From the IMG/VR virus record IMGVR_UViG_3300049070_000179, positions 1 to 60,140 of that record: a stretch of DNA of 60,140 nucleotides; one strand, written 5' to 3'. The notes under the pieces are model-generated. The model was given only the letters and a program-made list of their open reading frames with translations, was not told the DNA's origin and ran no database searches. The stretch is from a virus (lineage: Duplodnaviria; Caudoviricetes). How positions within the stretch are numbered: the first letter of the stretch is position 1; every line of letters starts with the position of its first letter. The translations under genes were made by a program, and so were the position numbers. Positions 1 through 60,140 of the stretch are shown here, piece by piece.

Positions 1-201
1 GGTGAGTGGCAGCCCTCTTGCTCCTGTCCCCCATCTTCCCCCGTTCCCGCCCTCATCCTTGATCCCTTCGCTGGCTCTGGTACAACTCTCCAAGTAGCCA
101 TCAAGCATCGTCGCCAGGCTATAGGCTTTGACCTTAACTCAGCTTACGCGAATGAACTAGCAGTGGATCGGCTAGATGGTACACAAATAAACCTATTCTG
201 A
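1..201 (+). CDS. C-terminal part of N4-cytosine/N6-adenine DNA methyltransferase (continues the ORF starting at 59122)
   Basis: Frame 1 reads GEWQPSCSC...LILDPFAGSGTTLQVA...IGFDLN...QINLF*; DPFAGSGTT is SAM-binding motif I. Confidence 0.85.
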   Translation, partial: GEWQPSCSCPPSSPVPALILDPFAGSGTTLQVAIKHRRQAIGFDLNSAYANELAVDRLDGTQINLF

Positions 202-235
202 AGGCTGGACAAAAGTTAGACTTCTCACCAACCCC

Positions 236-264
236 TTGACCCCCTTCCCCAACTAGGCTAAAAT
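236..264 (+). promoter_or_regulatory. sigma70-type promoter
   Basis: TTGACC-17 nt-TAAAAT upstream of ORF 284. Confidence 0.55.
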
Positions 265-283
265 ACTACTAGCAGGATGATGG

Positions 284-802
284 GTGGATGACAACCAGCA
301 GCAGATCATTGACATTTTACGCCAGCAGGTCCAGGCTGAACACCGCAAGGCTCAGGCTATTGAGGAGCAGAACCTTTTAGCTAAGGAGTCCCTCAGAATT
401 GCAGAGAAGGCCCGACAAGCTGAAGCCATTCGTAACCGGATGTGGCTGCAAATATCTGAGGACACTGCCAACTTTATACAGAAGATCCCACAGTTTGAGC
501 TTATCTTACACGGACTATCTGACAAATTGGAGAAGCTAGAGGAGATCGAGGAGCGACTAAGCCGGCTAGAGTTGGGGCTTCTTCTCTTACTAGGTAAGGG
601 AGAGCCTAGCAAGGTCAGGGCATTGGTAAAAGACATTGAGCAGGATCACAAACAAGAGCTACTATACCGCTATTACCGACGCCTACAGAAGCTCAGGGAA
701 CAGGCAGCTTTGTATGGCTTGGCTACACCCGCAGAGATCAAAATAGATATAGAAGATGTGGAACAGAAGGTTAAAGAGCTAGAGGAGGAATTGGGTACAT
801 GA
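284..802 (+). CDS. coiled-coil hypothetical protein with C-terminal RRLQKLxEQxAxYG..TP helical module
   Basis: 172-aa ORF, ATGA-coupled to next gene. Confidence 0.7.
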   Translation: MDDNQQQIIDILRQQVQAEHRKAQAIEEQNLLAKESLRIAEKARQAEAIRNRMWLQISEDTANFIQKIPQFELILHGLSDKLEKLEEIEERLSRLELGLLLLLGKGEPSKVRALVKDIEQDHKQELLYRYYRRLQKLREQAALYGLATPAEIKIDIEDVEQKVKELEEELGT

Positions 803-1200
803 ACAAACCTATTTTATGCTTAGATTTTGACGGAGTATGTCACTCGTATACAAGTGGCTGGAAAGGCGCTGACGTTATCCCTGATCCACCTGTTGATGGG
901 CTATTTGAGTTTTTGGAGGAAGCTGCTAAGGACTTTAGAATTCAGATATTCTCATCTCGTAGTAACCAACCTGGGGGACTAGTGGCCATGATGAAGTGGT
1001 TTGATAAGTGGTATACTGTACATCTAACCAGAGGGAATCCAGAGCTAGCCTATCAGGACGAATCCATCGCTAAATTAGTTGAGTTTGTAATTGAGAAGCC
1101 CCCGGCCTTTTTGACCATTGACGACCGGGCTATTACCTTTACGGGCGAGTGGCCTGCTATTGAGGATCTGAAGAACTTTAGGCCCTGGTTTAAGAGATGA
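799..1200 (+). CDS. HAD-superfamily phosphatase-like protein
   Basis: Motif I CLDFDGVCHSY, IFSSR, K and IDDRA motif IV. Confidence 0.75.
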   Translation: MNKPILCLDFDGVCHSYTSGWKGADVIPDPPVDGLFEFLEEAAKDFRIQIFSSRSNQPGGLVAMMKWFDKWYTVHLTRGNPELAYQDESIAKLVEFVIEKPPAFLTIDDRAITFTGEWPAIEDLKNFRPWFKR

Positions 1201-1344
1201 CCTTTAATATTCACAAAAAGAACAATGGGACTTAGATATTACTCCTATTATCTGTATTCATGTGAAGACTCCAGATTCCTCTAAGCGGATATTTTGCTTG
1301 TGGTTGTGGGGTGTTCAAGTAGGCAATTTGCTGCTGAGGATAAA

Positions 1345-1971
1345 ATGAGAACAGTTGAGTATATTATAGATAGGTGGGACTCCGGCTGGTTTGCTCGCTT
1401 TTTATTGTCACCCCTGCTAGTCTCCCTCTCCCTCCTGCTTACCGACTACCTAGTATCATTGGGCTACCCTGTTGTCCTAGCTGGCTCCTACTTCTGGCTA
1501 GCCGCCACATCCATGCTCGGTGGCATACGCGCCTCTCTCCTAAGCGCCTCACTCATTGCTCTCTACGTGGGCTATAAATGGGATCACTATGGCTTCTATG
1601 GGGGCTTGCAAGTTATCCTCTACGCTTATGGAATCGCGCTAGCTGTTGGCCTGCTCAAGCACAGGGAACGCATAAAAGCTCAAGAGGCCGTCTATCAAAG
1701 GGTAAAAGCTGAGGAGAACCAAGCTAAGGCCGACTTCGTGGATTCTATCAATGGCAACATCCTGATTCTAAAAGAGCTTAATGGAGAGACCGTTGACCTT
1801 ATCAATAACTTCGATATCATGCAGCGTCATACCATCCTAGAGAAGCTGGTGTATATCCAAGGTAAATTAGTTAATGTGGCTCAAAAGGCGGTGGGTTGGC
1901 ACCAACTATACTTGGAGACACAAGAGGTTATTAAGAAGGATGACTTGGCGACTAAGAGACTGGATAATTAG
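1345..1971 (+). CDS. multi-pass membrane protein with C-terminal coiled coil (sensor-like TM domain, no kinase)
   Basis: About 4 hydrophobic segments, GGIRASLLSA motif; GAGG RBS before ATG 1345. Confidence 0.6.
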   Translation: MRTVEYIIDRWDSGWFARFLLSPLLVSLSLLLTDYLVSLGYPVVLAGSYFWLAATSMLGGIRASLLSASLIALYVGYKWDHYGFYGGLQVILYAYGIALAVGLLKHRERIKAQEAVYQRVKAEENQAKADFVDSINGNILILKELNGETVDLINNFDIMQRHTILEKLVYIQGKLVNVAQKAVGWHQLYLETQEVIKKDDLATKRLDN

Positions 1972-2191
1972 CCCTTGTTAGCAAGTCGTCGCAGAGAACG
2001 GATGAGCTTCAATTCCTTTTTAAGTTGAGGGAGAGTGATAGTTAACATCTACTTCCTCCCCTTAACCAAAAACCTAACAAACTTCACTGCCAACTCAGGC
2101 TCTAACCAACTCTCCCATATTACCCCCGCGTTGGTACCTTGCAGAACATAAATAAGGCCGTTGGGGAGTAAGCGTATCTTGAGGAAGTCCA

Positions 2192-2659
2192 TCATAAGGC
2201 ACACTCACACGCTTGCAATTCTGCTATAATTGCCTCAACTCGTTCCTCTCGTTCTTCCTCCTCAAGATCATCATCAATATCACAGTCAACTTGTTCTAAC
2301 TCGCTAGCCCAAGCTTCTAGGGCTTCAATTCGTTCTTGTAACATAAGGCCACTATCTGAGGTCTCTTGTAAATGCTCAGGCATATTACTGAGACTATATT
2401 GGCACTCATCCCGTAAATTCTCTATCTCGTTAATTAGCTCATCTCGACTTGAGCCGGGATCTTCATCGTCAAAAATGAATTCGTCTTGCAGAGTGTATAG
2501 AGTTTGTAAAAAAGATGATTGGGTAAGTTGTGACCGTTTTGGATAAGTTTTACTCATCTGTTTACTGCCAAAGCGGAATTTCCACCAGTAATACTTATCA
2601 CCCTTTTTAATGCCAGGGTAATCTTTAGCTGCTTTTTGAACTGTATGCACTTTAGGCAT
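2192..2659 (-). CDS. hypothetical phage protein
   Basis: 155 aa, part of a tightly packed leftward operon. Confidence 0.65.
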   Translation of the reverse strand: MPKVHTVQKAAKDYPGIKKGDKYYWWKFRFGSKQMSKTYPKRSQLTQSSFLQTLYTLQDEFIFDDEDPGSSRDELINEIENLRDECQYSLSNMPEHLQETSDSGLMLQERIEALEAWASELEQVDCDIDDDLEEEEREERVEAIIAELQACECAL

Positions 2660-2660
2660 T

Positions 2661-2936
2661 TTATAGCTCCTTTACTACCTTAACTTGCTCCATAAACTTC
2701 TGCAATGCCTCTTGTATCACATCGTCAGGTAAGGGTACTTCCCCGACTTTAAGGGACGAGCCACGCCCTGTCCGACTGTAATACTCATCACTAATCCACT
2801 TATGGCGGGCGCTTGACCTGTTTTGCTTGTAGTAATATTCTAGGATAACGACTATCTCTAGTCGATGACCTGTCATGGCGTGGAATTGCCATACTTCCCG
2901 GTTGAGGTTGTTAGGTTGTCTAATGACTTCTATCAT
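2661..2936 (-). CDS. hypothetical protein
   Basis: GGAGG RBS, operon packing. Confidence 0.6.
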   Translation of the reverse strand: MIEVIRQPNNLNREVWQFHAMTGHRLEIVVILEYYYKQNRSSARHKWISDEYYSRTGRGSSLKVGEVPLPDDVIQEALQKFMEQVKVVKEL

Positions 2937-2938
2937 TT

Positions 2939-3424
2939 TTATACCTCCCCGGCAACTTGGGCCAGCTTATAAACTTGGTTTTGTGCCCAGTACTGATATT
3001 CCGCAAAGAACCTCAGCCCACCTATGGGACTCCACGCACAACACACCATATCCCCTAGTTCTACCCGGAATTCCATGCCCGCTTCCTTGCCGGCTCTAAT
3101 GGCCTGGTTGCAGGTCTCATAGTCTACTGGGGAGTAGTAGTTGTGGTTTATATAGTATATCCGGTAGAGAGGTAAGGACATGTCTGATTCGCCTTCGATG
3201 AAACTCAAGGCTTCCTTAACGATGGTGAACTCCCCAAGCTTATTAGGTTGCAGTGTAAACCCCAACACTCTCATAGTATCCTCAAATACCACCTGAGATA
3301 AAATGTACTCCCTATCAAGGTTACTACTGTACACCACCACAAAGCTGTCTTTAACTGCTTTTACGGTGTAGGATATTTGCTTACCGTCGCACTCATTGGT
3401 GTAAATGTCGCCCTTACTTAACAT
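2939..3424 (-). CDS. hypothetical protein
   Basis: Operon packing. Confidence 0.55.
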   Translation of the reverse strand: MLSKGDIYTNECDGKQISYTVKAVKDSFVVVYSSNLDREYILSQVVFEDTMRVLGFTLQPNKLGEFTIVKEALSFIEGESDMSLPLYRIYYINHNYYSPVDYETCNQAIRAGKEAGMEFRVELGDMVCCAWSPIGGLRFFAEYQYWAQNQVYKLAQVAGEV

Positions 3425-3608
3425 CTTTTTTAACCTCCATTAGTCCCCATCGGGGCATGCAAACCCAACAGTTGTCAATATAGGGGTTACGGTGCGCTTC
3501 ACCTGTACAAGGAACCAATAGACCTTCTTTTTGGGCGCACTCACTACACCTAAATTTTTTATTTAGCTTGAGATAGTCAGCAGGCCGACCACATTTACAC
3601 GTTCTCAT
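3414..3608 (-). CDS. small Cys-rich (zinc-binding) protein
   Basis: CKC, CSEC, C...H, CWVC pairs; AAGGAG RBS. Confidence 0.55.
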   Translation of the reverse strand: MRTCKCGRPADYLKLNKKFRCSECAQKEGLLVPCTGEAHRNPYIDNCWVCMPRWGLMEVKKDVK

Positions 3609-3740
3609 TTTTAACAGACTCCTTCTTTAACTGTTCTAGTAACTCATTTTGCTTCCGTTCACACTCAGCGCAAACCGTGTGAGTTGTACCCTCGCCGGGC
3701 TTCTCACCCAGTTTTTTATCACACCAGGCACAGATAATGG

Positions 3741-4106
3741 TCATTTTTGGGCCTCTTCATACTGGCGCTCCAGGGCTTCGATCTCGCTCCTGACTTGCTC
3801 TAGTTCTACTTGCTTGTCAGGAGTCCAGTTCGCGTATATCTCCCCTTGTTTGGCATACAGAAGCGCTAAAGCAGCCAAGATGCGGGATAGTTGCTCATGA
3901 TGTTGGGAAGTAGTCATTTTTGAGGCTCCTTTGTGGTAGTGCTGATATAGTAGGGATTCCATTAGTCGGGTGGCGTTCGGCTCCCGTCTCAGCAAAGCCA
4001 CCAAGTCAGGAGGCAACTTAAAAGAGATGGGAACCTTTTTGTTAGGGTTAGTAGGGCGGCCTCCTGGTGGGTTACGAAGGCCGCCCCGGTTGCTTTTTTG
4101 GGTCAT
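3741..4106 (-). CDS. ribbon-helix-helix-like DNA-binding protein with GGRP basic N-terminus and fused helical C-terminus
   Basis: RGGLRNPPGGRP...KVPISFKLPPDLVALL; second RBS+ATG at MTTSQ. Confidence 0.6.
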   Translation of the reverse strand: MTQKSNRGGLRNPPGGRPTNPNKKVPISFKLPPDLVALLRREPNATRLMESLLYQHYHKGASKMTTSQHHEQLSRILAALALLYAKQGEIYANWTPDKQVELEQVRSEIEALERQYEEAQK

Positions 4107-4396
4107 TCAGTCTCCTCAATGGTGTAACAAAAGGTTACTCTATCTTTACTGCTTCGTTTGTTGCCAAACCTTATCATTAAACTTCTTTCTGCTCCATTCG
4201 CTCTTTCAGATAAGGTAAAGGTGCTATCTGAGCGGTAATAGGGTTCCATTAACTTCCATATTTGGGAAGTCATCCGATTTGGCAAATTGCCAGAAAAGGT
4301 ATACTCAGCATAGCTGGCATTGGGATAAGGTTTTTCGTAAGTGGCTTTACTTAATATCCAAGCGATTGGTGACTGGTTTAAGATTTGGTCTAACAT
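4103..4396 (-). CDS. hypothetical protein
   Basis: First gene after leftward promoter, GGAG RBS. Confidence 0.55.
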   Translation of the reverse strand: MLDQILNQSPIAWILSKATYEKPYPNASYAEYTFSGNLPNRMTSQIWKLMEPYYRSDSTFTLSERANGAERSLMIRFGNKRSSKDRVTFCYTIEETE

Positions 4397-4439
4397 TGGT
4401 GGGTTTCTCCCGTAACAGCTAATTGATATTTATGCTTAT

Positions 4440-4468
4440 AGTATATCCGATAACCAAACAAAAGTCAA
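4440..4468 (-). promoter_or_regulatory. leftward sigma70 promoter
   Basis: TTGACT-17 nt-TATACT on minus strand. Confidence 0.7.
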
Positions 4469-4499
4469 CACGGTTTTACAGTCACATTTGTATACGAAG

Positions 4500-4528
4500 T
4501 TGACTCCCTTCCCATTTACTACTATAAT
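4500..4528 (+). promoter_or_regulatory. rightward sigma70 promoter for packaging operon
   Basis: TTGACT-17 nt-TATAAT, with the start codon about 7 nt downstream. Confidence 0.75.
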
Positions 4529-4534
4529 GTAAAA

Positions 4535-4741
4535 ATGGCGACTGACTATCTCATCCTTACTCCACCTACTGAAGGTCCGTTTGTGACCATAGTAACCAGT
4601 GGTGGCGAGCCTGTTGCGTTCCAGGTGCCTCACAAGTGGAGTCAATGCATCATCCTGGCTTTAAAAGTACTAGATGCCCATGAGAAGGATTCCAACGTCG
4701 CCTCTTACGTGGAGCAGATCAAGCGAGAGTTAGGACGGTGA
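4535..4741 (+). CDS. hypothetical protein, probably leaderless
   Basis: 68 aa, GTGA overlap with terS. Confidence 0.55.
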   Translation: MATDYLILTPPTEGPFVTIVTSGGEPVAFQVPHKWSQCIILALKVLDAHEKDSNVASYVEQIKRELGR

Positions 4742-5106
4742 GAACTTATACCCCTGAACAAAAGGCCACTATCTTGGCCGCTTACGTATCTGGGCAAACT
4801 ATCGCCTTCCTCTCTAGGGAGCATGACATTCCCAAGGGAACCATTGCAGCATGGGTGAGCAAAATCCCCTCTGGCGAGAACCAAACTATTTCAGTCCAAA
4901 AAAAGAAGTCCATCGCCGATCAACTCATGGACCTGGTAGAGACCGAGATAGAATCCCTACGCCAGATATCCCTGGTAACTCGTGACCCCAAGTGGCTTAA
5001 ACAACAAACGGCTGCTGACCTTGCTATTTTTAATGGCGTTAAACATGACAAGCTATATAGAATCTTAGAGGCGTTTAGTGCTAACTCTCGAACTGCCCAG
5101 GATTGA
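4738..5106 (+). CDS. terS: terminase small subunit (HTH)
   Basis: N-terminal HTH (YTPEQKATIL...IPKGTIAAWV), immediately upstream of terL. Confidence 0.7.
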   Translation: MRTYTPEQKATILAAYVSGQTIAFLSREHDIPKGTIAAWVSKIPSGENQTISVQKKKSIADQLMDLVETEIESLRQISLVTRDPKWLKQQTAADLAIFNGVKHDKLYRILEAFSANSRTAQD

Positions 5107-6703
5107 CACCGGCCCTTTTGATTTCTCCTCTTCCAGGCTTCTCAAAAAGGCAGAGGAAGCGCCAGCCCATTGGGAGAGTTGGCTTACAACTCTCTTCCCT
5201 AATGTTTTTACCTCGCCCTTTGCTCCACGCCATGTTGACTTCTGGCAGTGGATAGAGTCCATTCAGCCTGGTATCAAGCCACAACCTTATTTTGCTATTT
5301 GGCCCAGAGGTGGCGCTAAAACTACAAACGCTGAGGCTGGCTGTGTGCGGGTAGGCGCTCTCAACAAACGCAAATTTTGCCTGTATACTCGTGGTACTCA
5401 AGATAAGGCTAATGAGTCCGTTCAGAGCATTGCGGCCCTATTAGAGAGCAAAAAAGTGGAGCGCTATTACCCTCAATTATCTTCCCGCAAACTGGGCAAA
5501 TATGGCAATTCTAAAGGCTGGCGCGTGGATACCTTACGCTGCGCTAATGGGTTTAATGTAGTGGCTCTAGGATACGACGCAGCCGTTCGCGGTGTTAAAT
5601 TAGAAGAGTACCGACCCGACTTCATTATTATCGACGACATTGACAACAAGGAAGACTCCCCAGAAGCTATAGAGAAGAAGATTAGGACGCTCACCCGTGA
5701 TATTCTACCGGCTGGCTCTACCGATGTAGCTATTTTAGGGATACAAAACCTCATTCATCCACGTAGTATATTTTCTAAGATAGCGGACGGGAGCGCGGAA
5801 TTTTTATATGATCGTATTGTGAGCGGGCCTTATCCCGCTGTCACTGATCTGGAGTATGAAGCTCGCCCTTATCCTCAAAAGGGCTACCGCATAACTAGAG
5901 GTACAGCTACGTGGGAAGGTCAGCCCTTGGAGACCTGCGAATCCCAACTAAACGAATGGGGACCTACTGCCTTCCTGCAAGAAGCCCAACACGAAGTAGA
6001 CGACCCAGCCGGTGGTCTCTACAACCACATTGAATACCGGCATTGTGAATGGAGCGAAGTACCCGACCTCATTCGCATCGTGGTTTACGTTGACCCGGCC
6101 ATTACTGATACCGATCAGTCGGATTCCCAGGGTATTCAAGCGGATGGCCTGGCGAGTGATGGTACTGTCTATCGGCTGTATAGCTGGGAACAGCGCACCA
6201 CCCCAGAGAAGGCTATTAAGCAAGCGCTGCTAAAAGCCATTGAGCTAGGCGCTGAGACTTTGGGATTCGAGACTGACCAGGGGGGCGACCTCTGGGAGTC
6301 AGAGTACAAAAATGTTTGCGCTAAGGTCACTAGGATAGTGTTAGGTAGTGACTCCTTCGATAAGTTGGATGAGCTAGATATTCAGCTTAAGGTCTTGGTG
6401 CTGGCTAAGGTTGCTGTAGAGGATATTCCCCAGGATAAGCGACAGGAAGCTATAGAGGTGCTATTCCCGGCTTTTGACTCCGTTAAGGCCGGTACTATTG
6501 GCTCTAAAATACATCGGGGTAACATCCAGGTTCTGCAATACGACCAGGGTAAATTCATCCATGTTAGGGGCACGCACAAAATATTGGAGAAGGCCCTTAG
6601 TCGCTTCCCGCTTACCAAACCTTTTGATCTGCATGACGCAGCCTTTTGGTCACAATATGCACTGGTAGGTAAGTGGAAGGACATTAAGTTTTTAAAGGTC
6701 TAA
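5078..6703 (+). CDS. terL: terminase large subunit
   Basis: Walker A PRGGAKTT, Walker B IIIDDID, RNase H-like VYVDPA, C-terminal DLHDA. Confidence 0.92.
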   Translation: MLTLELPRIDTGPFDFSSSRLLKKAEEAPAHWESWLTTLFPNVFTSPFAPRHVDFWQWIESIQPGIKPQPYFAIWPRGGAKTTNAEAGCVRVGALNKRKFCLYTRGTQDKANESVQSIAALLESKKVERYYPQLSSRKLGKYGNSKGWRVDTLRCANGFNVVALGYDAAVRGVKLEEYRPDFIIIDDIDNKEDSPEAIEKKIRTLTRDILPAGSTDVAILGIQNLIHPRSIFSKIADGSAEFLYDRIVSGPYPAVTDLEYEARPYPQKGYRITRGTATWEGQPLETCESQLNEWGPTAFLQEAQHEVDDPAGGLYNHIEYRHCEWSEVPDLIRIVVYVDPAITDTDQSDSQGIQADGLASDGTVYRLYSWEQRTTPEKAIKQALLKAIELGAETLGFETDQGGDLWESEYKNVCAKVTRIVLGSDSFDKLDELDIQLKVLVLAKVAVEDIPQDKRQEAIEVLFPAFDSVKAGTIGSKIHRGNIQVLQYDQGKFIHVRGTHKILEKALSRFPLTKPFDLHDAAFWSQYALVGKWKDIKFLKV

Positions 6704-6706
6704 ACT

Positions 6707-6799
6707 ATGTCGTTTATTGTTGGTTTGTTACTGGGAATAGCTATAGGGGTTCCGCTTGGGGTTGCTCTAGCTGTTGTTTATTTGGAGTCCCAAAAATGA
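6707..6799 (+). CDS. single-TM microprotein (30 aa)
   Basis: MSFIVGLLLGIAIGVPLGVALAVVYLESQK*, ATGA-coupled to next gene. Confidence 0.5.
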   Translation: MSFIVGLLLGIAIGVPLGVALAVVYLESQK

Positions 6800-6897
6800 C
6801 ATTGGTATTCATAGTGGGGTTTTTACTAGGTCACTTAGTTACTCTATTAGTGGTAGCCCTTGGATTCTATAGAGGTTGGAAGAGTGACCGACCCTAA
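6796..6897 (+). CDS. single-TM microprotein (33 aa)
   Basis: MTLVFIVGFLLGHLVTLLVVALGFYRGWKSDRP*. Confidence 0.45.
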   Translation: MTLVFIVGFLLGHLVTLLVVALGFYRGWKSDRP

Positions 6898-8434
6898 GCA
6901 GAAGTCACTTGAAGTCCCCTTTTTATGGCGCTTGCCCACTTTGTACCAGATGCCCCAATGGCAGCAGGCTAACCAATGGCGCTGGTTTGTGTACAACCAA
7001 CCTATTGCTATGTTATGCCGCGCTCGCCTTATTAACTATTTACTGGGCCTACCGTGGGAGATAACCGCTAAAGACCCCGCTGAGAAGGACAGCCTACAAG
7101 AGGACATTAAGTACTACACTAGCTGGGTACTGCGTCACTTCGACATTATATTCGATAAACAGTGGCAGGACTCCTTAGACTTACCCATAGGTGGCGTAGT
7201 TGAGATCGTGCGCTGGTCCGCTGGCATTAAGCCCATTATTCAGGAAGGTGACGAGGAATACAAAGTTACACGGGATCATCCTAAAGGCCATCCCTTCAAA
7301 CTCGTTAATTTAGATGGCGCTACATTGTTCCCGACTTACGACTCCGACATTCCCCTGGCGCAAAAGATACCTGAACTTGACCGAGTGGTATACTTTACCG
7401 AACCGGAAGTAGGCCGCATAGGCATCCAACCACGCACAGAGATGCGCCTACAAGGGTACTTCAAGCCTCCACCAGAGCAAATATTCCTGGCCATGCAGAT
7501 GGTCAATGACACTGACCACTATTACCATGACCTGGTGCGGGAAGTACCCCCTATTGGCATCCTTGACCTAATGGACATGAGCCAAAAGAGTGCAACTGAC
7601 TGGGTAGGGTCTGTTCGCTCTCTGTTTGAAGGGAATGATCCCTTTAAGATTCCCGTACTGTATGAGCATGAGAAGCCTGCTACTTTTATACCTTTTGGTA
7701 AAAGTCCACAAGAATTACTGTTTGATACAGCGAGTTTGCGGTATGCCCGTATTGTGGCCGGCTCTTATGGGCTGACATTAGGTAACTTGGGACTGGAACC
7801 CAAAGGCGAGACTCTAGCCGGTTCTATTCGCGATGACATGCAGGCTTCGCAGGGGTACGGGTACGTGGTGGAGAAGACCAAGAATTTATTGGATACCGAA
7901 GTCTTACCCCCCTACCTGGAATGGTCACCCAAGATACAAGACTTTGAGAAGCTAACGGGTAAAGGTCGCGCCTTTTTGGTAGTAGCCCAGGCTCTTAAAG
8001 TCGCTAAGGAGATAGGGGCGCTGCAGCCATCGGAAGCTCAGGCGCAACTTAAAAGGGATGGGTTTATTACGGTTGAGGTTGAACAACCTAATGATGAGAA
8101 GCTAGAACAGCAAAAGCAAATGAGCCAATTACCCTTTGCCACTAATGGTAATGAAGAGGCCAAAGAGATAACGGACAAAGTACCGCCCCAAGAAGGTGGG
8201 CTAGGCGACGTTAAAAAGGAGAAGGCCGCTTACACCCCTGAACTACTAGAATCCGTCGTTACCCTCATCTCTCCTATGGTCCTGCGCGGTGAAGTGGTAG
8301 AAGGCTGGCAGGATTCCTTAGATCAGTTGGTGGCTGATGTAGAAGGGGATCACTACCAACTCAAGGTAGCATTGGTGAGCGAGGCTGAACAGCGCCTACT
8401 ACAAGAGGCAAAAGATGCACAGCCAGCGTCTTAA
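6884..8434 (+). CDS. portal protein
   Basis: Position after terL, size and HK97-like portal pattern (LPWEI, DSLDLPIGG, PPIGIL); start likely GTG 6884. Confidence 0.8.
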   Translation: MTDPKQKSLEVPFLWRLPTLYQMPQWQQANQWRWFVYNQPIAMLCRARLINYLLGLPWEITAKDPAEKDSLQEDIKYYTSWVLRHFDIIFDKQWQDSLDLPIGGVVEIVRWSAGIKPIIQEGDEEYKVTRDHPKGHPFKLVNLDGATLFPTYDSDIPLAQKIPELDRVVYFTEPEVGRIGIQPRTEMRLQGYFKPPPEQIFLAMQMVNDTDHYYHDLVREVPPIGILDLMDMSQKSATDWVGSVRSLFEGNDPFKIPVLYEHEKPATFIPFGKSPQELLFDTASLRYARIVAGSYGLTLGNLGLEPKGETLAGSIRDDMQASQGYGYVVEKTKNLLDTEVLPPYLEWSPKIQDFEKLTGKGRAFLVVAQALKVAKEIGALQPSEAQAQLKRDGFITVEVEQPNDEKLEQQKQMSQLPFATNGNEEAKEITDKVPPQEGGLGDVKKEKAAYTPELLESVVTLISPMVLRGEVVEGWQDSLDQLVADVEGDHYQLKVALVSEAEQRLLQEAKDAQPAS

Positions 8435-8544
8435 AGCCTACTACAAACTGGTCAACCACGTTATAGCCGCTCTTGCTGCCCTGTTCGAGCTAGTAACCGG
8501 TGAACCCGCCCCCAAGCTCAAAGATGTACTCAGCGGGCAAGGGG

Positions 8545-8574
8545 TTGACAGAAGGTAGTAAAAGCCTGTATACT
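8545..8574 (+). promoter_or_regulatory. promoter for head operon
   Basis: TTGACA-18 nt-TATACT. Confidence 0.7.
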
Positions 8575-8632
8575 ATAACCTAATAACAACGCCTAGCTCC
8601 CCCAGGGAGCAGGGCTAAGGCAATAGCTAACC

Positions 8633-8668
8633 AATGGTCAGGCTGCCAATGTCTGACCATTTTTATTT
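8633..8668 (+). terminator. intrinsic terminator-like hairpin in leader of head operon
   Basis: AATGGTCAG...CTGACCATT followed by TTTATTT. Confidence 0.55.
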
Positions 8669-8679
8669 GTGGAGGATAA

Positions 8680-8955
8680 ATGCCAACTAAAGAATTAGTC
8701 ACTGAAGTGCAGCCCAAGACCTTCAAAGCCTTTGAAGAGATAACAGGCTCCCAGGAATACCACTACCTGCACCGAGTAGTCGGTCCGATACCTTTACCCG
8801 ATGGCACTCTAAGCGGCGACATGCTAGACCTGGAGGTTATGAACTGGCTCCAGGGGGGCTACAGAATCGCTGAAGTTCACTTCTTGGGCCAGCACAAAGG
8901 CGTCGATGGGAATGTGCATGGGTATGTGTACGGGTATCATCTGGTCAGAGGATAA
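8680..8955 (+). CDS. hypothetical protein
   Basis: GGAGG RBS. Confidence 0.65.
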   Translation: MPTKELVTEVQPKTFKAFEEITGSQEYHYLHRVVGPIPLPDGTLSGDMLDLEVMNWLQGGYRIAEVHFLGQHKGVDGNVHGYVYGYHLVRG

Positions 8956-9255
8956 GTGACCTTTACCACATGGCTACTCTACCTAGCAGCGGGCCGGCTC
9001 CTAACCTGGATGTTGCAAAACAACGGGCTAACGAAGCTCTTATGGAAGCACAACAGTACATTGAGCGAGTTAGGAAGTTGCGATCTGTGCCTGGGCTTTT
9101 GGGTTTACCTACTGCTATCCTTGAGGCTACACAAGCCTTTGAACGGCTCACTATGGCCCTTGGAGCGCTTATGCTGGGCGATGATAACGACGTTTATCGC
9201 ACATATCTTGAGGATAGGTTGGCAAACCAAATTCGGGGTAACGGTGATTGAATGA
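8956..9255 (+). CDS. membrane protein with CxxC-GFW motif (DUF1360-like)
   Basis: Three hydrophobic stretches, LGSCDLCLGFWV. Confidence 0.55.
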   Translation: MTFTTWLLYLAAGRLLTWMLQNNGLTKLLWKHNSTLSELGSCDLCLGFWVYLLLSLRLHKPLNGSLWPLERLCWAMITTFIAHILRIGWQTKFGVTVIE

Positions 9256-9530
9256 TGCCTCTCAAGAGAACACCCATTAAGCTCCTTGATAAAATGTTGG
9301 CTGCTATCACCAAAAAAGCTAAAGATGAAGATGATCGTCTCGGTATATTGGCTGTTGAGCTAGGGCTAGCTGGCGCCCAGGTACTACAGGAGCCTCCGTT
9401 TAACTTCACCCCTTCTCAAGCGACTCTGTGGCTAGATAAGATGCTGGACAGGGCTAAGGTTAACCGAGTAGCAGGACTGGCGATGCAAGCGGTAAAGCAG
9501 GTGGATGGTGATAACACAAGAGAAGGGTAA
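9252..9530 (+). CDS. hypothetical protein
   Basis: Operon packing. Confidence 0.55.
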   Translation: MMPLKRTPIKLLDKMLAAITKKAKDEDDRLGILAVELGLAGAQVLQEPPFNFTPSQATLWLDKMLDRAKVNRVAGLAMQAVKQVDGDNTREG

Positions 9531-11082
9531 GTGGCACCTATATAGCAAAGATGGCTCAAAGCACTTGGGTGGTCCTTACGATTCCAAAGAAGAGGCTGAG
9601 GAGCGCGAACGCCAGGTGAACTACCACAAGAGCCAAAAGGCCGACCTTATTGAAGTCTCCCTCATTATAACAAAGGCCAACCTCAAAGATGGTGTGATGC
9701 GCTGGCAGGCTGTTACCTCTGACACCCTTCCTGACAGTACAGGTGAGTCCACTTCCTTGGCCTTGTTCCAGGACTGGGTAGAACGCATTGAGACAGGCAA
9801 GAGCGTTGAATGGCTTCCTCCACCGCGTAAGCCCTTCTTAGGCATCTCCCACTATCCTGACTTAGATGGCTATGGTGAGGCTGGCCTAGCTGAGAAGAAC
9901 TACGTAGACGGAAATCGCTTCAGGGCCAGCGGTATTTTTAAGCAGGATACCCCGTTAGGCTCAGCAGTATTCCAAACCCTCAGAAGCGAACTAGATCAGC
10001 CCGTAGACAACCCTGTTAGAATCAGCGCCGCGTGGTGGGATATTGCCCATTCGCACGGCTCTTTTGTATTTGAACGCAAGTCATTAACTGATGTTTGCCC
10101 GATGTGCCAACAAGGTATAGGTAACAAAGTTTATCTAAGGGGACAACTAGATCACTACGCCACTACGAGAGTCCCCATTAACTCGCGCACATCATTAGCA
10201 CTAACGGAGCGTAGCATGACAACACGCAAACAGGATGCCTCTACTATTGTAGGAGAGGAATTAGCTGAGGAGTTGGAAGCCAAAAGCCAATTGGTGGGTA
10301 AGGCCGACGTGGAATCCCCTGCTATTGTTATCAAGGCCGCTAAGAAGCCTCCAGTTGAGGAAGAAGCAGCCAAGGAGGGCGAGGAGGATTCCGAAGGGCG
10401 AGTCGAAGAGGAGAAGGGCAAAAAGAAGCCCAAAGGTGGCTCCTTTTTAACCGACAAAGCTTACACTTGGCAGGCCGCTAAGACTCTCCCAGAAGCCAAA
10501 AGCTTTAGTCGGGTGGAACTCATGGGCCTAGTCCGGCGCAACCTCACTGAAGTACCGGAAGGCGAGCGCTTGGTAATGCTCGAAGCCTTACTCGACGACA
10601 TAAACACCGAATTAACCGAGATCAAAACAGCGGTTGAGGACCTTTATTTTACTCAGCCCGCTACTGATGAACCTTTAGTAGAACCTAGTAGAGAGGAGGA
10701 ACCAACCATGACCTATTTAGAAGAGTTTACCCAGGAAGTAACCGAAGCTCTGGAGAGCAGTGAACCCACTGCCAAAAAGGCTGAGGTTATCCAAAAGTCA
10801 CTGGCTAATGTAGCTTTGAGATTACGCGCTGAGTTGGAATCGCCGGCCAATGGGGGCGATATGGTCGCCATTTTGCGGGCTGCTAATGCGCCTCTGGTGG
10901 ATGCCATTGCCCAGTTGACAGCCCGGATGGGGGTGCAACAGCCCATTATCTTGCCGACACAGAAGGGGGTTACTGCACCGGTTGTTAACCCGCTACAGCC
11001 TGCAACCCAACTACCTGTAAGCCCTGTGACCGGCCAACCGTCCAGCCTGACTGAGATGGTACGCCGCTCTGTCGGTCTTTAA
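9505..11082 (+). CDS. prohead protease / scaffold fusion protein
   Basis: Directly upstream of capsid gene; globular N-half (ISH, ISAAW, TRVPIN), acidic coiled-coil C-half, internal RBS+ATG at 10216 and 10708. Confidence 0.7.
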   Translation: MVITQEKGKWHLYSKDGSKHLGGPYDSKEEAEERERQVNYHKSQKADLIEVSLIITKANLKDGVMRWQAVTSDTLPDSTGESTSLALFQDWVERIETGKSVEWLPPPRKPFLGISHYPDLDGYGEAGLAEKNYVDGNRFRASGIFKQDTPLGSAVFQTLRSELDQPVDNPVRISAAWWDIAHSHGSFVFERKSLTDVCPMCQQGIGNKVYLRGQLDHYATTRVPINSRTSLALTERSMTTRKQDASTIVGEELAEELEAKSQLVGKADVESPAIVIKAAKKPPVEEEAAKEGEEDSEGRVEEEKGKKKPKGGSFLTDKAYTWQAAKTLPEAKSFSRVELMGLVRRNLTEVPEGERLVMLEALLDDINTELTEIKTAVEDLYFTQPATDEPLVEPSREEEPTMTYLEEFTQEVTEALESSEPTAKKAEVIQKSLANVALRLRAELESPANGGDMVAILRAANAPLVDAIAQLTARMGVQQPIILPTQKGVTAPVVNPLQPATQLPVSPVTGQPSSLTEMVRRSVGL

Positions 11083-11105
11083 CAAAAAAAAGCCTGGTGT
11101 GGAGT

Positions 11106-11169
11106 TGTTAAGCCCTTTTACCTGTTAAGCCTTGATGGTGTGGGAAGAGGGGTGTTTCTCTGTTAAGCC
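11106..11169 (+). repeat. three TGTTAAGCC direct repeats in capsid gene leader
   Basis: Copies at 11106, 11123 and 11161. Confidence 0.7.
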
Positions 11170-11203
11170 GTGGCACCACTATAGTTTATAAGAGGGTGCT
11201 ACA

Positions 11204-12415
11204 ATGATAAACGAACCAATGTTAAACTTAGGCGCTGAGGGCGGTAACATTAACACTCAGCAAATGGTACAACAGGCGATGGTGATGCGGGCTACAGACC
11301 CCATTATCTCGCCTCAGCCTTACGCGACGCCGGGCGACTTTGCAGCCCAGTACCCGACTCCTCTCAACACGCAAGAGATCATCGCAATGTGTGAGGAAGT
11401 CAACTTGTTGCGTAATATCCCGGAGAATCCAGATGGGCCGTTCATGTTAAAGGCCGAGACGTGGCGCGAACTCAACGAACTGGCCTTTACTTCTGGCTCG
11501 TCTTACATCTCCTTTGCAGATGGAGAATGTCCGGAAGAATTCCGGCATGACGGTGACAATACTACTGTCACTTTGAAGAATATCGGGGCTAAAAAGTCGC
11601 TGTCCGTCTCTGATATTTTACATAGCCAAGCTGTGGCCGGTATGAGTCGTGGTGGCTTCGGCGTCGGCATCAACGAGTTAGTGGGGCCAGCGCCCTCTAG
11701 TCAGGGTATGCCCGGCGGCCTTGACGTTGGCTCTTTTACCCGTGAAGGGATCGCCAACGTTAAAGAGAAGGAGATGAGGCTCGCTTCTACCCTGGTTATG
11801 AATGGGTGGGATCGCCTTTTGGTCAATGGCTCGGTTAGTGGTAATTCGTTGGAATTCGACGGCATTGAGACCCAGGTAACAGGCGCTAACGGGGCCTATG
11901 TTAACTCTTCCGCTCCTTCAGGAACCTTTAGCGCGCAAACCTACAACCGCTTCCTGGATGCCGGCTGCGCAGCGCCTACCCACATCTTGGGCCACCCGCA
12001 AGCCACTAATGAGATGATGTCAGGATACTTCACCCTTGGCTTCAATGGCTCGCAGCAGGTGTTTTTTACCTCTGGAGATCGCATTACGCCGGGCATTAAC
12101 TATGCTGGGTTTGTTAATACTAGCCGGGGTAAAATGACAGTTATCTCCGACTGGAATTTTGACCGGGACAACAGCGGTGGTGGAGCCTTCCTTGCTACCT
12201 TGTACGGTATGCGAATGACCCACAACGGCGTACCCTTGGTCTACCGGCGAACTCAGATTCCTCTAGGGGTCACTGACCTGGTGCCGGGTTGTACGGCCAT
12301 CAGCTTTATCGTGTGGGCTAAGACGGCGCTGATTATTAAACATCGGTGCGCCCATTCGCGTTTTTCAGCCTTGTTTACGGGCACCATCACGAGTCAATGC
12401 ACTCAAATAGGTTGA
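11204..12415 (+). CDS. major capsid protein (HK97-like fold)
   Basis: 403 aa after scaffold; LLVNG...LEFDGI motif. Confidence 0.85.
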   Translation: MINEPMLNLGAEGGNINTQQMVQQAMVMRATDPIISPQPYATPGDFAAQYPTPLNTQEIIAMCEEVNLLRNIPENPDGPFMLKAETWRELNELAFTSGSSYISFADGECPEEFRHDGDNTTVTLKNIGAKKSLSVSDILHSQAVAGMSRGGFGVGINELVGPAPSSQGMPGGLDVGSFTREGIANVKEKEMRLASTLVMNGWDRLLVNGSVSGNSLEFDGIETQVTGANGAYVNSSAPSGTFSAQTYNRFLDAGCAAPTHILGHPQATNEMMSGYFTLGFNGSQQVFFTSGDRITPGINYAGFVNTSRGKMTVISDWNFDRDNSGGGAFLATLYGMRMTHNGVPLVYRRTQIPLGVTDLVPGCTAISFIVWAKTALIIKHRCAHSRFSALFTGTITSQCTQIG

Positions 12416-12494
12416 CATAAGAGATTTGCATTAGGTTTGCTCTCCCTTCTAAGGTGGGCGGAACCGTAAGCCTCCATCCACCTAAAGGACTAAA

Positions 12495-12701
12495 ATGAAC
12501 GCTCATCAACTAGCTAGCAAATATCTAAAGATGGTGCAAAAAGCCGGTGCGCGACACTCTTCCGCTGACAATGATCTCATCCAGCAGATGCATGACCGAG
12601 CATGCGAGCTTGGGGCACGCTGTAATTGTGAGGGGATGACTCACCCGCAACTAAAAGGGGTCAAAAGTGGTAAGCAACAACGTCGGCCAAGTTGCCCTTA
12701 A
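12495..12701 (+). CDS. small head-associated protein
   Basis: KAGARHSSADNDLIQQMHD..ELGA.C motif typical of phage head/scaffold regions. Confidence 0.55.
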   Translation: MNAHQLASKYLKMVQKAGARHSSADNDLIQQMHDRACELGARCNCEGMTHPQLKGVKSGKQQRRPSCP

Positions 12702-12924
12702 GTATTACCAGCCTGCCCAGGTTCTAGCCCAGGGTACACCTACCGGTTCCGGCTACGTGTTCACCCCCAAGGCTAACATATCCTTAGCCTGGGTGGAAGC
12801 GGGCGATGTTGACAACTTACTGCAAAGGAGAGCGGGCTGTAACTGCGGAGGTAAAAAAAGGCAGGCGTTTTATTATGCGAATGAGGATGATGTCCGCCGC
12901 TGGACTAATGGGGGTGGCAGGTGA
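12667..12924 (+). CDS. small virion-associated protein, paralog of 23296
   Basis: TPTG.GY.F.P...D.D.LL...CNCGG. Confidence 0.6.
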   Translation: MVSNNVGQVALKYYQPAQVLAQGTPTGSGYVFTPKANISLAWVEAGDVDNLLQRRAGCNCGGKKRQAFYYANEDDVRRWTNGGGR

Positions 12925-13475
12925 CTAAGTTAAATATTGGTCCTGGCATCAGTGGGCAAGGTGACTACAAGGTTGACCTCTATCCCTTTGAAGGTGTTAC
13001 CCACGTTTTAGACATTGCGGTTGAGCCTCTGCCATTCTCGGATAACACCTTTGATGAGGTAGAAGCTAGTCAGGTGCTAGAACATATACCGACGCAGCTT
13101 AGATGGCAGGAACACGCAGTATTTACAAGTTCAGTTATTCCTAATATTCCAACAGGTGAGTCTAAGTGGCATCTCCGCTTTTGTCGCGTAGAAGTAATGC
13201 GCGAGATTCACCGAGTACTTAAGCCCGGTGGGGTCTTAGTCGCTTCTGTGCCTCACATTGATAAAGAGCGGGATGTGATGCGCTGGGCACAAGACCCCAC
13301 CCATGCAGATGTACCCTGGATACTAGAAGCCTTTGACTATTTTTGCAATGCCTGGGGTGGAGGCAACTGCAAGCATGAGGCGCATTATTCCAGCGGGATC
13401 AACTTTGGTTTTACCCGTATCCGGCACCAATATAGTGATGATAAAAGTGTGTTGACAGTATGGCTACAAAAGTAA
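12921..13475 (+). CDS. class I SAM-dependent methyltransferase
   Basis: LNIGPG, LPFSDNTFD, QVLEHI, HRVLKPGG, DPTH. Confidence 0.85.
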   Translation: MTKLNIGPGISGQGDYKVDLYPFEGVTHVLDIAVEPLPFSDNTFDEVEASQVLEHIPTQLRWQEHAVFTSSVIPNIPTGESKWHLRFCRVEVMREIHRVLKPGGVLVASVPHIDKERDVMRWAQDPTHADVPWILEAFDYFCNAWGGGNCKHEAHYSSGINFGFTRIRHQYSDDKSVLTVWLQK

Positions 13476-14113
13476 CTGTGATAACCCCAGTATGGAACCA
13501 TAGTTTTTATACGGCTGGGCATTTGCTCCAGATGTACCAGAATTACCGAGATCGCCAGGATGTGGAATTTATTGTTGTTGACAACGGGTCTATTGATAAC
13601 ACTCCTAGCTTACTGGCGAGCTATATTAGTAAAATGGACAACCTGCGCATAGTAACCAATAAGCAAAATGAAGGCTTCCCAGTAGCTTGTAACCAGGGGG
13701 CCAGAGAAGCGATTGGGGACATTCTCCTATTCTTGAACAACGATACGATGATCTTCGGGGACTACATTACCCACCTTAAGCACGCAGTAAATGACAGGGT
13801 AGTAGTCGGCCCTGAACTCAACAAGCACAACACAGGCTGGAACCAATTTGGTGACTCCATTATCCCTTATGTGGCGGGCTGGTGTTTAGCATTGACCAAA
13901 GCTTCTTATGAGCAATTAGGTGGCTTCGATGAGCGCTACACCCCATGCGACTATGAGGATATGGACCTTTGTTACCATGCCACTAAGGAGGGGTATGAAC
14001 TGCTAAAGGTTGACCTTCCTATAAGGCACATAAGCGGGGGTTCGGCCATGCCTGATAGGCTGGCAATAACGGAGCGGAATCGGGGCAAATTCCGGGAGAA
14101 GTGGGGACTATGA
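13460..14113 (+). CDS. glycosyltransferase family 2
   Basis: VITPVWN, VVDNGS.D, NEGF..ACNQG, FLNND, YEDMD. Confidence 0.9.
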   Translation: MATKVTVITPVWNHSFYTAGHLLQMYQNYRDRQDVEFIVVDNGSIDNTPSLLASYISKMDNLRIVTNKQNEGFPVACNQGAREAIGDILLFLNNDTMIFGDYITHLKHAVNDRVVVGPELNKHNTGWNQFGDSIIPYVAGWCLALTKASYEQLGGFDERYTPCDYEDMDLCYHATKEGYELLKVDLPIRHISGGSAMPDRLAITERNRGKFREKWGL

Positions 14114-14790
14114 AGATCACCACTATTTGCCGAACCCGCAATGAAGCCCGCAATATTGCCCGCTTTTGCGAGGCTTACCATTGGGCCGATTCTATCTTAG
14201 TGGCCGATGGTGGTAGCGAGGATAATACGCTTGATATAGCCCGCCTTTATTCTAATGTGCAAGTAAGGGTATTTAGGGAGAAGGTTTGGAATGGGGAGTG
14301 GTGGCGCAACCCGCACGGTAAGCACATCAATTTTATGATCGACTGGGCATTAGCTGAGGGTGCCGACTGGATCATATTTGACGATGCTGACTGCGTGCCT
14401 ACCTTGGACCTACAAAGGGACATTAGGGGGTTACTGGAGGATACGCCTAAGCAGGTAGTTTTGCTCTACAGGTTGTATCTGTGGGGCCACAACCAATACT
14501 TCCCCGCTCTTAATGAACCCGGCCAAAGCCTATGGGCATGGCACTCTTCTATAGGAGTAAGGGCCGAAGATAACGACTGGTCGCATGATATTTTACCTTG
14601 TTGGCAACCTCCCCAGGAGCTGAAGCTAGAGTACCCCCATTCCTGCCTACACTACTTTAGCCCTGATGAAGCCACGGTAAACAGGAAGTTAGAATTTTAC
14701 AGGGAGAGTGGAGAACAACCCAAAGCCCTGCATCCGTTAAAAGGATGTGGGGAATTAGCGACATTGCCTGACTGGGCAAGATGGAGATAA
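14110..14790 (+). CDS. glycosyltransferase family 2
   Basis: TRNEARNI, VADGGSEDNT, DWIIFDDAD. Confidence 0.85.
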   Translation: MKITTICRTRNEARNIARFCEAYHWADSILVADGGSEDNTLDIARLYSNVQVRVFREKVWNGEWWRNPHGKHINFMIDWALAEGADWIIFDDADCVPTLDLQRDIRGLLEDTPKQVVLLYRLYLWGHNQYFPALNEPGQSLWAWHSSIGVRAEDNDWSHDILPCWQPPQELKLEYPHSCLHYFSPDEATVNRKLEFYRESGEQPKALHPLKGCGELATLPDWARWR

Positions 14791-15005
14791 CAACGATGGC
14801 TAAAAGTGAGGCAGAAGCACCCAAATGGGACGAAGAAGCCCTTAAAGCCTCTCTACTAAAAATAGAAGGTGTCAGTGAGAAGATAGCTACCCATGCCGCA
14901 GAACATGGTGTAGTCGATGACGCTCATGTTGTTCAAACTTTTTACCGGGTTAGTGATGTGGCAGCGCGAGCGATCATTAAAGCGTTTAAGGAGGCTAAAG
15001 AATGA
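14781..15005 (+). CDS. small hypothetical protein (possible HhH motif)
   Basis: LLKIEGVSEKIA. Confidence 0.5.
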   Translation: MEITTMAKSEAEAPKWDEEALKASLLKIEGVSEKIATHAAEHGVVDDAHVVQTFYRVSDVAARAIIKAFKEAKE

Positions 15006-15145
15006 TCTTACTACTATCAGTGTTAGCGGTTGTATTAGTAGCCCTGGAGGCGTTTAGGGTTGGTGTAGCTTGGGTGTCTCTGGGCTGGCTAGGGTTGGCT
15101 GTTTGGCTATTAGTGCAAGTTTTGGGGCAAACCGGGGTATTTTGA
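15002..15145 (+). CDS. two-TM microprotein (47 aa)
   Basis: MILLLSVLAVVLVALEAFRVGVAWVSLGWLGLAVWLLVQVLGQTGVF*; overlaps both neighbours by ATGA/TGATG. Confidence 0.6.
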   Translation: MILLLSVLAVVLVALEAFRVGVAWVSLGWLGLAVWLLVQVLGQTGVF

Positions 15146-16038
15146 TGCGGGTGGTATTCTCACAAATATTTTACCCCATGAGTCTGGGCCATTACTTCTT
15201 AAATGCTTTGCGCCGGCGCTCCGACATTGAGCTATTCACAGTTGGTCCTTACAGTGGTACATGGATACCCTGGAACGGGGGCATGCATCTTTTGCCAAAG
15301 TATGCCAAAGAGCCTAACTTACCCTTCCCCTTTGCCGACAGGCTACCTATCACTCCCATTACCTACATAGAGAAGAAGCTCCCCTGGAAGCCTGACCTAT
15401 GGCTACAAGTAGACGCAGGTTGGCACATGACAGGCAGACCACAGCACGGCAAAAATGTTATCGTGGGAACTGATCCGCATTGTTTGGACTACTCCTACCA
15501 AAGGAGCTTGGCTGACACCTTTTACTGTATGCAACAGGTGTACGCTAAGCCCGGTGATGTTTATCTCCCGTATGCATATGATAAAGAGGCCCACTATCCA
15601 GAAGAGCAGCCACAGAATTATGACTGTTGCCTTTTAGGGTTGCATTACGAGAATCGCGATCTACTGGTCAAGGAGTTGCGTAAACGAGGCGTTAACGTTT
15701 TGTATGACCTGGGGCCAGTGTTCGACGAGCGCCGGGCGCTAGAATGTCAGACTCCTATCTCCTTATCATGGAGTAGCAGGGATGATCTGATAGCGCGGGT
15801 GTTTGAGGGGCTGGCCATGAAGCGGCTGGTAGTTACCGACAAGGTACCCGACTTGCCTAAGTTTTTTACTGAGGATAAACACCTGATAGCTTTTAGCTCA
15901 TTAGGTGAGGCTGTGGAGAAGATTATGCACTACTTGAATAACCCAGCAGAAGCGCAAGAGATAGCCAGGGCTGGCTATGAAGCCGTAAAGCTGCACACCT
16001 ATGACGCTAGAATAGGACAGATTCTAAATGACTTTTAA
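15145..16038 (+). CDS. GT-B glycosyltransferase (CgeB/Glyco_trans_1_2-like)
   Basis: TDPH, YLPYAYD, RVFEGLA...VVTD, IARAGYE.V...HTY..R. Confidence 0.85.
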   Translation: MRVVFSQIFYPMSLGHYFLNALRRRSDIELFTVGPYSGTWIPWNGGMHLLPKYAKEPNLPFPFADRLPITPITYIEKKLPWKPDLWLQVDAGWHMTGRPQHGKNVIVGTDPHCLDYSYQRSLADTFYCMQQVYAKPGDVYLPYAYDKEAHYPEEQPQNYDCCLLGLHYENRDLLVKELRKRGVNVLYDLGPVFDERRALECQTPISLSWSSRDDLIARVFEGLAMKRLVVTDKVPDLPKFFTEDKHLIAFSSLGEAVEKIMHYLNNPAEAQEIARAGYEAVKLHTYDARIGQILNDF

Positions 16039-16390
16039 CATCAATAAGCAGGTGGGTACACCTAAAAAAGTTACTTTGGACAATGGCACAGTTGTTAACC
16101 GAGTAGAGGCAATTTTTGTTCCTGAGTACAGAACCTTTGTTAAATGTGCAAGCTATGATTCCCATTTTATCTATCTAAATCCCGACACTTCCGAAGGCTC
16201 ATCAGCCTATCTTTGCACGTGCGGCAATGTGGCCGTAATAGCGCCACCGGGGCCAGCAGGGCTGTTCGTGTGCCTCTTTGATCTTAACACGGGGCTGAAG
16301 GGTTATCATGCGACTTCGCTTTACAACAAGAGAGAGGGAGCGCACGGGCAGCGGTTGGACTTGGATAAGGTGCGGAGGGAGCTTATTTGA
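16028..16390 (+). CDS. hypothetical protein (Cys/His-containing)
   Basis: Operon packing, CTCG. Confidence 0.55.
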   Translation: MTFNINKQVGTPKKVTLDNGTVVNRVEAIFVPEYRTFVKCASYDSHFIYLNPDTSEGSSAYLCTCGNVAVIAPPGPAGLFVCLFDLNTGLKGYHATSLYNKREGAHGQRLDLDKVRRELI

Positions 16391-16620
16391 TGCCAAAGAT
16401 AGTGATATTCAAAAACAGGCAATGGTTAACAGTTTATTCTAACGACCAAGTGCCTTTGATAGGTGATATTATAGCCCTAAAAAAGAATAGTATTACTAAA
16501 TACCAAGTTACTTCACGTGCTTGGGCTATTGAAGGCAGTGAAGTTAGGGTGGTAGATAATGAGCCGGAATATTTAGATGGTGAGTTGGAATATGTTCAAT
16601 TGGACGTGATAGAGCTATGA
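16387..16620 (+). CDS. hypothetical protein
   Basis: Operon packing. Confidence 0.5.
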   Translation: MMPKIVIFKNRQWLTVYSNDQVPLIGDIIALKKNSITKYQVTSRAWAIEGSEVRVVDNEPEYLDGELEYVQLDVIEL

Positions 16621-17729
16621 CACTCACCATCGACATTTTTTGTAACGATGGCTCACCCCTCCATATCATCCCCCCAGATATTTATGGCCGTGGGGTAGGC
16701 GGCGCTGAACTCTCCATGATGACTTGGGCTTCTGTAATGGCTTCCAGGGGGCATCGAATCCGAATATATAACAACCCCTCCCAGCCTGGTGACTATGATG
16801 GTGTTGAGTATCTGCCTCAGAGTGCTTTTGTGTGGCGCGAGGAACGCGATGTATTCGTGGCGTACAGATCACCTAACCGCTACACTCGCATGGTACGGGC
16901 AGCCGTTAAGTTGTTTTGGAGCACAGATCAGCAGACGGTAGGGAACTTTGCAACTGATGTATTCCCATTTGTGGACCGGATAGTGTGTATCTCTCCCTTC
17001 CATGTTGACTACCACCTTAAGAGATACTTGGGTGACTACGAGTCCTTTATGGACCGTTTAGGCCAGCCTTATGAGCCACTAGAGCATAAAATAGGTTACT
17101 TCGATCTTGGGGTGAGAGTTGAAGAGTACCAGCAGGAAGTGGAGAAGATACCGGGCCGTTGTATATTTTGCTCCGTGCCAGAGCGGGGCTTAGAAGTACT
17201 TAGAATGATGTGGCCTCGCATCAAAGAGCGTGTACCGGGGGCTTCATTGGTGATAACCAGTGACTATACTTTGTGGGGATCTCCTAACCCATTAAACCAA
17301 GAACATCGCTTAAACTGGCTGCATCACAAAGATGTAGAATTTATGGGCAAGATACCACGCGAACAGCTTGTAAGGGAACAATTGAAGGCTGAGGTGATGC
17401 CGTTTAGTTGTTCCTACGAGGAACTTTTTTGTATCTCAGCCGCAGAATGTCAAGTAGCAGGAGCTATTCCTATAACCAGCAGCCTAGGAGCTTTGCCTAC
17501 AACCAACCAGTGGGGAAGCGTACTACCTGGGAATCTACTTGATGGTAGGTGGCAGACTCTCTTTATTAACCGAGTAGTAGATATGCTTAACTTTAATGGT
17601 AGGCCATCTCTTAGAATGATGAGAGAGGAAGCCCAGCAGCGCTTCAACTGGCAAACTATTTGCACTCAATGGGAGCACCTTATTCAAACTGGTGAATTTG
17701 CTACTAAGCCTATTTTGGAGGCAGCTTAA
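16617..17729 (+). CDS. glycosyltransferase family 4 (GT-B)
   Basis: GVGGAE, SVPERGL, EELFCISAAECQVAG. Confidence 0.88.
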   Translation: MTLTIDIFCNDGSPLHIIPPDIYGRGVGGAELSMMTWASVMASRGHRIRIYNNPSQPGDYDGVEYLPQSAFVWREERDVFVAYRSPNRYTRMVRAAVKLFWSTDQQTVGNFATDVFPFVDRIVCISPFHVDYHLKRYLGDYESFMDRLGQPYEPLEHKIGYFDLGVRVEEYQQEVEKIPGRCIFCSVPERGLEVLRMMWPRIKERVPGASLVITSDYTLWGSPNPLNQEHRLNWLHHKDVEFMGKIPREQLVREQLKAEVMPFSCSYEELFCISAAECQVAGAIPITSSLGALPTTNQWGSVLPGNLLDGRWQTLFINRVVDMLNFNGRPSLRMMREEAQQRFNWQTICTQWEHLIQTGEFATKPILEAA

Positions 17730-17801
17730 TGGAGTACTTTGTAGGACTCCTCAGCATGGCAATAGTTTGGACTATCTTATTTATCTACATAGAAGGGTAA
17801 A

Positions 17802-17984
17802 ATGGCTAAAAGATTCATCATAACTCCAATAAGTGAGGATGGCACCGTTGGCCGGGCTATCTACGTCCACAAGAAGAGCAAGATTGAGGGCTTCATAGAG
17901 ACTGTGGGGGCTATTATGGTCACTTGCATCTTCTTCTACATAGTACTATTCATAGTGAGGGCAGCTATAGAGGTTTACTGGTGA
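17802..17984 (+). CDS. small membrane protein
   Basis: C-terminal TM helix. Confidence 0.5.
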   Translation: MAKRFIITPISEDGTVGRAIYVHKKSKIEGFIETVGAIMVTCIFFYIVLFIVRAAIEVYW

Positions 17985-19144
17985 CCATTTTATACATAAG
18001 TGACTTTGATCTAAAAGGCAGTGGCTACGCCAATATAGCCTTTGCCCTTTGTTCTCACCTTGTCAGCCGGGGCTACGATGTGCAAGCTATTGGCCTGGGG
18101 TACAGTGGTGAGGAGCATTACCTCCCCTTTAGAATTGCCCCTTGTCCCAATGTCTCCTACATCATTCCTATTGTTAATGAATTGCGGCGACAGGGAGTCA
18201 CAATTGAAGTCATGATAGCCGCCTTAGATGTTCCCCTGCAAGAGGCCATTTTACAACAGTGTGGCCCTGCTCGTGACATCCCTTACATTGGCATATTTCC
18301 ACTGGAAGCTGGCCCACTGAGTCAAAGCTGGGCTATGTCGCTTCTTCAGATGGATCGACGCCTGGTTATGTCCCAGTTCGGTACGGCTGAATGTGAAGCT
18401 ATCGGGGTAGATGCCACTTATATACCTATTGGAGTGGACTGTGAAGCTTGGCGACCACCGACAGATGAGGAGCGCCTTACCTTCCGCAAGGGGCTAGGTA
18501 TTCCAGAGGACTCCTTCGTCGTGCTTACTGTAGCTGATAACCAGGAACGCAAGAATCTAAGCCGGGCGATGGACATATTTGCAGGCGCTTGCAAGGGCAC
18601 TAACGCTCATTATTTAATGGTCACACGGCCGAACTCCCCAGTAGGTTGGAAGATCCAAGACTATGCCGCTTCTTTAGGGATCTTTGGACAAATGAACGTC
18701 TGGGATCGGGGCATGGGCTTTAAGCAGCTATGGTCACTGTTCGCAGTAAGTGACGCTTTTTTACTCACAAGTAAGGCTGAGGGGCTAGCTATGCCCGTGC
18801 TAGAAGCCATGAGCATGAGGGTACCGGTAGTCGGTACTAACTGTACAGCTATTGAGGAGCATCTAAAGGATGGGCGAGGGCTACTGATAAAGCATGACGC
18901 TGAGGTTTACGGCTACCCTCCTCACGTTGATCCATTTGGCAATGGCAGGCGATATTTTGCTAATTTGGAGGATGGGGTTTACCAGCTTAGGCTATTAAGG
19001 GATGGCATGAGCCAGCTTGATATTTTTAATATGATAGAAGCGGCGCAGGAGTACGTACAGGCACGGAGATGGGAAGCGGCGGCCAGCGTGTTGGTGGAAG
19101 CAATTGAAGGGGTTAAACAACCTTTAGAGATGGAGCTAGCATAG
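17981..19144 (+). CDS. glycosyltransferase family 4 (GT-B)
   Basis: SGYA, NQERKNL, TSKAEGLAMPVLEAMS...PVV; start likely GTG 17981. Confidence 0.9.
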   Translation: MTILYISDFDLKGSGYANIAFALCSHLVSRGYDVQAIGLGYSGEEHYLPFRIAPCPNVSYIIPIVNELRRQGVTIEVMIAALDVPLQEAILQQCGPARDIPYIGIFPLEAGPLSQSWAMSLLQMDRRLVMSQFGTAECEAIGVDATYIPIGVDCEAWRPPTDEERLTFRKGLGIPEDSFVVLTVADNQERKNLSRAMDIFAGACKGTNAHYLMVTRPNSPVGWKIQDYAASLGIFGQMNVWDRGMGFKQLWSLFAVSDAFLLTSKAEGLAMPVLEAMSMRVPVVGTNCTAIEEHLKDGRGLLIKHDAEVYGYPPHVDPFGNGRRYFANLEDGVYQLRLLRDGMSQLDIFNMIEAAQEYVQARRWEAAASVLVEAIEGVKQPLEMELA

Positions 19145-19145
19145 A

Positions 19146-19367
19146 ATGGATAAAATTGATCCTGGTTTTGTTGAGGCCCATCAACTATATCTTGATGAAT
19201 TAGATAAGGCTTATGATGAGCTAAAATTTTACGCTAGTGATCCCGATGTACTTAACGAGGACTGGCCTAAATACAAACAAGCAAAAGAGAGATTCAGCGC
19301 CCTATTAGGTGACATTCTCTTATTTAAATCTGTTTGGTATGAGGTAAGGGAATTAAAGGATGGCTAA
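19146..19367 (+). CDS. hypothetical protein
   Basis: Operon packing. Confidence 0.5.
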   Translation: MDKIDPGFVEAHQLYLDELDKAYDELKFYASDPDVLNEDWPKYKQAKERFSALLGDILLFKSVWYEVRELKDG

Positions 19368-20208
19368 ACGCAAGCACAAACCCACTCAGCCCAACTGCCA
19401 ACTAGACATCGTTATCCCGGTGTACGGACAGGCTACTCTCCTTAATGCCTGTATTCAAGCTCTACCAGGGGCAGCGCAAGATACCCCCTACCGCCTAATA
19501 GTGGTAGACGACTGTGGCCCCGAACAAGAGCAACTAGGCGCTATCTATCGCTCTCTCAATGGCACTTCCAAAGTGATTAGGAACCGACAAAACAGCGGCT
19601 TTGCCCGCACGGTTAACACCGGAGTCGCGCAAGGCTCATCCCCCTTTATCCTGCTTCTTAACAGCGACTGCATATTACAACCGGGGGCTATCCCTGCAAT
19701 GCTCCAAGAATTCAACGACCCTGAAGTAGGTATAGTTGGAGCTAAGTTGCTCTTTGGTGACAATAGGTGGCAACAGCAGGGCAAGGTACAACACGCCGGC
19801 CTATGTCGCTCCATTCAGGGGCAATTAGTCCACATTAACCTGGGCTGGAGCACAGATCATCCCAAGGTCAACCAGAGGCGCGAGATGCAGATGGTAACGG
19901 GCGCTTGCCTGATGACACGGCGTGAAGCATGGCGCAAAGTACACGCTGAATACCGCAAGTACGGCGATCCTTCTAAGGGGGCCTTGAATGAGGTTTACGA
20001 CCGGGGATGCTACGAAGATACCGAATTTTGCCTAGCCACTAAGGCGCAAGGCTACAAGGTGATCTACTGCCCTGATGCGGTTGGCTTACATTACGTTGGG
20101 GCTTCCATTACAGCGGCTAATGAAGCGTATCCATTGGGTAGGAATTCAATGATCTTTGGCGCTAGATGTGGGCACCTTGTACAATATGATGAATGGAGGT
20201 TTTTGTGA
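19360..20208 (+). CDS. glycosyltransferase family 2
   Basis: IVIPVY, VVDD, NSGFA..VN.G, LLNSD, VTGAC, YEDTE. Confidence 0.9.
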   Translation: MAKRKHKPTQPNCQLDIVIPVYGQATLLNACIQALPGAAQDTPYRLIVVDDCGPEQEQLGAIYRSLNGTSKVIRNRQNSGFARTVNTGVAQGSSPFILLLNSDCILQPGAIPAMLQEFNDPEVGIVGAKLLFGDNRWQQQGKVQHAGLCRSIQGQLVHINLGWSTDHPKVNQRREMQMVTGACLMTRREAWRKVHAEYRKYGDPSKGALNEVYDRGCYEDTEFCLATKAQGYKVIYCPDAVGLHYVGASITAANEAYPLGRNSMIFGARCGHLVQYDEWRFL

Positions 20209-20370
20209 GCGATACTTTACAGTCCGGTCGAACCTTATTACAGCAAGATAACCGACCTGATAACCGGACTGAATACCAACACTTTGCCGGCAGTTCGCAA
20301 CGACATCGCTTCATTGTCGGCTAAAGTGAACAGTATTATTGGAGCCTTGCAGAGGAATGGGATTCTGTGA
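20205..20370 (+). pseudogene. frameshifted head-fibre-like gene
   Basis: GGAGG+GTG frame MSDTLQSGRTLLQQ shifts +1 into ITDLITGL...DIASLSAKVNSIIGALQRNGIL*. Confidence 0.5.
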
Positions 20371-21053
20371 CTAGCCTATTTTTAATTACCGGTTCTACTA
20401 TTCTAAATGATAGCATCTTCCTGGCCTATGGTGGCGGCCAGAACGGCACCGGTACAGCTACTCAGCGACAGGGGGCCTATCAAATGGCTGAGACGTTCGC
20501 AGCGATGGAGATCGGCACACCCTTAACTCCTCAGTCGTTTACTGGTATCTTCCAATGGTGGCCTACTTCCCGACTTCAATTACCCCATAAGCGGGTGCAA
20601 AGCGTAACCACAGTCACAGCCCTGCATGAGCTACCTTGCACCTCTGACCCATTAGAGCTATCTGGCCATGCTCTCATCGTAGACAGTGACAACGGAGTAA
20701 TTGATCTTAGGTCGTGTAGTGGCGGGGCCTCGTGCGCGTGTGCCTGGGCAACGGGTTGGGGTGGTAGTGCTGCCAGGGTAGAGGTAACTTATGTAGCTGG
20801 AATCCCAGCGGGGTTAGCTAGTGCCTATCCTGGAGTGCTACAGGGGCTAACAATAGCGGCTGATATTGCCCTACAGCAGATACTGGACTGTAGCCCGGAT
20901 GGTGATCCGCAAGTGACAACCTTTAGCGATTCTGGCTACAGCCAAACTGTTCAGGGCTTGGTTATGACTCAATTTGGTGGGTCGAGTCGGGCTAATTATG
21001 CAGCTAGGATGTTTGAACCCTTAAAGTTCCGTGGTGCATTGAGGATGAGATGA
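20367..21053 (+). CDS. head-tail adaptor
   Basis: Position; VQSVTTV, VEVTYVAG, FSDSGYS pattern. Confidence 0.7.
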   Translation: MTSLFLITGSTILNDSIFLAYGGGQNGTGTATQRQGAYQMAETFAAMEIGTPLTPQSFTGIFQWWPTSRLQLPHKRVQSVTTVTALHELPCTSDPLELSGHALIVDSDNGVIDLRSCSGGASCACAWATGWGGSAARVEVTYVAGIPAGLASAYPGVLQGLTIAADIALQQILDCSPDGDPQVTTFSDSGYSQTVQGLVMTQFGGSSRANYAARMFEPLKFRGALRMR

Positions 21054-21415
21054 CATCTGGACTGAATCTTAGAGGCACCATCTGGCGTATGAACCAAGCT
21101 ACTGACGATTCCGTTGGAGGTGCAGTTATTACGGGGACTCCCGTTGCCAACAACCTCCTAATGTCCATCTATTCACGCCGGCCTTCTCAGATGAGCTTAG
21201 AGCAGGGGCTGGAAGTCCCCGCTTTATATGACGCTACCGTTAAATGCGGTGTAACCATCTATGAGCGGGATGAAGTGGAGGTTACGTGTCCGACGAGTAG
21301 TCCGCATTATGGTTTAAGATTCAGAATCATCGGAGTACAACCAGCAAAAAGAACCAGAGCGAGTGAACAGCACCTAACCCTGAGTAGAATCAGACGGAGT
21401 CGACGCCAGCAATGA
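21050..21415 (+). CDS. head closure protein
   Basis: DDSVGG, IYERDEV, RFRIIGV; synteny. Confidence 0.65.
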   Translation: MTSGLNLRGTIWRMNQATDDSVGGAVITGTPVANNLLMSIYSRRPSQMSLEQGLEVPALYDATVKCGVTIYERDEVEVTCPTSSPHYGLRFRIIGVQPAKRTRASEQHLTLSRIRRSRRQQ

Positions 21416-21765
21416 GCGTTAAGCGCAGTGGTAAAATGGTGGGCCTGGAAGCCCGAATGGAATCAGGAGCTAAAGAAGGCCTGATCTTAAGCGGTGACCT
21501 AATAGCCGAACGCGCACGGGACCGAGTCCACATTATTACCATGCGCCTTAAGAACTCCATTAAGCGGGGCAACCCATTTAAGACCAGTAGAGGCATGGCT
21601 ATCTCTGTAGGGAGTAATGTTGAATACGCTGCTGATGAAGAATTTAGAGAGGGTGAGAAGCACGGTACATCCCATGCTTATTTGAGGCCGGCGCTTGATA
21701 TGAGTCGCAAGGAGGTTATTGTACTAGCGGGTAAGAAGATAGTGGCTAAAATGGTGAGGCGATGA
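21412..21765 (+). CDS. HK97 gp10-like neck protein
   Basis: T.RLKNSI, VGSNVEYA..EEF, AYLRPAL. Confidence 0.8.
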   Translation: MSVKRSGKMVGLEARMESGAKEGLILSGDLIAERARDRVHIITMRLKNSIKRGNPFKTSRGMAISVGSNVEYAADEEFREGEKHGTSHAYLRPALDMSRKEVIVLAGKKIVAKMVRR

Positions 21766-22616
21766 CTATAGAGCAAGAGCTTATAGCTGTACTTAGTCAG
21801 ATACCATCCATAGTAGAGAAGGCGCAACTAGACGCGCTGGTATTGCGTCATCCTGGTCATGCTAGCCAGAAGCCTCATGGTAGGCGTTATGGGGCAGGGG
21901 GTGAGGTCTTACCAAAAGGCCACAAGAGAGGCGATGCTGTTAAGGGGGGTAAGAGTGGGGGAGGTAGCGCAAAAAAAGAAGAACCCAAAAGTAATAAGCC
22001 AAGTGGCGGGGATAGTCAAAAACAAGATGCCAATACCGACCCATCAACCTGGAAGCAGCGACTAACTAAAAAAGAAGATCGTGCTTTAAGAGACTACGCT
22101 GGCTCTGAGTATCAACGCCTTAACTCAGGTTTGCGTAATGGCAAATTATCCAAAAAGGACCAGGATACAGTAGACGCTTTAGACTCAGCCCTATCTAAAA
22201 GTAGGCTAACAAAAGACGCTACTTTACATAGTAATGAGACTCTATTCAGGGCAGCAGAGATACCCCAGGTTAACGCAGCTTTGAAGTCCGGTAACATTGA
22301 AGGCTTGGAATTCTCGGATAAGGGCTTCGTCTCCACTTCCAGGGACAAAGACGTTGCTAAAAACTTCCAGAGGAGCGAAGGCTCCCGCCTATATATTATA
22401 AATGCGCCTAGAGGAACTAAAGCGGGGGATATTAGCTCTTTAGGCTCTACTTTTGCTAAGGAGAATGAGACTTTATTAGCACGGGATACTAAGTTTAGGG
22501 TGAGCAAGGTTGAGAAGATGAAGGACAGGGTGTCTTACTATGATTCGAAGGGCAAAGTTAAGTACAAGGATAAGATGGTGGAGTACATTCATTTAGATAT
22601 AGTGGGGCAAGGGTGA
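21762..22616 (+). CDS. ADP-ribosyltransferase (VIP2-like, R-S-E clade) with N-terminal leader
   Basis: Y..LN.GLR, LFRA, GFVSTS, ENETLL.R motifs. Confidence 0.88.
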   Translation: MTIEQELIAVLSQIPSIVEKAQLDALVLRHPGHASQKPHGRRYGAGGEVLPKGHKRGDAVKGGKSGGGSAKKEEPKSNKPSGGDSQKQDANTDPSTWKQRLTKKEDRALRDYAGSEYQRLNSGLRNGKLSKKDQDTVDALDSALSKSRLTKDATLHSNETLFRAAEIPQVNAALKSGNIEGLEFSDKGFVSTSRDKDVAKNFQRSEGSRLYIINAPRGTKAGDISSLGSTFAKENETLLARDTKFRVSKVEKMKDRVSYYDSKGKVKYKDKMVEYIHLDIVGQG

Positions 22617-23080
22617 TAGACAACAACCTCATTCAGGCTGCCCTTGTCGCCAAACTTAAAGCCAATACTGCTTTAGTTGGCTACCTTACTCAATTCGGGG
22701 CACAAGATGAGATACGGGAGTCCCAATTCCAGGGCGGAACTTTTTTATACCCAAATGTGCGTGTTGAGCTAGGCACCCAAATAGAAGAGGGCAACCCCCC
22801 TTGTTACTCCACTATTCCCTTTACGGTTTACTCCTACTCAGAGAAGGATAGCAGCCAAGAAGCTAACCAGTTGGCCGGCTACGTCAACCGGGCTTTTGGC
22901 TTTGATGCCTCTGGGGGACATACTCCCCAGGCTGTGCTAGTAACAGGCTCTAGCGTGGGTGGTAGCTTCCACAGTGGCATAATTGTTAGCGATGGCTCAA
23001 TAGCGGCCCGGAGAGTATCTGAGAGGGTATGGCAGGCCGTTGGCCTCTACCGCATGAACATCTACGGGGGCACGCCATGA
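22613..23080 (+). CDS. tail terminator / tail completion protein
   Basis: IQAALVAKLKAN..L, YPNVRV, VYS; synteny. Confidence 0.7.
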   Translation: MIDNNLIQAALVAKLKANTALVGYLTQFGAQDEIRESQFQGGTFLYPNVRVELGTQIEEGNPPCYSTIPFTVYSYSEKDSSQEANQLAGYVNRAFGFDASGGHTPQAVLVTGSSVGGSFHSGIIVSDGSIAARRVSERVWQAVGLYRMNIYGGTP

Positions 23081-23226
23081 GTGAGGTTCGATGCCCTTCT
23101 TGCGGGCACTTGCTCTTTAAGTTTTTAGGGTTAGGGTGTATAATAGAGATAGTATGTACCCGGTGCAAGGCCGTGGTAAAATGGCCTAAAACTGAGGCTG
23201 AGGTTACGCAACCTAGCCGCAAATAG
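23077..23226 (+). CDS. com: Mu Com-like zinc-ribbon translational regulator
   Basis: EVRCPSCGHLLFK...IEIVCTRCKAV. Confidence 0.75.
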   Translation: MSEVRCPSCGHLLFKFLGLGCIIEIVCTRCKAVVKWPKTEAEVTQPSRK

Positions 23227-23297
23227 AGCGCCCCAGAGCGCCTGCTACCAATTTATTGAACACCTTTGAGTGTCTGACTCAAAGGTGTTTTTATTTT
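23225..23297 (+). promoter_or_regulatory. AGAGCGCC tandem repeat plus 13-bp hairpin/T-tract (putative Com target and terminator)
   Basis: AGAGCGCC at 23225 and 23235; AACACCTTTGAGT/ACTCAAAGGTGTT hairpin 23259-23289. Confidence 0.6.
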
Positions 23298-23550
23298 GCA
23301 CAAAAGAAGCTGGGTAACACGCGACTTAAACGACCTATACGGGCAAGGAATACGGTGCAACTTCCACACTCGGTTAGTTATCCTGGGAGAGCGGACTCCA
23401 TCGGGGCAACCTTACGACTTCCAGCCCGGTGAAGTAAAGGACGATGTTATGCAGGTAGACATTGACTATCTATTGTCACTAACTTATCAACAAACAAGCT
23501 GTTGCGGTGGTTCGCCTGCAATAGCGATACATTATTTTGAGCTAGTTTAA
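23296..23550 (+). CDS. small virion-associated protein, paralog of 12667
   Basis: TPSGQPYDFQP...DIDYLL...SCCGG. Confidence 0.55.
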   Translation: MHKRSWVTRDLNDLYGQGIRCNFHTRLVILGERTPSGQPYDFQPGEVKDDVMQVDIDYLLSLTYQQTSCCGGSPAIAIHYFELV

Positions 23551-23561
23551 GGAGGATCACC

Positions 23562-24209
23562 TTGGCATTAATAACAGGTTCGCCAGTTGGCAATATTATA
23601 ACGCCGCCTAATCTTTATTTGGATCAACCCCCCACCTTTTGGATTCAAGAACGCTTCACCTCAGCAGGGGCTACCGTTGGCCTACTCAACCGGCCCGACG
23701 CTAACAATTTTTACTGGGGGTTAAGCGGCACTACAGCTAACCCGGTGTATGAAGTCGGCTGCTATGAGAACTTCGCTATTGCCGACGTTCGCACTATTAA
23801 CATGATCCGGTGTGATACCACCGGGGTGAGAACGGCCATTCAAAAGCGAGATCAGCTAAATATTACGTTCACGCTTAAGACTCCGTTCCCGCTAGCGACG
23901 GTTCGGCACCTTCTCAATTTGGGACCGGTGACTACAACTCCTGGAGCAACCGAGAAGGTGGGCGTCGGCATTATTGACAACTCTAAATATTACTACGCGT
24001 ACTTCGCGAGTATATACGACCAGACTACCGGCGATTATCTGAACTTCACCGGCCATAGAGTCCAGTTCACCAACGCCTGGCAGTGGGCATTTGTGTATGG
24101 AAACGCTGCAACATTTACTATCCAGGCGTCGTGTTTTGCCGACGAGGATAAGCCCCAAGATCAGTACTTTGCGACGATCATCCGGGCTGACCCGTCCAGC
24201 ATCACCTAA
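23562..24209 (+). CDS. major tail tube protein
   Basis: AAGGAGG RBS, beta-rich 215 aa, upstream of chaperones and tape measure. Confidence 0.7.
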   Translation: MALITGSPVGNIITPPNLYLDQPPTFWIQERFTSAGATVGLLNRPDANNFYWGLSGTTANPVYEVGCYENFAIADVRTINMIRCDTTGVRTAIQKRDQLNITFTLKTPFPLATVRHLLNLGPVTTTPGATEKVGVGIIDNSKYYYAYFASIYDQTTGDYLNFTGHRVQFTNAWQWAFVYGNAATFTIQASCFADEDKPQDQYFATIIRADPSSIT

Positions 24210-24859
24210 TGAACGGGTTCTTTGAGGCTTTAGAGTCTCAGAGTGTGGTAGTAGTCCTGGCTGGGTGTGCGGTAAAAATAGAACGCGCCCGGCTAGGACT
24301 ACACCTCCTTTCAGGTAGGCTAGCTGATAGGTTCGATAATGCGCCCGGTAGTGTGGAGATGGCCCAGGCCATTCAGGGGTACTTTGAGGCGCTAGGGTTA
24401 GATGTAAGCAGGGCGAGTCCAGTTGAGATACTAAGGGCCTTTACCCTCCTGAGAGAGCTTAACCGGTGGCAGTGGGCTTTAGCCTTCATGAAGGGACAAC
24501 CTGCTAAAGGCGAGACAGAGCCTTATGACTACGAAGGCCGCAACTGGGCATGGGTCATTCACAAATTAGCCTCTCGATATGGCTGGACTCGTGACCATAT
24601 TTTTAACTTGTACCCAGAAGAGGCAGCGGCCTATCTGCAAGAGATTCTAGTCAGCGAACATCAAGAATCTGAGGAGAGGTATAGGTTAAGTGAACTGGCC
24701 TATCAATATGACTCCAATAGCAAAACATCAAGGTATGTCCCATATCAAAAGCCCTCATGGATGGTTAACAACGAGCTACCTAAGCCTGTCAAAATGCTTA
24801 GGAGCATGCTCCCCTATGGTGTCCAGAATTTGGCCGGGGAAGAGATCATTTACCACTAA
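24209..24859 (+). CDS. tail assembly chaperone-like protein
   Basis: Synteny; LASRYGWT..HI..L motif. Confidence 0.55.
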   Translation: MNGFFEALESQSVVVVLAGCAVKIERARLGLHLLSGRLADRFDNAPGSVEMAQAIQGYFEALGLDVSRASPVEILRAFTLLRELNRWQWALAFMKGQPAKGETEPYDYEGRNWAWVIHKLASRYGWTRDHIFNLYPEEAAAYLQEILVSEHQESEERYRLSELAYQYDSNSKTSRYVPYQKPSWMVNNELPKPVKMLRSMLPYGVQNLAGEEIIYH

Positions 24860-25217
24860 AATAGGGGGTGTTACTCTGGAAGTAAAGCCACTTACTTTAG
24901 AGAACGCCTTACGCCTCACTCTCTTACTATCCCCCTATGTCGCTTCCATTAGACGCTATTGGCCCCACCTACAACAAGCCCTCAATGATGGGGTGCTGTT
25001 AGAATCCCTCCTAAAAGACCTGGGTAAAGAACTACAATTCGCTCCCGGTGACATCGTTACCGCGTATTCTCTTTTACTAAATGTTCCGCATGAATGGATA
25101 GCTGTTAATGCCACGGCTAAAGAACTGATCGAAGTTCTACCTGTTTTGGACCGGGTAAACAACCTCAAAGAACTGTGGCAAGCTGCTTCAGCGTTAGGAA
25201 TAGTGAACAATGGCTAG
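24816..25217 (+). CDS. tail assembly chaperone-like protein
   Basis: KIGGVTLEVKPLTL; AGGAG RBS before ATG 24816. Confidence 0.55.
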   Translation: MVSRIWPGKRSFTTKIGGVTLEVKPLTLENALRLTLLLSPYVASIRRYWPHLQQALNDGVLLESLLKDLGKELQFAPGDIVTAYSLLLNVPHEWIAVNATAKELIEVLPVLDRVNNLKELWQAASALGIVNNG

Positions 25218-28125
25218 CGATAACGAGATCGAACGCCTAACCGTTACCCTGGAATTGGACTATCAACAGTACCTTAGAGATGTTGATAAGGCCGTGGCTG
25301 AGGCCATGCGTAAGCTTAAAGAGACTAACGAGATTCCTAAGAAGCAACAAACTGGTTGGGAGCAACTAACTACCTTCTTAAGTGGTAAGTTCATGCAGGT
25401 TATCACTGGAGTAGGTGTAACTATTGCAGCGGCCTTCTCTGTGGGAGCTGTTACCAACTTCTTTAAGACCATTGCCAGCGGGATGGTTGAGACTAATAAG
25501 CAGTTTGAGACCTTTACTGTACAGTTTACTACCCTCCTTGGTAGCACCAGCGAAGCCCAAAAGCGAATAGATGAGCTAGCCAAATTTGGCGTAGCGACTC
25601 CCTTTGAACTTGACGAGATAGTTGAGGGTAATAGGCTCCTGCAGACCTTTGGCGATACAGCTTTAGCAACAGGGGAGAATCTACGTCGGGTAGGAGACAG
25701 CGCAGCGGCTGTTAACGCTTCATTCCAGGAAGTGTCGTTCTGGACTGGTAGGTTGTATTCTTCAATGATGGCAGGCCGGCCTTTTGGGGAAGCCTCAGCC
25801 CGCTTACAGGAACTAGGTATCCTATCCGGTGAAGCTCGCACTAAATTAGAGGACATGCAAAAAAGTGGCGCTAAAGGTAGCGAGATATGGGCTGCCTACG
25901 CTGAGATGATAGATACTAAGTTCACCGGGGCAATGGACAAGCTCTCTAAAACCTTGCAAGGGGTCATGTCCAATTTAGCAGACTTCCAGCAGATGTTGTT
26001 AAGAGAAGGGGGAGAAGAGCTATTTGAAGGGGTGCGGGAAGATGCTATTGAGTTTTATGATGTTATTAAGGACCCAGAGGTACAACAAGCCCTTATTGGC
26101 TTATCTAAGGCTTTTGGTTCTATCTTGGATAGCTTACGTCAAGCTGTTACAACCCCGTTTTTGGAGCAATTAAAAGACCTGGACTCTAAGCAGATCGATG
26201 ATCTATCTATCTCAATTCAAAATATAGGCGGGTCAATTGGGCAGATCACAGGGGTAAGAATCACTAGCTTGAGTGAGTTAGTCGCTACTTTGCAAGCTGT
26301 AACTCAGGAAGCTGCTACTATCCTCCAAACTCTGAATAAATTAAAGCAGATTCTTGAGATCATTGACCCCAGTATATTAGGGATGACCCATAGACTAAGG
26401 GACATGGGAGTAGTAGGGGAGGAATTAAGGAAGGGTTTTATAGGTTTACTTAGTCCTTTGACTGGAGCAGTTAATATTTTTAACCAGCTAGATAAAGGAA
26501 TTGAAGAACTTACCGGCTCTAATATGTATGAATGGCTAGGGGGAGTAGAAGAGCGCTTAAAAAATGTTGAGACTGCTGGGGATCATGCTTTTAATATGCT
26601 TCAAAGAGGAGCAAAGCAGGCAGTTGATTCGGCGGTAGCCCCAACAGAGGAACCAGAGGACTTTAGTAAGGCTCAAGATCGCTTTGAGAAGCTGTCCCAG
26701 GACTTTTTAGATGCTCAAAAGGAAGTACAGGCCGAACAGGAGGAAGCCGAACGAGACCACGGCGAACGGGTTACTAATATCGTTGAGGACTATCAAGAGC
26801 AAATAGCCGACTTGGAGGAAGATACTGCCCAAAGACGGGCTGAGATCGTTAAGGATTCAGCAGATAGATTAGCTGACTTAGAGGAAGAGGGGGCCGAACG
26901 TCGGGAAGAGATAGCGGAAGATACCGCTAAGGCTCTCACTAAACTAGAGCGAGATACAGCAGAAGCCAAAGCGGACGCGATAGCCGACGCTCAAAGCGAA
27001 TTGGCAGCGGTAGAGGAAGAAGCGCGAGACTCAGTAGCAGAAGTCCAGGAAGAAGCACGCGACAAAGAACGGCGCGAGACTGAAGATCACCAGCGGGACA
27101 TGCAGCGCCTTCAGCAAGACTATCTCCTCAATTTGGAAGATGCTGTTAAAAACCGTGATGCACGGGCTATCGTTGATCTGCGGCGCAAGTACACAACTGA
27201 GAAGCGCGAACGTGAAGAGGATTTTAGAACCCAACAGAGCCGCAGTCGGGAAGAGGCACGCGACCGCATAGAAGAGGCTAGAGAAGCTGAGGAGAAGCGC
27301 AAGCGCGAGATCGAAGAAGCCCTAGAGAAGCAACTGCAGGACATTGAAGAGAACGAGGCAGAGAAGCGGGCTGAGATCGAAGCTAGCCAGCAGGAGCAAC
27401 TAGCCAAACTGGCTGAGACTGAAGCGGAGAAGAGAGCGGAGATAGCAGCCTCTGAGGAAGAGCAACTAGCCAAACTAGCGGAGTCCGAAGCCCAAAAACG
27501 TGCTCAAATAGAAGAGAGTCTAGCCGAACAACTAGCAACTGAGAACGCTAACTATGCCGAACGCCAAGCGGCCTTAGATGCAGCCCTGCAAAAGCGCTTA
27601 GAGGCTGTAGCCCAGCAACTGGCGCAAGAGAAGGAGATCACCGAGGCCGGCGCACAAGCCATTTTGGAGACACTTAACCAGTACTATGGCGTAGGCGGGC
27701 GAATGGATCAGGTGATGGAAGGCTATCGTCAACGTCAACAGGCGCAGATGGCAGCGACAGCGAACTTCAACGCTAATTTACCGGGTAGTGGGCCTGGAGG
27801 TGGGGAGTTTACGCCAGCGGGTAGCGGGGGTGGCTCAGGTATACCCGCTTTTGCTCAGGGTGGTATTGTGCCCGGCCAACCAGGGCAGAAGCGCCTTATT
27901 ATCGCTCATGCTGGTGAATTAGTGATACCACCCGACCAAACCTCCCAGTGGATGCAACAGCAAGGGGATATGATGGCCTCTAATTTTGACAATAGCCCCA
28001 AGATATTGGAAGTAAAGATAAGCGGTAGCGCTCCACCGGGGGTTGGTGGGCAGGAGATAGAAGCAATGGCTTCGATGATGGTAAAAGCATTTGGTGAAGC
28101 AGGAATAAGGGCTAAAAGGCGATGA
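25210..28125 (+). CDS. tape measure protein
   Basis: ATPFELDEI tape-measure domain, long charged coiled coil, C-terminal FAQGGIVPG...HAGELVIP. Confidence 0.9.
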   Translation: MASDNEIERLTVTLELDYQQYLRDVDKAVAEAMRKLKETNEIPKKQQTGWEQLTTFLSGKFMQVITGVGVTIAAAFSVGAVTNFFKTIASGMVETNKQFETFTVQFTTLLGSTSEAQKRIDELAKFGVATPFELDEIVEGNRLLQTFGDTALATGENLRRVGDSAAAVNASFQEVSFWTGRLYSSMMAGRPFGEASARLQELGILSGEARTKLEDMQKSGAKGSEIWAAYAEMIDTKFTGAMDKLSKTLQGVMSNLADFQQMLLREGGEELFEGVREDAIEFYDVIKDPEVQQALIGLSKAFGSILDSLRQAVTTPFLEQLKDLDSKQIDDLSISIQNIGGSIGQITGVRITSLSELVATLQAVTQEAATILQTLNKLKQILEIIDPSILGMTHRLRDMGVVGEELRKGFIGLLSPLTGAVNIFNQLDKGIEELTGSNMYEWLGGVEERLKNVETAGDHAFNMLQRGAKQAVDSAVAPTEEPEDFSKAQDRFEKLSQDFLDAQKEVQAEQEEAERDHGERVTNIVEDYQEQIADLEEDTAQRRAEIVKDSADRLADLEEEGAERREEIAEDTAKALTKLERDTAEAKADAIADAQSELAAVEEEARDSVAEVQEEARDKERRETEDHQRDMQRLQQDYLLNLEDAVKNRDARAIVDLRRKYTTEKREREEDFRTQQSRSREEARDRIEEAREAEEKRKREIEEALEKQLQDIEENEAEKRAEIEASQQEQLAKLAETEAEKRAEIAASEEEQLAKLAESEAQKRAQIEESLAEQLATENANYAERQAALDAALQKRLEAVAQQLAQEKEITEAGAQAILETLNQYYGVGGRMDQVMEGYRQRQQAQMAATANFNANLPGSGPGGGEFTPAGSGGGSGIPAFAQGGIVPGQPGQKRLIIAHAGELVIPPDQTSQWMQQQGDMMASNFDNSPKILEVKISGSAPPGVGGQEIEAMASMMVKAFGEAGIRAKRR
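27355..27540 (+). repeat. 22-aa coding tandem repeats in tape measure
   Basis: EAEKRAEI.AS..EQLAKLAE about 3 times. Confidence 0.7.
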
Positions 28126-28859
28126 CTTTTGAGGAAGAATTAGCGCAAATTCTCAGCCAGATTCCCGCTGTTGTTGAGAGAGCTTTTGCATTAGTGGAGC
28201 GGCATGGAAGCCACAACCAAAAGACACATGGGAATCGTTTTGGGGGATATGGCACAACTAAAGAGAGCTTGAGGCGACTAAAAGATGACAAGACAGAGAG
28301 GGAGAAGTACAAAAATAGGGCTAGGAAGCGACTGGGGCAAGCTGATAAAAAACAACAGAAGAAGCAAACAGGGGGAAGTCAATTAGAAACCCTGAGATCA
28401 ATAGAGAAAGACATCAGGAATCAAAGCTATGAAACAGCGGCTATTGTAGACAGTAAGGGCAGCATTTTGCTTAGAAAAGATGGTAGCAAGGACTATGTAC
28501 CATTTACTGACTCAGAAGTAAAATTGATGAGGGGGGCATCAATAACTCATAACCATCCAAGTGATAACTCATTTTCGCCAGAGGATGGCTATGTACTTGT
28601 TTTAAGTGGTGCGTCAGAAATAAGAGCAGTAGGCAAAAAGTGGACACACTCTCTAAAGCCAAGCCTAGGTAAAGAACTTGACCCAATTAGGGTAAAAAGC
28701 CAGATTGGTGCCCTTGATAGCATGGTAAAACAGAAGTTCTTGAGAGAAATCAACACAGGCAAAATGACTATTCAGCAAGCAGAGGCTGACCACTGGCATG
28801 AGGTTTGGACGGAAGCTTCTAAAAGAATTGGCTTTGAATATAGTAGGGAGGAACTGTAA
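28122..28859 (+). CDS. JAB/MPN-domain protein with N-terminal leader
   Basis: YETAAIVD (E) and THNHPSDNSFSPED (HxH-x6-SxxD). Confidence 0.75.
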   Translation: MTFEEELAQILSQIPAVVERAFALVERHGSHNQKTHGNRFGGYGTTKESLRRLKDDKTEREKYKNRARKRLGQADKKQQKKQTGGSQLETLRSIEKDIRNQSYETAAIVDSKGSILLRKDGSKDYVPFTDSEVKLMRGASITHNHPSDNSFSPEDGYVLVLSGASEIRAVGKKWTHSLKPSLGKELDPIRVKSQIGALDSMVKQKFLREINTGKMTIQQAEADHWHEVWTEASKRIGFEYSREEL

Positions 28860-29065
28860 TGCCAATAACTATAGATAAAGGCCATAATATACCCGTTTAT
28901 AGTCCAATTTGTACTTTTTGCAAGCACCTTAAAGAACAAGGACGTACTTGTAAAGCCTTTCCAGAAAAGGACTCTATTCCCATGGAAATTTGGACAGGGG
29001 AGAATGACCACAAGAAGCCTTATTCAGGCGATCATGGGATACGGTTTGAAAAAAGGATACCATGA
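28859..29065 (+). CDS. small Cys/His protein, candidate partner or immunity protein of the JAB effector
   Basis: CTFCKH...CKAFP..IP.EI..G..DH..P..GD.GI.FE; TAATG overlap. Confidence 0.6.
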   Translation: MPITIDKGHNIPVYSPICTFCKHLKEQGRTCKAFPEKDSIPMEIWTGENDHKKPYSGDHGIRFEKRIP

Positions 29066-29442
29066 GCGGCTCATATCAATTAAGTGCTATCGGTAGTTCT
29101 ACCATGTCTCTGTGGCCTTCCAACCCACTTACTAAAACTCCTCGCCTCAACAGGCTGGCGACAAGTGGGGCCGGTGCTCCAATATTCGCAGCCTTCTTCC
29201 AATGGGACTTTGGATGGGGGCCGGGTCCACGCTCGGACATGAGCTACTTTGAGTCCAGATATATTGCGGGAGGGCTATATAACGCCATTTTGCCACATCC
29301 TATTACAGGGGCTTTAGTGGGCTTTACAGGAGTGGCTATAGAGGACGTTAGCTATACGTTGGGGGAAGTGGAGCGGGACTCGTGGTATGATTCTCTTAGG
29401 GTGACCTTACGGGTGAATTTGTATGCGACGGGAACAGTTTAG
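29062..29442 (+). CDS. distal tail-like protein
   Basis: Synteny after tape measure, beta-rich. Confidence 0.5.
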   Translation: MSGSYQLSAIGSSTMSLWPSNPLTKTPRLNRLATSGAGAPIFAAFFQWDFGWGPGPRSDMSYFESRYIAGGLYNAILPHPITGALVGFTGVAIEDVSYTLGEVERDSWYDSLRVTLRVNLYATGTV

Positions 29443-29459
29443 CCATTGAGCATAAATAG

Positions 29460-32400
29460 ATGACCACTCTCGCCTGTTACGTCAACCAAACCTCAGATGA
29501 TGGCCGTCAAGTTGGCGGTACTGTCTCTATCTCTTCCTTGATCCAAGTTACAGCAGCTAATGACTGGATGGCCTTCCGCTTCCAGGATACACTACTTCCT
29601 CCACCGGGTTCCACCATCTTAATGGCTTATCTGACTCTCAATGTTACCTCAGCTACACGAGATGATCCCAACTTTGATATTTTTGCGGAGAAGAGTCCTG
29701 GTGCTCTTACTATAAGTGAGGTAACTAACAACCTTAGTGATAGGGCCAGGACAGGTAATAGCGTCTCCTGGGCAGAGACAAGTATAGGGGCGGGGCTAAA
29801 GAACTCGCCTAACTTGGCCTCTATTGTGCAAGAAGTCATTAGCCAGCCAGGTTGGATGAGCAGTGCTTTAATGATCCTGCTGAGGGGTAAAACGGGGGTG
29901 AATTTTGGCGTTACGGGCTTTGCTACTTTTGCCACCATTCTGACTATTGACTATATTCCCCCGGCGTTGGCATCTCCCCTCTCTTTTTATCTTGTGACGG
30001 AGAAGCTGCCTACCGTGTTCACCGGCCAACTTAACGCTACCCCTACGGACCCTTACATGACCTTAACAGGTGATGGTGGGGTAACTGGCTCATTCGGCGC
30101 TCCCTTGCCGGGGATGACAGTTTTTTTTGACAATGATGACCAAAAAACAGCGCGGTTGCGAAGCTGGACTCCAGGTACTACCGGAACTTTTACTATTAGT
30201 GTGGGCGAGAACGATGATATTACGCCTTATGTTGTTAACAATGACGATGTGAGTATTAAGGCACAATTTAGACTGTGGCCTATTTATCCCAGGGTATTGT
30301 TAGCGGGGGAGTCCGCTACCATTTATATTGACTATGATATACCCTATACCGATCAAACACGGTTGTGGAAGCCTGTAGCGGTTGCGCCTCCACCGGCTGT
30401 GGTGGAGTACAACGGGGCAACAGCACAAGCTAAATTCGTAGGGGATCGCTCTTTTACGCTCTCACCCTCAGCCAGTATATCTAGTTATTTGTGGACGGCA
30501 CCAGGAAGTGTGGAAGGTAGCAGTAGTAGTCAGGGAACAGAAGCCTCACCAGTTACATTTACCTGGACCTCGCCCGGTCAAAAGCTAGTTTACCTCAAAG
30601 TAACAGATAGTAACGGTAAAACAGCTACTAACTACACCTGGGTTTTTGCTGTTCCAACCGCTGATCCGACTACAGTAGCCTATACCCAATTCGATGAATT
30701 CAACGACAACTTTGACAGTGAGCAAGGGGGCGGCTCTTGCTCCTTTGTGGTACATGGCAATGCCAGTATAAGTGACTTCCCCAATGAGTGCTTAGTGATA
30801 ATGGCGAGTAGGCCAACTTCGCCGGGACAGGTTACGCCCACCTCTTATTGGCCCTTTAGAGACAATGTACACTTCGTCGGGTACATCATAGGCGATAGTG
30901 TGCGCCAAAATCCCCTTACAGGTGATGTGTCTTTTACGGCTGCTACTATTGACTCCCTGATGAAGAACCTGACAGTATTCCCGGTATCCCTAACCACAAA
31001 GGCTACCCCATTGGACTGGACTCAAGCAGCTAACCTCACAGCAGATAGGGCAGCATCTTATCTGTGGCACTACTATTCTACCCTCTCTCTAATGGCTCCT
31101 ATTCAACCGTGTGAGTATGCGGGCCTTATCTGGAGGCAGGACTTTGGACCGGGCGACCTCTTTAGCCAGCTTAATAATGAGCTAATGAGTTCTCTATGGG
31201 GCCGGGTAGTAGTTAACCATCAAGGGGTTGTGTATCATGAGATAGACTACAATTTGATGCTGACTTCTGAACGGGCCGGGGTTACTACGCGCAAAACCTT
31301 ACACAAAGGTTTGTGGGTAGATGACCTCTCTATTGAGGAGCGGATGGCCTACTCTCAGCCTACTAACACGGTTAAAATGTCAGGAGTGTTATACTTGGGG
31401 GGTGAGTTGGTGGACGTTTGCCCCTCCTTTAGTGAAGCCCCAGGCAATGCTCCTAAACCCTTTGGACGCGAACTAAACTATGACAGGCTTATATTAACCT
31501 CTCAAAGTGACTTAAATACCCGCTGCGGTCTAGCCCTAGCTAAAGCGGTTCCCAAGTACAGCGCGTTTATGATGCGCTTTATCAACGATGGCTCTTTTAC
31601 CATTGCTCCACAAGAACTATTCCCTACTATCATCGAGGCTAATGATAACAACCGGGGGCTGGCCCTTACCATTGATCTTATCCCCAGAAGGGTGAGCCGG
31701 CGCTACGATCACGATTCCGGCATCATAGAATACGATGTGAGCTTTGAGCCTGAGACGACTGGCCCACCGGGGGTTACAGTTGATCTGCCATGTGGCCCAC
31801 CAGCGCAGCAAAGATCACAAGATGACCCACCGGATGAACCCGATGAAGGCGTACCAGAGGAGTCCCTCAATGCTCTTGCCTTAGCGAATGAGGGCAGTAG
31901 CTTTTACCTGGGCAAAAGTGGGGGCCAGTGGGAGCGACGAGTCAAGGGGCTGACTACCTTAAACTTCCAGGATATGATAAAAGATCCTTGGAGCAACTTC
32001 AAACAGGGCAACAGTATAGAGAACATTATCTTGTGGGGGTGTGGCCCTAACTTTTTAGCTCATAGTAAAGACAGCGGTAAAAACTGGAGCGATCACACAG
32101 TATACATGGATGCGCCTCCCAACAGTTGGGGTGATGGCGCTACCCCTTCCTTTACCGGCACACTGGTTAAGCAGGTACTTGGCGACTACTTCAGGCAAGA
32201 CACCTTTTATGTCATGCTCCAAGTAGTAGACAGCGGGAACTATCGGGGGTGGATATATCGCACGGCTGACGATGGCTTTAATTTTACGCCTTATGCGCTT
32301 ACGGGGACTTCTCAGGCGCTACCGTTGAGGATGAGCATAGATACCCAGGATAGTAGTATCTTATGGTTAACCTTGTGGGAAGGCAACGGCAATATATCTC

Positions 32401-32738
32401 TAAGGAAGTATGGGGTAACGGGAACAGGGCTAACGCTCTCTTCTACCACCACTTTAATGACAGGTACAACCTCAGCCCAGGTGCTAACTAAAGAATTCGT
32501 GGCTTATCCGGGCGCTCCGTTTGGCAATAAAAACGCGCTCTACATCTATGGGAGGTTAACTAACCCAGTAGGGCTAGTAGGTACTGTAGCCATTATGAAG
32601 AGTCTCAACGCTGCCTCTAGCTTTGACATAATAGTAAGCGACTGGGGAGACGACCATTGCGGGGCAATGGGAGCAGGTGAAGCCGACCAAAACGGCTGGC
32701 GCTCGGTATGGGCAGTTCGCCAACCGGAGGAGTCCTAA
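29460..32738 (+). CDS. large tail-tip/hub protein (N-terminal carbohydrate-binding-like, PKD-like and BNR-propeller regions)
   Basis: 1092 aa; ISSYLWT...LKVTDSNG; SKDSGKNW, TADDG, SLNAA Asp-box-like repeats. Confidence 0.7.
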   Translation: MTTLACYVNQTSDDGRQVGGTVSISSLIQVTAANDWMAFRFQDTLLPPPGSTILMAYLTLNVTSATRDDPNFDIFAEKSPGALTISEVTNNLSDRARTGNSVSWAETSIGAGLKNSPNLASIVQEVISQPGWMSSALMILLRGKTGVNFGVTGFATFATILTIDYIPPALASPLSFYLVTEKLPTVFTGQLNATPTDPYMTLTGDGGVTGSFGAPLPGMTVFFDNDDQKTARLRSWTPGTTGTFTISVGENDDITPYVVNNDDVSIKAQFRLWPIYPRVLLAGESATIYIDYDIPYTDQTRLWKPVAVAPPPAVVEYNGATAQAKFVGDRSFTLSPSASISSYLWTAPGSVEGSSSSQGTEASPVTFTWTSPGQKLVYLKVTDSNGKTATNYTWVFAVPTADPTTVAYTQFDEFNDNFDSEQGGGSCSFVVHGNASISDFPNECLVIMASRPTSPGQVTPTSYWPFRDNVHFVGYIIGDSVRQNPLTGDVSFTAATIDSLMKNLTVFPVSLTTKATPLDWTQAANLTADRAASYLWHYYSTLSLMAPIQPCEYAGLIWRQDFGPGDLFSQLNNELMSSLWGRVVVNHQGVVYHEIDYNLMLTSERAGVTTRKTLHKGLWVDDLSIEERMAYSQPTNTVKMSGVLYLGGELVDVCPSFSEAPGNAPKPFGRELNYDRLILTSQSDLNTRCGLALAKAVPKYSAFMMRFINDGSFTIAPQELFPTIIEANDNNRGLALTIDLIPRRVSRRYDHDSGIIEYDVSFEPETTGPPGVTVDLPCGPPAQQRSQDDPPDEPDEGVPEESLNALALANEGSSFYLGKSGGQWERRVKGLTTLNFQDMIKDPWSNFKQGNSIENIILWGCGPNFLAHSKDSGKNWSDHTVYMDAPPNSWGDGATPSFTGTLVKQVLGDYFRQDTFYVMLQVVDSGNYRGWIYRTADDGFNFTPYALTGTSQALPLRMSIDTQDSSILWLTLWEGNGNISLRKYGVTGTGLTLSSTTTLMTGTTSAQVLTKEFVAYPGAPFGNKNALYIYGRLTNPVGLVGTVAIMKSLNAASSFDIIVSDWGDDHCGAMGAGEADQNGWRSVWAVRQPEES

Positions 32739-34049
32739 ATGGCTAGGACATGGACTCTTGTTACTACTATATCTCCACCGGCTACCGGGCAGGCTCGGTC
32801 GGTTCGCGCCCTTACCCTTGGTAGCAATGTTTACTTTGTGGCCAGGGGAGTATTTTACAAATGGGATGGAGTCACAGCAACAGCGATCTCAACTACTACT
32901 ACATTCCCTAATAGCCCCATTGGTGGCCTTACTCCTGAAGCGGTAGACTTCTGCATTTTTAACAGTCAGCTTTTTGCGGGGATCTCTTACAGCAATGGCG
33001 GTGAACCTGATGAGATGTATGTTTACACTGGGAGCGGCACAAGTTGGAGTCAGGATGATGTACTAGAAGATGAGGATGCTGTGTTCCCTTATCCACACTT
33101 GGCTGACGCTTCACCAACAAATGGCGAAGGCCGCTATTTTATAATGGATTGTGACTCTACTTACATGTTCATCTCTTGCCGGCAGCCTGTTACAGCCGGC
33201 CAGACTTCCATGAGGATGTTATACCGCAATACCAGCGCAGCTTACGGTGTAGTAGAAGTCCCAGCAGGTGGGTACGAGAATCCCCAACCTCAGCTAGTGG
33301 GGCTGAGTAAAGGCTATACGGACCCCTTAATAACCCTCAACCGAGTGAGTGCGGACACTTACCGGGTAGTACAACGGGGTAGCCCTAACTTTACCAATTT
33401 GTCGGCCAGTGACATAGGAGATAAGCGCCTTATCGGGTACGCCGATGGGAAGTCATTTTTAACCGTATTAGATGGAGGTAGCGGCAACTGGGAGCTTAAA
33501 TATAGTACGGACTGGGGCGTTAACTTAGTAGCAGCGGGGAATCTGGAAACAAGTCTTGTCAGTGGTAAGTCTAATATTGTGTTCAAAGACCTGGGTAGCG
33601 GCGCTATCATGGTTGCGGTTCCTGATGACACGCTAGGCACCGGCAATGATATTTACACCTGGGATTCTGTGACCGATACCTTTGTGGCCGATGGGTCCAT
33701 CTCGGATACCTTAAATGTCATTGACTTCTTTGTTCTCAACAATACACTTTACTTGCTCTCAACCTCAGCGACTGCTAACAGTGTAGATATTTGGACCGCT
33801 GGCTCAACCTGTCAAGCTAAGTTTTATTATGGCACAGAGGTTCCTGTTTTTACCTCTAATTTGCCGATATGTGGGGTGAGACCGGGAGGAATGGCTATTG
33901 CAGCTAAGAGCGGCTTAGTAGTGCTGGGAACGAATGGAGAGGCAGGGCCAGCGGTGGTATATGGGCAGTATCCTTACACCGGGGAGTGGTCGAATATTAG
34001 TGGAATTGTGCCATCTGGTACAAGCGTAAGCTCTATTAAGTTCTTATGA
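32739..34049 (+). CDS. beta-propeller tail protein / receptor-binding candidate
   Basis: YKWDG, FNSQLFAG, YSTDWG, LNNTLY repeats. Confidence 0.6.
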   Translation: MARTWTLVTTISPPATGQARSVRALTLGSNVYFVARGVFYKWDGVTATAISTTTTFPNSPIGGLTPEAVDFCIFNSQLFAGISYSNGGEPDEMYVYTGSGTSWSQDDVLEDEDAVFPYPHLADASPTNGEGRYFIMDCDSTYMFISCRQPVTAGQTSMRMLYRNTSAAYGVVEVPAGGYENPQPQLVGLSKGYTDPLITLNRVSADTYRVVQRGSPNFTNLSASDIGDKRLIGYADGKSFLTVLDGGSGNWELKYSTDWGVNLVAAGNLETSLVSGKSNIVFKDLGSGAIMVAVPDDTLGTGNDIYTWDSVTDTFVADGSISDTLNVIDFFVLNNTLYLLSTSATANSVDIWTAGSTCQAKFYYGTEVPVFTSNLPICGVRPGGMAIAAKSGLVVLGTNGEAGPAVVYGQYPYTGEWSNISGIVPSGTSVSSIKFL

Positions 34050-36091
34050 GCAATTACAGCGAATTAGTTGGAATCCTAAAAGAACTTCTTTTTAACCGGT
34101 TTTATCCGCGCCCTGAATATATCAGGGGCCTACTGGGCGATGGGCGCGGTAACGTCCTAGTTCCCGACAGACCTGACTACAACTATGTCAGGTTCAGTCG
34201 CGCCTCTACTGAGACCTTTGAAGTGTTCAACAAGGAGGTCTCACAACCCGTTGATGGTTGGCCCGTGCTGGTCGGAGAGCTACCTTGGATTCCGGGACTA
34301 ATTCAGGTAGTAGCAACCGATTGGGCAGCTTACGCTCAAACAGGATGGGGCGACTCCGTCGCCTCTATTCAGGCTCATGCGCCTACTCACGAATGGCCTA
34401 ATTTTACCCCTGGTAGCGATTCTGTTAACGTTTATCTGCGGGCCATGACCCCCATGAGAACGCAGGCAGCAGGTAGCGGCTCCTCATCGGTTATTGTCAC
34501 CTCCTACGAATACGATGGCCAGACAGGAACTAACTACAACTGGCTAGGAGTACCCCCTTTTAGCCTTCAGCCTGCTACGCCTGCGACTGGGACTATGCGG
34601 TACATGGGCGTTTACCTTAACCCGCTTACCAACACTCTGGGGGTGGTAACAGGTTCTACCACCATTTATACAGATGCCTTAGAGCCAGATAGGCCCGCAT
34701 GGCCTCGTGGGGTATATCCATCGGCTTATGTGCGGTTGTATGGTGGGCAGGCAGCGATCACGGAGCGGGATGTAAGAGATGCGCGACGCCTATGGAACAA
34801 TACCCTCATTTACACGGGTTCGATGGGGCCTCACAACATTCTCTCGCAGTTCCACTCAGATACCCTAACCGCTAACGTGGTATCAGGTGATCTGCTGTAT
34901 GGTAATGCTACCCCTAAGTGGACTCGCCTACCAATTGTCACCGGCTCATTCTTAGGGAGCAATGCCGGCACACCTGCCTGGGGGCCATTGCCTTACGCTA
35001 GCCAGGCTGAGGTAGATGCGGGGGTGAATACGGCTAAAATTGTCTCACCGGCGACTTTAGCTGCTACTCCTAAAGCTTTGCCCTCAGCCGGTCGCCTAAC
35101 ACTCGTTACCGGCACCGCTGTTATGACTTCAAGTGTAACCGCTGCTACTACCATTTATTATACGCCTTACTTGGGTGGCACAGTCGCGCTTTATGATGGT
35201 TCAATTTGGCGACCTATACCCTTCACTGAAGTCAGTGTAGCTGTTCCCTCTACTATTTACCGGCACTTTGACATCTTTGGGTACAATAATGGTGGAGTGT
35301 TGGCTCTTGAGACTGTTAATTGGAACTTGTCAACGGGTAATATCACCGGGACAACCAACGCAACGCCTATTGTGGTCACAAGTGCGGCACATGGGCTGAG
35401 CAATAATGACGTGGTAGGGGTAGCAGGCGTAGGCGGGAATACAGCGGCTAATGGTATATGGTCACTGACCAACATAACGACGAATACGTTTGAGCTAGCG
35501 GGTTCAACCGGTAACGGGGCTTATACTGGGGGTGGCATATGGTACAAGCTAAATGCAACTCGTGCGACTTTGCTCACCCTCCAAAACGGGATATACGTTA
35601 AAAGCGGGGATGCGACCCGGCGCTATTTGGGCACCGGACTAACAACTGATACCAGCGGGCAAACTGAGTTCTCGACTACCAGGCGCTTTTTATGGAACTA
35701 TCACAACCGTACAATTATCCAGGCTGAATTGTCGGATATTACCAACCATACCTATACTTCAGCTACTACAAGAGTATACAGGAATGTAAACACCAATAGG
35801 ATAGACTGTGTTATTGGAGTCGTCGAGGATAGTTACACCGTTAGCTTAGTGGCAGAGATCAACTTCGACGCCGGGGACGGAGCAGTTATAACGGGCATGG
35901 GGCTAAATGATACCGGGGTCAACACCTTAACAACTAGAATGAGCGATGTAGGGCAATTTAGGCACATCGCGGACTTTTTGATGAGGTATCCTAGCAATAC
36001 GGGGTATAATTTGTTCCAGCTTCTGGAGACAGGAGCAGCCACATCGCCGGACTTTATCTTAGCGCGGGTGAGGATGACATTTAAGGGATGA
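34046..36091 (+). CDS. tail fibre protein with FCCH-like beta domain
   Basis: ASQAEVDAG...VSPATL, GRLTL.TGT.V, ITGTTNATPIVVTSAAHGL, LWNYHNR. Confidence 0.7.
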   Translation: MSNYSELVGILKELLFNRFYPRPEYIRGLLGDGRGNVLVPDRPDYNYVRFSRASTETFEVFNKEVSQPVDGWPVLVGELPWIPGLIQVVATDWAAYAQTGWGDSVASIQAHAPTHEWPNFTPGSDSVNVYLRAMTPMRTQAAGSGSSSVIVTSYEYDGQTGTNYNWLGVPPFSLQPATPATGTMRYMGVYLNPLTNTLGVVTGSTTIYTDALEPDRPAWPRGVYPSAYVRLYGGQAAITERDVRDARRLWNNTLIYTGSMGPHNILSQFHSDTLTANVVSGDLLYGNATPKWTRLPIVTGSFLGSNAGTPAWGPLPYASQAEVDAGVNTAKIVSPATLAATPKALPSAGRLTLVTGTAVMTSSVTAATTIYYTPYLGGTVALYDGSIWRPIPFTEVSVAVPSTIYRHFDIFGYNNGGVLALETVNWNLSTGNITGTTNATPIVVTSAAHGLSNNDVVGVAGVGGNTAANGIWSLTNITTNTFELAGSTGNGAYTGGGIWYKLNATRATLLTLQNGIYVKSGDATRRYLGTGLTTDTSGQTEFSTTRRFLWNYHNRTIIQAELSDITNHTYTSATTRVYRNVNTNRIDCVIGVVEDSYTVSLVAEINFDAGDGAVITGMGLNDTGVNTLTTRMSDVGQFRHIADFLMRYPSNTGYNLFQLLETGAATSPDFILARVRMTFKG

Positions 36092-36495
36092 TAAAGATCA
36101 TTATCAATAAGGTAGTTAACATCAGGTGGTTGACCAGGGAATTGCAAGCGGCTGGAGTCACTGTTTTTAGTGTTAGTGAGGGTTATGCTGAAGTTCTTGC
36201 AGCGCATGAGACATTGGCCCTTAGTGTCATTGCAGCCCATGACCCCCTTAACAACCCGGATATTTTAGAGAAGTTGGACATGGATGCCCTGAAGAGCCAG
36301 ATCACCAATGAACTAGCATGGATCGTAACTGCACGAGCCGACATAACAACAGGCATAGGTGTTATAGATGGGGGTGCTACATTGGTACAACTACGGGGTG
36401 TAGTGAAGGGACTGGCGCAAATAATGGACAGGATGTTACAGGAGCAGGACAAGGAACTGAGGGCATGGCGGTTTGTTATTAGGAAGCTGAGCTAA
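36088..36495 (+). CDS. tail fibre-associated protein
   Basis: VIAAHDP motif, last gene of late operon. Confidence 0.55.
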   Translation: MIKIIINKVVNIRWLTRELQAAGVTVFSVSEGYAEVLAAHETLALSVIAAHDPLNNPDILEKLDMDALKSQITNELAWIVTARADITTGIGVIDGGATLVQLRGVVKGLAQIMDRMLQEQDKELRAWRFVIRKLS

Positions 36496-37217
36496 ATAAG
36501 CCGCATTTGTCCCAGTTCGCTCCCTATTGTATCCATGACAGGCAAGCCCTGGTACTCATCCTCATCTACAACAGCGGTGTAAGGCGGGGCTAGGTAGTCA
36601 TTCAAAGCCCCAAATTTATCGTTGTAAGGAACCTCATTGCCCCAACAGTCCCAGCCCTTTACTTCTTTACGGGCGAACAACTCGCATTTAGAGATATCCT
36701 CCCCCAACAACTTAATAATGGCTTCTCCGACAATAGAGGGCTTAACCGAGTGTTCGCCTCTAGGCCATGTAATAAGGTTGGGTATCCCCTTGTCAACTCT
36801 TTTGACACCGTTCCCCCTTTTGCCCAATAAGACGATCTCAGGGTTCCCATGTGTGTAGTAGCCAAGTCCAAAATGCCAGCCAATTCCCGATGGATTCAAC
36901 TTGATCCAGGTAAAAGCTACTGTAGTGAACCTGTAGCCGTAAATAGACATAAGCTCTAGTGCTTCATTAAGTTTAGGATAAGTAGCCCACATGAACATGA
37001 GGGAATCCTTGCAACCTAGCTCACCTATCGGTAACTTTTTAAGATCATCAGAGGACATTACAGGGTAAGGCGAGCGTCCATTACGACGCGCCCACTTCTC
37101 ACCTCTTTTGGAGAGTTCCCCGATGCTCCAGTTTTGGAAGCGCCAAGGAGGATCAAGGTAGATGGCTTTGTACACACTTTTAGTCCTTTTTGAGTTAGTC
37201 ACAACCCTCTCAAACAT
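36492..37217 (-). CDS. MT-A70 family N6-adenine methyltransferase
   Basis: IYLDPPW, LMFMWAT, HSVKP, ELFAR, WGNE. Confidence 0.9.
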   Translation of the reverse strand: MFERVVTNSKRTKSVYKAIYLDPPWRFQNWSIGELSKRGEKWARRNGRSPYPVMSSDDLKKLPIGELGCKDSLMFMWATYPKLNEALELMSIYGYRFTTVAFTWIKLNPSGIGWHFGLGYYTHGNPEIVLLGKRGNGVKRVDKGIPNLITWPRGEHSVKPSIVGEAIIKLLGEDISKCELFARKEVKGWDCWGNEVPYNDKFGALNDYLAPPYTAVVDEDEYQGLPVMDTIGSELGQMRLI

Positions 37218-37282
37218 TAGTTAAACGTTAGTCAGCCATTAGTCGCCAATATTTTACAGTTACCTCAGCGACTAACCCTTGA

Positions 37283-38536
37283 CTAACCCTCATCCCCCTT
37301 ATTTGCCCCATTAACGCCACTTAAAAGCTCATCAACTAACGCGTAATGGCGCTTGCCAGGATTATCTATCTCTGGGTAGAGTACCTTTATCATAGCTCGA
37401 CGGCTCATGCCTTCATTAGCCATTCGCTGAAGCTTAATAAGTTGTGGAGAAGGCAGAACAGGTAAAATATCCTGGGAATCAGGATATCCACTGAATGGAC
37501 CGGGTAATTGGTACTCAGTAGGTTTGGCCTTTTTACCATCTACACCTATAGAAGTTTGAGGGTGTACAAAGGCCCTGTAAGGTTGTTCACCGTTACCCCC
37601 CACTAGCTCCACTATAAGCGCTGACTTTTTAAGTTGTGCTGAAGGTAAGCCTAGCCCGTCTAAAGTAGTGGCATGAGTTAAAAGAGTAAGGAACATGTTA
37701 ACCTTGCGACTCTCGGTTAACAGGGTTTTAAGCCTCTTGCCAGCGTCGGGTACTTCTTCGACAATGGAAGTCCACTCATCTATGAAAATACTGATTTTAT
37801 CATGCTGGAAGTAACCCATTAACCCGGCGGCCACGTCGCTGTATCTATCGTGCATGAGTAGTTCTAGGGATTCTAACGCCTGTCCAATAGCTTGCCAATT
37901 GCGGCCTGCACCAATTACGTCTATACCTAACAATTTAGAGGGTGAGTGCGGATCAATAGGAATAATTTGGGAGTCCTGAGTACGTCCAGCTATAAGATGC
38001 TTGGCTAAGGTACTTTTTCCAGAATCAGAACCCCCACCAACGATTAGACGCTGAGTCTTTAGTAAGATAGGTAAAAGTGGGGGTAGTTCCTGGGTAACAG
38101 GTAGTAAGGGTGTAGATTGTCCCTCTATTAACTTCGGTGAATTTCTAGTAGTATAAAAGAGCCATTTTTGCTCATCCTGGGCAGTAGGTGCTGAAGGAGC
38201 ACCATTGTAGGGCGCTGACAAAAGATGGCCGGGAATGATCTCGCTATCTTTGGCGACTGCTTTTGAACGGTAGATGTAATCACCTAGCGGAGTAGAGTGA
38301 AAAGCTAGGCCGGCCTCTCTTTGAGCTTTATGACGGTTAGCTTGGGTAGTAAGATAGTATTCGCGGCCTAGCAGAAGGTAAAAAAGCGCAACTGCTAAAA
38401 AAGTGACTACGAGAAGAGTTAGTAGGGTGAGGGCGATTAAGTGTAGGGTGGAAGCGGATAGACGCAGAAGGATAATGGCTATAGTGGTGAGAAGGGCAAG
38501 AGAGAGGAGAATCCAAAGCTTAGTTGAAAAGGCCAT
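37283..38536 (-). CDS. membrane-anchored FtsK/HerA-like ATPase
   Basis: Two N-terminal TMs, GGSDSGKST, IDPH, IFIDEW, ESRKVNM. Confidence 0.8.
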   Translation of the reverse strand: MAFSTKLWILLSLALLTTIAIILLRLSASTLHLIALTLLTLLVVTFLAVALFYLLLGREYYLTTQANRHKAQREAGLAFHSTPLGDYIYRSKAVAKDSEIIPGHLLSAPYNGAPSAPTAQDEQKWLFYTTRNSPKLIEGQSTPLLPVTQELPPLLPILLKTQRLIVGGGSDSGKSTLAKHLIAGRTQDSQIIPIDPHSPSKLLGIDVIGAGRNWQAIGQALESLELLMHDRYSDVAAGLMGYFQHDKISIFIDEWTSIVEEVPDAGKRLKTLLTESRKVNMFLTLLTHATTLDGLGLPSAQLKKSALIVELVGGNGEQPYRAFVHPQTSIGVDGKKAKPTEYQLPGPFSGYPDSQDILPVLPSPQLIKLQRMANEGMSRRAMIKVLYPEIDNPGKRHYALVDELLSGVNGANKGDEG

Positions 38537-38544
38537 TGTATCAC

Positions 38545-39000
38545 CTAGAATCTGGCTTGTCTTGCAGCCCGTACAGCTTCTACTATTTCTATTTGTCCTC
38601 TCGTGTGACGAGAGAAATCATGCAATATGTCTTGATCTATTAGTTTCCAGATTGAGTCGCTTCCTTCATTTTCTTTGCCGTAGGGGAAATTAGGCGTTCC
38701 AACCAAAAGAATAAAACCAATGTTTTGAACCTCAGCCAGTTTTTGAAAGGTATCAATTTTTATTTGATCTTCGCTAGCGATTAAGTTAAAGGCTGGTTTT
38801 ACTTCAAGATACCATCTTTTACCCGATAAATCTACAATAAAGAAATCAGGCAAGTACCAACCTGCCTTACCTAAGTCGAATCCTTCATGTTCATATTGAT
38901 ATTCAATTCCAAGTGCATCAAAGAATACAGCCCATCTGGCTTCCAATCGGCTTCTGAATTTATAGCCTTTGTAGACTGTCTCGATTGCCTTTAAGATCAC
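38545..39000 (-). CDS. PD-(D/E)XK endonuclease-like protein
   Basis: FRSRLEARWAVFFD, YLPDF, LEVK. Confidence 0.8.
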   Translation of the reverse strand: MILKAIETVYKGYKFRSRLEARWAVFFDALGIEYQYEHEGFDLGKAGWYLPDFFIVDLSGKRWYLEVKPAFNLIASEDQIKIDTFQKLAEVQNIGFILLVGTPNFPYGKENEGSDSIWKLIDQDILHDFSRHTRGQIEIVEAVRAARQARF

Positions 39001-39428
39001 TTCCTACACTCCCTCTCCGCGATTCTCTCCGCTTCCTTAACCGCTTCCTTCTGCATCTTCTCGATTCTCTTGCTGAGCCACCACTCAACCCACCTGTCAA
39101 TCTTATCTTCCCAGTACAGCACATGCCCGTGCATTTCTTCTGGCAGCCCTTCCCGCTCCCAGTACCACACTCTGTCCCAGCGCTGCCTGAACTCAAGCCA
39201 TAGCATGCCAGGGAATGCACTTAGAAAAATCAGGGCCATAAACTGGATATAGGGTCGGCTCTCTGGGTATACTAAGGCAGTCCACAGGCCCACCCATGCA
39301 ATTCCCCACACCGAGGTAAGCGTCCAACTCTGGCACCACACTGGCAAGTTGTAAACCGCTAGTGCCATCAAAAAGGACAAGGTAAAGAATAACAGACAAG
39401 ATAATAATAAAGTCATTGTAACCCCCAA
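38997..39428 (-). CDS. three-TM membrane protein
   Basis: Hydrophobic N-terminal helices. Confidence 0.55.
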   Translation of the reverse strand: MGVTMTLLLSCLLFFTLSFLMALAVYNLPVWCQSWTLTSVWGIAWVGLWTALVYPESRPYIQFMALIFLSAFPGMLWLEFRQRWDRVWYWEREGLPEEMHGHVLYWEDKIDRWVEWWLSKRIEKMQKEAVKEAERIAERECRK

Positions 39429-39724
39429 AGATCATTTGTGTATCCCCCTGGTACTATAGGAACTTGCCCTTGTCCCCGGTTAACCTACGCCGACCACGAA
39501 TTGGGCCGGCTCCAACAATATGGCAAATAGTGACAGATAAGCTTCTTTGATCCCCCCCAGGATGTCACCTATTTTACCCACTATCTCAACCCCTCGCAAA
39601 AATACATAGCGATGCAGCCAGATGAACAGCATAATAGACACTAAAAGCTGTAGTAGTTGCTCAATATGTCCCTGCTCATCCTTAATAACGAGGATGTAGA
39701 GGCGGGGGCGGGTTATGGCGAAGG

Positions 39725-39895
39725 TCATGATCCATCCTCGTCAAAGAGTGGCATGTCTATCTCGCCCGAACCATGACAGAGTTCGCAGTCTCCCGTACCG
39801 TTACACCAAAAGCAGCCCTCACCATGACAGAGTTCATGCTTGCCTGTGCCATTGCAAAATGGGCAGAGTTCTGCTATTAATGCAGTATCATTCAT
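39725..39895 (-). CDS. DnaJ-type CxxCxGxG zinc-finger microprotein (56 aa)
   Basis: CPFCNGTG, HELCHGEG, CFWCNGTG, CELCHGSG; below ORF-track cutoff. Confidence 0.7.
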   Translation of the reverse strand: MNDTALIAELCPFCNGTGKHELCHGEGCFWCNGTGDCELCHGSGEIDMPLFDEDGS

Positions 39896-40175
39896 CGAAT
39901 AAGCCTCCTAAATAGTCCTCTTCTATCTCTTCCTCTACCTGCTGCGCGACTTGTGGCATCATTTTAGCCCACTCTTCAAACCACTTTGGCGGGCGTTGCT
40001 CCATGTAGGCAACTAAGGCGGTGCGGATGAGATCAGATAAGGCACCGCGTCCTTTAGCCCGTTCATCGTTGAGATATTGCACAAGCTTAGGGTGATGATT
40101 GGCGACAGCGAAGGAGTATATATGGTGTTTAGGTTTGCCGTTTTGTTCTTCACTCATCGTCATCTTCCCACTCAA
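39888..40175 (-). CDS. RHH-like DNA-binding protein, ParR candidate
   Basis: IYSFAV...LVQYL...LSDLIRTALVAY with acidic tail, in parM operon. Confidence 0.55.
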   Translation of the reverse strand: MSGKMTMSEEQNGKPKHHIYSFAVANHHPKLVQYLNDERAKGRGALSDLIRTALVAYMEQRPPKWFEEWAKMMPQVAQQVEEEIEEDYLGGLFDE

Positions 40176-40560
40176 AATAGGTATCTACTGCTTCAAGCTG
40201 TCGCCATGATCCCACGATATTAGGCTTAAGCCCAATAAGGGAGTACAGCCAGGTTCTAAGCTGCCACCACTTATAGTGCAAGTCAAAGCCTCTGAGTTTT
40301 AGCTCAATGTTAACCTTGAAGTATCTGGTATCTAGCTGATAGCCTCCGTAACGCTGGAATAGGAGGAACCTCTTGAAGTGATCTCCGTGTGTATACAGTA
40401 CGCACCTACCGTCAACCGGATAAGCTTGCTGAGTACCGTTTACGTCAATTGAAGTGTATATACGGGTGACATTGTAGTATAAGATAGAGAGGATAAGCGT
40501 AACGGCTATTATACAGAGCGCTACTAAGAAGATGATGAACCATTTAATATCTTCGCTCAT
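40150..40560 (-). CDS. N-terminally anchored membrane protein
   Basis: TM helix at residues 7-28. Confidence 0.5.
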   Translation of the reverse strand: MSEDIKWFIIFLVALCIIAVTLILSILYYNVTRIYTSIDVNGTQQAYPVDGRCVLYTHGDHFKRFLLFQRYGGYQLDTRYFKVNIELKLRGFDLHYKWWQLRTWLYSLIGLKPNIVGSWRQLEAVDTYFEWEDDDE

Positions 40561-40928
40561 TCTCCTAGTACCTCCAGATAAGCATCTAAAAGAGCCTCAG
40601 CCATATTGCTATTACTATAGCCCGTAGCTCTGCATCTTGATGGAATAATAACAATAGCCTCATAGCCAGATTCAGGGGTGTAGTGAATCTCCAGGAACCA
40701 TTGGCGCTGAATAATAGCCTGCTGTGTGACCCATTGGATTCTTGCTAGTCCCTCTACATTAACTATACTGGCGTAAGCTCCTGTGCAATCAATGTGTACT
40801 ACCTGCCAACCTGTTCCGGTTTTGATGTAGTAATTCTCAAATTCTTCATGCCAGTCCTGGTTAGGACGCGTCTCTCGTTTGCACAGGGTAGGTTCCAAAA
40901 TAGCCCACTGGGCTAGAAGTTCCTTCAC
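40557..40928 (-). CDS. hypothetical protein
   Basis: Operon packing. Confidence 0.55.
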   Translation of the reverse strand: MKELLAQWAILEPTLCKRETRPNQDWHEEFENYYIKTGTGWQVVHIDCTGAYASIVNVEGLARIQWVTQQAIIQRQWFLEIHYTPESGYEAIVIIPSRCRATGYSNSNMAEALLDAYLEVLGE

Positions 40929-41073
40929 CTCATCGCCTCCCTTATCTCGTAAACAAAAACAGCAGCCATCATCCCAGCAAGGTAAGAATAGTGTGGGGGG
41001 AAGTCAAAATACCAAACTACAGCCAAACCTCCGAGTGCTACAATGAGAGCTAGAATAAGTGTAAATAGTGCGT

Positions 41074-42018
41074 TCACTTCATCACCTTCCGAGCCGCTAG
41101 ATATCCAAGTACCACGTCCCATTGATCGCCTACTATAACCTCCGGGTCGTCTATCCTTAGCTTCTTGCCCACCAGGGAGGCTCCCCCACCGCTAACGATA
41201 AAATGCGTCAGTTTGTTAAGGGGTACAACTTGATAGCTACTCCAATTTTTATCTACCAGGGCCTGTATACTCTGTGCGAAGTTGCCTAGATCAAGCTTAA
41301 CACCGGCGATTTGTCCAACTTGCAAGCCTCTGTCGATCTCATAGTCACTGTAGCGGACTCCGGGCTTGCTCTTGTTAAGGAGGTTGTGAAGCAGGGGTAA
41401 GGTAGTGCGGGTACCTCTGTTGTCTGAAGTACACTGTGTCCTAATAGCTTCAGGCCGGCCACCTTTGCTCAATTGTACGGTAGCCATCTCAACCGTGTGT
41501 GAGCCGATATTAAGCACGCCAACCATTGCGTCTTGATCGAGGGAGAGGTAACGGAAGATGGGGCCGAAGTTCTGCGTTAATATCCGCATCTCAGTAATGG
41601 TAATGCGCTGACGAGGTTGGTCGGGCCGCTGAATAATGTGGAAGCCTAGCAGGGACTCCCGGAACTGTTGGCGCAACTCCTTGTTAAGGTAGTCGCTAAA
41701 GGGTAAGCCAGTAACTATCTCAACTTCGATCTTGCTGGCCTTAGTCGTCTCCGAGATGGCGTATAGCAGGAGAGCGCGCCATTGGGGGCTGAGTATCCAG
41801 TCGCTGTTTTGCATGTCAATTGTGAGCATACTTTGTCGGAGGGCGGAGTCGCCCACTAAATAAGAGTGGTTGGCAACCTCTATTTGCTGTGTACCGTTGG
41901 AGAATAGGTCTAATTCGTAAGCAGAGACTTCACCAACAACTGAGGGGAAGCACAGCCTTTTATTGACCTGAGATAGAGCCTTAACGTAACTATAGCCCGC
42001 GTCGTAAAATAAGATCAT
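41074..42018 (-). CDS. parM: ParM/StbA-family actin-like ATPase
   Basis: DAGYSYVK, FPSVVG, YLVGDSA, IVTGLP, NIGSHT, VSGGGA. Confidence 0.85.
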   Translation of the reverse strand: MILFYDAGYSYVKALSQVNKRLCFPSVVGEVSAYELDLFSNGTQQIEVANHSYLVGDSALRQSMLTIDMQNSDWILSPQWRALLLYAISETTKASKIEVEIVTGLPFSDYLNKELRQQFRESLLGFHIIQRPDQPRQRITITEMRILTQNFGPIFRYLSLDQDAMVGVLNIGSHTVEMATVQLSKGGRPEAIRTQCTSDNRGTRTTLPLLHNLLNKSKPGVRYSDYEIDRGLQVGQIAGVKLDLGNFAQSIQALVDKNWSSYQVVPLNKLTHFIVSGGGASLVGKKLRIDDPEVIVGDQWDVVLGYLAARKVMK

Positions 42019-42305
42019 ACCTGCTCACCTCCCATCATTTTTAGCCAACCAACTATCGGATTAGGGGACTCTTCATCTTGCAGCCAATGGAGCGCTAAAA
42101 AAGCGCGGTCCCGGTTAAAGGCGTCCTCATTGCCAGCGGGCCAATTGTGCCAAATGTCGGCCTCGTTTAGCTTGTGCTCTAATGTAGTGATCTGAGCATC
42201 AATAGCCTGGTGAACATCTTCATCTAAAAGGGTGAGCGGGGGCAGCACTTCTTTGAGCTTCTGTAACTCATTGATGGTAAAAAGGATGTCGGGTTGAGTT
42301 CTCAT
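42015..42305 (-). CDS. hypothetical protein
   Basis: Operon packing. Confidence 0.55.
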   Translation of the reverse strand: MRTQPDILFTINELQKLKEVLPPLTLLDEDVHQAIDAQITTLEHKLNEADIWHNWPAGNEDAFNRDRAFLALHWLQDEESPNPIVGWLKMMGGEQV

Positions 42306-42562
42306 AATTTAGCGGCCTCTTCTTTGAGTAACTTAATGCAGTATCGCATGACCATCCAATCCATTACGTATATTTTAGAGCCATCTAAGTTTGGCTCTTC
42401 ATCGGGATAGTCGGGATCACCTACAGCCTTGTCCATTGCTTTAACAAATTCTAGATTCTCCGGTGTATTGGGTAGCTCGAAGTCATTAGAGGTATGGTTG
42501 CTGAATTCATCAGCAGCCAATTCCAACATCTGAGCGGCAACTAAAAGCGCTGTTTTGTTCAT
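42302..42562 (-). CDS. hypothetical protein
   Basis: Operon packing. Confidence 0.55.
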   Translation of the reverse strand: MNKTALLVAAQMLELAADEFSNHTSNDFELPNTPENLEFVKAMDKAVGDPDYPDEEPNLDGSKIYVMDWMVMRYCIKLLKEEAAKL

Positions 42563-42665
42563 TATAACGCCCCTAAGAGGTACAGGAGGGATACTAGCCC
42601 ATACCCCATTAGCAAGAAAAGCACCATCAAGAGAAGGGTTGCGCCAATTGTCCAGAGTCTTTGTG

Positions 42666-42896
42666 TCATTTGTTATTCCCTAGTCGTCGCTGGACACTAA
42701 TACCCCAACTTGTTGCTCCAGGAATATATCGCCTGTCATTACAAAGGCGGGCAAGCCGTCTCATAGTTGAGGGAGTTAAGTTCCTGTAATACCTGATCTT
42801 AGCAGCAAAAGTCATAGGTCCTGGCTTTAGTCCGTCTTGAACTTCAGCCACCATAATACCCGCCTTCTCACCGTAAGTTATTCTTTTGTGTGTCAT
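42666..42896 (-). CDS. hypothetical protein
   Basis: AGGAG RBS, first gene after promoter. Confidence 0.55.
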   Translation of the reverse strand: MTHKRITYGEKAGIMVAEVQDGLKPGPMTFAAKIRYYRNLTPSTMRRLARLCNDRRYIPGATSWGISVQRRLGNNK

Positions 42897-42932
42897 TTAC
42901 TAGCTCCTACGTTCTATTATATACTGTTAATA

Positions 42933-42961
42933 ATACTATCATAAGTTGTGCGGGTTGTCAA
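42933..42961 (-). promoter_or_regulatory. leftward promoter of parM operon
   Basis: TTGACA-17 nt-TAGTAT with extended TG. Confidence 0.7.
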
Positions 42962-43061
42962 TAAGTTTATTAAAGGTTTAATAATAGGACGATGAAAAGA
43001 GATGCTAGAAATGAGTAAGCTTCGCATACTAATCTGACTACAAAGTCGTGTAAGAAAAGGG

Positions 43062-43090
43062 TTGACAAAAACCCAACGTTGGGTTATAAT
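43062..43090 (+). promoter_or_regulatory. perfect-consensus promoter with 16-bp palindromic operator
   Basis: TTGACA-17-TATAAT; AACCCAACGTTGGGTT at 43070-43085. Confidence 0.85.
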
Positions 43091-43132
43091 AAGGGTATAA
43101 AGTTAATCAATTAGTTTGTTAAGGAGAACCCA

Positions 43133-43639
43133 ATGAAAAACACCAATAAACACACCGCTACCCGCAAGGCCCAAACTGGAAGCATTGTTGAAGTCACCGT
43201 TGAGCGCGGCACTTGGGAAGAAAAACTCACCTCCGATGGTTGGGACACCGGCTCAACCAAAACCCACCTGATAGATGAGACCCGCATCGTTTTACGCGAT
43301 AAGAGCGGCAAAGAAGTTATGAGAGGCGATAAGGTCAGCGCCATAAATCCCAAGCTGTACAACAACTACAAAGAACTAACCGCCAAAGGCGCGGTTGCCA
43401 GGGTTGGCGATGCTTTTATCGGACAGGCCACCTTAGACCTCATCAATGAGGCCCTGACTGAGGCAGACGCCGCCACTCCCAGGACGGCCCTCCAGATCGA
43501 AATCGAGACCGACAAAGCCAACCGGAAAGCCGCCGCCGAAGCCTGGAAGAACTCGCCTGAAGGAAAAGCGGCCCAGGAAGAGCAAGGGCGATACGAAGCT
43601 TTTAAGCGAGAAATGGAACGCCCCGATTCTGACTACTAA
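43133..43639 (+). CDS. early hypothetical protein
   Basis: TAAGGAG RBS. Confidence 0.7.
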   Translation: MKNTNKHTATRKAQTGSIVEVTVERGTWEEKLTSDGWDTGSTKTHLIDETRIVLRDKSGKEVMRGDKVSAINPKLYNNYKELTAKGAVARVGDAFIGQATLDLINEALTEADAATPRTALQIEIETDKANRKAAAEAWKNSPEGKAAQEEQGRYEAFKREMERPDSDY

Positions 43640-43690
43640 ATTTATAGCCGCCCCGCCGGTGGCCTTGTAACCGGCAAGAAAGGTCAAGCA

Positions 43691-43942
43691 ATGTTAGAGC
43701 AACTAAGAAAACGAGAGCTAGAAGTAATCAAAAAACAAGCTATCAACAGTGAACGAATGGCCGCTATCAATGCCGAACTTCAACGTCTGGAGTCGGTTTA
43801 CTCCGACCGGGCCAGCTATATGGAAAATTGCCGCCACTTGGCTCAGGAATATGATACCCTGAAGGGTCAGAATGAAGCCTTGCAGAGTGAACTCCTTTGG
43901 ATTACCGACCAGATAACTAACATCGAGTATGAGCTAATCTAA
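43691..43942 (+). CDS. coiled-coil hypothetical protein
   Basis: AAAGG RBS. Confidence 0.55.
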   Translation: MLEQLRKRELEVIKKQAINSERMAAINAELQRLESVYSDRASYMENCRHLAQEYDTLKGQNEALQSELLWITDQITNIEYELI

Positions 43943-44138
43943 TGATCCTACTTCGCAACCTCGTAATGTTTATCTCTATCGTTATCTTTCGTCTCCCTCC
44001 CTAGCGCTGGCCCTCTGCCTGGCGTGATATTCAGGCAGATCACCAAGCTCAGGTACACCGTGACATTTTAGCCTTGCGACTGGCTGGACGGGTGAGGCAG
44101 GATGAGGATGGGCGACTATGGAGTAATAAGGAGCAACA

Positions 44139-44549
44139 ATGAAAAAAGTAATTATTCCTCAGAAAATGAACGGTACAGGAACTATCCACGACATCGCCTC
44201 TCAGCATTATGATCGTGAAATCAAGTTCCCGAAAGGCGCTAAGTTCGCGGTTGTTCTGGCCTCCTACTACGGCGACCATTATAGCACTCACAAAACCGAA
44301 GGCGCTACTATCCAGGCTGATAGGCGACAAAGCGAATTCAGTCGCCAGATTATTGGGGTTGATGGGTATATGTACGAGGTAGGCTACGATGAGCTTACCC
44401 GCTATCCAATGGATGAGCCTTACGAGGTTCAGGACTTTGAAGAAGTTACAGAAGCTGGCGCTACTCTGGGTAGTTCTACCTCCGAAGCTAAAGGAAGGGC
44501 TGCCAGAAACAACGGTAAAAAGGGTGGCCGGCCACCTAAAGTGCGATAG
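44139..44549 (+). CDS. hypothetical protein with C-terminal basic DNA-binding tail
   Basis: TSEAKGRAARNNGKKGGRP; TAAGGAG RBS. Confidence 0.65.
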   Translation: MKKVIIPQKMNGTGTIHDIASQHYDREIKFPKGAKFAVVLASYYGDHYSTHKTEGATIQADRRQSEFSRQIIGVDGYMYEVGYDELTRYPMDEPYEVQDFEEVTEAGATLGSSTSEAKGRAARNNGKKGGRPPKVR

Positions 44550-44590
44550 TTCGGATACGTTGAACTGTTTGAAAATTCGCATAATAACCC

Positions 44591-44619
44591 TTGACACCGC
44601 CCTAGAAAAGTAATAAGAT
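44591..44619 (+). promoter_or_regulatory. sigma70 promoter
   Basis: TTGACA-17-TAAGAT. Confidence 0.7.
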
Positions 44620-44656
44620 TGTTGTTAGAAACGCAACAGAGAAAGGACTTTTCAAG

Positions 44657-45004
44657 ATGACTACAATTAAGTTGGATAAAGTTTCTGGTAAGAAAGTAAT
44701 CAGCACAGGCGACCTAGTTTACTGCAATACTAAGTACCATGCTCCCTATCTGGCCGTTATTGATGACAACGGTAATCCAATCTGGCAAGAGAAAGTTTAC
44801 ATTGGTTACGGCAAACATCGGGAAACATACTACTCAGTTGAAGGCTTACAGGCCGGTGACATTATCAAAGCTGCCGGAGGCTCAGGTGGGAATAAATATC
44901 CGTATGTGGGCCGTGTTGTTTCCGTAAGTGATACTCACCTGGAAGTTGAGCCGATTTCCGAAAAAGAGATGAGCAACATTTTGGCAGAAAGAAGCGCTGC
45001 GTGA
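44657..45004 (+). CDS. hypothetical protein
   Basis: AAAGGA RBS. Confidence 0.6.
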   Translation: MTTIKLDKVSGKKVISTGDLVYCNTKYHAPYLAVIDDNGNPIWQEKVYIGYGKHRETYYSVEGLQAGDIIKAAGGSGGNKYPYVGRVVSVSDTHLEVEPISEKEMSNILAERSAA

Positions 45005-45222
45005 CCATCGGCGCTTTCATCCGGCTTAAGCGCCTCTCTAAGGGTCTCTCTCAGCAGTATTTTGCTACTCAGCTAGGTTTCGGTAACCGTTCGACGTATC
45101 ATCGGTTAGAAAGTGGGCGATCAAGGTGGCGACTAGAGGACTTTATCAAGGTGGCGCTGTTGCTGGATGAGCGGCCTGGAAGATTGCTAGACGAATTTTT
45201 GGCAGAGAGGGGGACGCAATGA
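45001..45222 (+). CDS. XRE/Cro-family HTH regulator
   Basis: IRLKRLSKGLSQQYFATQLG...YHRLESG. Confidence 0.85.
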   Translation: MTIGAFIRLKRLSKGLSQQYFATQLGFGNRSTYHRLESGRSRWRLEDFIKVALLLDERPGRLLDEFLAERGTQ

Positions 45223-45245
45223 AGCGCGAATCCTAACCCCCTTTA

Positions 45246-45317
45246 ACCCTCATAGCTTAACGGTCCAAGCATCAGCCTTATAAGCTGAAGTTCCAAGTTC
45301 GACTCTTGGTGGGGGTA
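45246..45317 (+). tRNA. tRNA-Ile (anticodon UAU)
   Basis: Cloverleaf: ACCCTCA/TGGGGGT, GCTT/AAGC, TCAGC-CTTATAA-GCTGA, CCAAG-TTCGACT-CTTGG; no encoded CCA. Confidence 0.85.
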
Positions 45318-45448
45318 CATACCACATAGCGACTCTGTAGTTCTCTGAGGTGTCTCGCCCGTACAGCTTGAATATCGGGCCTAGCAAGAGGTAGTCAAGC
45401 CTGAGGTGAGTCGCAACTAATATATAATGGCCTCGCTAAAAGCTCCTT

Positions 45449-45522
45449 GTGGGCAGATAGAATCAAAGATGCATTGTCGCTTAGGACGGCAAATCCCGGA
45501 GAGTGTAACCGGGAACCCACCA
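45449..45522 (+). ncRNA. degenerate tRNA-Leu(UAG)-like element
   Basis: TTGTCG-CTTAGGA-CGGCAA anticodon arm, CCCGG/CCGGG stem, GTGGG/CCCAC closing stem, ends ACCA. Confidence 0.4.
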
Positions 45523-45556
45523 TTAACCAACTAAGCCATAAGTAAGGAGGTATAAA

Positions 45557-45607
45557 ATGCGCCGCTCTCCCCTAAAACGCGGCTACTACCTAACATTTAT
45601 CCAGTAA
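45557..45607 (+). CDS. 16-aa leader-like peptide
   Basis: TAAGGAGG RBS; MRRSPLKRGYYLTFIQ*. Confidence 0.45.
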   Translation: MRRSPLKRGYYLTFIQ

Positions 45608-45615
45608 ACTTAGAT

Positions 45616-45679
45616 AGGCCCTGCTCACTCTACTAACCCTTTAGCGGGGGTAGTGGTGGCTCAGGTGGGGCCTTTTTTT
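45616..45679 (+). terminator. long hairpin with T7 tract
   Basis: AGGCCC...GGGCCT TTTTTT. Confidence 0.55.
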
Positions 45680-45708
45680 AACCCTCTTTTTACGAAAGGA
45701 TTCTAAAA

Positions 45709-46677
45709 GTGACAGAACAAGTAAATGATAACGAATTGTATCTCATTCCAGGTTTAGACAACTGGGATGAGCCGATTGTGACTGAAATCAGCGAGGGGGG
45801 CGGTGCAACTATTTTTGCGGGCTGGAAACTCTATCGGGTGCCTGTTAACCCTTTTGCTAAGGAAGTTTCTAAGACTTCCTTTACCATTCCAGGCGTGTAC
45901 CAATACCGGGAGTCTTTAAAAGAAGGGCTTTTTGAGTTTCCTTTTCCGCCTGGGAAAACGAGCGCCGGCCATTATCTTTGCATCCTGGTAGCCCTTAGAA
46001 CTAATTCGCAGGGCGCAGAGTATCAATCAGTTCGGTACTTTAAGAGTTGGGGCGAAGGCGAGAAAACTACCGAAATCAACCCAAAGAATGGAAAGCCAGT
46101 TTACAAGAATCATCAGGTTCTTGGCGAAAAGCTTTTTCCAGCACTTAAGGTTCTGCTGCCCACTGAACGCGCTAAGCTGGATAAAGGGGAAATGATGTGG
46201 GCTAAGGCGGTGGAAACTAGCGCTGGCTTTAGCAATCCTTCCAAAGATGGCTCTAAAGTATACGAATTTACGTACTACGATGAATGGGAAACCTATCCTA
46301 CTCAGGAAGCTTTGCGGGTTGCGGAAAAAGTTTTCTTTGCTGGAAAAGGTACTTCTAATGGTACTGGCCTCGATCTCTTGAACTTCCCCGGTGGCGACTG
46401 GGCTTCGGATGATCCTGCTACCCTCCAGACAAACTACAAAAACCTGAAGGAGTTCATCCAAGAAGTTGGCTATAATACTTCACTGTTTGTACCAAAGGCC
46501 ATTGAAGCCAGCCTGGTAAACAAGCTCACTGGTAAAGTGGTGAGCCGCATTAACTCCGATCAGCCCGTTGACTTAGCAGAGTTGTTCGCCAAGATGCTGG
46601 ATATACCGGTAGACGATGACATTAAGGCAGCGTTTAACCCGGAAGCCATCAAGGCTGCTATCGGTAAAAAGAAGTAA
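45709..46677 (+). CDS. hypothetical protein, possible ssDNA-binding/recombination factor
   Basis: 322 aa, first gene of recombination block; function inferred only from position. Confidence 0.6.
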   Translation: MTEQVNDNELYLIPGLDNWDEPIVTEISEGGGATIFAGWKLYRVPVNPFAKEVSKTSFTIPGVYQYRESLKEGLFEFPFPPGKTSAGHYLCILVALRTNSQGAEYQSVRYFKSWGEGEKTTEINPKNGKPVYKNHQVLGEKLFPALKVLLPTERAKLDKGEMMWAKAVETSAGFSNPSKDGSKVYEFTYYDEWETYPTQEALRVAEKVFFAGKGTSNGTGLDLLNFPGGDWASDDPATLQTNYKNLKEFIQEVGYNTSLFVPKAIEASLVNKLTGKVVSRINSDQPVDLAELFAKMLDIPVDDDIKAAFNPEAIKAAIGKKK

Positions 46678-46684
46678 AGAGAAG

Positions 46685-46714
46685 GTAGCCGGGACTGACA
46701 CCGGCTGCTTTTTT
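46685..46714 (+). terminator. intrinsic terminator
   Basis: GTAGCCGG/CCGGCTGC plus T6. Confidence 0.7.
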
Positions 46715-46738
46715 ACTTTCTTATAGGAAGGAACGGGC

Positions 46739-47266
46739 ATGGACGAATCAATAGTGTTTTATTATGGTAGATCAAAAATAACCGGTCTCTTGTCATCCGA
46801 AGACAATGATCTAGCTTTACTTAAATGGGCTAAACATTCTGGTGGATATGCTCATCATAATCCTCAGAAGAAACATGATCCATCAAAAGGTGGACAAAAG
46901 TATCTACATAGAATAGTAATGGAACGAATGATAGGTCGGCCTATCAATAAGAATGAGTGTGTAGATCATATTAATGGAAACCCCTCTGATAACAGACGGT
47001 GCAATTTACGACTGGCTAGTAATCCAAAAAATAGGCTCAATACTAGAGTCCGGCAAGATAATAAAGTCGGATATAAGGGAGTATGTTTTTACAGGAACAG
47101 ATATTGGGCTTATATAAATGTAAATAACAAAAGGTACTGGTTGGGCTACAAATTCACTAATCCTGTGGATGCGGCAATCGCTTATGATAAGGCGGCTATT
47201 AAACTTCATGGCGAATTTGCTAGTACCAACTTCCCGAAAGAAAATTATGATGATCCTATTTTGTGA
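46739..47266 (+). CDS. HNH-AP2 homing endonuclease
   Basis: LHRIVM, VDHINGNPSDNRRCNLR, GYKGV, AAIAYDKAAIKLHGEFA. Confidence 0.92.
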   Translation: MDESIVFYYGRSKITGLLSSEDNDLALLKWAKHSGGYAHHNPQKKHDPSKGGQKYLHRIVMERMIGRPINKNECVDHINGNPSDNRRCNLRLASNPKNRLNTRVRQDNKVGYKGVCFYRNRYWAYINVNNKRYWLGYKFTNPVDAAIAYDKAAIKLHGEFASTNFPKENYDDPIL

Positions 47267-48206
47267 CCCCGATGAACTTGATAATTTATCCTTTCTTAAC
47301 CCTAGAGTGTGCGAAGGGCTAGAGGCTTTAACTGGGGCTGATTTCTGCCTTTCTCGGCTACCTATAAATCCTGTTAGTAACCCGAAGTGGCACTTAGAGC
47401 ATGGCACGATCTTTGTCAACATCAAGCGCGGCTATGATCTGGTAGTAAACCACGACCAGGCGAAGAAGTTCGCGGCTCGTGGGCAGGAGCTAGGCATACA
47501 ACCGGGCAGGATGATCTTACTAGGAGTAGGGCAGTACCGGGACTCCAACGGCAAGTTGACAATAGCGGGCTACAATGAACCACCTTCTACTATCCTGTAC
47601 GGCACCTATTTGCAGTGTCAGATAAATAGCCTCTCTAGGGGGCTTACGTGGCTTACCATACCCTCTTCTGAGCATCTTGGAGAGTGGATAGAGTGTTGGA
47701 GCAAAAGGCCCACAGAGAGCCTTGTAGTGCTTACCAGGGGTACATATAACTGGCATGAAGATGACTTTTGGCAGACTGTAGCAGAGCCTCCTGCTGACAG
47801 CGTTGAGTCTATCTTGTCGTGTGGTTTGCCTGACTTCGGACCCAAAAAGGCACTGGCAACTGTCCAGTACCTTGCTGACAACCAATTGCCCGTTACCCTA
47901 TTTAATGCCCTTATGGTACTCAGTACATGTGATATAAAGGGTAAGCGGGTATTTAAGGTGCCGATGATTGGTGACAAGACCTATCAGCAGATAAGGCGGG
48001 TACTGTACGGTGATAGGCCATTTGGAACCATGAATATCTCCTCTATAGATCAAAAGGGCGACTTTGTCATGGGGGCACAAGCAACACTAGAGCAGTTCCA
48101 CGCGCTGTTTGAAGAGAAGCTGAAGAAGGGGATAGCGCCTAAAGTAGCTTATAGTGAGGCGATGAATGTGGTTAGAAGTAGCGTACATGAACTTATACCG
48201 TTTTAG
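47247..48206 (+). CDS. ERCC4/XPF-like nuclease candidate with HhH motifs
   Basis: GADF...NIKRG.DL, LPDFGPKKA, VPMIGDKT. Confidence 0.45.
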   Translation: MMILFCDPDELDNLSFLNPRVCEGLEALTGADFCLSRLPINPVSNPKWHLEHGTIFVNIKRGYDLVVNHDQAKKFAARGQELGIQPGRMILLGVGQYRDSNGKLTIAGYNEPPSTILYGTYLQCQINSLSRGLTWLTIPSSEHLGEWIECWSKRPTESLVVLTRGTYNWHEDDFWQTVAEPPADSVESILSCGLPDFGPKKALATVQYLADNQLPVTLFNALMVLSTCDIKGKRVFKVPMIGDKTYQQIRRVLYGDRPFGTMNISSIDQKGDFVMGAQATLEQFHALFEEKLKKGIAPKVAYSEAMNVVRSSVHELIPF

Positions 48207-48232
48207 TTATTAGACAACAAGGAGCTTAAAAC

Positions 48233-48625
48233 ATGTTTGAACGCGGTTTATTTATAGATGGCAACTGGATAAGCAATGGTGAGGCTTTTTGGCGACCACT
48301 TGGAGTCGTACAAAAGAAGTTCATTGAGAGGTTTATGAAGGACAAAGCGGGCGCTACCGTGCAATTGTGGCCTAAGTCTAAGCCTTTTTTGTTTGATGAT
48401 GCATGGCCATGCATCCTTCTTGCTAGTGACAAGGAATTTATCTTGGTACAGGTTAAAAATTTGGAACTTATAGGCGTCAACCTTGACTTCCTGGACGAAT
48501 ACGAGTTCTGGCAGAATCCCAGTACTCACCTTATCTATGTCTATAACCCCGATCTTATCGGTGGGGTTTTGCCTCTATCGGCTGATAAAGAGAAGGTAGT
48601 AGCTTATGGGGAGTTACAAAAATGA
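48233..48625 (+). CDS. hypothetical protein
   Basis: AAGGAG RBS. Confidence 0.6.
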   Translation: MFERGLFIDGNWISNGEAFWRPLGVVQKKFIERFMKDKAGATVQLWPKSKPFLFDDAWPCILLASDKEFILVQVKNLELIGVNLDFLDEYEFWQNPSTHLIYVYNPDLIGGVLPLSADKEKVVAYGELQK

Positions 48626-49689
48626 CTACCTCTATCCTCCCCTCCGAGATGCGCGGCGTTATGTTCATCAGTGGCTATCGTGGCATCGGTAAGAGCTTCT
48701 TGGCCGCGCAAGCTGATGCGCCCACCAATATCCTCTACTTGGACTATGAAGAGAAGGCAGAGGGTATCAACGACCAATTAGGGCTAGGTGAGTACCACAG
48801 CGTTTACCGGGACACCTTAAAGAACGGTAAGCCTGACTTGGTATCGCTCTACACCTCCACCCAGGATATTATAGATTCCGTTCCACATGGCCGGTTTACT
48901 GTCGCTATACTGGACAATATCTCGCCCTTGGAAGCGGGAATGAAGATCGAAGTTCAGAATAACGTCACCAAGTACGCCAAGGAGTTCGGCCTTAATGCGG
49001 CTAATGTGAGTGCCGGGCGTTTTGGTGGAGCTAGCCAGGCTGTTAACTTCATGGTGACTTCCCGACTGTGTATGCCTTTATATGCAAAGGGCATACGGCT
49101 AATAATAGCGACTGCCCACATCAAAAGCGCATGGTCATCGGGCGGGCCTATACCCAATAAATTCAATGTGTTAGGGGCCGACCGGTGGCAGGAGCTTAGT
49201 ATCCTTACCCTGATCTTGGTGCCTGGGGAACATGCGCCTATTCCAGCGGCCCTGGTGCAAAAGGAACAGCTTGGTTTACTGCGCTGGGATGAATCGGCGC
49301 AAGAGCACATAGTACAGCGTCGACTCCCCACCCGTATACCTAAGTGCAACTTTGCTGAGATTCGGCGTTACCTGAGAGAGCCGGCTAACTTGCAAGAGCC
49401 GGCGCCGGGCGAACGGCCTAAACAAAGTGAGATTGACACCTTCTCCAGTGAGTTGTCAAGAGAGCAATTGGAGATTGTCAGAATGGCGCTGCGAGCACAA
49501 GAGCGCGAAGAGTCCCTAGTGACAGCGCAAGAGCAACAAAAGCTCAGCGACGTAAACGTTCGGATAAAGGAACTAGCAGCGCAAGGAATGGGGTTTATGG
49601 CGATTCGCTTAGAGGTCAACAAGGAGTTTAATATGGAACTGTCGCCCGGCGATGTGCGGGAACGAATGAACGGGGTACAAGCTCCATGA
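48622..49689 (+). CDS. Sak4/AAA_24-like P-loop ATPase
   Basis: ISGYRGIGKS, YLDYE, AILDNIS, ATAHIK. Confidence 0.75.
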   Translation: MTTSILPSEMRGVMFISGYRGIGKSFLAAQADAPTNILYLDYEEKAEGINDQLGLGEYHSVYRDTLKNGKPDLVSLYTSTQDIIDSVPHGRFTVAILDNISPLEAGMKIEVQNNVTKYAKEFGLNAANVSAGRFGGASQAVNFMVTSRLCMPLYAKGIRLIIATAHIKSAWSSGGPIPNKFNVLGADRWQELSILTLILVPGEHAPIPAALVQKEQLGLLRWDESAQEHIVQRRLPTRIPKCNFAEIRRYLREPANLQEPAPGERPKQSEIDTFSSELSREQLEIVRMALRAQEREESLVTAQEQQKLSDVNVRIKELAAQGMGFMAIRLEVNKEFNMELSPGDVRERMNGVQAP

Positions 49690-50051
49690 AGACTCCCGTA
49701 GAACTTGCTCAACTCCTTGCCCAGTACGAGGACGCCTCTACCGCTATAGCTGTGTACAAAGAGGCCAATTTGGCCATAGCTGAGTATGAGGAAGTAAAAA
49801 AGGCTGCGCTGGCCTTAGCTGAGTCCAGTATGGTAGATAGTGGTGAGGCACACCTTAATGCCCTGGTGGGTAGTGCGGGATGGACTACCCCTAAAACCCC
49901 ACAGTTGGATAAAGAGGCGTGGGCTAACGCCATTTTAGAAGATCACAACCTAGCAACGGTAGAGCGCAATTTTAAGGCCGCCGAGAAGGTGTTAAAAAGG
50001 TGGCAGGAACCGTATATGAAGTTAGCGGCTAGAAGGTTCTTTATAAGGTGA
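49686..50051 (+). CDS. hypothetical helical protein
   Basis: Coupled to AAA ATPase gene. Confidence 0.55.
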   Translation: MKTPVELAQLLAQYEDASTAIAVYKEANLAIAEYEEVKKAALALAESSMVDSGEAHLNALVGSAGWTTPKTPQLDKEAWANAILEDHNLATVERNFKAAEKVLKRWQEPYMKLAARRFFIR

Positions 50052-50167
50052 AGAGGCGAGGGATACCCAGTCCGTCTAAGCTGGGTATCCCTCTGGGTCC
50101 ATTCGGGGAACCTGTTTTTATTATACTCTCCACTGGCGCAAAGGTAAAAATTTAAGGTTGATAGATG

Positions 50168-50216
50168 GGGTTTTGTTTGTTTGGGGGTTGACAACAAACA
50201 AAACCCGTGATAAGAT
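50168..50216 (+). promoter_or_regulatory. promoter overlapped by 14-bp inverted repeat
   Basis: TTGACA(50188)-17-TAAGAT; GGGTTTTGTTTGTT / AACAAACAAAACCC. Confidence 0.75.
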
Positions 50217-50261
50217 GTATCTATCAATAAGTAACCCACTATCCACCTACGAGGTACCAAA

Positions 50262-50594
50262 ATGCGCAACGCTAAAAAACTCCAAGCTAAAAGTCGCCAA
50301 CATCACATAACCCGCATCTCTGATTCTCACTACATGTTAGTGAGTGGCTCCAGTGGTCACAAGTACGCTGTTAACCCCACTAAGATGACGTGTAGTTGTC
50401 CCTGGGGCCAGCATCGACCCGCTAATGATAAGCGGTCGGGTTGCTCGCATACACTGGCCGTATTGTCGTATATAAAAGAGATGGAAGAGGAGCGCCGGCT
50501 CATGGCTTGGAGCACAGAGGAAGAAGCGCTAGGGAGCAAGCGGGCGCTGGCGGGTGGGTTCGATAATTTAATTTTAACTAGCAGGAAGGTGTAA
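50262..50594 (+). CDS. SWIM zinc-finger protein
   Basis: CSCP...CSH..AV. Confidence 0.75.
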   Translation: MRNAKKLQAKSRQHHITRISDSHYMLVSGSSGHKYAVNPTKMTCSCPWGQHRPANDKRSGCSHTLAVLSYIKEMEEERRLMAWSTEEEALGSKRALAGGFDNLILTSRKV

Positions 50595-50596
50595 CA

Positions 50597-50947
50597 ATGA
50601 TAACCTATACAATTCTGGATAGACCCGTAAATATGGATCAATTGGCAATGCGTCTCGCCTTAAATAGCAAGGTATTTAAGCCTCTGCTTGAGCATCTTGC
50701 TCAGAAGGTAACAGCCTCATTTTATGACTACTGGTTAGATAATGATGCCTCAGAAGTTTGCCCGATTTGCAAAGAGGGGATTCCTGCTCACTACCCACCA
50801 ATGTGTGAGGACTGTGCTTTAGAGGGTAAAGCTCAATGTCAATGCTGTACGGTCAATGTCGAATTGGTCTATGATATAGAAGCACTTGGCTATCACGTCT
50901 CATTGACGGATCAAGACCAGATAAAAATTAAGAAGGTCAAAGGATGA
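50597..50947 (+). CDS. Cys-rich hypothetical protein
   Basis: CPIC, CEDC, CQCC. Confidence 0.55.
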   Translation: MITYTILDRPVNMDQLAMRLALNSKVFKPLLEHLAQKVTASFYDYWLDNDASEVCPICKEGIPAHYPPMCEDCALEGKAQCQCCTVNVELVYDIEALGYHVSLTDQDQIKIKKVKG

Positions 50948-51092
50948 TCGAAGCTCTACTATCCCTAATATTGCTCACCCTCATTATCATCTCCTGCCAG
51001 CTTTATACTTACTACCAGCACCTTATAGAGTTGTTGGAGGCAAAATTAACCATAGGGGAATTAGAGAACGACTATTATCACTCGGAGGAAGG

Positions 51093-51335
51093 ATGAGCGA
51101 AGAACGAACACCATACACTACCCCCACCCTTACCAAGCTGGTGGGTAGAGGCGGCCCCGGTCGCGGTCAAGGTGCCCCCAGGGGTAACTCTAATGCCTCT
51201 AAGGGGGCCAATAAGAGGGTAAAGGTCACATTAACCCTAGCGCCAACTAATCATAAGCGCGTAAAAACAGTAGCTGCTAGCTTGGGGCTGAGCATCGGAG
51301 AGATGATAGATTCTCTGGTTGAGAGTTGCCTATAG
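51093..51335 (+). CDS. RHH-like DNA-binding protein
   Basis: GRGGPGRGQG...RVKVTLTL...LSIGEMID. Confidence 0.6.
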   Translation: MSEERTPYTTPTLTKLVGRGGPGRGQGAPRGNSNASKGANKRVKVTLTLAPTNHKRVKTVAASLGLSIGEMIDSLVESCL

Positions 51336-51400
51336 ATGGCCCTGTGACGCACTAGAATCGCCTACAATCCTTTTATACACTGCAAAGAAGGAGAATTACC

Positions 51401-51544
51401 ATGAACTGTGAACAAGCCCGACAAATGGCGCTTACTTTGTCACCTAATGAATTCAAAAAGTGGTTAGAAGAACACGTTAAGACGTGCGAGGAGTGCAAGG
51501 TAATTCGGAAGGGTATCAGGTTGTCGCTTAGGAGAAGGCCATGA
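51401..51544 (+). CDS. stand-alone zf-HC2 (ZAS anti-sigma-like) microprotein, 47 aa
   Basis: AAGGAG RBS; MNCEQAR...LEEHVKTCEEC. Confidence 0.65.
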   Translation: MNCEQARQMALTLSPNEFKKWLEEHVKTCEECKVIRKGIRLSLRRRP

Positions 51545-51942
51545 ACTGGCGCTCTCACCTACTGGCTGGCCATGCCATCTTCACCCTTACCAACACTCAA
51601 ACAGGTAAAAGCTTTACCTACCGCATTACTACTGATCTTAATAAACCCCATTTTGTCGCTGTTTTAACTGGGCCTGACAACCAAAGTGACTATACCTTCA
51701 TAGGCACCATCTTTGACGGGAAGGTGTTTAGGCACTCCTTAAAGGGAGGGGTAGGTAAAGAGGCATTGTCAGTAAAGGGCTTTGAGTGGCTATGGCGCAA
51801 CCTAGACAGGTTGCCTGCGTATATTCGCCTCAATTCCTGCGGGTACTGTCTCAGGTGCGGAAAAATGCTAACTGACAGAATATCATTAGAGACTGGCTAC
51901 GGGCCTTTTTGCCGAACTCAAATAGAAAGAGTGGCAGCTTAA
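51541..51942 (+). CDS. DUF6011-like zinc-finger protein
   Basis: VLTGPDN..DY.FIG; CLRCGKMLTD..S...GYGPFC. Confidence 0.7.
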   Translation: MNWRSHLLAGHAIFTLTNTQTGKSFTYRITTDLNKPHFVAVLTGPDNQSDYTFIGTIFDGKVFRHSLKGGVGKEALSVKGFEWLWRNLDRLPAYIRLNSCGYCLRCGKMLTDRISLETGYGPFCRTQIERVAA

Positions 51943-52415
51943 TGTTTCCTGAGTTAGGTCCCTGGCTTACTATAAAGGACGGTGATCCCAGAGCCTACGC
52001 ACTTTTTAGTCACCATTATAGTTTCCATCAGTACCGAGACAATAGGCGACAAAGAGATCGACGCATCGTTGGCCCTGGTGAAGCTTTAGTGCTGATGACT
52101 CTAGCCAACGATGCCCTTTTTGTCTGGAAAAAGTTCGATAATCCAGCCAATGAACAAGGAATATATTGTTCAATCTTTCGCAATGAAAGTCATTATCTGA
52201 GCAGTTTCTTAATCTTAGAAGCTGAAAAATTAGCTCTAGCCAAATGGCCCCTTACTTCTCGATTCTACACTTACATCGATTCCAAAAAAGTAAAACCGAC
52301 TAGGTGCAGAAAAGGTGATTACTGGGGCTTTTGCTATCTAAAGGCAGGGTGGCGGCAATGCGATTATGTTACTAAGGTGAATCAGAAATTAGTGTTTGAA
52401 AAAGTGGCAGCGTGA
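51909..52415 (+). CDS. conserved phage protein, possible Mom/GNAT-like acetyltransferase
   Basis: HHYS, VGPGE.LVL, CSIFRNE, TYID, GFCYLKAGW. Confidence 0.45.
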   Translation: MPNSNRKSGSLMFPELGPWLTIKDGDPRAYALFSHHYSFHQYRDNRRQRDRRIVGPGEALVLMTLANDALFVWKKFDNPANEQGIYCSIFRNESHYLSSFLILEAEKLALAKWPLTSRFYTYIDSKKVKPTRCRKGDYWGFCYLKAGWRQCDYVTKVNQKLVFEKVAA

Positions 52416-52657
52416 AAGCCTTCTTTTTTCCAAAAAAGTACTCACCTACCTTTATTACTATAAAACCTCACCACGACGCTTGTGCTGCGTCTAGAGGGCA
52501 ACTAGAAAGGACTCAAGAATGTTCAAAATATGTTGGCGGCGTCTTAAGAACCCGTCAAGAGGGCTGTGGTTCTCCCATGCCATATGCAGTAGCTAAGGCG
52601 TGGGTTGATTCCCTCAAGAGCGACTCAAGTATTATCTATTGGTTGGAACCTGCATGA
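52412..52657 (+). CDS. hypothetical protein
   Basis: Operon packing. Confidence 0.45.
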   Translation: MKAFFFPKKYSPTFITIKPHHDACAASRGQLERTQECSKYVGGVLRTRQEGCGSPMPYAVAKAWVDSLKSDSSIIYWLEPA

Positions 52658-53124
52658 GCACCATCCGCATAAAAGGCAGCGCCCACCAGGCTCTTCATCG
52701 TCTGGGCCTGCACCACGACGCTCCTAACCTGGTAGAGGTAGACGGGCACTTACTAGACCCGGAAGTTGGAAAGTACCTTGTCCTCACCACCAGGGAAGAC
52801 CCCCAGAAGCTCGCCAACCTGTTGGGAGTCGAGGTAGAAGTAAAGGGATGGTTTGGGCAATGGTTCCCAAAAAAACCAAAGAATTCCCACGAGGCAAAAG
52901 TGACAGCAGGTCGCCCGCGTAAGTTCCCACCTTGCCCCATCTGTGAGCAGCCCATAAAAGCCTTCCACTCGCCATACTACAAATGCGCTTGCAGAGGTTA
53001 TATTGTGCGCGATGGGGTGCTACAGCCTACACAACCAAGGCAGGTAAGGGATAAGAAGCCCACGAAGATGAGAGAGGAGCGCCAGCCCCTTCAGTGGTGG
53101 GAAGTGGAAGAGTTGGCGGGTTAA
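52654..53124 (+). CDS. zinc-ribbon hypothetical protein
   Basis: AGRPRK, CPIC, CAC. Confidence 0.5.
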   Translation: MSTIRIKGSAHQALHRLGLHHDAPNLVEVDGHLLDPEVGKYLVLTTREDPQKLANLLGVEVEVKGWFGQWFPKKPKNSHEAKVTAGRPRKFPPCPICEQPIKAFHSPYYKCACRGYIVRDGVLQPTQPRQVRDKKPTKMREERQPLQWWEVEELAG

Positions 53125-53127
53125 TAT

Positions 53128-53181
53128 TTGACATTCCTCCTAACAGTGGTATCATTGATACATTCATATCACTGATACCAC
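53128..53181 (+). promoter_or_regulatory. replication operon promoter with inverted-repeat operator
   Basis: TTGACA-16-TATCAT; GTGGTATCATTGATA / TATCACTGATACCAC. Confidence 0.7.
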
Positions 53182-53194
53182 AAAGGAGCATCGC

Positions 53195-53368
53195 ATGGAA
53201 GATATTACTATTCAAATATCTTTGAGGCTTCCCACATCTCTGGCGAGAGTCGCCCGGATCGAAGCCGCTAAGATGAACCTATCTCGTAACGAATGGATCA
53301 TTTGGGTTTTACAGCAATTCATTCAGAGGCAGTCTGAAACCCAATTTCACCTAATCAAGGAAAGATGA
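53195..53368 (+). CDS. Arc/RHH repressor (57 aa)
   Basis: AAGGAG RBS; IQISLRLPTSL...EAAKMNLSRNEWI. Confidence 0.75.
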   Translation: MEDITIQISLRLPTSLARVARIEAAKMNLSRNEWIIWVLQQFIQRQSETQFHLIKER

Positions 53369-53369
53369 C

Positions 53370-54827
53370 ATGTATACTCCTTCTCATGCTCAGGTTATCA
53401 AGTCCTTAAGGGATTCAGAGTTAGGTGATGGACAGCTTTTTTCTTACTGCTTCAAGGATGGAATCCTCTACGAGCCAAGGAGCAAGGAAAGGGGAGTATG
53501 GTATCTTTATGATACCCACTGGAGTGAGGACACGTCAGGGCAGATATATAATTTAGTGGCTACCCAGTACGCTGACCTGTTCATAAAGGCTGCTGTTAAA
53601 GAAGCGGAAAGCGGAGAAAAGTCGGAACTAGCCGACGAGTTATGGTCACATGCTAGTTACTTAAAAACGGAACGTGGTGCCTCGCGAGTTCTATTTTGGG
53701 CTTCTAAGCAAGAAGGCATGACTATTCAGCCCGTTGACTGGGATTCAGATCCTTACTTGCTAGGTGTACAAAATGGAGTCATCAATTTAAGAGATCAGGG
53801 GTTTACACCTAGCAAGCCTAGTCAAAGGATAAAAGGAGTCGCTCCAGTCCCCTTTGTTGGTTTTGATTCTCCTTGTCCTCGCTGGCAGCAGTTTCTACTG
53901 GAAATATTTAACCAGGATACCGAGTTGGTTGACTTCATGCACCGCTTGTTAGGCTATGCTATATCCGGCTTGACAGTGGAGCATATTTTCCCCCTTTTGT
54001 GCGGCCAGGGCCGGAACGGTAAGACCCTGATGATTGAAACAGTTAACAGTATCTTGGGGTACAGTTTAAGTGGCCCAGTACAGGCTGAAATACTTTTGGA
54101 CTCCTCCAAGAATCCTAACGCAGCTTCACCCCATTTATTAGACCTGGTTAATCGCCGGCTTTCATTCGTCAATGAAACAAACGAGGGATGGCTAAACAGC
54201 GCATCCGTTAAGGCTTTGACAGGCGGAGACACTATTGTTGCTCGCCCCCTTTATGGCGATCCTATTCGCTTTAAGCCCAAGCATAAAATATTCCTGGTGA
54301 CTAACTATCGCCCTCGTGCTGATGCGGATGACTATGCCCTATGGCAGCGAGTTAAGGTCATTGAGTTTCCAGTTAGCTTTGTGGACGATCCTAGAAAGGA
54401 CAACGAGCGCAAAGCTGACAAATTTCTTAGGTTAAAACTCCAAGAGGAATCTAAGGGTATTCTAGGCTGGCTGGCTTGTGGATTTCTTCAGTGGCAAGAG
54501 CAGGGCCTTAACCCACCCGACTCCGTTAAACTAGCTGTAGAGAAGTACCGGGAAGGCGAGGACAACATATCACTGTTTATTAAGGAGCAAGTTAGCCAAG
54601 AAACCACTCTTGAAGTTAAAGCCAGCACTCTTTATGACTCCTATAAAAGCTGGGTAGTTAGCAATGGCTTACGGCCTCTAGGGAGCCGCAAATTCTACCA
54701 CAAAATATCGTCTCGATTCTCCAAAGAGGAGCGAATGGACGGTAACTATTACCTAGGAATCTGCCCCAGAATTGACTACTTAAACGGACAGCAAAGTTCC
54801 ATTTGGGATAGCAAAAATGGAACTTAA
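53370..54827 (+). CDS. P4/D5-family SF3 helicase (no primase domain)
   Basis: D5_N-like region, GQGRNGKT, FVNET, VKALTGGD.I.AR.LY, TNYRP. Confidence 0.9.
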   Translation: MYTPSHAQVIKSLRDSELGDGQLFSYCFKDGILYEPRSKERGVWYLYDTHWSEDTSGQIYNLVATQYADLFIKAAVKEAESGEKSELADELWSHASYLKTERGASRVLFWASKQEGMTIQPVDWDSDPYLLGVQNGVINLRDQGFTPSKPSQRIKGVAPVPFVGFDSPCPRWQQFLLEIFNQDTELVDFMHRLLGYAISGLTVEHIFPLLCGQGRNGKTLMIETVNSILGYSLSGPVQAEILLDSSKNPNAASPHLLDLVNRRLSFVNETNEGWLNSASVKALTGGDTIVARPLYGDPIRFKPKHKIFLVTNYRPRADADDYALWQRVKVIEFPVSFVDDPRKDNERKADKFLRLKLQEESKGILGWLACGFLQWQEQGLNPPDSVKLAVEKYREGEDNISLFIKEQVSQETTLEVKASTLYDSYKSWVVSNGLRPLGSRKFYHKISSRFSKEERMDGNYYLGICPRIDYLNGQQSSIWDSKNGT

Positions 54828-54834
54828 AACCCTT

Positions 54835-55050
54835 TATGGAGGATATGGAGGATATGGAGGATTTTCTATAACTTTATATAATATTTTCTACATGGAGAAC
54901 TTTTAGAAATGCCTCCATAAGTTCCATATCCTCCATAACCCTTGAAATTAGCGAAATTAGAGGGGTCATTTATGGAGGTTACTTCTTAAACTTTGCGCAC
55001 TTGTTAGGAAAAAAGAAAAAGTTTAAAAACATCTTCCATAAGCTCCATAG
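54835..55050. repeat. putative replication origin with TATGGAGG iterons
   Basis: TATGGAGGA x3 at 54835-54861, inverted (C/T)TCCATA copies, AT-rich spacers, downstream of helicase. Confidence 0.75.
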
Positions 55051-55065
55051 AAAAGGACTCTAAAA

Positions 55066-57807
55066 ATGATACAATTTGAACTCAAGCGTTACCTCCATGA
55101 TACCCTGCGCTCACATCAGGAGTCTACTCTTAACCAGCTACGCGCCTCCTCTTCCCCTTATATCGTGGCAGAGATGGCTACCGGTGCCGGCAAGTCGTTC
55201 TTCCCCGCTCAGTTGGCTTATGAGGGGACTAAAACTCTTACCCTGGTTAGGACCAAGAGTTTGCAAGCTCAGTACGCGGGCCCTCCCTATGAAGCTTCTG
55301 TAGTTACTGGTAAGGGCAACTACCGCTGCAACTATGGCTTAGTACCCGATGCCTCTCTGTGCAAGATGTCTACCAGGGAGCGTAAAGAGTGTGGTTGTTA
55401 TGCAGAGTGTCCGTATTACGTAGCCTGCAATAGGTTTATCAGTAGCCACTTGGGCAGCCTAAACTACTCTAAGTACTTGTTGGAGACTCGCCAAAATGGC
55501 CTAGTACCCGCCTTCAACCCGCAAGTGCTTTTTTTGGACGAGGCGCACCAACTCTCAGATATGGTAATAGACTGGAGTGGCTGTACCTTACCGTGGACTC
55601 CATTCCTCACCCAGTTTACCCAGCCATTGGAACTTAACCCCAAGCTCCCTTCCGTTATGCGGATAAACAAAGCGGTAGACTGGCTCGATGACCTACTAGC
55701 GGAATTGATGCGCCGGGAACCGGGCAAGATCACTCGCAAGAGCACCCAGGAGCAGATCAAATATTATAAGCGGTGGGAGAACCTTGTTCGCAAAGTCGGT
55801 AACACCATTGACCTTGTAGATCAGGGCAGAGAATACTGGTTCGCTGAGTCCAATGCTGAGAAGGGCTTCCGGTTAAAACCCTTGACGGCTCGGTTCCACT
55901 TCAGGCACCTCTTCCGTGCCCCTAAAGTTGTCTTAATGAGCGCCACAGTGGGCAACCCAGCGCCCTTTATGGCTGAACTGGGCATCTATGAGCAATTTGA
56001 GTCCATTATAGTACCCAATATATGGCCCCCACATACACGACCTGTAGTGGACTTAAAAGGCCCTAAGATGAGCTACAAGAATACTGAGCAGGAACTACAG
56101 TATCATGCTGAGGTCATTGGTAAGGCCCTTGATGAGTGCCCAGGCGAGTGGACAGGTATCATTCATACCAATAGCAAGGCAAAAGCTTACAAGTTGCGCG
56201 ACCGACTCCACAAGCTGGTTAGTCGCCCCTTGTGGACCCCACCCCAAGATACCATGATGGGTACTGAGCAACTACTATCTTCTTGGCTCACTTTTAGGCA
56301 GCGCAACCGAGGCGCGATAGCCATTAGTTGGTGTATGTGGGAGGGGGTTGACCTGGGTGAGGATAAAATATGTATAGTTGCTTGGTGTTTAACTCCTGAT
56401 ATGCAACTATTTGGACCTGATGGTTACATCTCAATGGATTCCGCTAAAGTAGGTGATAAAATATTCTCCATTACCAATAAAGGAGAATTCATTGTTGATA
56501 CTATTCAGGATGTAATTAGGCAGGATTGGAAAGGCAAGATATATAATTATAAGTCGCAGTCTTATGATCTGTCAGTAACGGAAGATCATGAAATGCTCTA
56601 TCAGGGTAACTATAAGTCTCCAGAATGGAAGTTTCAAAAGCTGGCTGCTAGGGATATAAAACATAAAGCCTATCTTATTCCAATTGCGCCCAAGGAGTGG
56701 AATGGACGTGAATTAAGTGAATCGTTCTCCTTTGAGCAGTACTTTGACGATGAAACTGTAATATGGATTAAAAGTGAACCTCAGTATAAATACAAAAGAA
56801 CTCTACCAAACTGTTTTAAGTATAATGGTAACAGTGGTATGCACCGCTGCAATTGGCAGGACTTAAAGGAGCTTGATTGGAGACCACCTATAGATTCCAC
56901 ATGCTTCTTTGGTCACAGATTAGGTACTTCTAGCTTAGTACCATACTACTGGAATACGACCGATCTGTTAGAACTAATAGGATGGTTTGTTAGTGAGGGT
57001 AATTCTTTTAGTCAGAGAAGCGAAAGAAGGCAGGGGATAACGATAACTCAGAGTCAAAAAAAGTACCTGAGTGAAATAGTTGACCTGTTTGATCGAATAG
57101 GGCTGCCATTTTGCGTACATCCTAAGACAGATGGAGTTAGTATAGTTACCATGACCTGTAGGATTGTATATCGCGCTATGGTTGATTGGTGCGGCATTGG
57201 TGCAAAAAATAAAAAATTACCAAGTTTTCTATTAGATTCCACAAGGGAACAGATAAGAATAACTTTTGAATCCATGATGAAGGGCGATGGTACTATTAAG
57301 GAAAGTTCTTGGGTCTACACTACGATTTCCAGTAAGCTAAGAGATGATTTTGTTGAAATGGCGCTAAAGCTAGGGTATAGCCCAAGAATAGCTATAATTG
57401 ATAGGCCAAATAGGCAAAGGAAGTACAATATCTCTATTGGTAGGGTCAAGAACAGGGGAACGGTTAGACACAAGGGGGACTTGGTTATATCGGACTACGA
57501 AGGGGAAGTATGGTGTGTAAGAACTACTTCAGGTAATATTTTAGCCTATAGGAACGGCAAATTTGTTTTTACTGGCAATTGTCCTTGGAGCGACTTCGGA
57601 GACTCATATGAGAAGGAGCGCTTTGACTTTGACCCTAAAGCTGCGCTAGGTAGGGTTGCTAATTCATTGGTGCAGGGCTTAGGCAGGACTAGAAGGGGTC
57701 GGCCCCAGGACTATGAGCCAGGAAGTCACTTTGTTGGGATAGCTGACGCGAACTGGACAAGGGTTAAAAGCTTTATGAACCCTTCAATAGTGGAAAGTAT
57801 AGGGTAA
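55066..57807 (+). CDS. DinG/Rad3-like SF2 helicase containing an intein
   Basis: ATGAGKS, four-Cys cluster, LDEAH, LMSAT, EGVD, QGLGR..R. Confidence 0.88.
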   Translation: MIQFELKRYLHDTLRSHQESTLNQLRASSSPYIVAEMATGAGKSFFPAQLAYEGTKTLTLVRTKSLQAQYAGPPYEASVVTGKGNYRCNYGLVPDASLCKMSTRERKECGCYAECPYYVACNRFISSHLGSLNYSKYLLETRQNGLVPAFNPQVLFLDEAHQLSDMVIDWSGCTLPWTPFLTQFTQPLELNPKLPSVMRINKAVDWLDDLLAELMRREPGKITRKSTQEQIKYYKRWENLVRKVGNTIDLVDQGREYWFAESNAEKGFRLKPLTARFHFRHLFRAPKVVLMSATVGNPAPFMAELGIYEQFESIIVPNIWPPHTRPVVDLKGPKMSYKNTEQELQYHAEVIGKALDECPGEWTGIIHTNSKAKAYKLRDRLHKLVSRPLWTPPQDTMMGTEQLLSSWLTFRQRNRGAIAISWCMWEGVDLGEDKICIVAWCLTPDMQLFGPDGYISMDSAKVGDKIFSITNKGEFIVDTIQDVIRQDWKGKIYNYKSQSYDLSVTEDHEMLYQGNYKSPEWKFQKLAARDIKHKAYLIPIAPKEWNGRELSESFSFEQYFDDETVIWIKSEPQYKYKRTLPNCFKYNGNSGMHRCNWQDLKELDWRPPIDSTCFFGHRLGTSSLVPYYWNTTDLLELIGWFVSEGNSFSQRSERRQGITITQSQKKYLSEIVDLFDRIGLPFCVHPKTDGVSIVTMTCRIVYRAMVDWCGIGAKNKKLPSFLLDSTREQIRITFESMMKGDGTIKESSWVYTTISSKLRDDFVEMALKLGYSPRIAIIDRPNRQRKYNISIGRVKNRGTVRHKGDLVISDYEGEVWCVRTTSGNILAYRNGKFVFTGNCPWSDFGDSYEKERFDFDPKAALGRVANSLVQGLGRTRRGRPQDYEPGSHFVGIADANWTRVKSFMNPSIVESIG
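56386..57579 (+). mobile_element. intein with LAGLIDADG homing endonuclease (398 aa)
   Basis: W|CLTPD...VTEDH...LIGWFVSEG...MMKGDG...VFTGN|C. Confidence 0.9.
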
Positions 57808-57811
57808 AAGG

Positions 57812-58108
57812 GTGACCAAACGTGGCAGACACCTAAAAAAACGACAACTTATTAGCAACCGTATCCTTAAAATACTGAAGGCGTCTCAGAAGCGCCTGGA
57901 AGCAATATGTGTCAGAGACGGCCATGAACCCAGTGACTTCTTGGGTTGCTGTAGAAGATGTGGGGAGAAGAACCTTAAGTTTCGATCTTGCCCTCAAGAT
58001 TTATGGTTTTTCCACGAGGAAGGCGCTAACTTTGTCGGGATCGCCGATTCTAACTGGGTACGGGTTAAGCCATTTATGAATAGTTCGATTGTGGAGTCCA
58101 TAATATGA
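57812..58108 (+). CDS. hypothetical protein ending in a duplicate of the helicase C-terminus
   Basis: [23 protein letters not shown] versus FVGIADANWTRVKSFMNPSIVES. Confidence 0.5.
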
Positions 58109-58461
58109 ACTGTCCCACCTGTCACCAACCCACGCAAGTAACCAACTCACGGCCCGCCCTCCTTAATAATATTGAGGGTATACGTCGCCGGCGCGAGTGC
58201 TCCAAATGTGGCAAGAGATTCAGTACCTTTGAGTACATATGTGATATACCACGTGGCAATGTGCCTAAAAGTGTATTCCATCCCGGATATGATCCCCCCT
58301 CCTCTGCTACTAAGCCTAAAGTGTCTAGCAATGGCAAAGCAGCACCTAAAAAGAACCTTAAGCAAGAGATAACGGAGGCGCTGCGCCGAGCGCGTGCCAA
58401 GATCGCTTTAGAAGAAGATGAGGTAGATCTGAGCGAGTTTGACGACGAGGACTTTACATGA
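58105..58461 (+). CDS. NrdR-N-like zinc-ribbon protein
   Basis: CPTC...TQVTNSR...[18 protein letters not shown], no ATP cone. Confidence 0.75.
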
Positions 58462-59120
58462 TCTATTTAGCTCCACGAACTCCACCATTTTTTGACGACC
58501 CACAAACCTTTGGGTGCATCTTCTCAACTGCCAAGCAAGTTGGCGGCCAGCAATTGGCATTGGAAGCTGGCTGTAAATGGATATTTGAGAATGGACGTTT
58601 TACCGGTAAATTCCAAGAAGGACGCTGGATCAAACATCTAGAATCCTTACAGCCTTTTGTTGGCACATGTATAGCTATCATAATACCTGACAGACCTTTT
58701 AATGCCCAAGGAACCCTAGAAGAATTTTGGCGCTATCATCATATACCTAAAATGTATGGCTATAAAGTGGCTTTAGTAACCCAAAATGGTATGGCTATCC
58801 AAGCTATCCCCTGGAATGAGATAGACGTACTTTTTATAGGTGGCGACGATAAACATAAGCGCGGACTGGAAGCTCAGACTTTAGCTTTACATGCTAAGGA
58901 ATTGGGTAAGTGGGTACATGTCGGGCGCTGTAACTCAGGTGGTAAATACTTAAAAGATGGTAAAGTGCAGGGCGCGTTACTAAAACACTGGACATGGGCT
59001 GATAGCGCAGATGGCACTACCCTTATTAAGCATCCTAAGCAGCAGCTAGCAAGTATAAAAAGTGGCGTTACCTTGATAAATGAGGGTAACGCCAGCCATC
59101 AATTAGTATTAGTGGAGTAA
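58458..59120 (+). CDS. TGT/DpdA-like barrel protein
   Basis: ENG.F, IPD, VTQNG, LFIGG, WVHVGR.N, DSADGT. Confidence 0.5.
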
Positions 59121-59121
59121 T

Positions 59122-60140
59122 ATGTTGCAACCCAATAGAATCTATGTAGGCCATTGCCTGGACCTTTTGCAGCAACTACCTGACAACTCCATTCATGCTT
59201 GTATCACGAGTCCACCATACTTCAATTTACGCAACTATGGTTTATCACCAAGTAGCTGGCCCGCTGTCACCTTCGCACCAATGGTCGGCCTTCCTACTAT
59301 TACTATTCCAGAGCAAGAATGCTGCCTGGGCCTGGAAAAGGACTTGTGGAGCTATGTAGGGCATTTGGTGGCGATATTTAGGGGGGTTAGAAGAGTGCTG
59401 CATCCCACGGGCGTATTGTGGTGCAACCTCGGAGATTCTTATTCCGGTAGCAATATGACAGGTGGAACAAAAAGTTTAGAGATACATCAGCGAGTAGATA
59501 GAATGTTCAAAAAAGAGAGTGTAAATACCGACTTACCTCCCAAGAATCTCATGCTCATCCCTCACCGGGTAGCCCTTGCCCTACAAGCCGATGGGTGGCA
59601 CTTGAGAAGTGACTGTCCGTGGCTCAAAAAATCGGCTATGCCCGAAAGTGTTACGGATAGGCCATCGAAGGCAACTGAGAATATCTTTTTGCTGAGTAAA
59701 AGTGAGCATTATTTTTATGATGCTGAGGCCATTAAAAAGCCTCAATCAAAAACAACCTTTGACAGATTTGGCAATGGAACTCCCCGAAAGAAGGCTATTA
59801 AGCTAGGAGGTAGCAGTAGGCAAAACGAAAGCTTCAATAACCCTGTCGGGATTCTGCCAAACGGGCGCAACCGTCGTACTACCGACTGGTTTTATGAATC
59901 TCTTGATAGTGCCATAGATCACCTAACAGCTATTCGTGACTCCGGTGGCCTTCTCTTAAGTGAGGATAACCCCGAAGCTTTTTTAATAAATCCACAAAGT
60001 TATAAGGGAAGCCACTTTGCCACCTGGCCTGAGAAGCTGGTAGAACCCTGCCTTTTGTCGTCAACTTCTCAAGAGGGCGTATGTGGAAAATGTGGTGGGC
60101 AGTGGGTGAGGGTGGTTGAAAAGGTAAAAGATTCTCTACC
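59122..60140 (+). CDS. N4-cytosine DNA methyltransferase (beta class), N-terminal part, runs off end
   Basis: CITSPPYF, WCNLGDSY, MPESVTDRP, HFATWPEKLVEPC. Confidence 0.9.
   Translation, partial: MLQPNRIYVGHCLDLLQQLPDNSIHACITSPPYFNLRNYGLSPSSWPAVTFAPMVGLPTITIPEQECCLGLEKDLWSYVGHLVAIFRGVRRVLHPTGVLWCNLGDSYSGSNMTGGTKSLEIHQRVDRMFKKESVNTDLPPKNLMLIPHRVALALQADGWHLRSDCPWLKKSAMPESVTDRPSKATENIFLLSKSEHYFYDAEAIKKPQSKTTFDRFGNGTPRKKAIKLGGSSRQNESFNNPVGILPNGRNRRTTDWFYESLDSAIDHLTAIRDSGGLLLSEDNPEAFLINPQSYKGSHFATWPEKLVEPCLLSSTSQEGVCGKCGGQWVRVVEKVKDSL

Follow-up and report, generated by a model that had tools for sequence, protein, structure and literature searches.

A leader of about 45 residues, shared by two otherwise unrelated enzymes of a tailed virus, is found on some 100 proteins with dissimilar cargos, in the company of head genes, and is probably a tag for effectors that are packaged in the virion and injected. 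The two enzymes, an ADP-ribosyltransferase (ORF A, positions 21762-22616) and a divergent JAB/RadC-like protein (ORF B, 28122-28859), would be single-effector members of this tagged family. Both are encoded on the forward strand of the window (the whole stretch of 60,140 nucleotides analysed here), a record estimated to be 72% complete; their starts and coordinates stand as given in a preliminary description of this DNA.

One leader, two unrelated enzymes

The leaders of ORF A and ORF B align with 26 identities over 47 positions (BLASTP E 7e-12), which bears out the earlier observation of a shared N-terminus on unrelated effectors. Only 77 of 135 aligned bases are the same, and different codons specify 16 of the 26 identities, so that conservation is at the protein level and not at that of the DNA, also as first described. 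On these comparisons the tag is real, and selection acts on its protein sequence. Just these two copies are detected when the whole window is searched by six-frame tblastn (next match, E about 0.1). Two copies alone might suggest a functionless duplication remnant or a chance resemblance, but the E value, the diverged codons and the occurrence of the leader on about 100 more proteins with unrelated cargos make this scarcely credible.

The leader had been treated as one unit and proves to have two parts. In ORF A, an amphipathic N-terminal helix (residues 1-28; 21762..21845, + strand) precedes a histidine-rich core, R29-HPGH-AS-QK-P-HG-R-R-Y-G44 (21846..21893, +), followed by a basic Gly/Lys-rich linker of type 1, 'GGEVLPKGHKRGD...' (21894..22043, +). 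AlphaFold2 (AF2), given a 99-row alignment, predicts helices at residues 3-11 and 14-26 (block pLDDT 91/88/70), a core in coil conformation (pLDDT about 50) and a linker lacking secondary structure (pLDDT 44-56); the hydrophobic moment of the helix is reached by 4% of shuffles. The corresponding helix of ORF B (residues 1-26; 28122..28199, +) has a hydrophobic moment reached by 0.35% of shuffles and is modelled by AF2, at low confidence, as helix 3-27. Its core, R27-HGSH-N-QK-T-HG-N-R-F-G41 (28200..28244, +), is one residue shorter and lacks the P-G; it belongs to a divergent subtype, being one of 11 out of 120 proteins without the standard spacing. The linker that follows (28245..28373, +) is of type 2, 'KESLRRLKDDK..EKYK...', which is common to 58 of 99 relatives.

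The core consensus, [R/E/K]-H-P-G-H-x-[N/S/D]-Q-K-x-H-G-[N/R]-R-x-G, spans 16 residues and includes three histidines; its H, P, G, H, Q and H are invariant in 134 copies. Among 61 long leaders, 58 are amphipathic at z>1.64. The ORF A model pictures an amphipathic helix, confidently predicted over residues 3-26, joined to a core and linker that are disordered. The basic character noted earlier for the linkers is confirmed by Lys plus Arg contents of 11/50 residues in ORF A and 17/50 in ORF B; over the 99 relatives these two residues make up 27.7% of the 40 positions that follow the leader and 18.5% of the rest. The helix occurs only at true N-termini, the core at every module boundary (see below).

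The possibility that the leader might map to a known MuF or minor-capsid domain had been raised at the outset. It matches no MuF, minor-capsid, Pfam, PHROG or NCBIfam model: outside the cargo no Pfam family is common to the 99 members, PHROG matches occur in at most 18 of them, all on ADP-ribosyltransferase (ART) cargo with none covering the leader, and NCBIfam has no leader model in the seven tagged proteins searched. No published description of the leader was found in the literature.

The cargo of ORF A (22044..22616, +) is an ART, as first proposed. Residues 95-260 match PF03496 with 91.4 bits (cut-off 23.4; E 6e-26) and a PHROG of Alt-like ARTs with E 3e-10. ARTs of the exoenzyme type carry R, S-T-S and E-x-E catalytic residues, which can be read in the sequence as R163, S191-T192-S193 and E234-N-E236. 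The JAB identity of ORF B is moderately supported, by fold and conserved residues and not by profile matches. Its cargo (28374..28859, +) finds no JAB or RadC family in Pfam at E<=0.1, nor any PHROG or NCBIfam match. The model reaches pLDDT about 88 over residues 85-245, and its top Foldseek match is RadC (2qlc) with a probability of 0.99, yet an E of 5e-3. In VIA-align, JAB chains occupy the top rows (JAMM1 5ld9, Z 7.7, rmsd 3.4, 101 aligned; RadC 2qlc, Z 7.1), with values under 8, the grey zone of that tool. The JAB/MPN+ metal site has the form E ... H-x-H ... S-x-x-D, and E104, H143-x-H145, S152 and D155 of ORF B are its counterparts, invariant in the four of four members of its family. The distance from H-x-H to S is one residue shorter than what we take to be usual for RadC.

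Both genes lie within an operon containing the TerL (phrog_38, E 9e-45), portal and tape measure genes, in its neck/tail part and not adjoining the portal gene. ORF A follows a neck or tail-completion-like gene (21412..21765, +; phrog_5, a weak match at E 0.0012), and ORF B follows the tail tape measure gene (25210..28125, +; phrog_9959, E 9e-14, with PF20155 below cut-off). The same start context was reported for both, and indeed the 11-mer AGGCGATGACT occurs in the window only at 21757..21767 and 28117..28127 (+). At the first site the last codons and TGA of the neck gene overlap the ATG of ORF A, and at the second the stop of the tape measure gene overlaps the ATG of ORF B, each as ATGA. 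These overlaps couple the two genes translationally to late structural genes, suggesting that their products are made during particle assembly. A programmed frameshift joining ORF B to the tape measure protein was considered and set aside, no slippery heptamer being seen on reading the junction. Downstream of ORF B, a 68-residue ORF (28859..29065, +; phrog_33375, of unknown function, E 2e-4) has its ATG overlapping the stop of B (TAATG) and is a possible partner or inhibitor of ORF B. The next gene 3' of ORF A is a 155-residue ORF of the structural series, without a comparable small ORF. A megablast of positions 20000-30000 gave no match.

Two further products of the operon bear on assembly. 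The portal protein (6860..8434, +) has no Pfam or PHROG match and is recognised as PF04860-like from an ESM Atlas feature score of 0.96, PF04860 being present in 28 of 30 matches; it is a candidate assembly partner of the tagged proteins. The ORF at 9505..11082 (+) probably combines an S78-like protease N-half with a charged, helical, scaffold-like C-half. Pfam, PHROG and NCBIfam have no match to it, and a PDB sequence search returned nothing meaningful. Its ESM Atlas score to PF04586 clusters is 0.93, and rows 6 and 9 of its structure search meet the bar. It is probably, as a lead, a prohead protease fused to a scaffold-like half.

Spread of the tag and its genomic settings

When 5.8 billion clusters are searched with a leader profile through a word index, 84 proteins are recovered at E<=1. 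Exhaustive comparison with 1.84 billion representatives yields 80 at E<=1e-3, 42 of them at <=1e-10; at 80 in 1.84 billion the family is rare. Whether the leader would be confined to two domain types had been set as a test of the original idea, and it is not: 99 short leader proteins fall into 49 unrelated cargo clusters, 33 of them singletons. A Pfam cargo domain is present in only 26-28 of the 99. ARTs account for 18-20 (PF03496 in 18 and PF01129 in two, the overlap not being reported), and ATLF (four), HNH (two), ChaB (one) and Peptidase_Mx (one) for others. Six of the 16 multi-member cargo clusters pair the same cargo with more than one linker type, indicating that modules have been shuffled.

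Leader loci were collected by direct DNA pattern scans. The leader alignment used as a query in viral contigs gave 21 pattern matches of which tblastn confirms none, probably owing to a query of only 48 residues. With the leading Arg codon required, the strict DNA pattern picks out only one viral and three metagenome stretches, including L004, a chance match in a stop-filled frame. The core is found in Actinomycetota-type, Bacteroidota-type and mid-GC phage genomes. A tblastn search of the leader against 50,697 records of isolated phages found no match, so that no proteomics can be linked to the leader. In a collection of 185,579 species genomes, convincing copies are present in only two (37 pattern matches, filtered by judgement); L008, L009/L010 and L033 were accepted, the other matches being short or off-frame ORFs, mostly in high-GC DNA.

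This scarcity in bacteria bears on the proposal that the proteins are polymorphic toxins for bacterial competition, released at lysis or borne on particles, with the 68-residue ORF providing immunity and the leader acting as a trafficking domain. The conserved N-terminus with a hypervariable C-terminal enzyme recalls the MuF polymorphic toxins as presented in the relevant part of PMC5576092. The small ORF is translationally coupled 3' of ORF B, and toxin-type ARTs and HExxH peptidases are among the cargos. Against this, ORF A lacks such a small companion, its next gene being the 155-residue structural-series ORF. MuF toxins are described as a feature of temperate phages, whereas the tag, nearly absent from bacterial genomes, is by the same token almost absent from prophages. 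Moreover, as in polyvalent proteins, the kinase, GNAT and RadC modules suit a part in counter-defence or in taking over the host. We regard a role in bacterial competition as very improbable.

Elsewhere, tagged genes keep company with head genes. In six actinophage-type contigs (L010, L033, L046, L058, L066 and L070) they lie just upstream of the portal gene, behind which come a MuF-like gene and the gene of a ClpP-type protease; TerL is upstream in five of the six. In another contig, L006, the tagged ORF comes third, after TerL and then the portal; in L003 it comes first, ahead of the protease and then the capsid. In the actinophage clade the conserved gene that follows the portal gene is, by eye, a weakly supported MuF: BLASTP against the MuF of Microbacterium phage Nebulous gives E 0.002 over a Cys motif, Pfam reports nothing at E<=0.001, and PF04233 is sub-threshold in three of five records.

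MuF itself is not visible here, in agreement with the preliminary description: PF04233 is absent from the six frames of the 60-kb record at E<=10, and from A and B. Independence from MuF, the further claim, fits this window and a single complete phage of 172 kb, but in five of ten other viral records tested the tagged gene lies directly downstream of a MuF gene. The tag may therefore work with MuF where MuF exists. Relatives of the ORF A ART in isolated phages are C-terminal domains of annotated MuF fusions or minor head proteins; in Nebulous, among others, this ART family rides on MuF. A relative of the ORF B cargo, gp044 of Aphanizomenon phage CL131, is encoded between head-completion and tail genes.

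The position of gp044, together with the starts of ORF B on the tape measure stop codon and of ORF A on that of the neck or tail-completion-like gene, could mean that tagged proteins are loaded not in the head but in the tail lumen with the tape measure protein, to leave with it at infection. However, the tag is also carried by portal C-terminal extensions, and tagged genes are found among terminase, portal and protease genes or directly after MuF. In addition, none of 27 motif-positive viral loci was seen adjoining a tape measure gene, a weak argument in that tail genes carry no annotation there. Loading in the tail channel is accordingly judged decidedly unlikely.

The core is not restricted to short proteins. 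All 19 hits of at least 500 residues match profile positions 10 onward only, in two to six stretches each, and core copies have a median spacing of 255 residues. Pfam domains in the 18 long proteins scanned include PI3/4-kinase-like (five), ART (three), GNAT (two) and DUF7178 (four). These match the polyvalent-protein repertoire, as far as it is set out in the main text of PMC5512222. Tagged relatives with two or more effector domains include P0087, P0092, P0096 and P0099. The core is likewise borne by C-terminal extensions of portal proteins (L050, and P0118, in which PF06381 is followed by several core copies), which are expected to face the capsid interior. Even on cargo that forms one polypeptide with the portal, the core is retained.

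What the two parts of the tag may do

We propose that tagged proteins would be loaded into the assembling particle and injected. The helix of about 26 residues would serve as a handle docking the protein in the assembling particle. The core, which heads every module, both the internal ones of giant multi-enzyme proteins and those behind the portal, would act not as a docking element but as a signal at the junction of each module, directing its processing, release or handling. The basic linker may be a flexible spacer and may lie along the DNA. After injection, the ART of ORF A would modify host proteins, as does T4 Alt, and the RadC-like JAB of ORF B would have a protein, a nucleotide or a nucleic acid as its substrate. 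The original notion of a leader loading interchangeable enzymes draws partial support from the many cargos, the portal extensions, the head genes and the MuF-carried ART family, with packaging itself as the probable, inferred step. Weighing against it are the neck and tail position of both genes in the window, with ORF B coupled to the tape measure gene, the rarity of the family and the divergent core of ORF B.

Phages with different portal families (PF04860 and PF06381) share an almost unchanged core, which is found with different protease types as well, ClpP-like in L010 and, as a lead, S78-like in the window. This is hard to square with a phage-specific receptor that co-evolves with the tag, or with the idea that each phage cuts the core with a prohead protease of its own; that idea was down-weighted, since the core occurs with ClpP-type and probably S78-type enzymes alike. 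A complex prediction of the leader with the scaffold-like residues 330-525 (of the ORF at 9505-11082) and the capsid protein (11204-12415) scored 0.00 against a mark of 0.32 in a run without controls, a result that weighs on neither side.

The extreme invariance of a disordered 16-residue core in phages with different head machineries, and its retention on cargo already fused to the portal, also suit a different reading. Here the core is no packaging tag but a short linear motif read by a host-common factor (a host protein, a metal ion or a nucleic acid) for activation, localisation or regulated cleavage of enzymes expressed late or delivered, whatever the delivery route. This leaves unexplained why the N-terminal amphipathic helix is conserved, why tagged genes are placed so strictly among those for morphogenesis and why their cargos are equivalent to those carried by MuF, and we consider this reading unlikely. 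Restricted to the core, it is compatible with the packaging tag favoured here; it becomes a true rival only if tagged proteins are not packaged.

A bolder form of the packaging tag is rather unlikely but worth stating. The core might mark the module junctions of injected phage polyproteins universally, each module being cut or handed over there by one factor shared among phages of unrelated head machinery (or by the host, or by a bound metal), and the helix might be a portable, MuF-free docking handle. Together they would form a two-part address and release code that can be moved to any protein. Such a code, if true, already labels dozens of unknown injected enzymes.

Comparison with known systems

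In T4, the capsid targeting sequence is a peptide of some 10 residues that the prohead protease of the phage cuts off at an L/I-x-E site. According to the relevant part of PMC3012670, a short N-terminal peptide is the sole element shared by IPI-III and Alt and directs these diverse proteins into the prohead. The present leader is likewise an N-terminal peptide common to otherwise diverse proteins, and the PHROG label of the ORF A cargo points to Alt, a packaged ART. In contrast to the T4 signal, it has about 45 residues, with a separate invariant His-rich core that repeats inside polyproteins, and the genomes that carry it are of siphovirus type and encode S78-like or ClpP-like proteases, a distinction made by description.

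DarB of phage P1 is a large injected multi-enzyme protein. Its N-terminal 30 residues suffice to send a reporter to the capsid, as reported in the pertinent section of PMC9024508. That signal serves one protein in one phage; the tag described here, compared by description, heads about 100 proteins, whose cargos form 49 clusters, and its core is repeated. In MuF-fused effectors, as far as the corresponding passages of PMC9503650 and PMC5576092 describe them, a conserved N-terminal carrier is followed by a linker and interchangeable C-terminal enzymes, within the head module, as is seen here. However, the carrier in A and B is a peptide of 45 residues and not a folded domain, and in five of ten other records the tagged gene is separate and directly follows MuF.

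The paper on polyvalent proteins by Iyer, Burroughs, Anand, de Souza and Aravind (2017; PMC5512222) states in its main text that solo versions of their domains occur among late genes. That main text contains 'linker', 'conserved motif', 'histidine-rich' and 'low-complexity' zero times each; its supplementary architectures might show the segment. Like polyvalent proteins, the long core-bearing relatives are strings of ART, kinase-like, GNAT and further modules in virion-gene contexts, and A and B are encoded with the virion and packaging genes of a portal-terminase phage; unlike them, A and B have one cargo domain each. Encapsulin cargo-loading peptides, which are short and conserved, sit on flexible linkers and send unrelated enzymes inside an HK97-fold shell, resemble the tag by analogy only, the sequences being, to our knowledge, unrelated. 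The strategy is already known, from the T4 capsid targeting sequence, the P1 DarB signal and MuF fusions; the tag itself is undescribed.

Only in a few model phages is it understood in detail how a tailed phage chooses the proteins that it packs and injects. A short, sharply defined tag, if it marks cargo, would let injected effectors be recognised from their sequences. No known domain is present in about 70 of the 99 short tagged proteins, which makes them candidates for new host-takeover or counter-defence enzymes. The tag is also a concrete, mutable element with which cargo loading and the splitting of polyvalent proteins into working parts can be tested, and it might be attached to foreign proteins as a portable handle by which they are loaded into phage particles, a use already made of the T4 and P1 signals.

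Two late-operon genes with a common leader

The window, the whole of a 60,140-bp IMG/VR viral record, is linear, with a completeness estimate of 72%, and its plus strand encodes a siphovirus-type late operon. The large terminase gene comes first (phrog_38, E 9e-45), followed by those of a PF04860-like portal (6860-8434; ESM Atlas feature score 0.96), a protein that probably joins an S78-type prohead protease to a scaffold-like tail (9505-11082; at an Atlas score of 0.93 no more than a lead) and a probable capsid protein (11204-12415; weak phrog_212 match). Between the portal and protease genes, two ORFs of ~95 aa overlap almost completely in different frames (8956-9255 and 8970-9251); at most one is a real gene, and the first has a membrane-like appearance. 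A block of methyltransferase and glycosyltransferase genes (12921-20208, plus strand) separates the capsid gene from the head-tail connector genes, a location that suggests enzymatic glycosylation of virion proteins. A methyltransferase gene lies at 12921, Pfam places GT2 domains at 13460 and 14101, and ORFs at 15070, 16617, 17924 and 19360 look by eye like further glycosyltransferases. Next come the head-tail adaptor and neck genes, ORF A (21762-22616, plus strand, 284 aa), the tail genes with a 971-aa tape measure protein, ORF B (28122-28859, plus strand, 245 aa) and the distal tail genes, all on the same strand. A single tRNA gene, tRNA-Ile with anticodon TAT, lies at 45246-45318.

The preliminary description held that A and B share an N-terminal leader conserved as protein and diverged as DNA, and that both genes start in the same context; the starts it quoted are exact and each of these points is borne out. 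Over their first ~45 residues, A and B have 26/47 identities (E 7e-12), and a six-frame search of the window found no third copy, the next match having an E of about 0.1. At the DNA level, the alignment has no more than 77 identities in 135 nucleotides, and different codons specify 16 of the 26 residues that the leaders have in common. The 11-mer AGGCGATGACT is present only at these two starts. The ATG of A overlaps the TGA of an upstream neck-like gene and that of B the TGA of the tape measure gene, an arrangement suggesting translational coupling to late structural genes. The likeness continues for ~20 nt ahead of the starts, inside the preceding genes (GGCTAAAA...AGGCGATGACT, differing by a 6-nt indel), whose products both have -RR at the C-terminus. 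A common ribosome-binding or coupling element could account for it, as could a past cassette insertion.

The two enzyme domains, or cargos, are unrelated. That of A is indeed an ADP-ribosyltransferase (ART; PF03496, 91.4 bits) with the residues R163, S191-T-S and E234-x-E236. The cargo of B, described earlier as JAB, has no match in Pfam, PHROG or NCBIfam. Its AlphaFold model (residues 85-245, pLDDT about 88) is closest to RadC and JAMM/MPN proteins, with a Foldseek probability of 0.99 but an E of 5e-3; VIA-align gives Z 7.7 and rmsd 3.4 over 101 residues with 5ld9, and Z 7.1 with RadC 2qlc. E104, H143-x-H145, S152 and D155 are invariant within its four-member family. The fold likeness and the invariant residues, set against the missing library match, therefore make a JAB-like identity probable but unproven. 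A 68-aa ORF containing Cys and His (28859-29065) begins on the stop codon of B (TAATG), its sole match being phrog_33375, of unknown function (E 2e-4); its product may act with the JAB-like enzyme as a partner or inhibit it.

Anatomy and spread of the tag

The leader has two parts, an amphipathic helix and a His-rich core. Alignments of ten leaders, and later of 99 full proteins, show H30, H33, Q36, H39 and G44 to be invariant and R29, P31, G32, K37, G40 and R42 nearly so. The core of B belongs to a divergent subtype that is shorter by one residue and has no P-G. With the 99-row alignment, AlphaFold predicts confident helices at residues 3-11 and 14-26 of A (block pLDDT 91, 88, 70) and no secondary structure from about 29 to 93, the core and linker (pLDDT 44-56). 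The amphipathic character of the N-terminal segment exceeds that of its own shuffles (z > 1.64) in 58 of 61 long-form leaders, which are related sequences and not independent. The linker is basic, as had been claimed (K+R make up 27.7% of the 40 residues that follow the leader and 18.5% of the remaining protein), and exists in two alternatives, type 1 'GGEVLPKGHKRGD...' and type 2 'KESLRRLKDDK..EKYK...'.

For the leader there is no model in Pfam, PHROG or NCBIfam. A word-indexed profile search of 5.8 billion clusters, limited to proteins longer than the query, returned 84 proteins at E ≤ 1. The family is rare: an exhaustive HMM search of 1.84 billion representatives gave 80 at E ≤ 1e-3 and 42 at E ≤ 1e-10. 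Both searches combined yielded 120 stored proteins, 101 of them leader-bearing and of at most 360 aa. Removal of the leader and 40 further residues left 99 cargos (two were too short), which fall into 49 BLAST clusters including 33 singletons, so that the HMM survey proposed earlier did uncover a range of C-terminal domains. Only 26-28 of the 99 short proteins have a Pfam cargo domain: PF03496 ART in 18, PF01129 ART in two that may overlap with these, ATLF in four, HNH_3 in two, and ChaB and Peptidase_Mx in one each. HExxH motifs were seen by eye in several more. More than one linker type occurs in 6 of 16 multi-member cargo clusters; the B-like JAB cargos, for instance, follow type-2 linkers in two proteins (P0010, P0034) and type-1 linkers in two others (P0060, P0069). 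Judged from these sequences, leaders and cargos have therefore been recombined repeatedly.

In large proteins, the core appears without the helix. All 19 profile matches of at least 500 aa align only with profile positions 10 onward, mostly about 19-47, with 2-6 matched stretches per protein. There are 134 standard-spacing core copies in 109 of the 120 proteins. All of them have H-P-G-H, Q and the final H, of which the search pattern itself prescribed just the H, Q and H positions. The core is preceded by a hydrophobic A-[F/L]-[V/I/L]-x-[R/E/K] stretch, and successive copies are spaced by a median of 255 aa. Pfam scanning of 18 of the 19 long proteins (P0115 was left out) detected PI3/PI4-kinase-like domains in five, DUF7178 in four, ART in three, GNAT in two, and a DRAT-like end and a portal domain in one each; five had no family and two only weak unrelated hits. 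This repertoire is that of the phage 'polyvalent proteins', for which PMC5512222 deduces packing in the capsid and injection. On one IMG/VR contig, the loci L053:3-2366 and L071:2459-6016 (minus strand) are contiguous; an ORF apparently crosses their boundary, giving a ~1,970-aa frame that includes six cores and lies downstream of an 870-aa ORF with a MuF domain.

Association with head genes and MuF

A relaxed core pattern detected the motif in L003 and in 27 of 29 additional viral loci (25 contigs). Some copies are attached to the portal itself. P0118 is a PF06381 portal followed by several cores, each with a small domain behind it; a 774-aa portal homologue in L050 has a core at residue 580; and in L005 the C-terminal extension of a portal-like ORF includes a degenerate core. 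In that extension (L005:2769-4007, minus strand), a 'YWT.G.G..KW...PW..LY.HL' domain that matches phrog_6439 occurs twice; PHROG families with the label head maturation protease or virion structural protein contain it as well. Elsewhere, the tagged genes are neighbours of head genes. Six actinophage-type contigs (L010, L033, L046, L058, L066, L070) have one or two single-module tagged genes (ART, kinase-like or unknown) just upstream of a PF04860 portal gene, then a conserved weakly MuF-like gene and, where the locus extends that far, a ClpP-type protease gene; TerL is seen upstream in five of the six. The order in L006 is TerL, portal, tagged ORF, and in L003 a tagged ORF stands ahead of protease and capsid genes.

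The preliminary description regarded the leader as a MuF-independent loader of enzymes into the procapsid. PF04233 MuF scores above the family cut-off in 7 of 10 further viral records and is absent from three. In five of the seven it is the immediate upstream, same-strand neighbour of a tagged polyvalent gene, the distance ranging from a 45-nt overlap to a gap of about 400 nt, and in two it is 3-7 kb distant. One of the three records devoid of MuF, a 172-kb IMG/VR record with terminal repeats, estimated as 100% complete, encodes a 176-aa tagged protein (L073:5568-6095) and is, after this window, a second case of the tag without MuF. The nearest isolated-phage relatives of the ART of A are C-terminal domains of annotated MuF fusions, minor head or morphogenesis proteins (16 records); Nebulous gp5, for example, consists of MuF, linker and ART, and lacks the HPGH core. 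The same association is described for Alt/VIP2-type ARTs in PMC9503650. A relative of the B cargo, cyanophage CL131 gp044, is encoded between head-completion and tail genes and has a different N-terminus. The leader itself matched none of 50,697 isolated-phage records. Among bacterial genomes (185,579 species), our own filtering accepted only two MAGs from 37 pattern hits. In a Chitinophagales MAG contig (L008:2-5174, minus strand), core variants, 'HPGHPDQSVHNPHK' among them, occur in four consecutive large ORFs with ART- and GNAT-looking modules; the tag is thus present in a Bacteroidota-associated element.

Possible roles of helix and core

What is directly established is the tag itself, with its two-part build, its range of occurrence and its gene neighbourhoods. 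Packaging of the tagged proteins in particles is predicted from these as most likely. Since A lies at the neck and B after the tape measure gene, a route via the tail lumen is a possible alternative for their products.

If the proteins are packaged, the two parts of the tag may have separate functions. The core is well preserved at all internal module boundaries and persists where a cargo is already joined covalently to a portal; docking to the portal is therefore unlikely to be its job. It might instead mark a junction at which each module is processed, released or handled. As a docking handle, the amphipathic helix, which is found only at true N-termini, is the better candidate. The tag would then follow the logic of T4, targeting peptide plus processing site; the T4 review PMC3012670 gives the targeting peptide as the only element conserved among the diverse internal proteins, and for P1 DarB 30 N-terminal residues can suffice (PMC9024508). 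That every phage cleaves the core with its own prohead protease is less likely, since the core occurs alongside ClpP-type and, here probably, S78-type enzymes. Its invariance would be better matched by a common reader (host factor, metal or DNA) or by some property of the core alone.

Among the literature matches listed, none was relevant to a shared N-terminal packaging signal of virion effectors, and 'HPGH' was not found together with 'phage'. The main text of PMC5512222 is without the terms 'linker', 'conserved motif', 'histidine-rich' and 'low-complexity'; its supplement may depict the segment. Packaged and injected effectors that share an N-terminal element, or that are carried by MuF or portal, represent an already known strategy, and it is the HPGH-core leader tag itself that appears to be undescribed.
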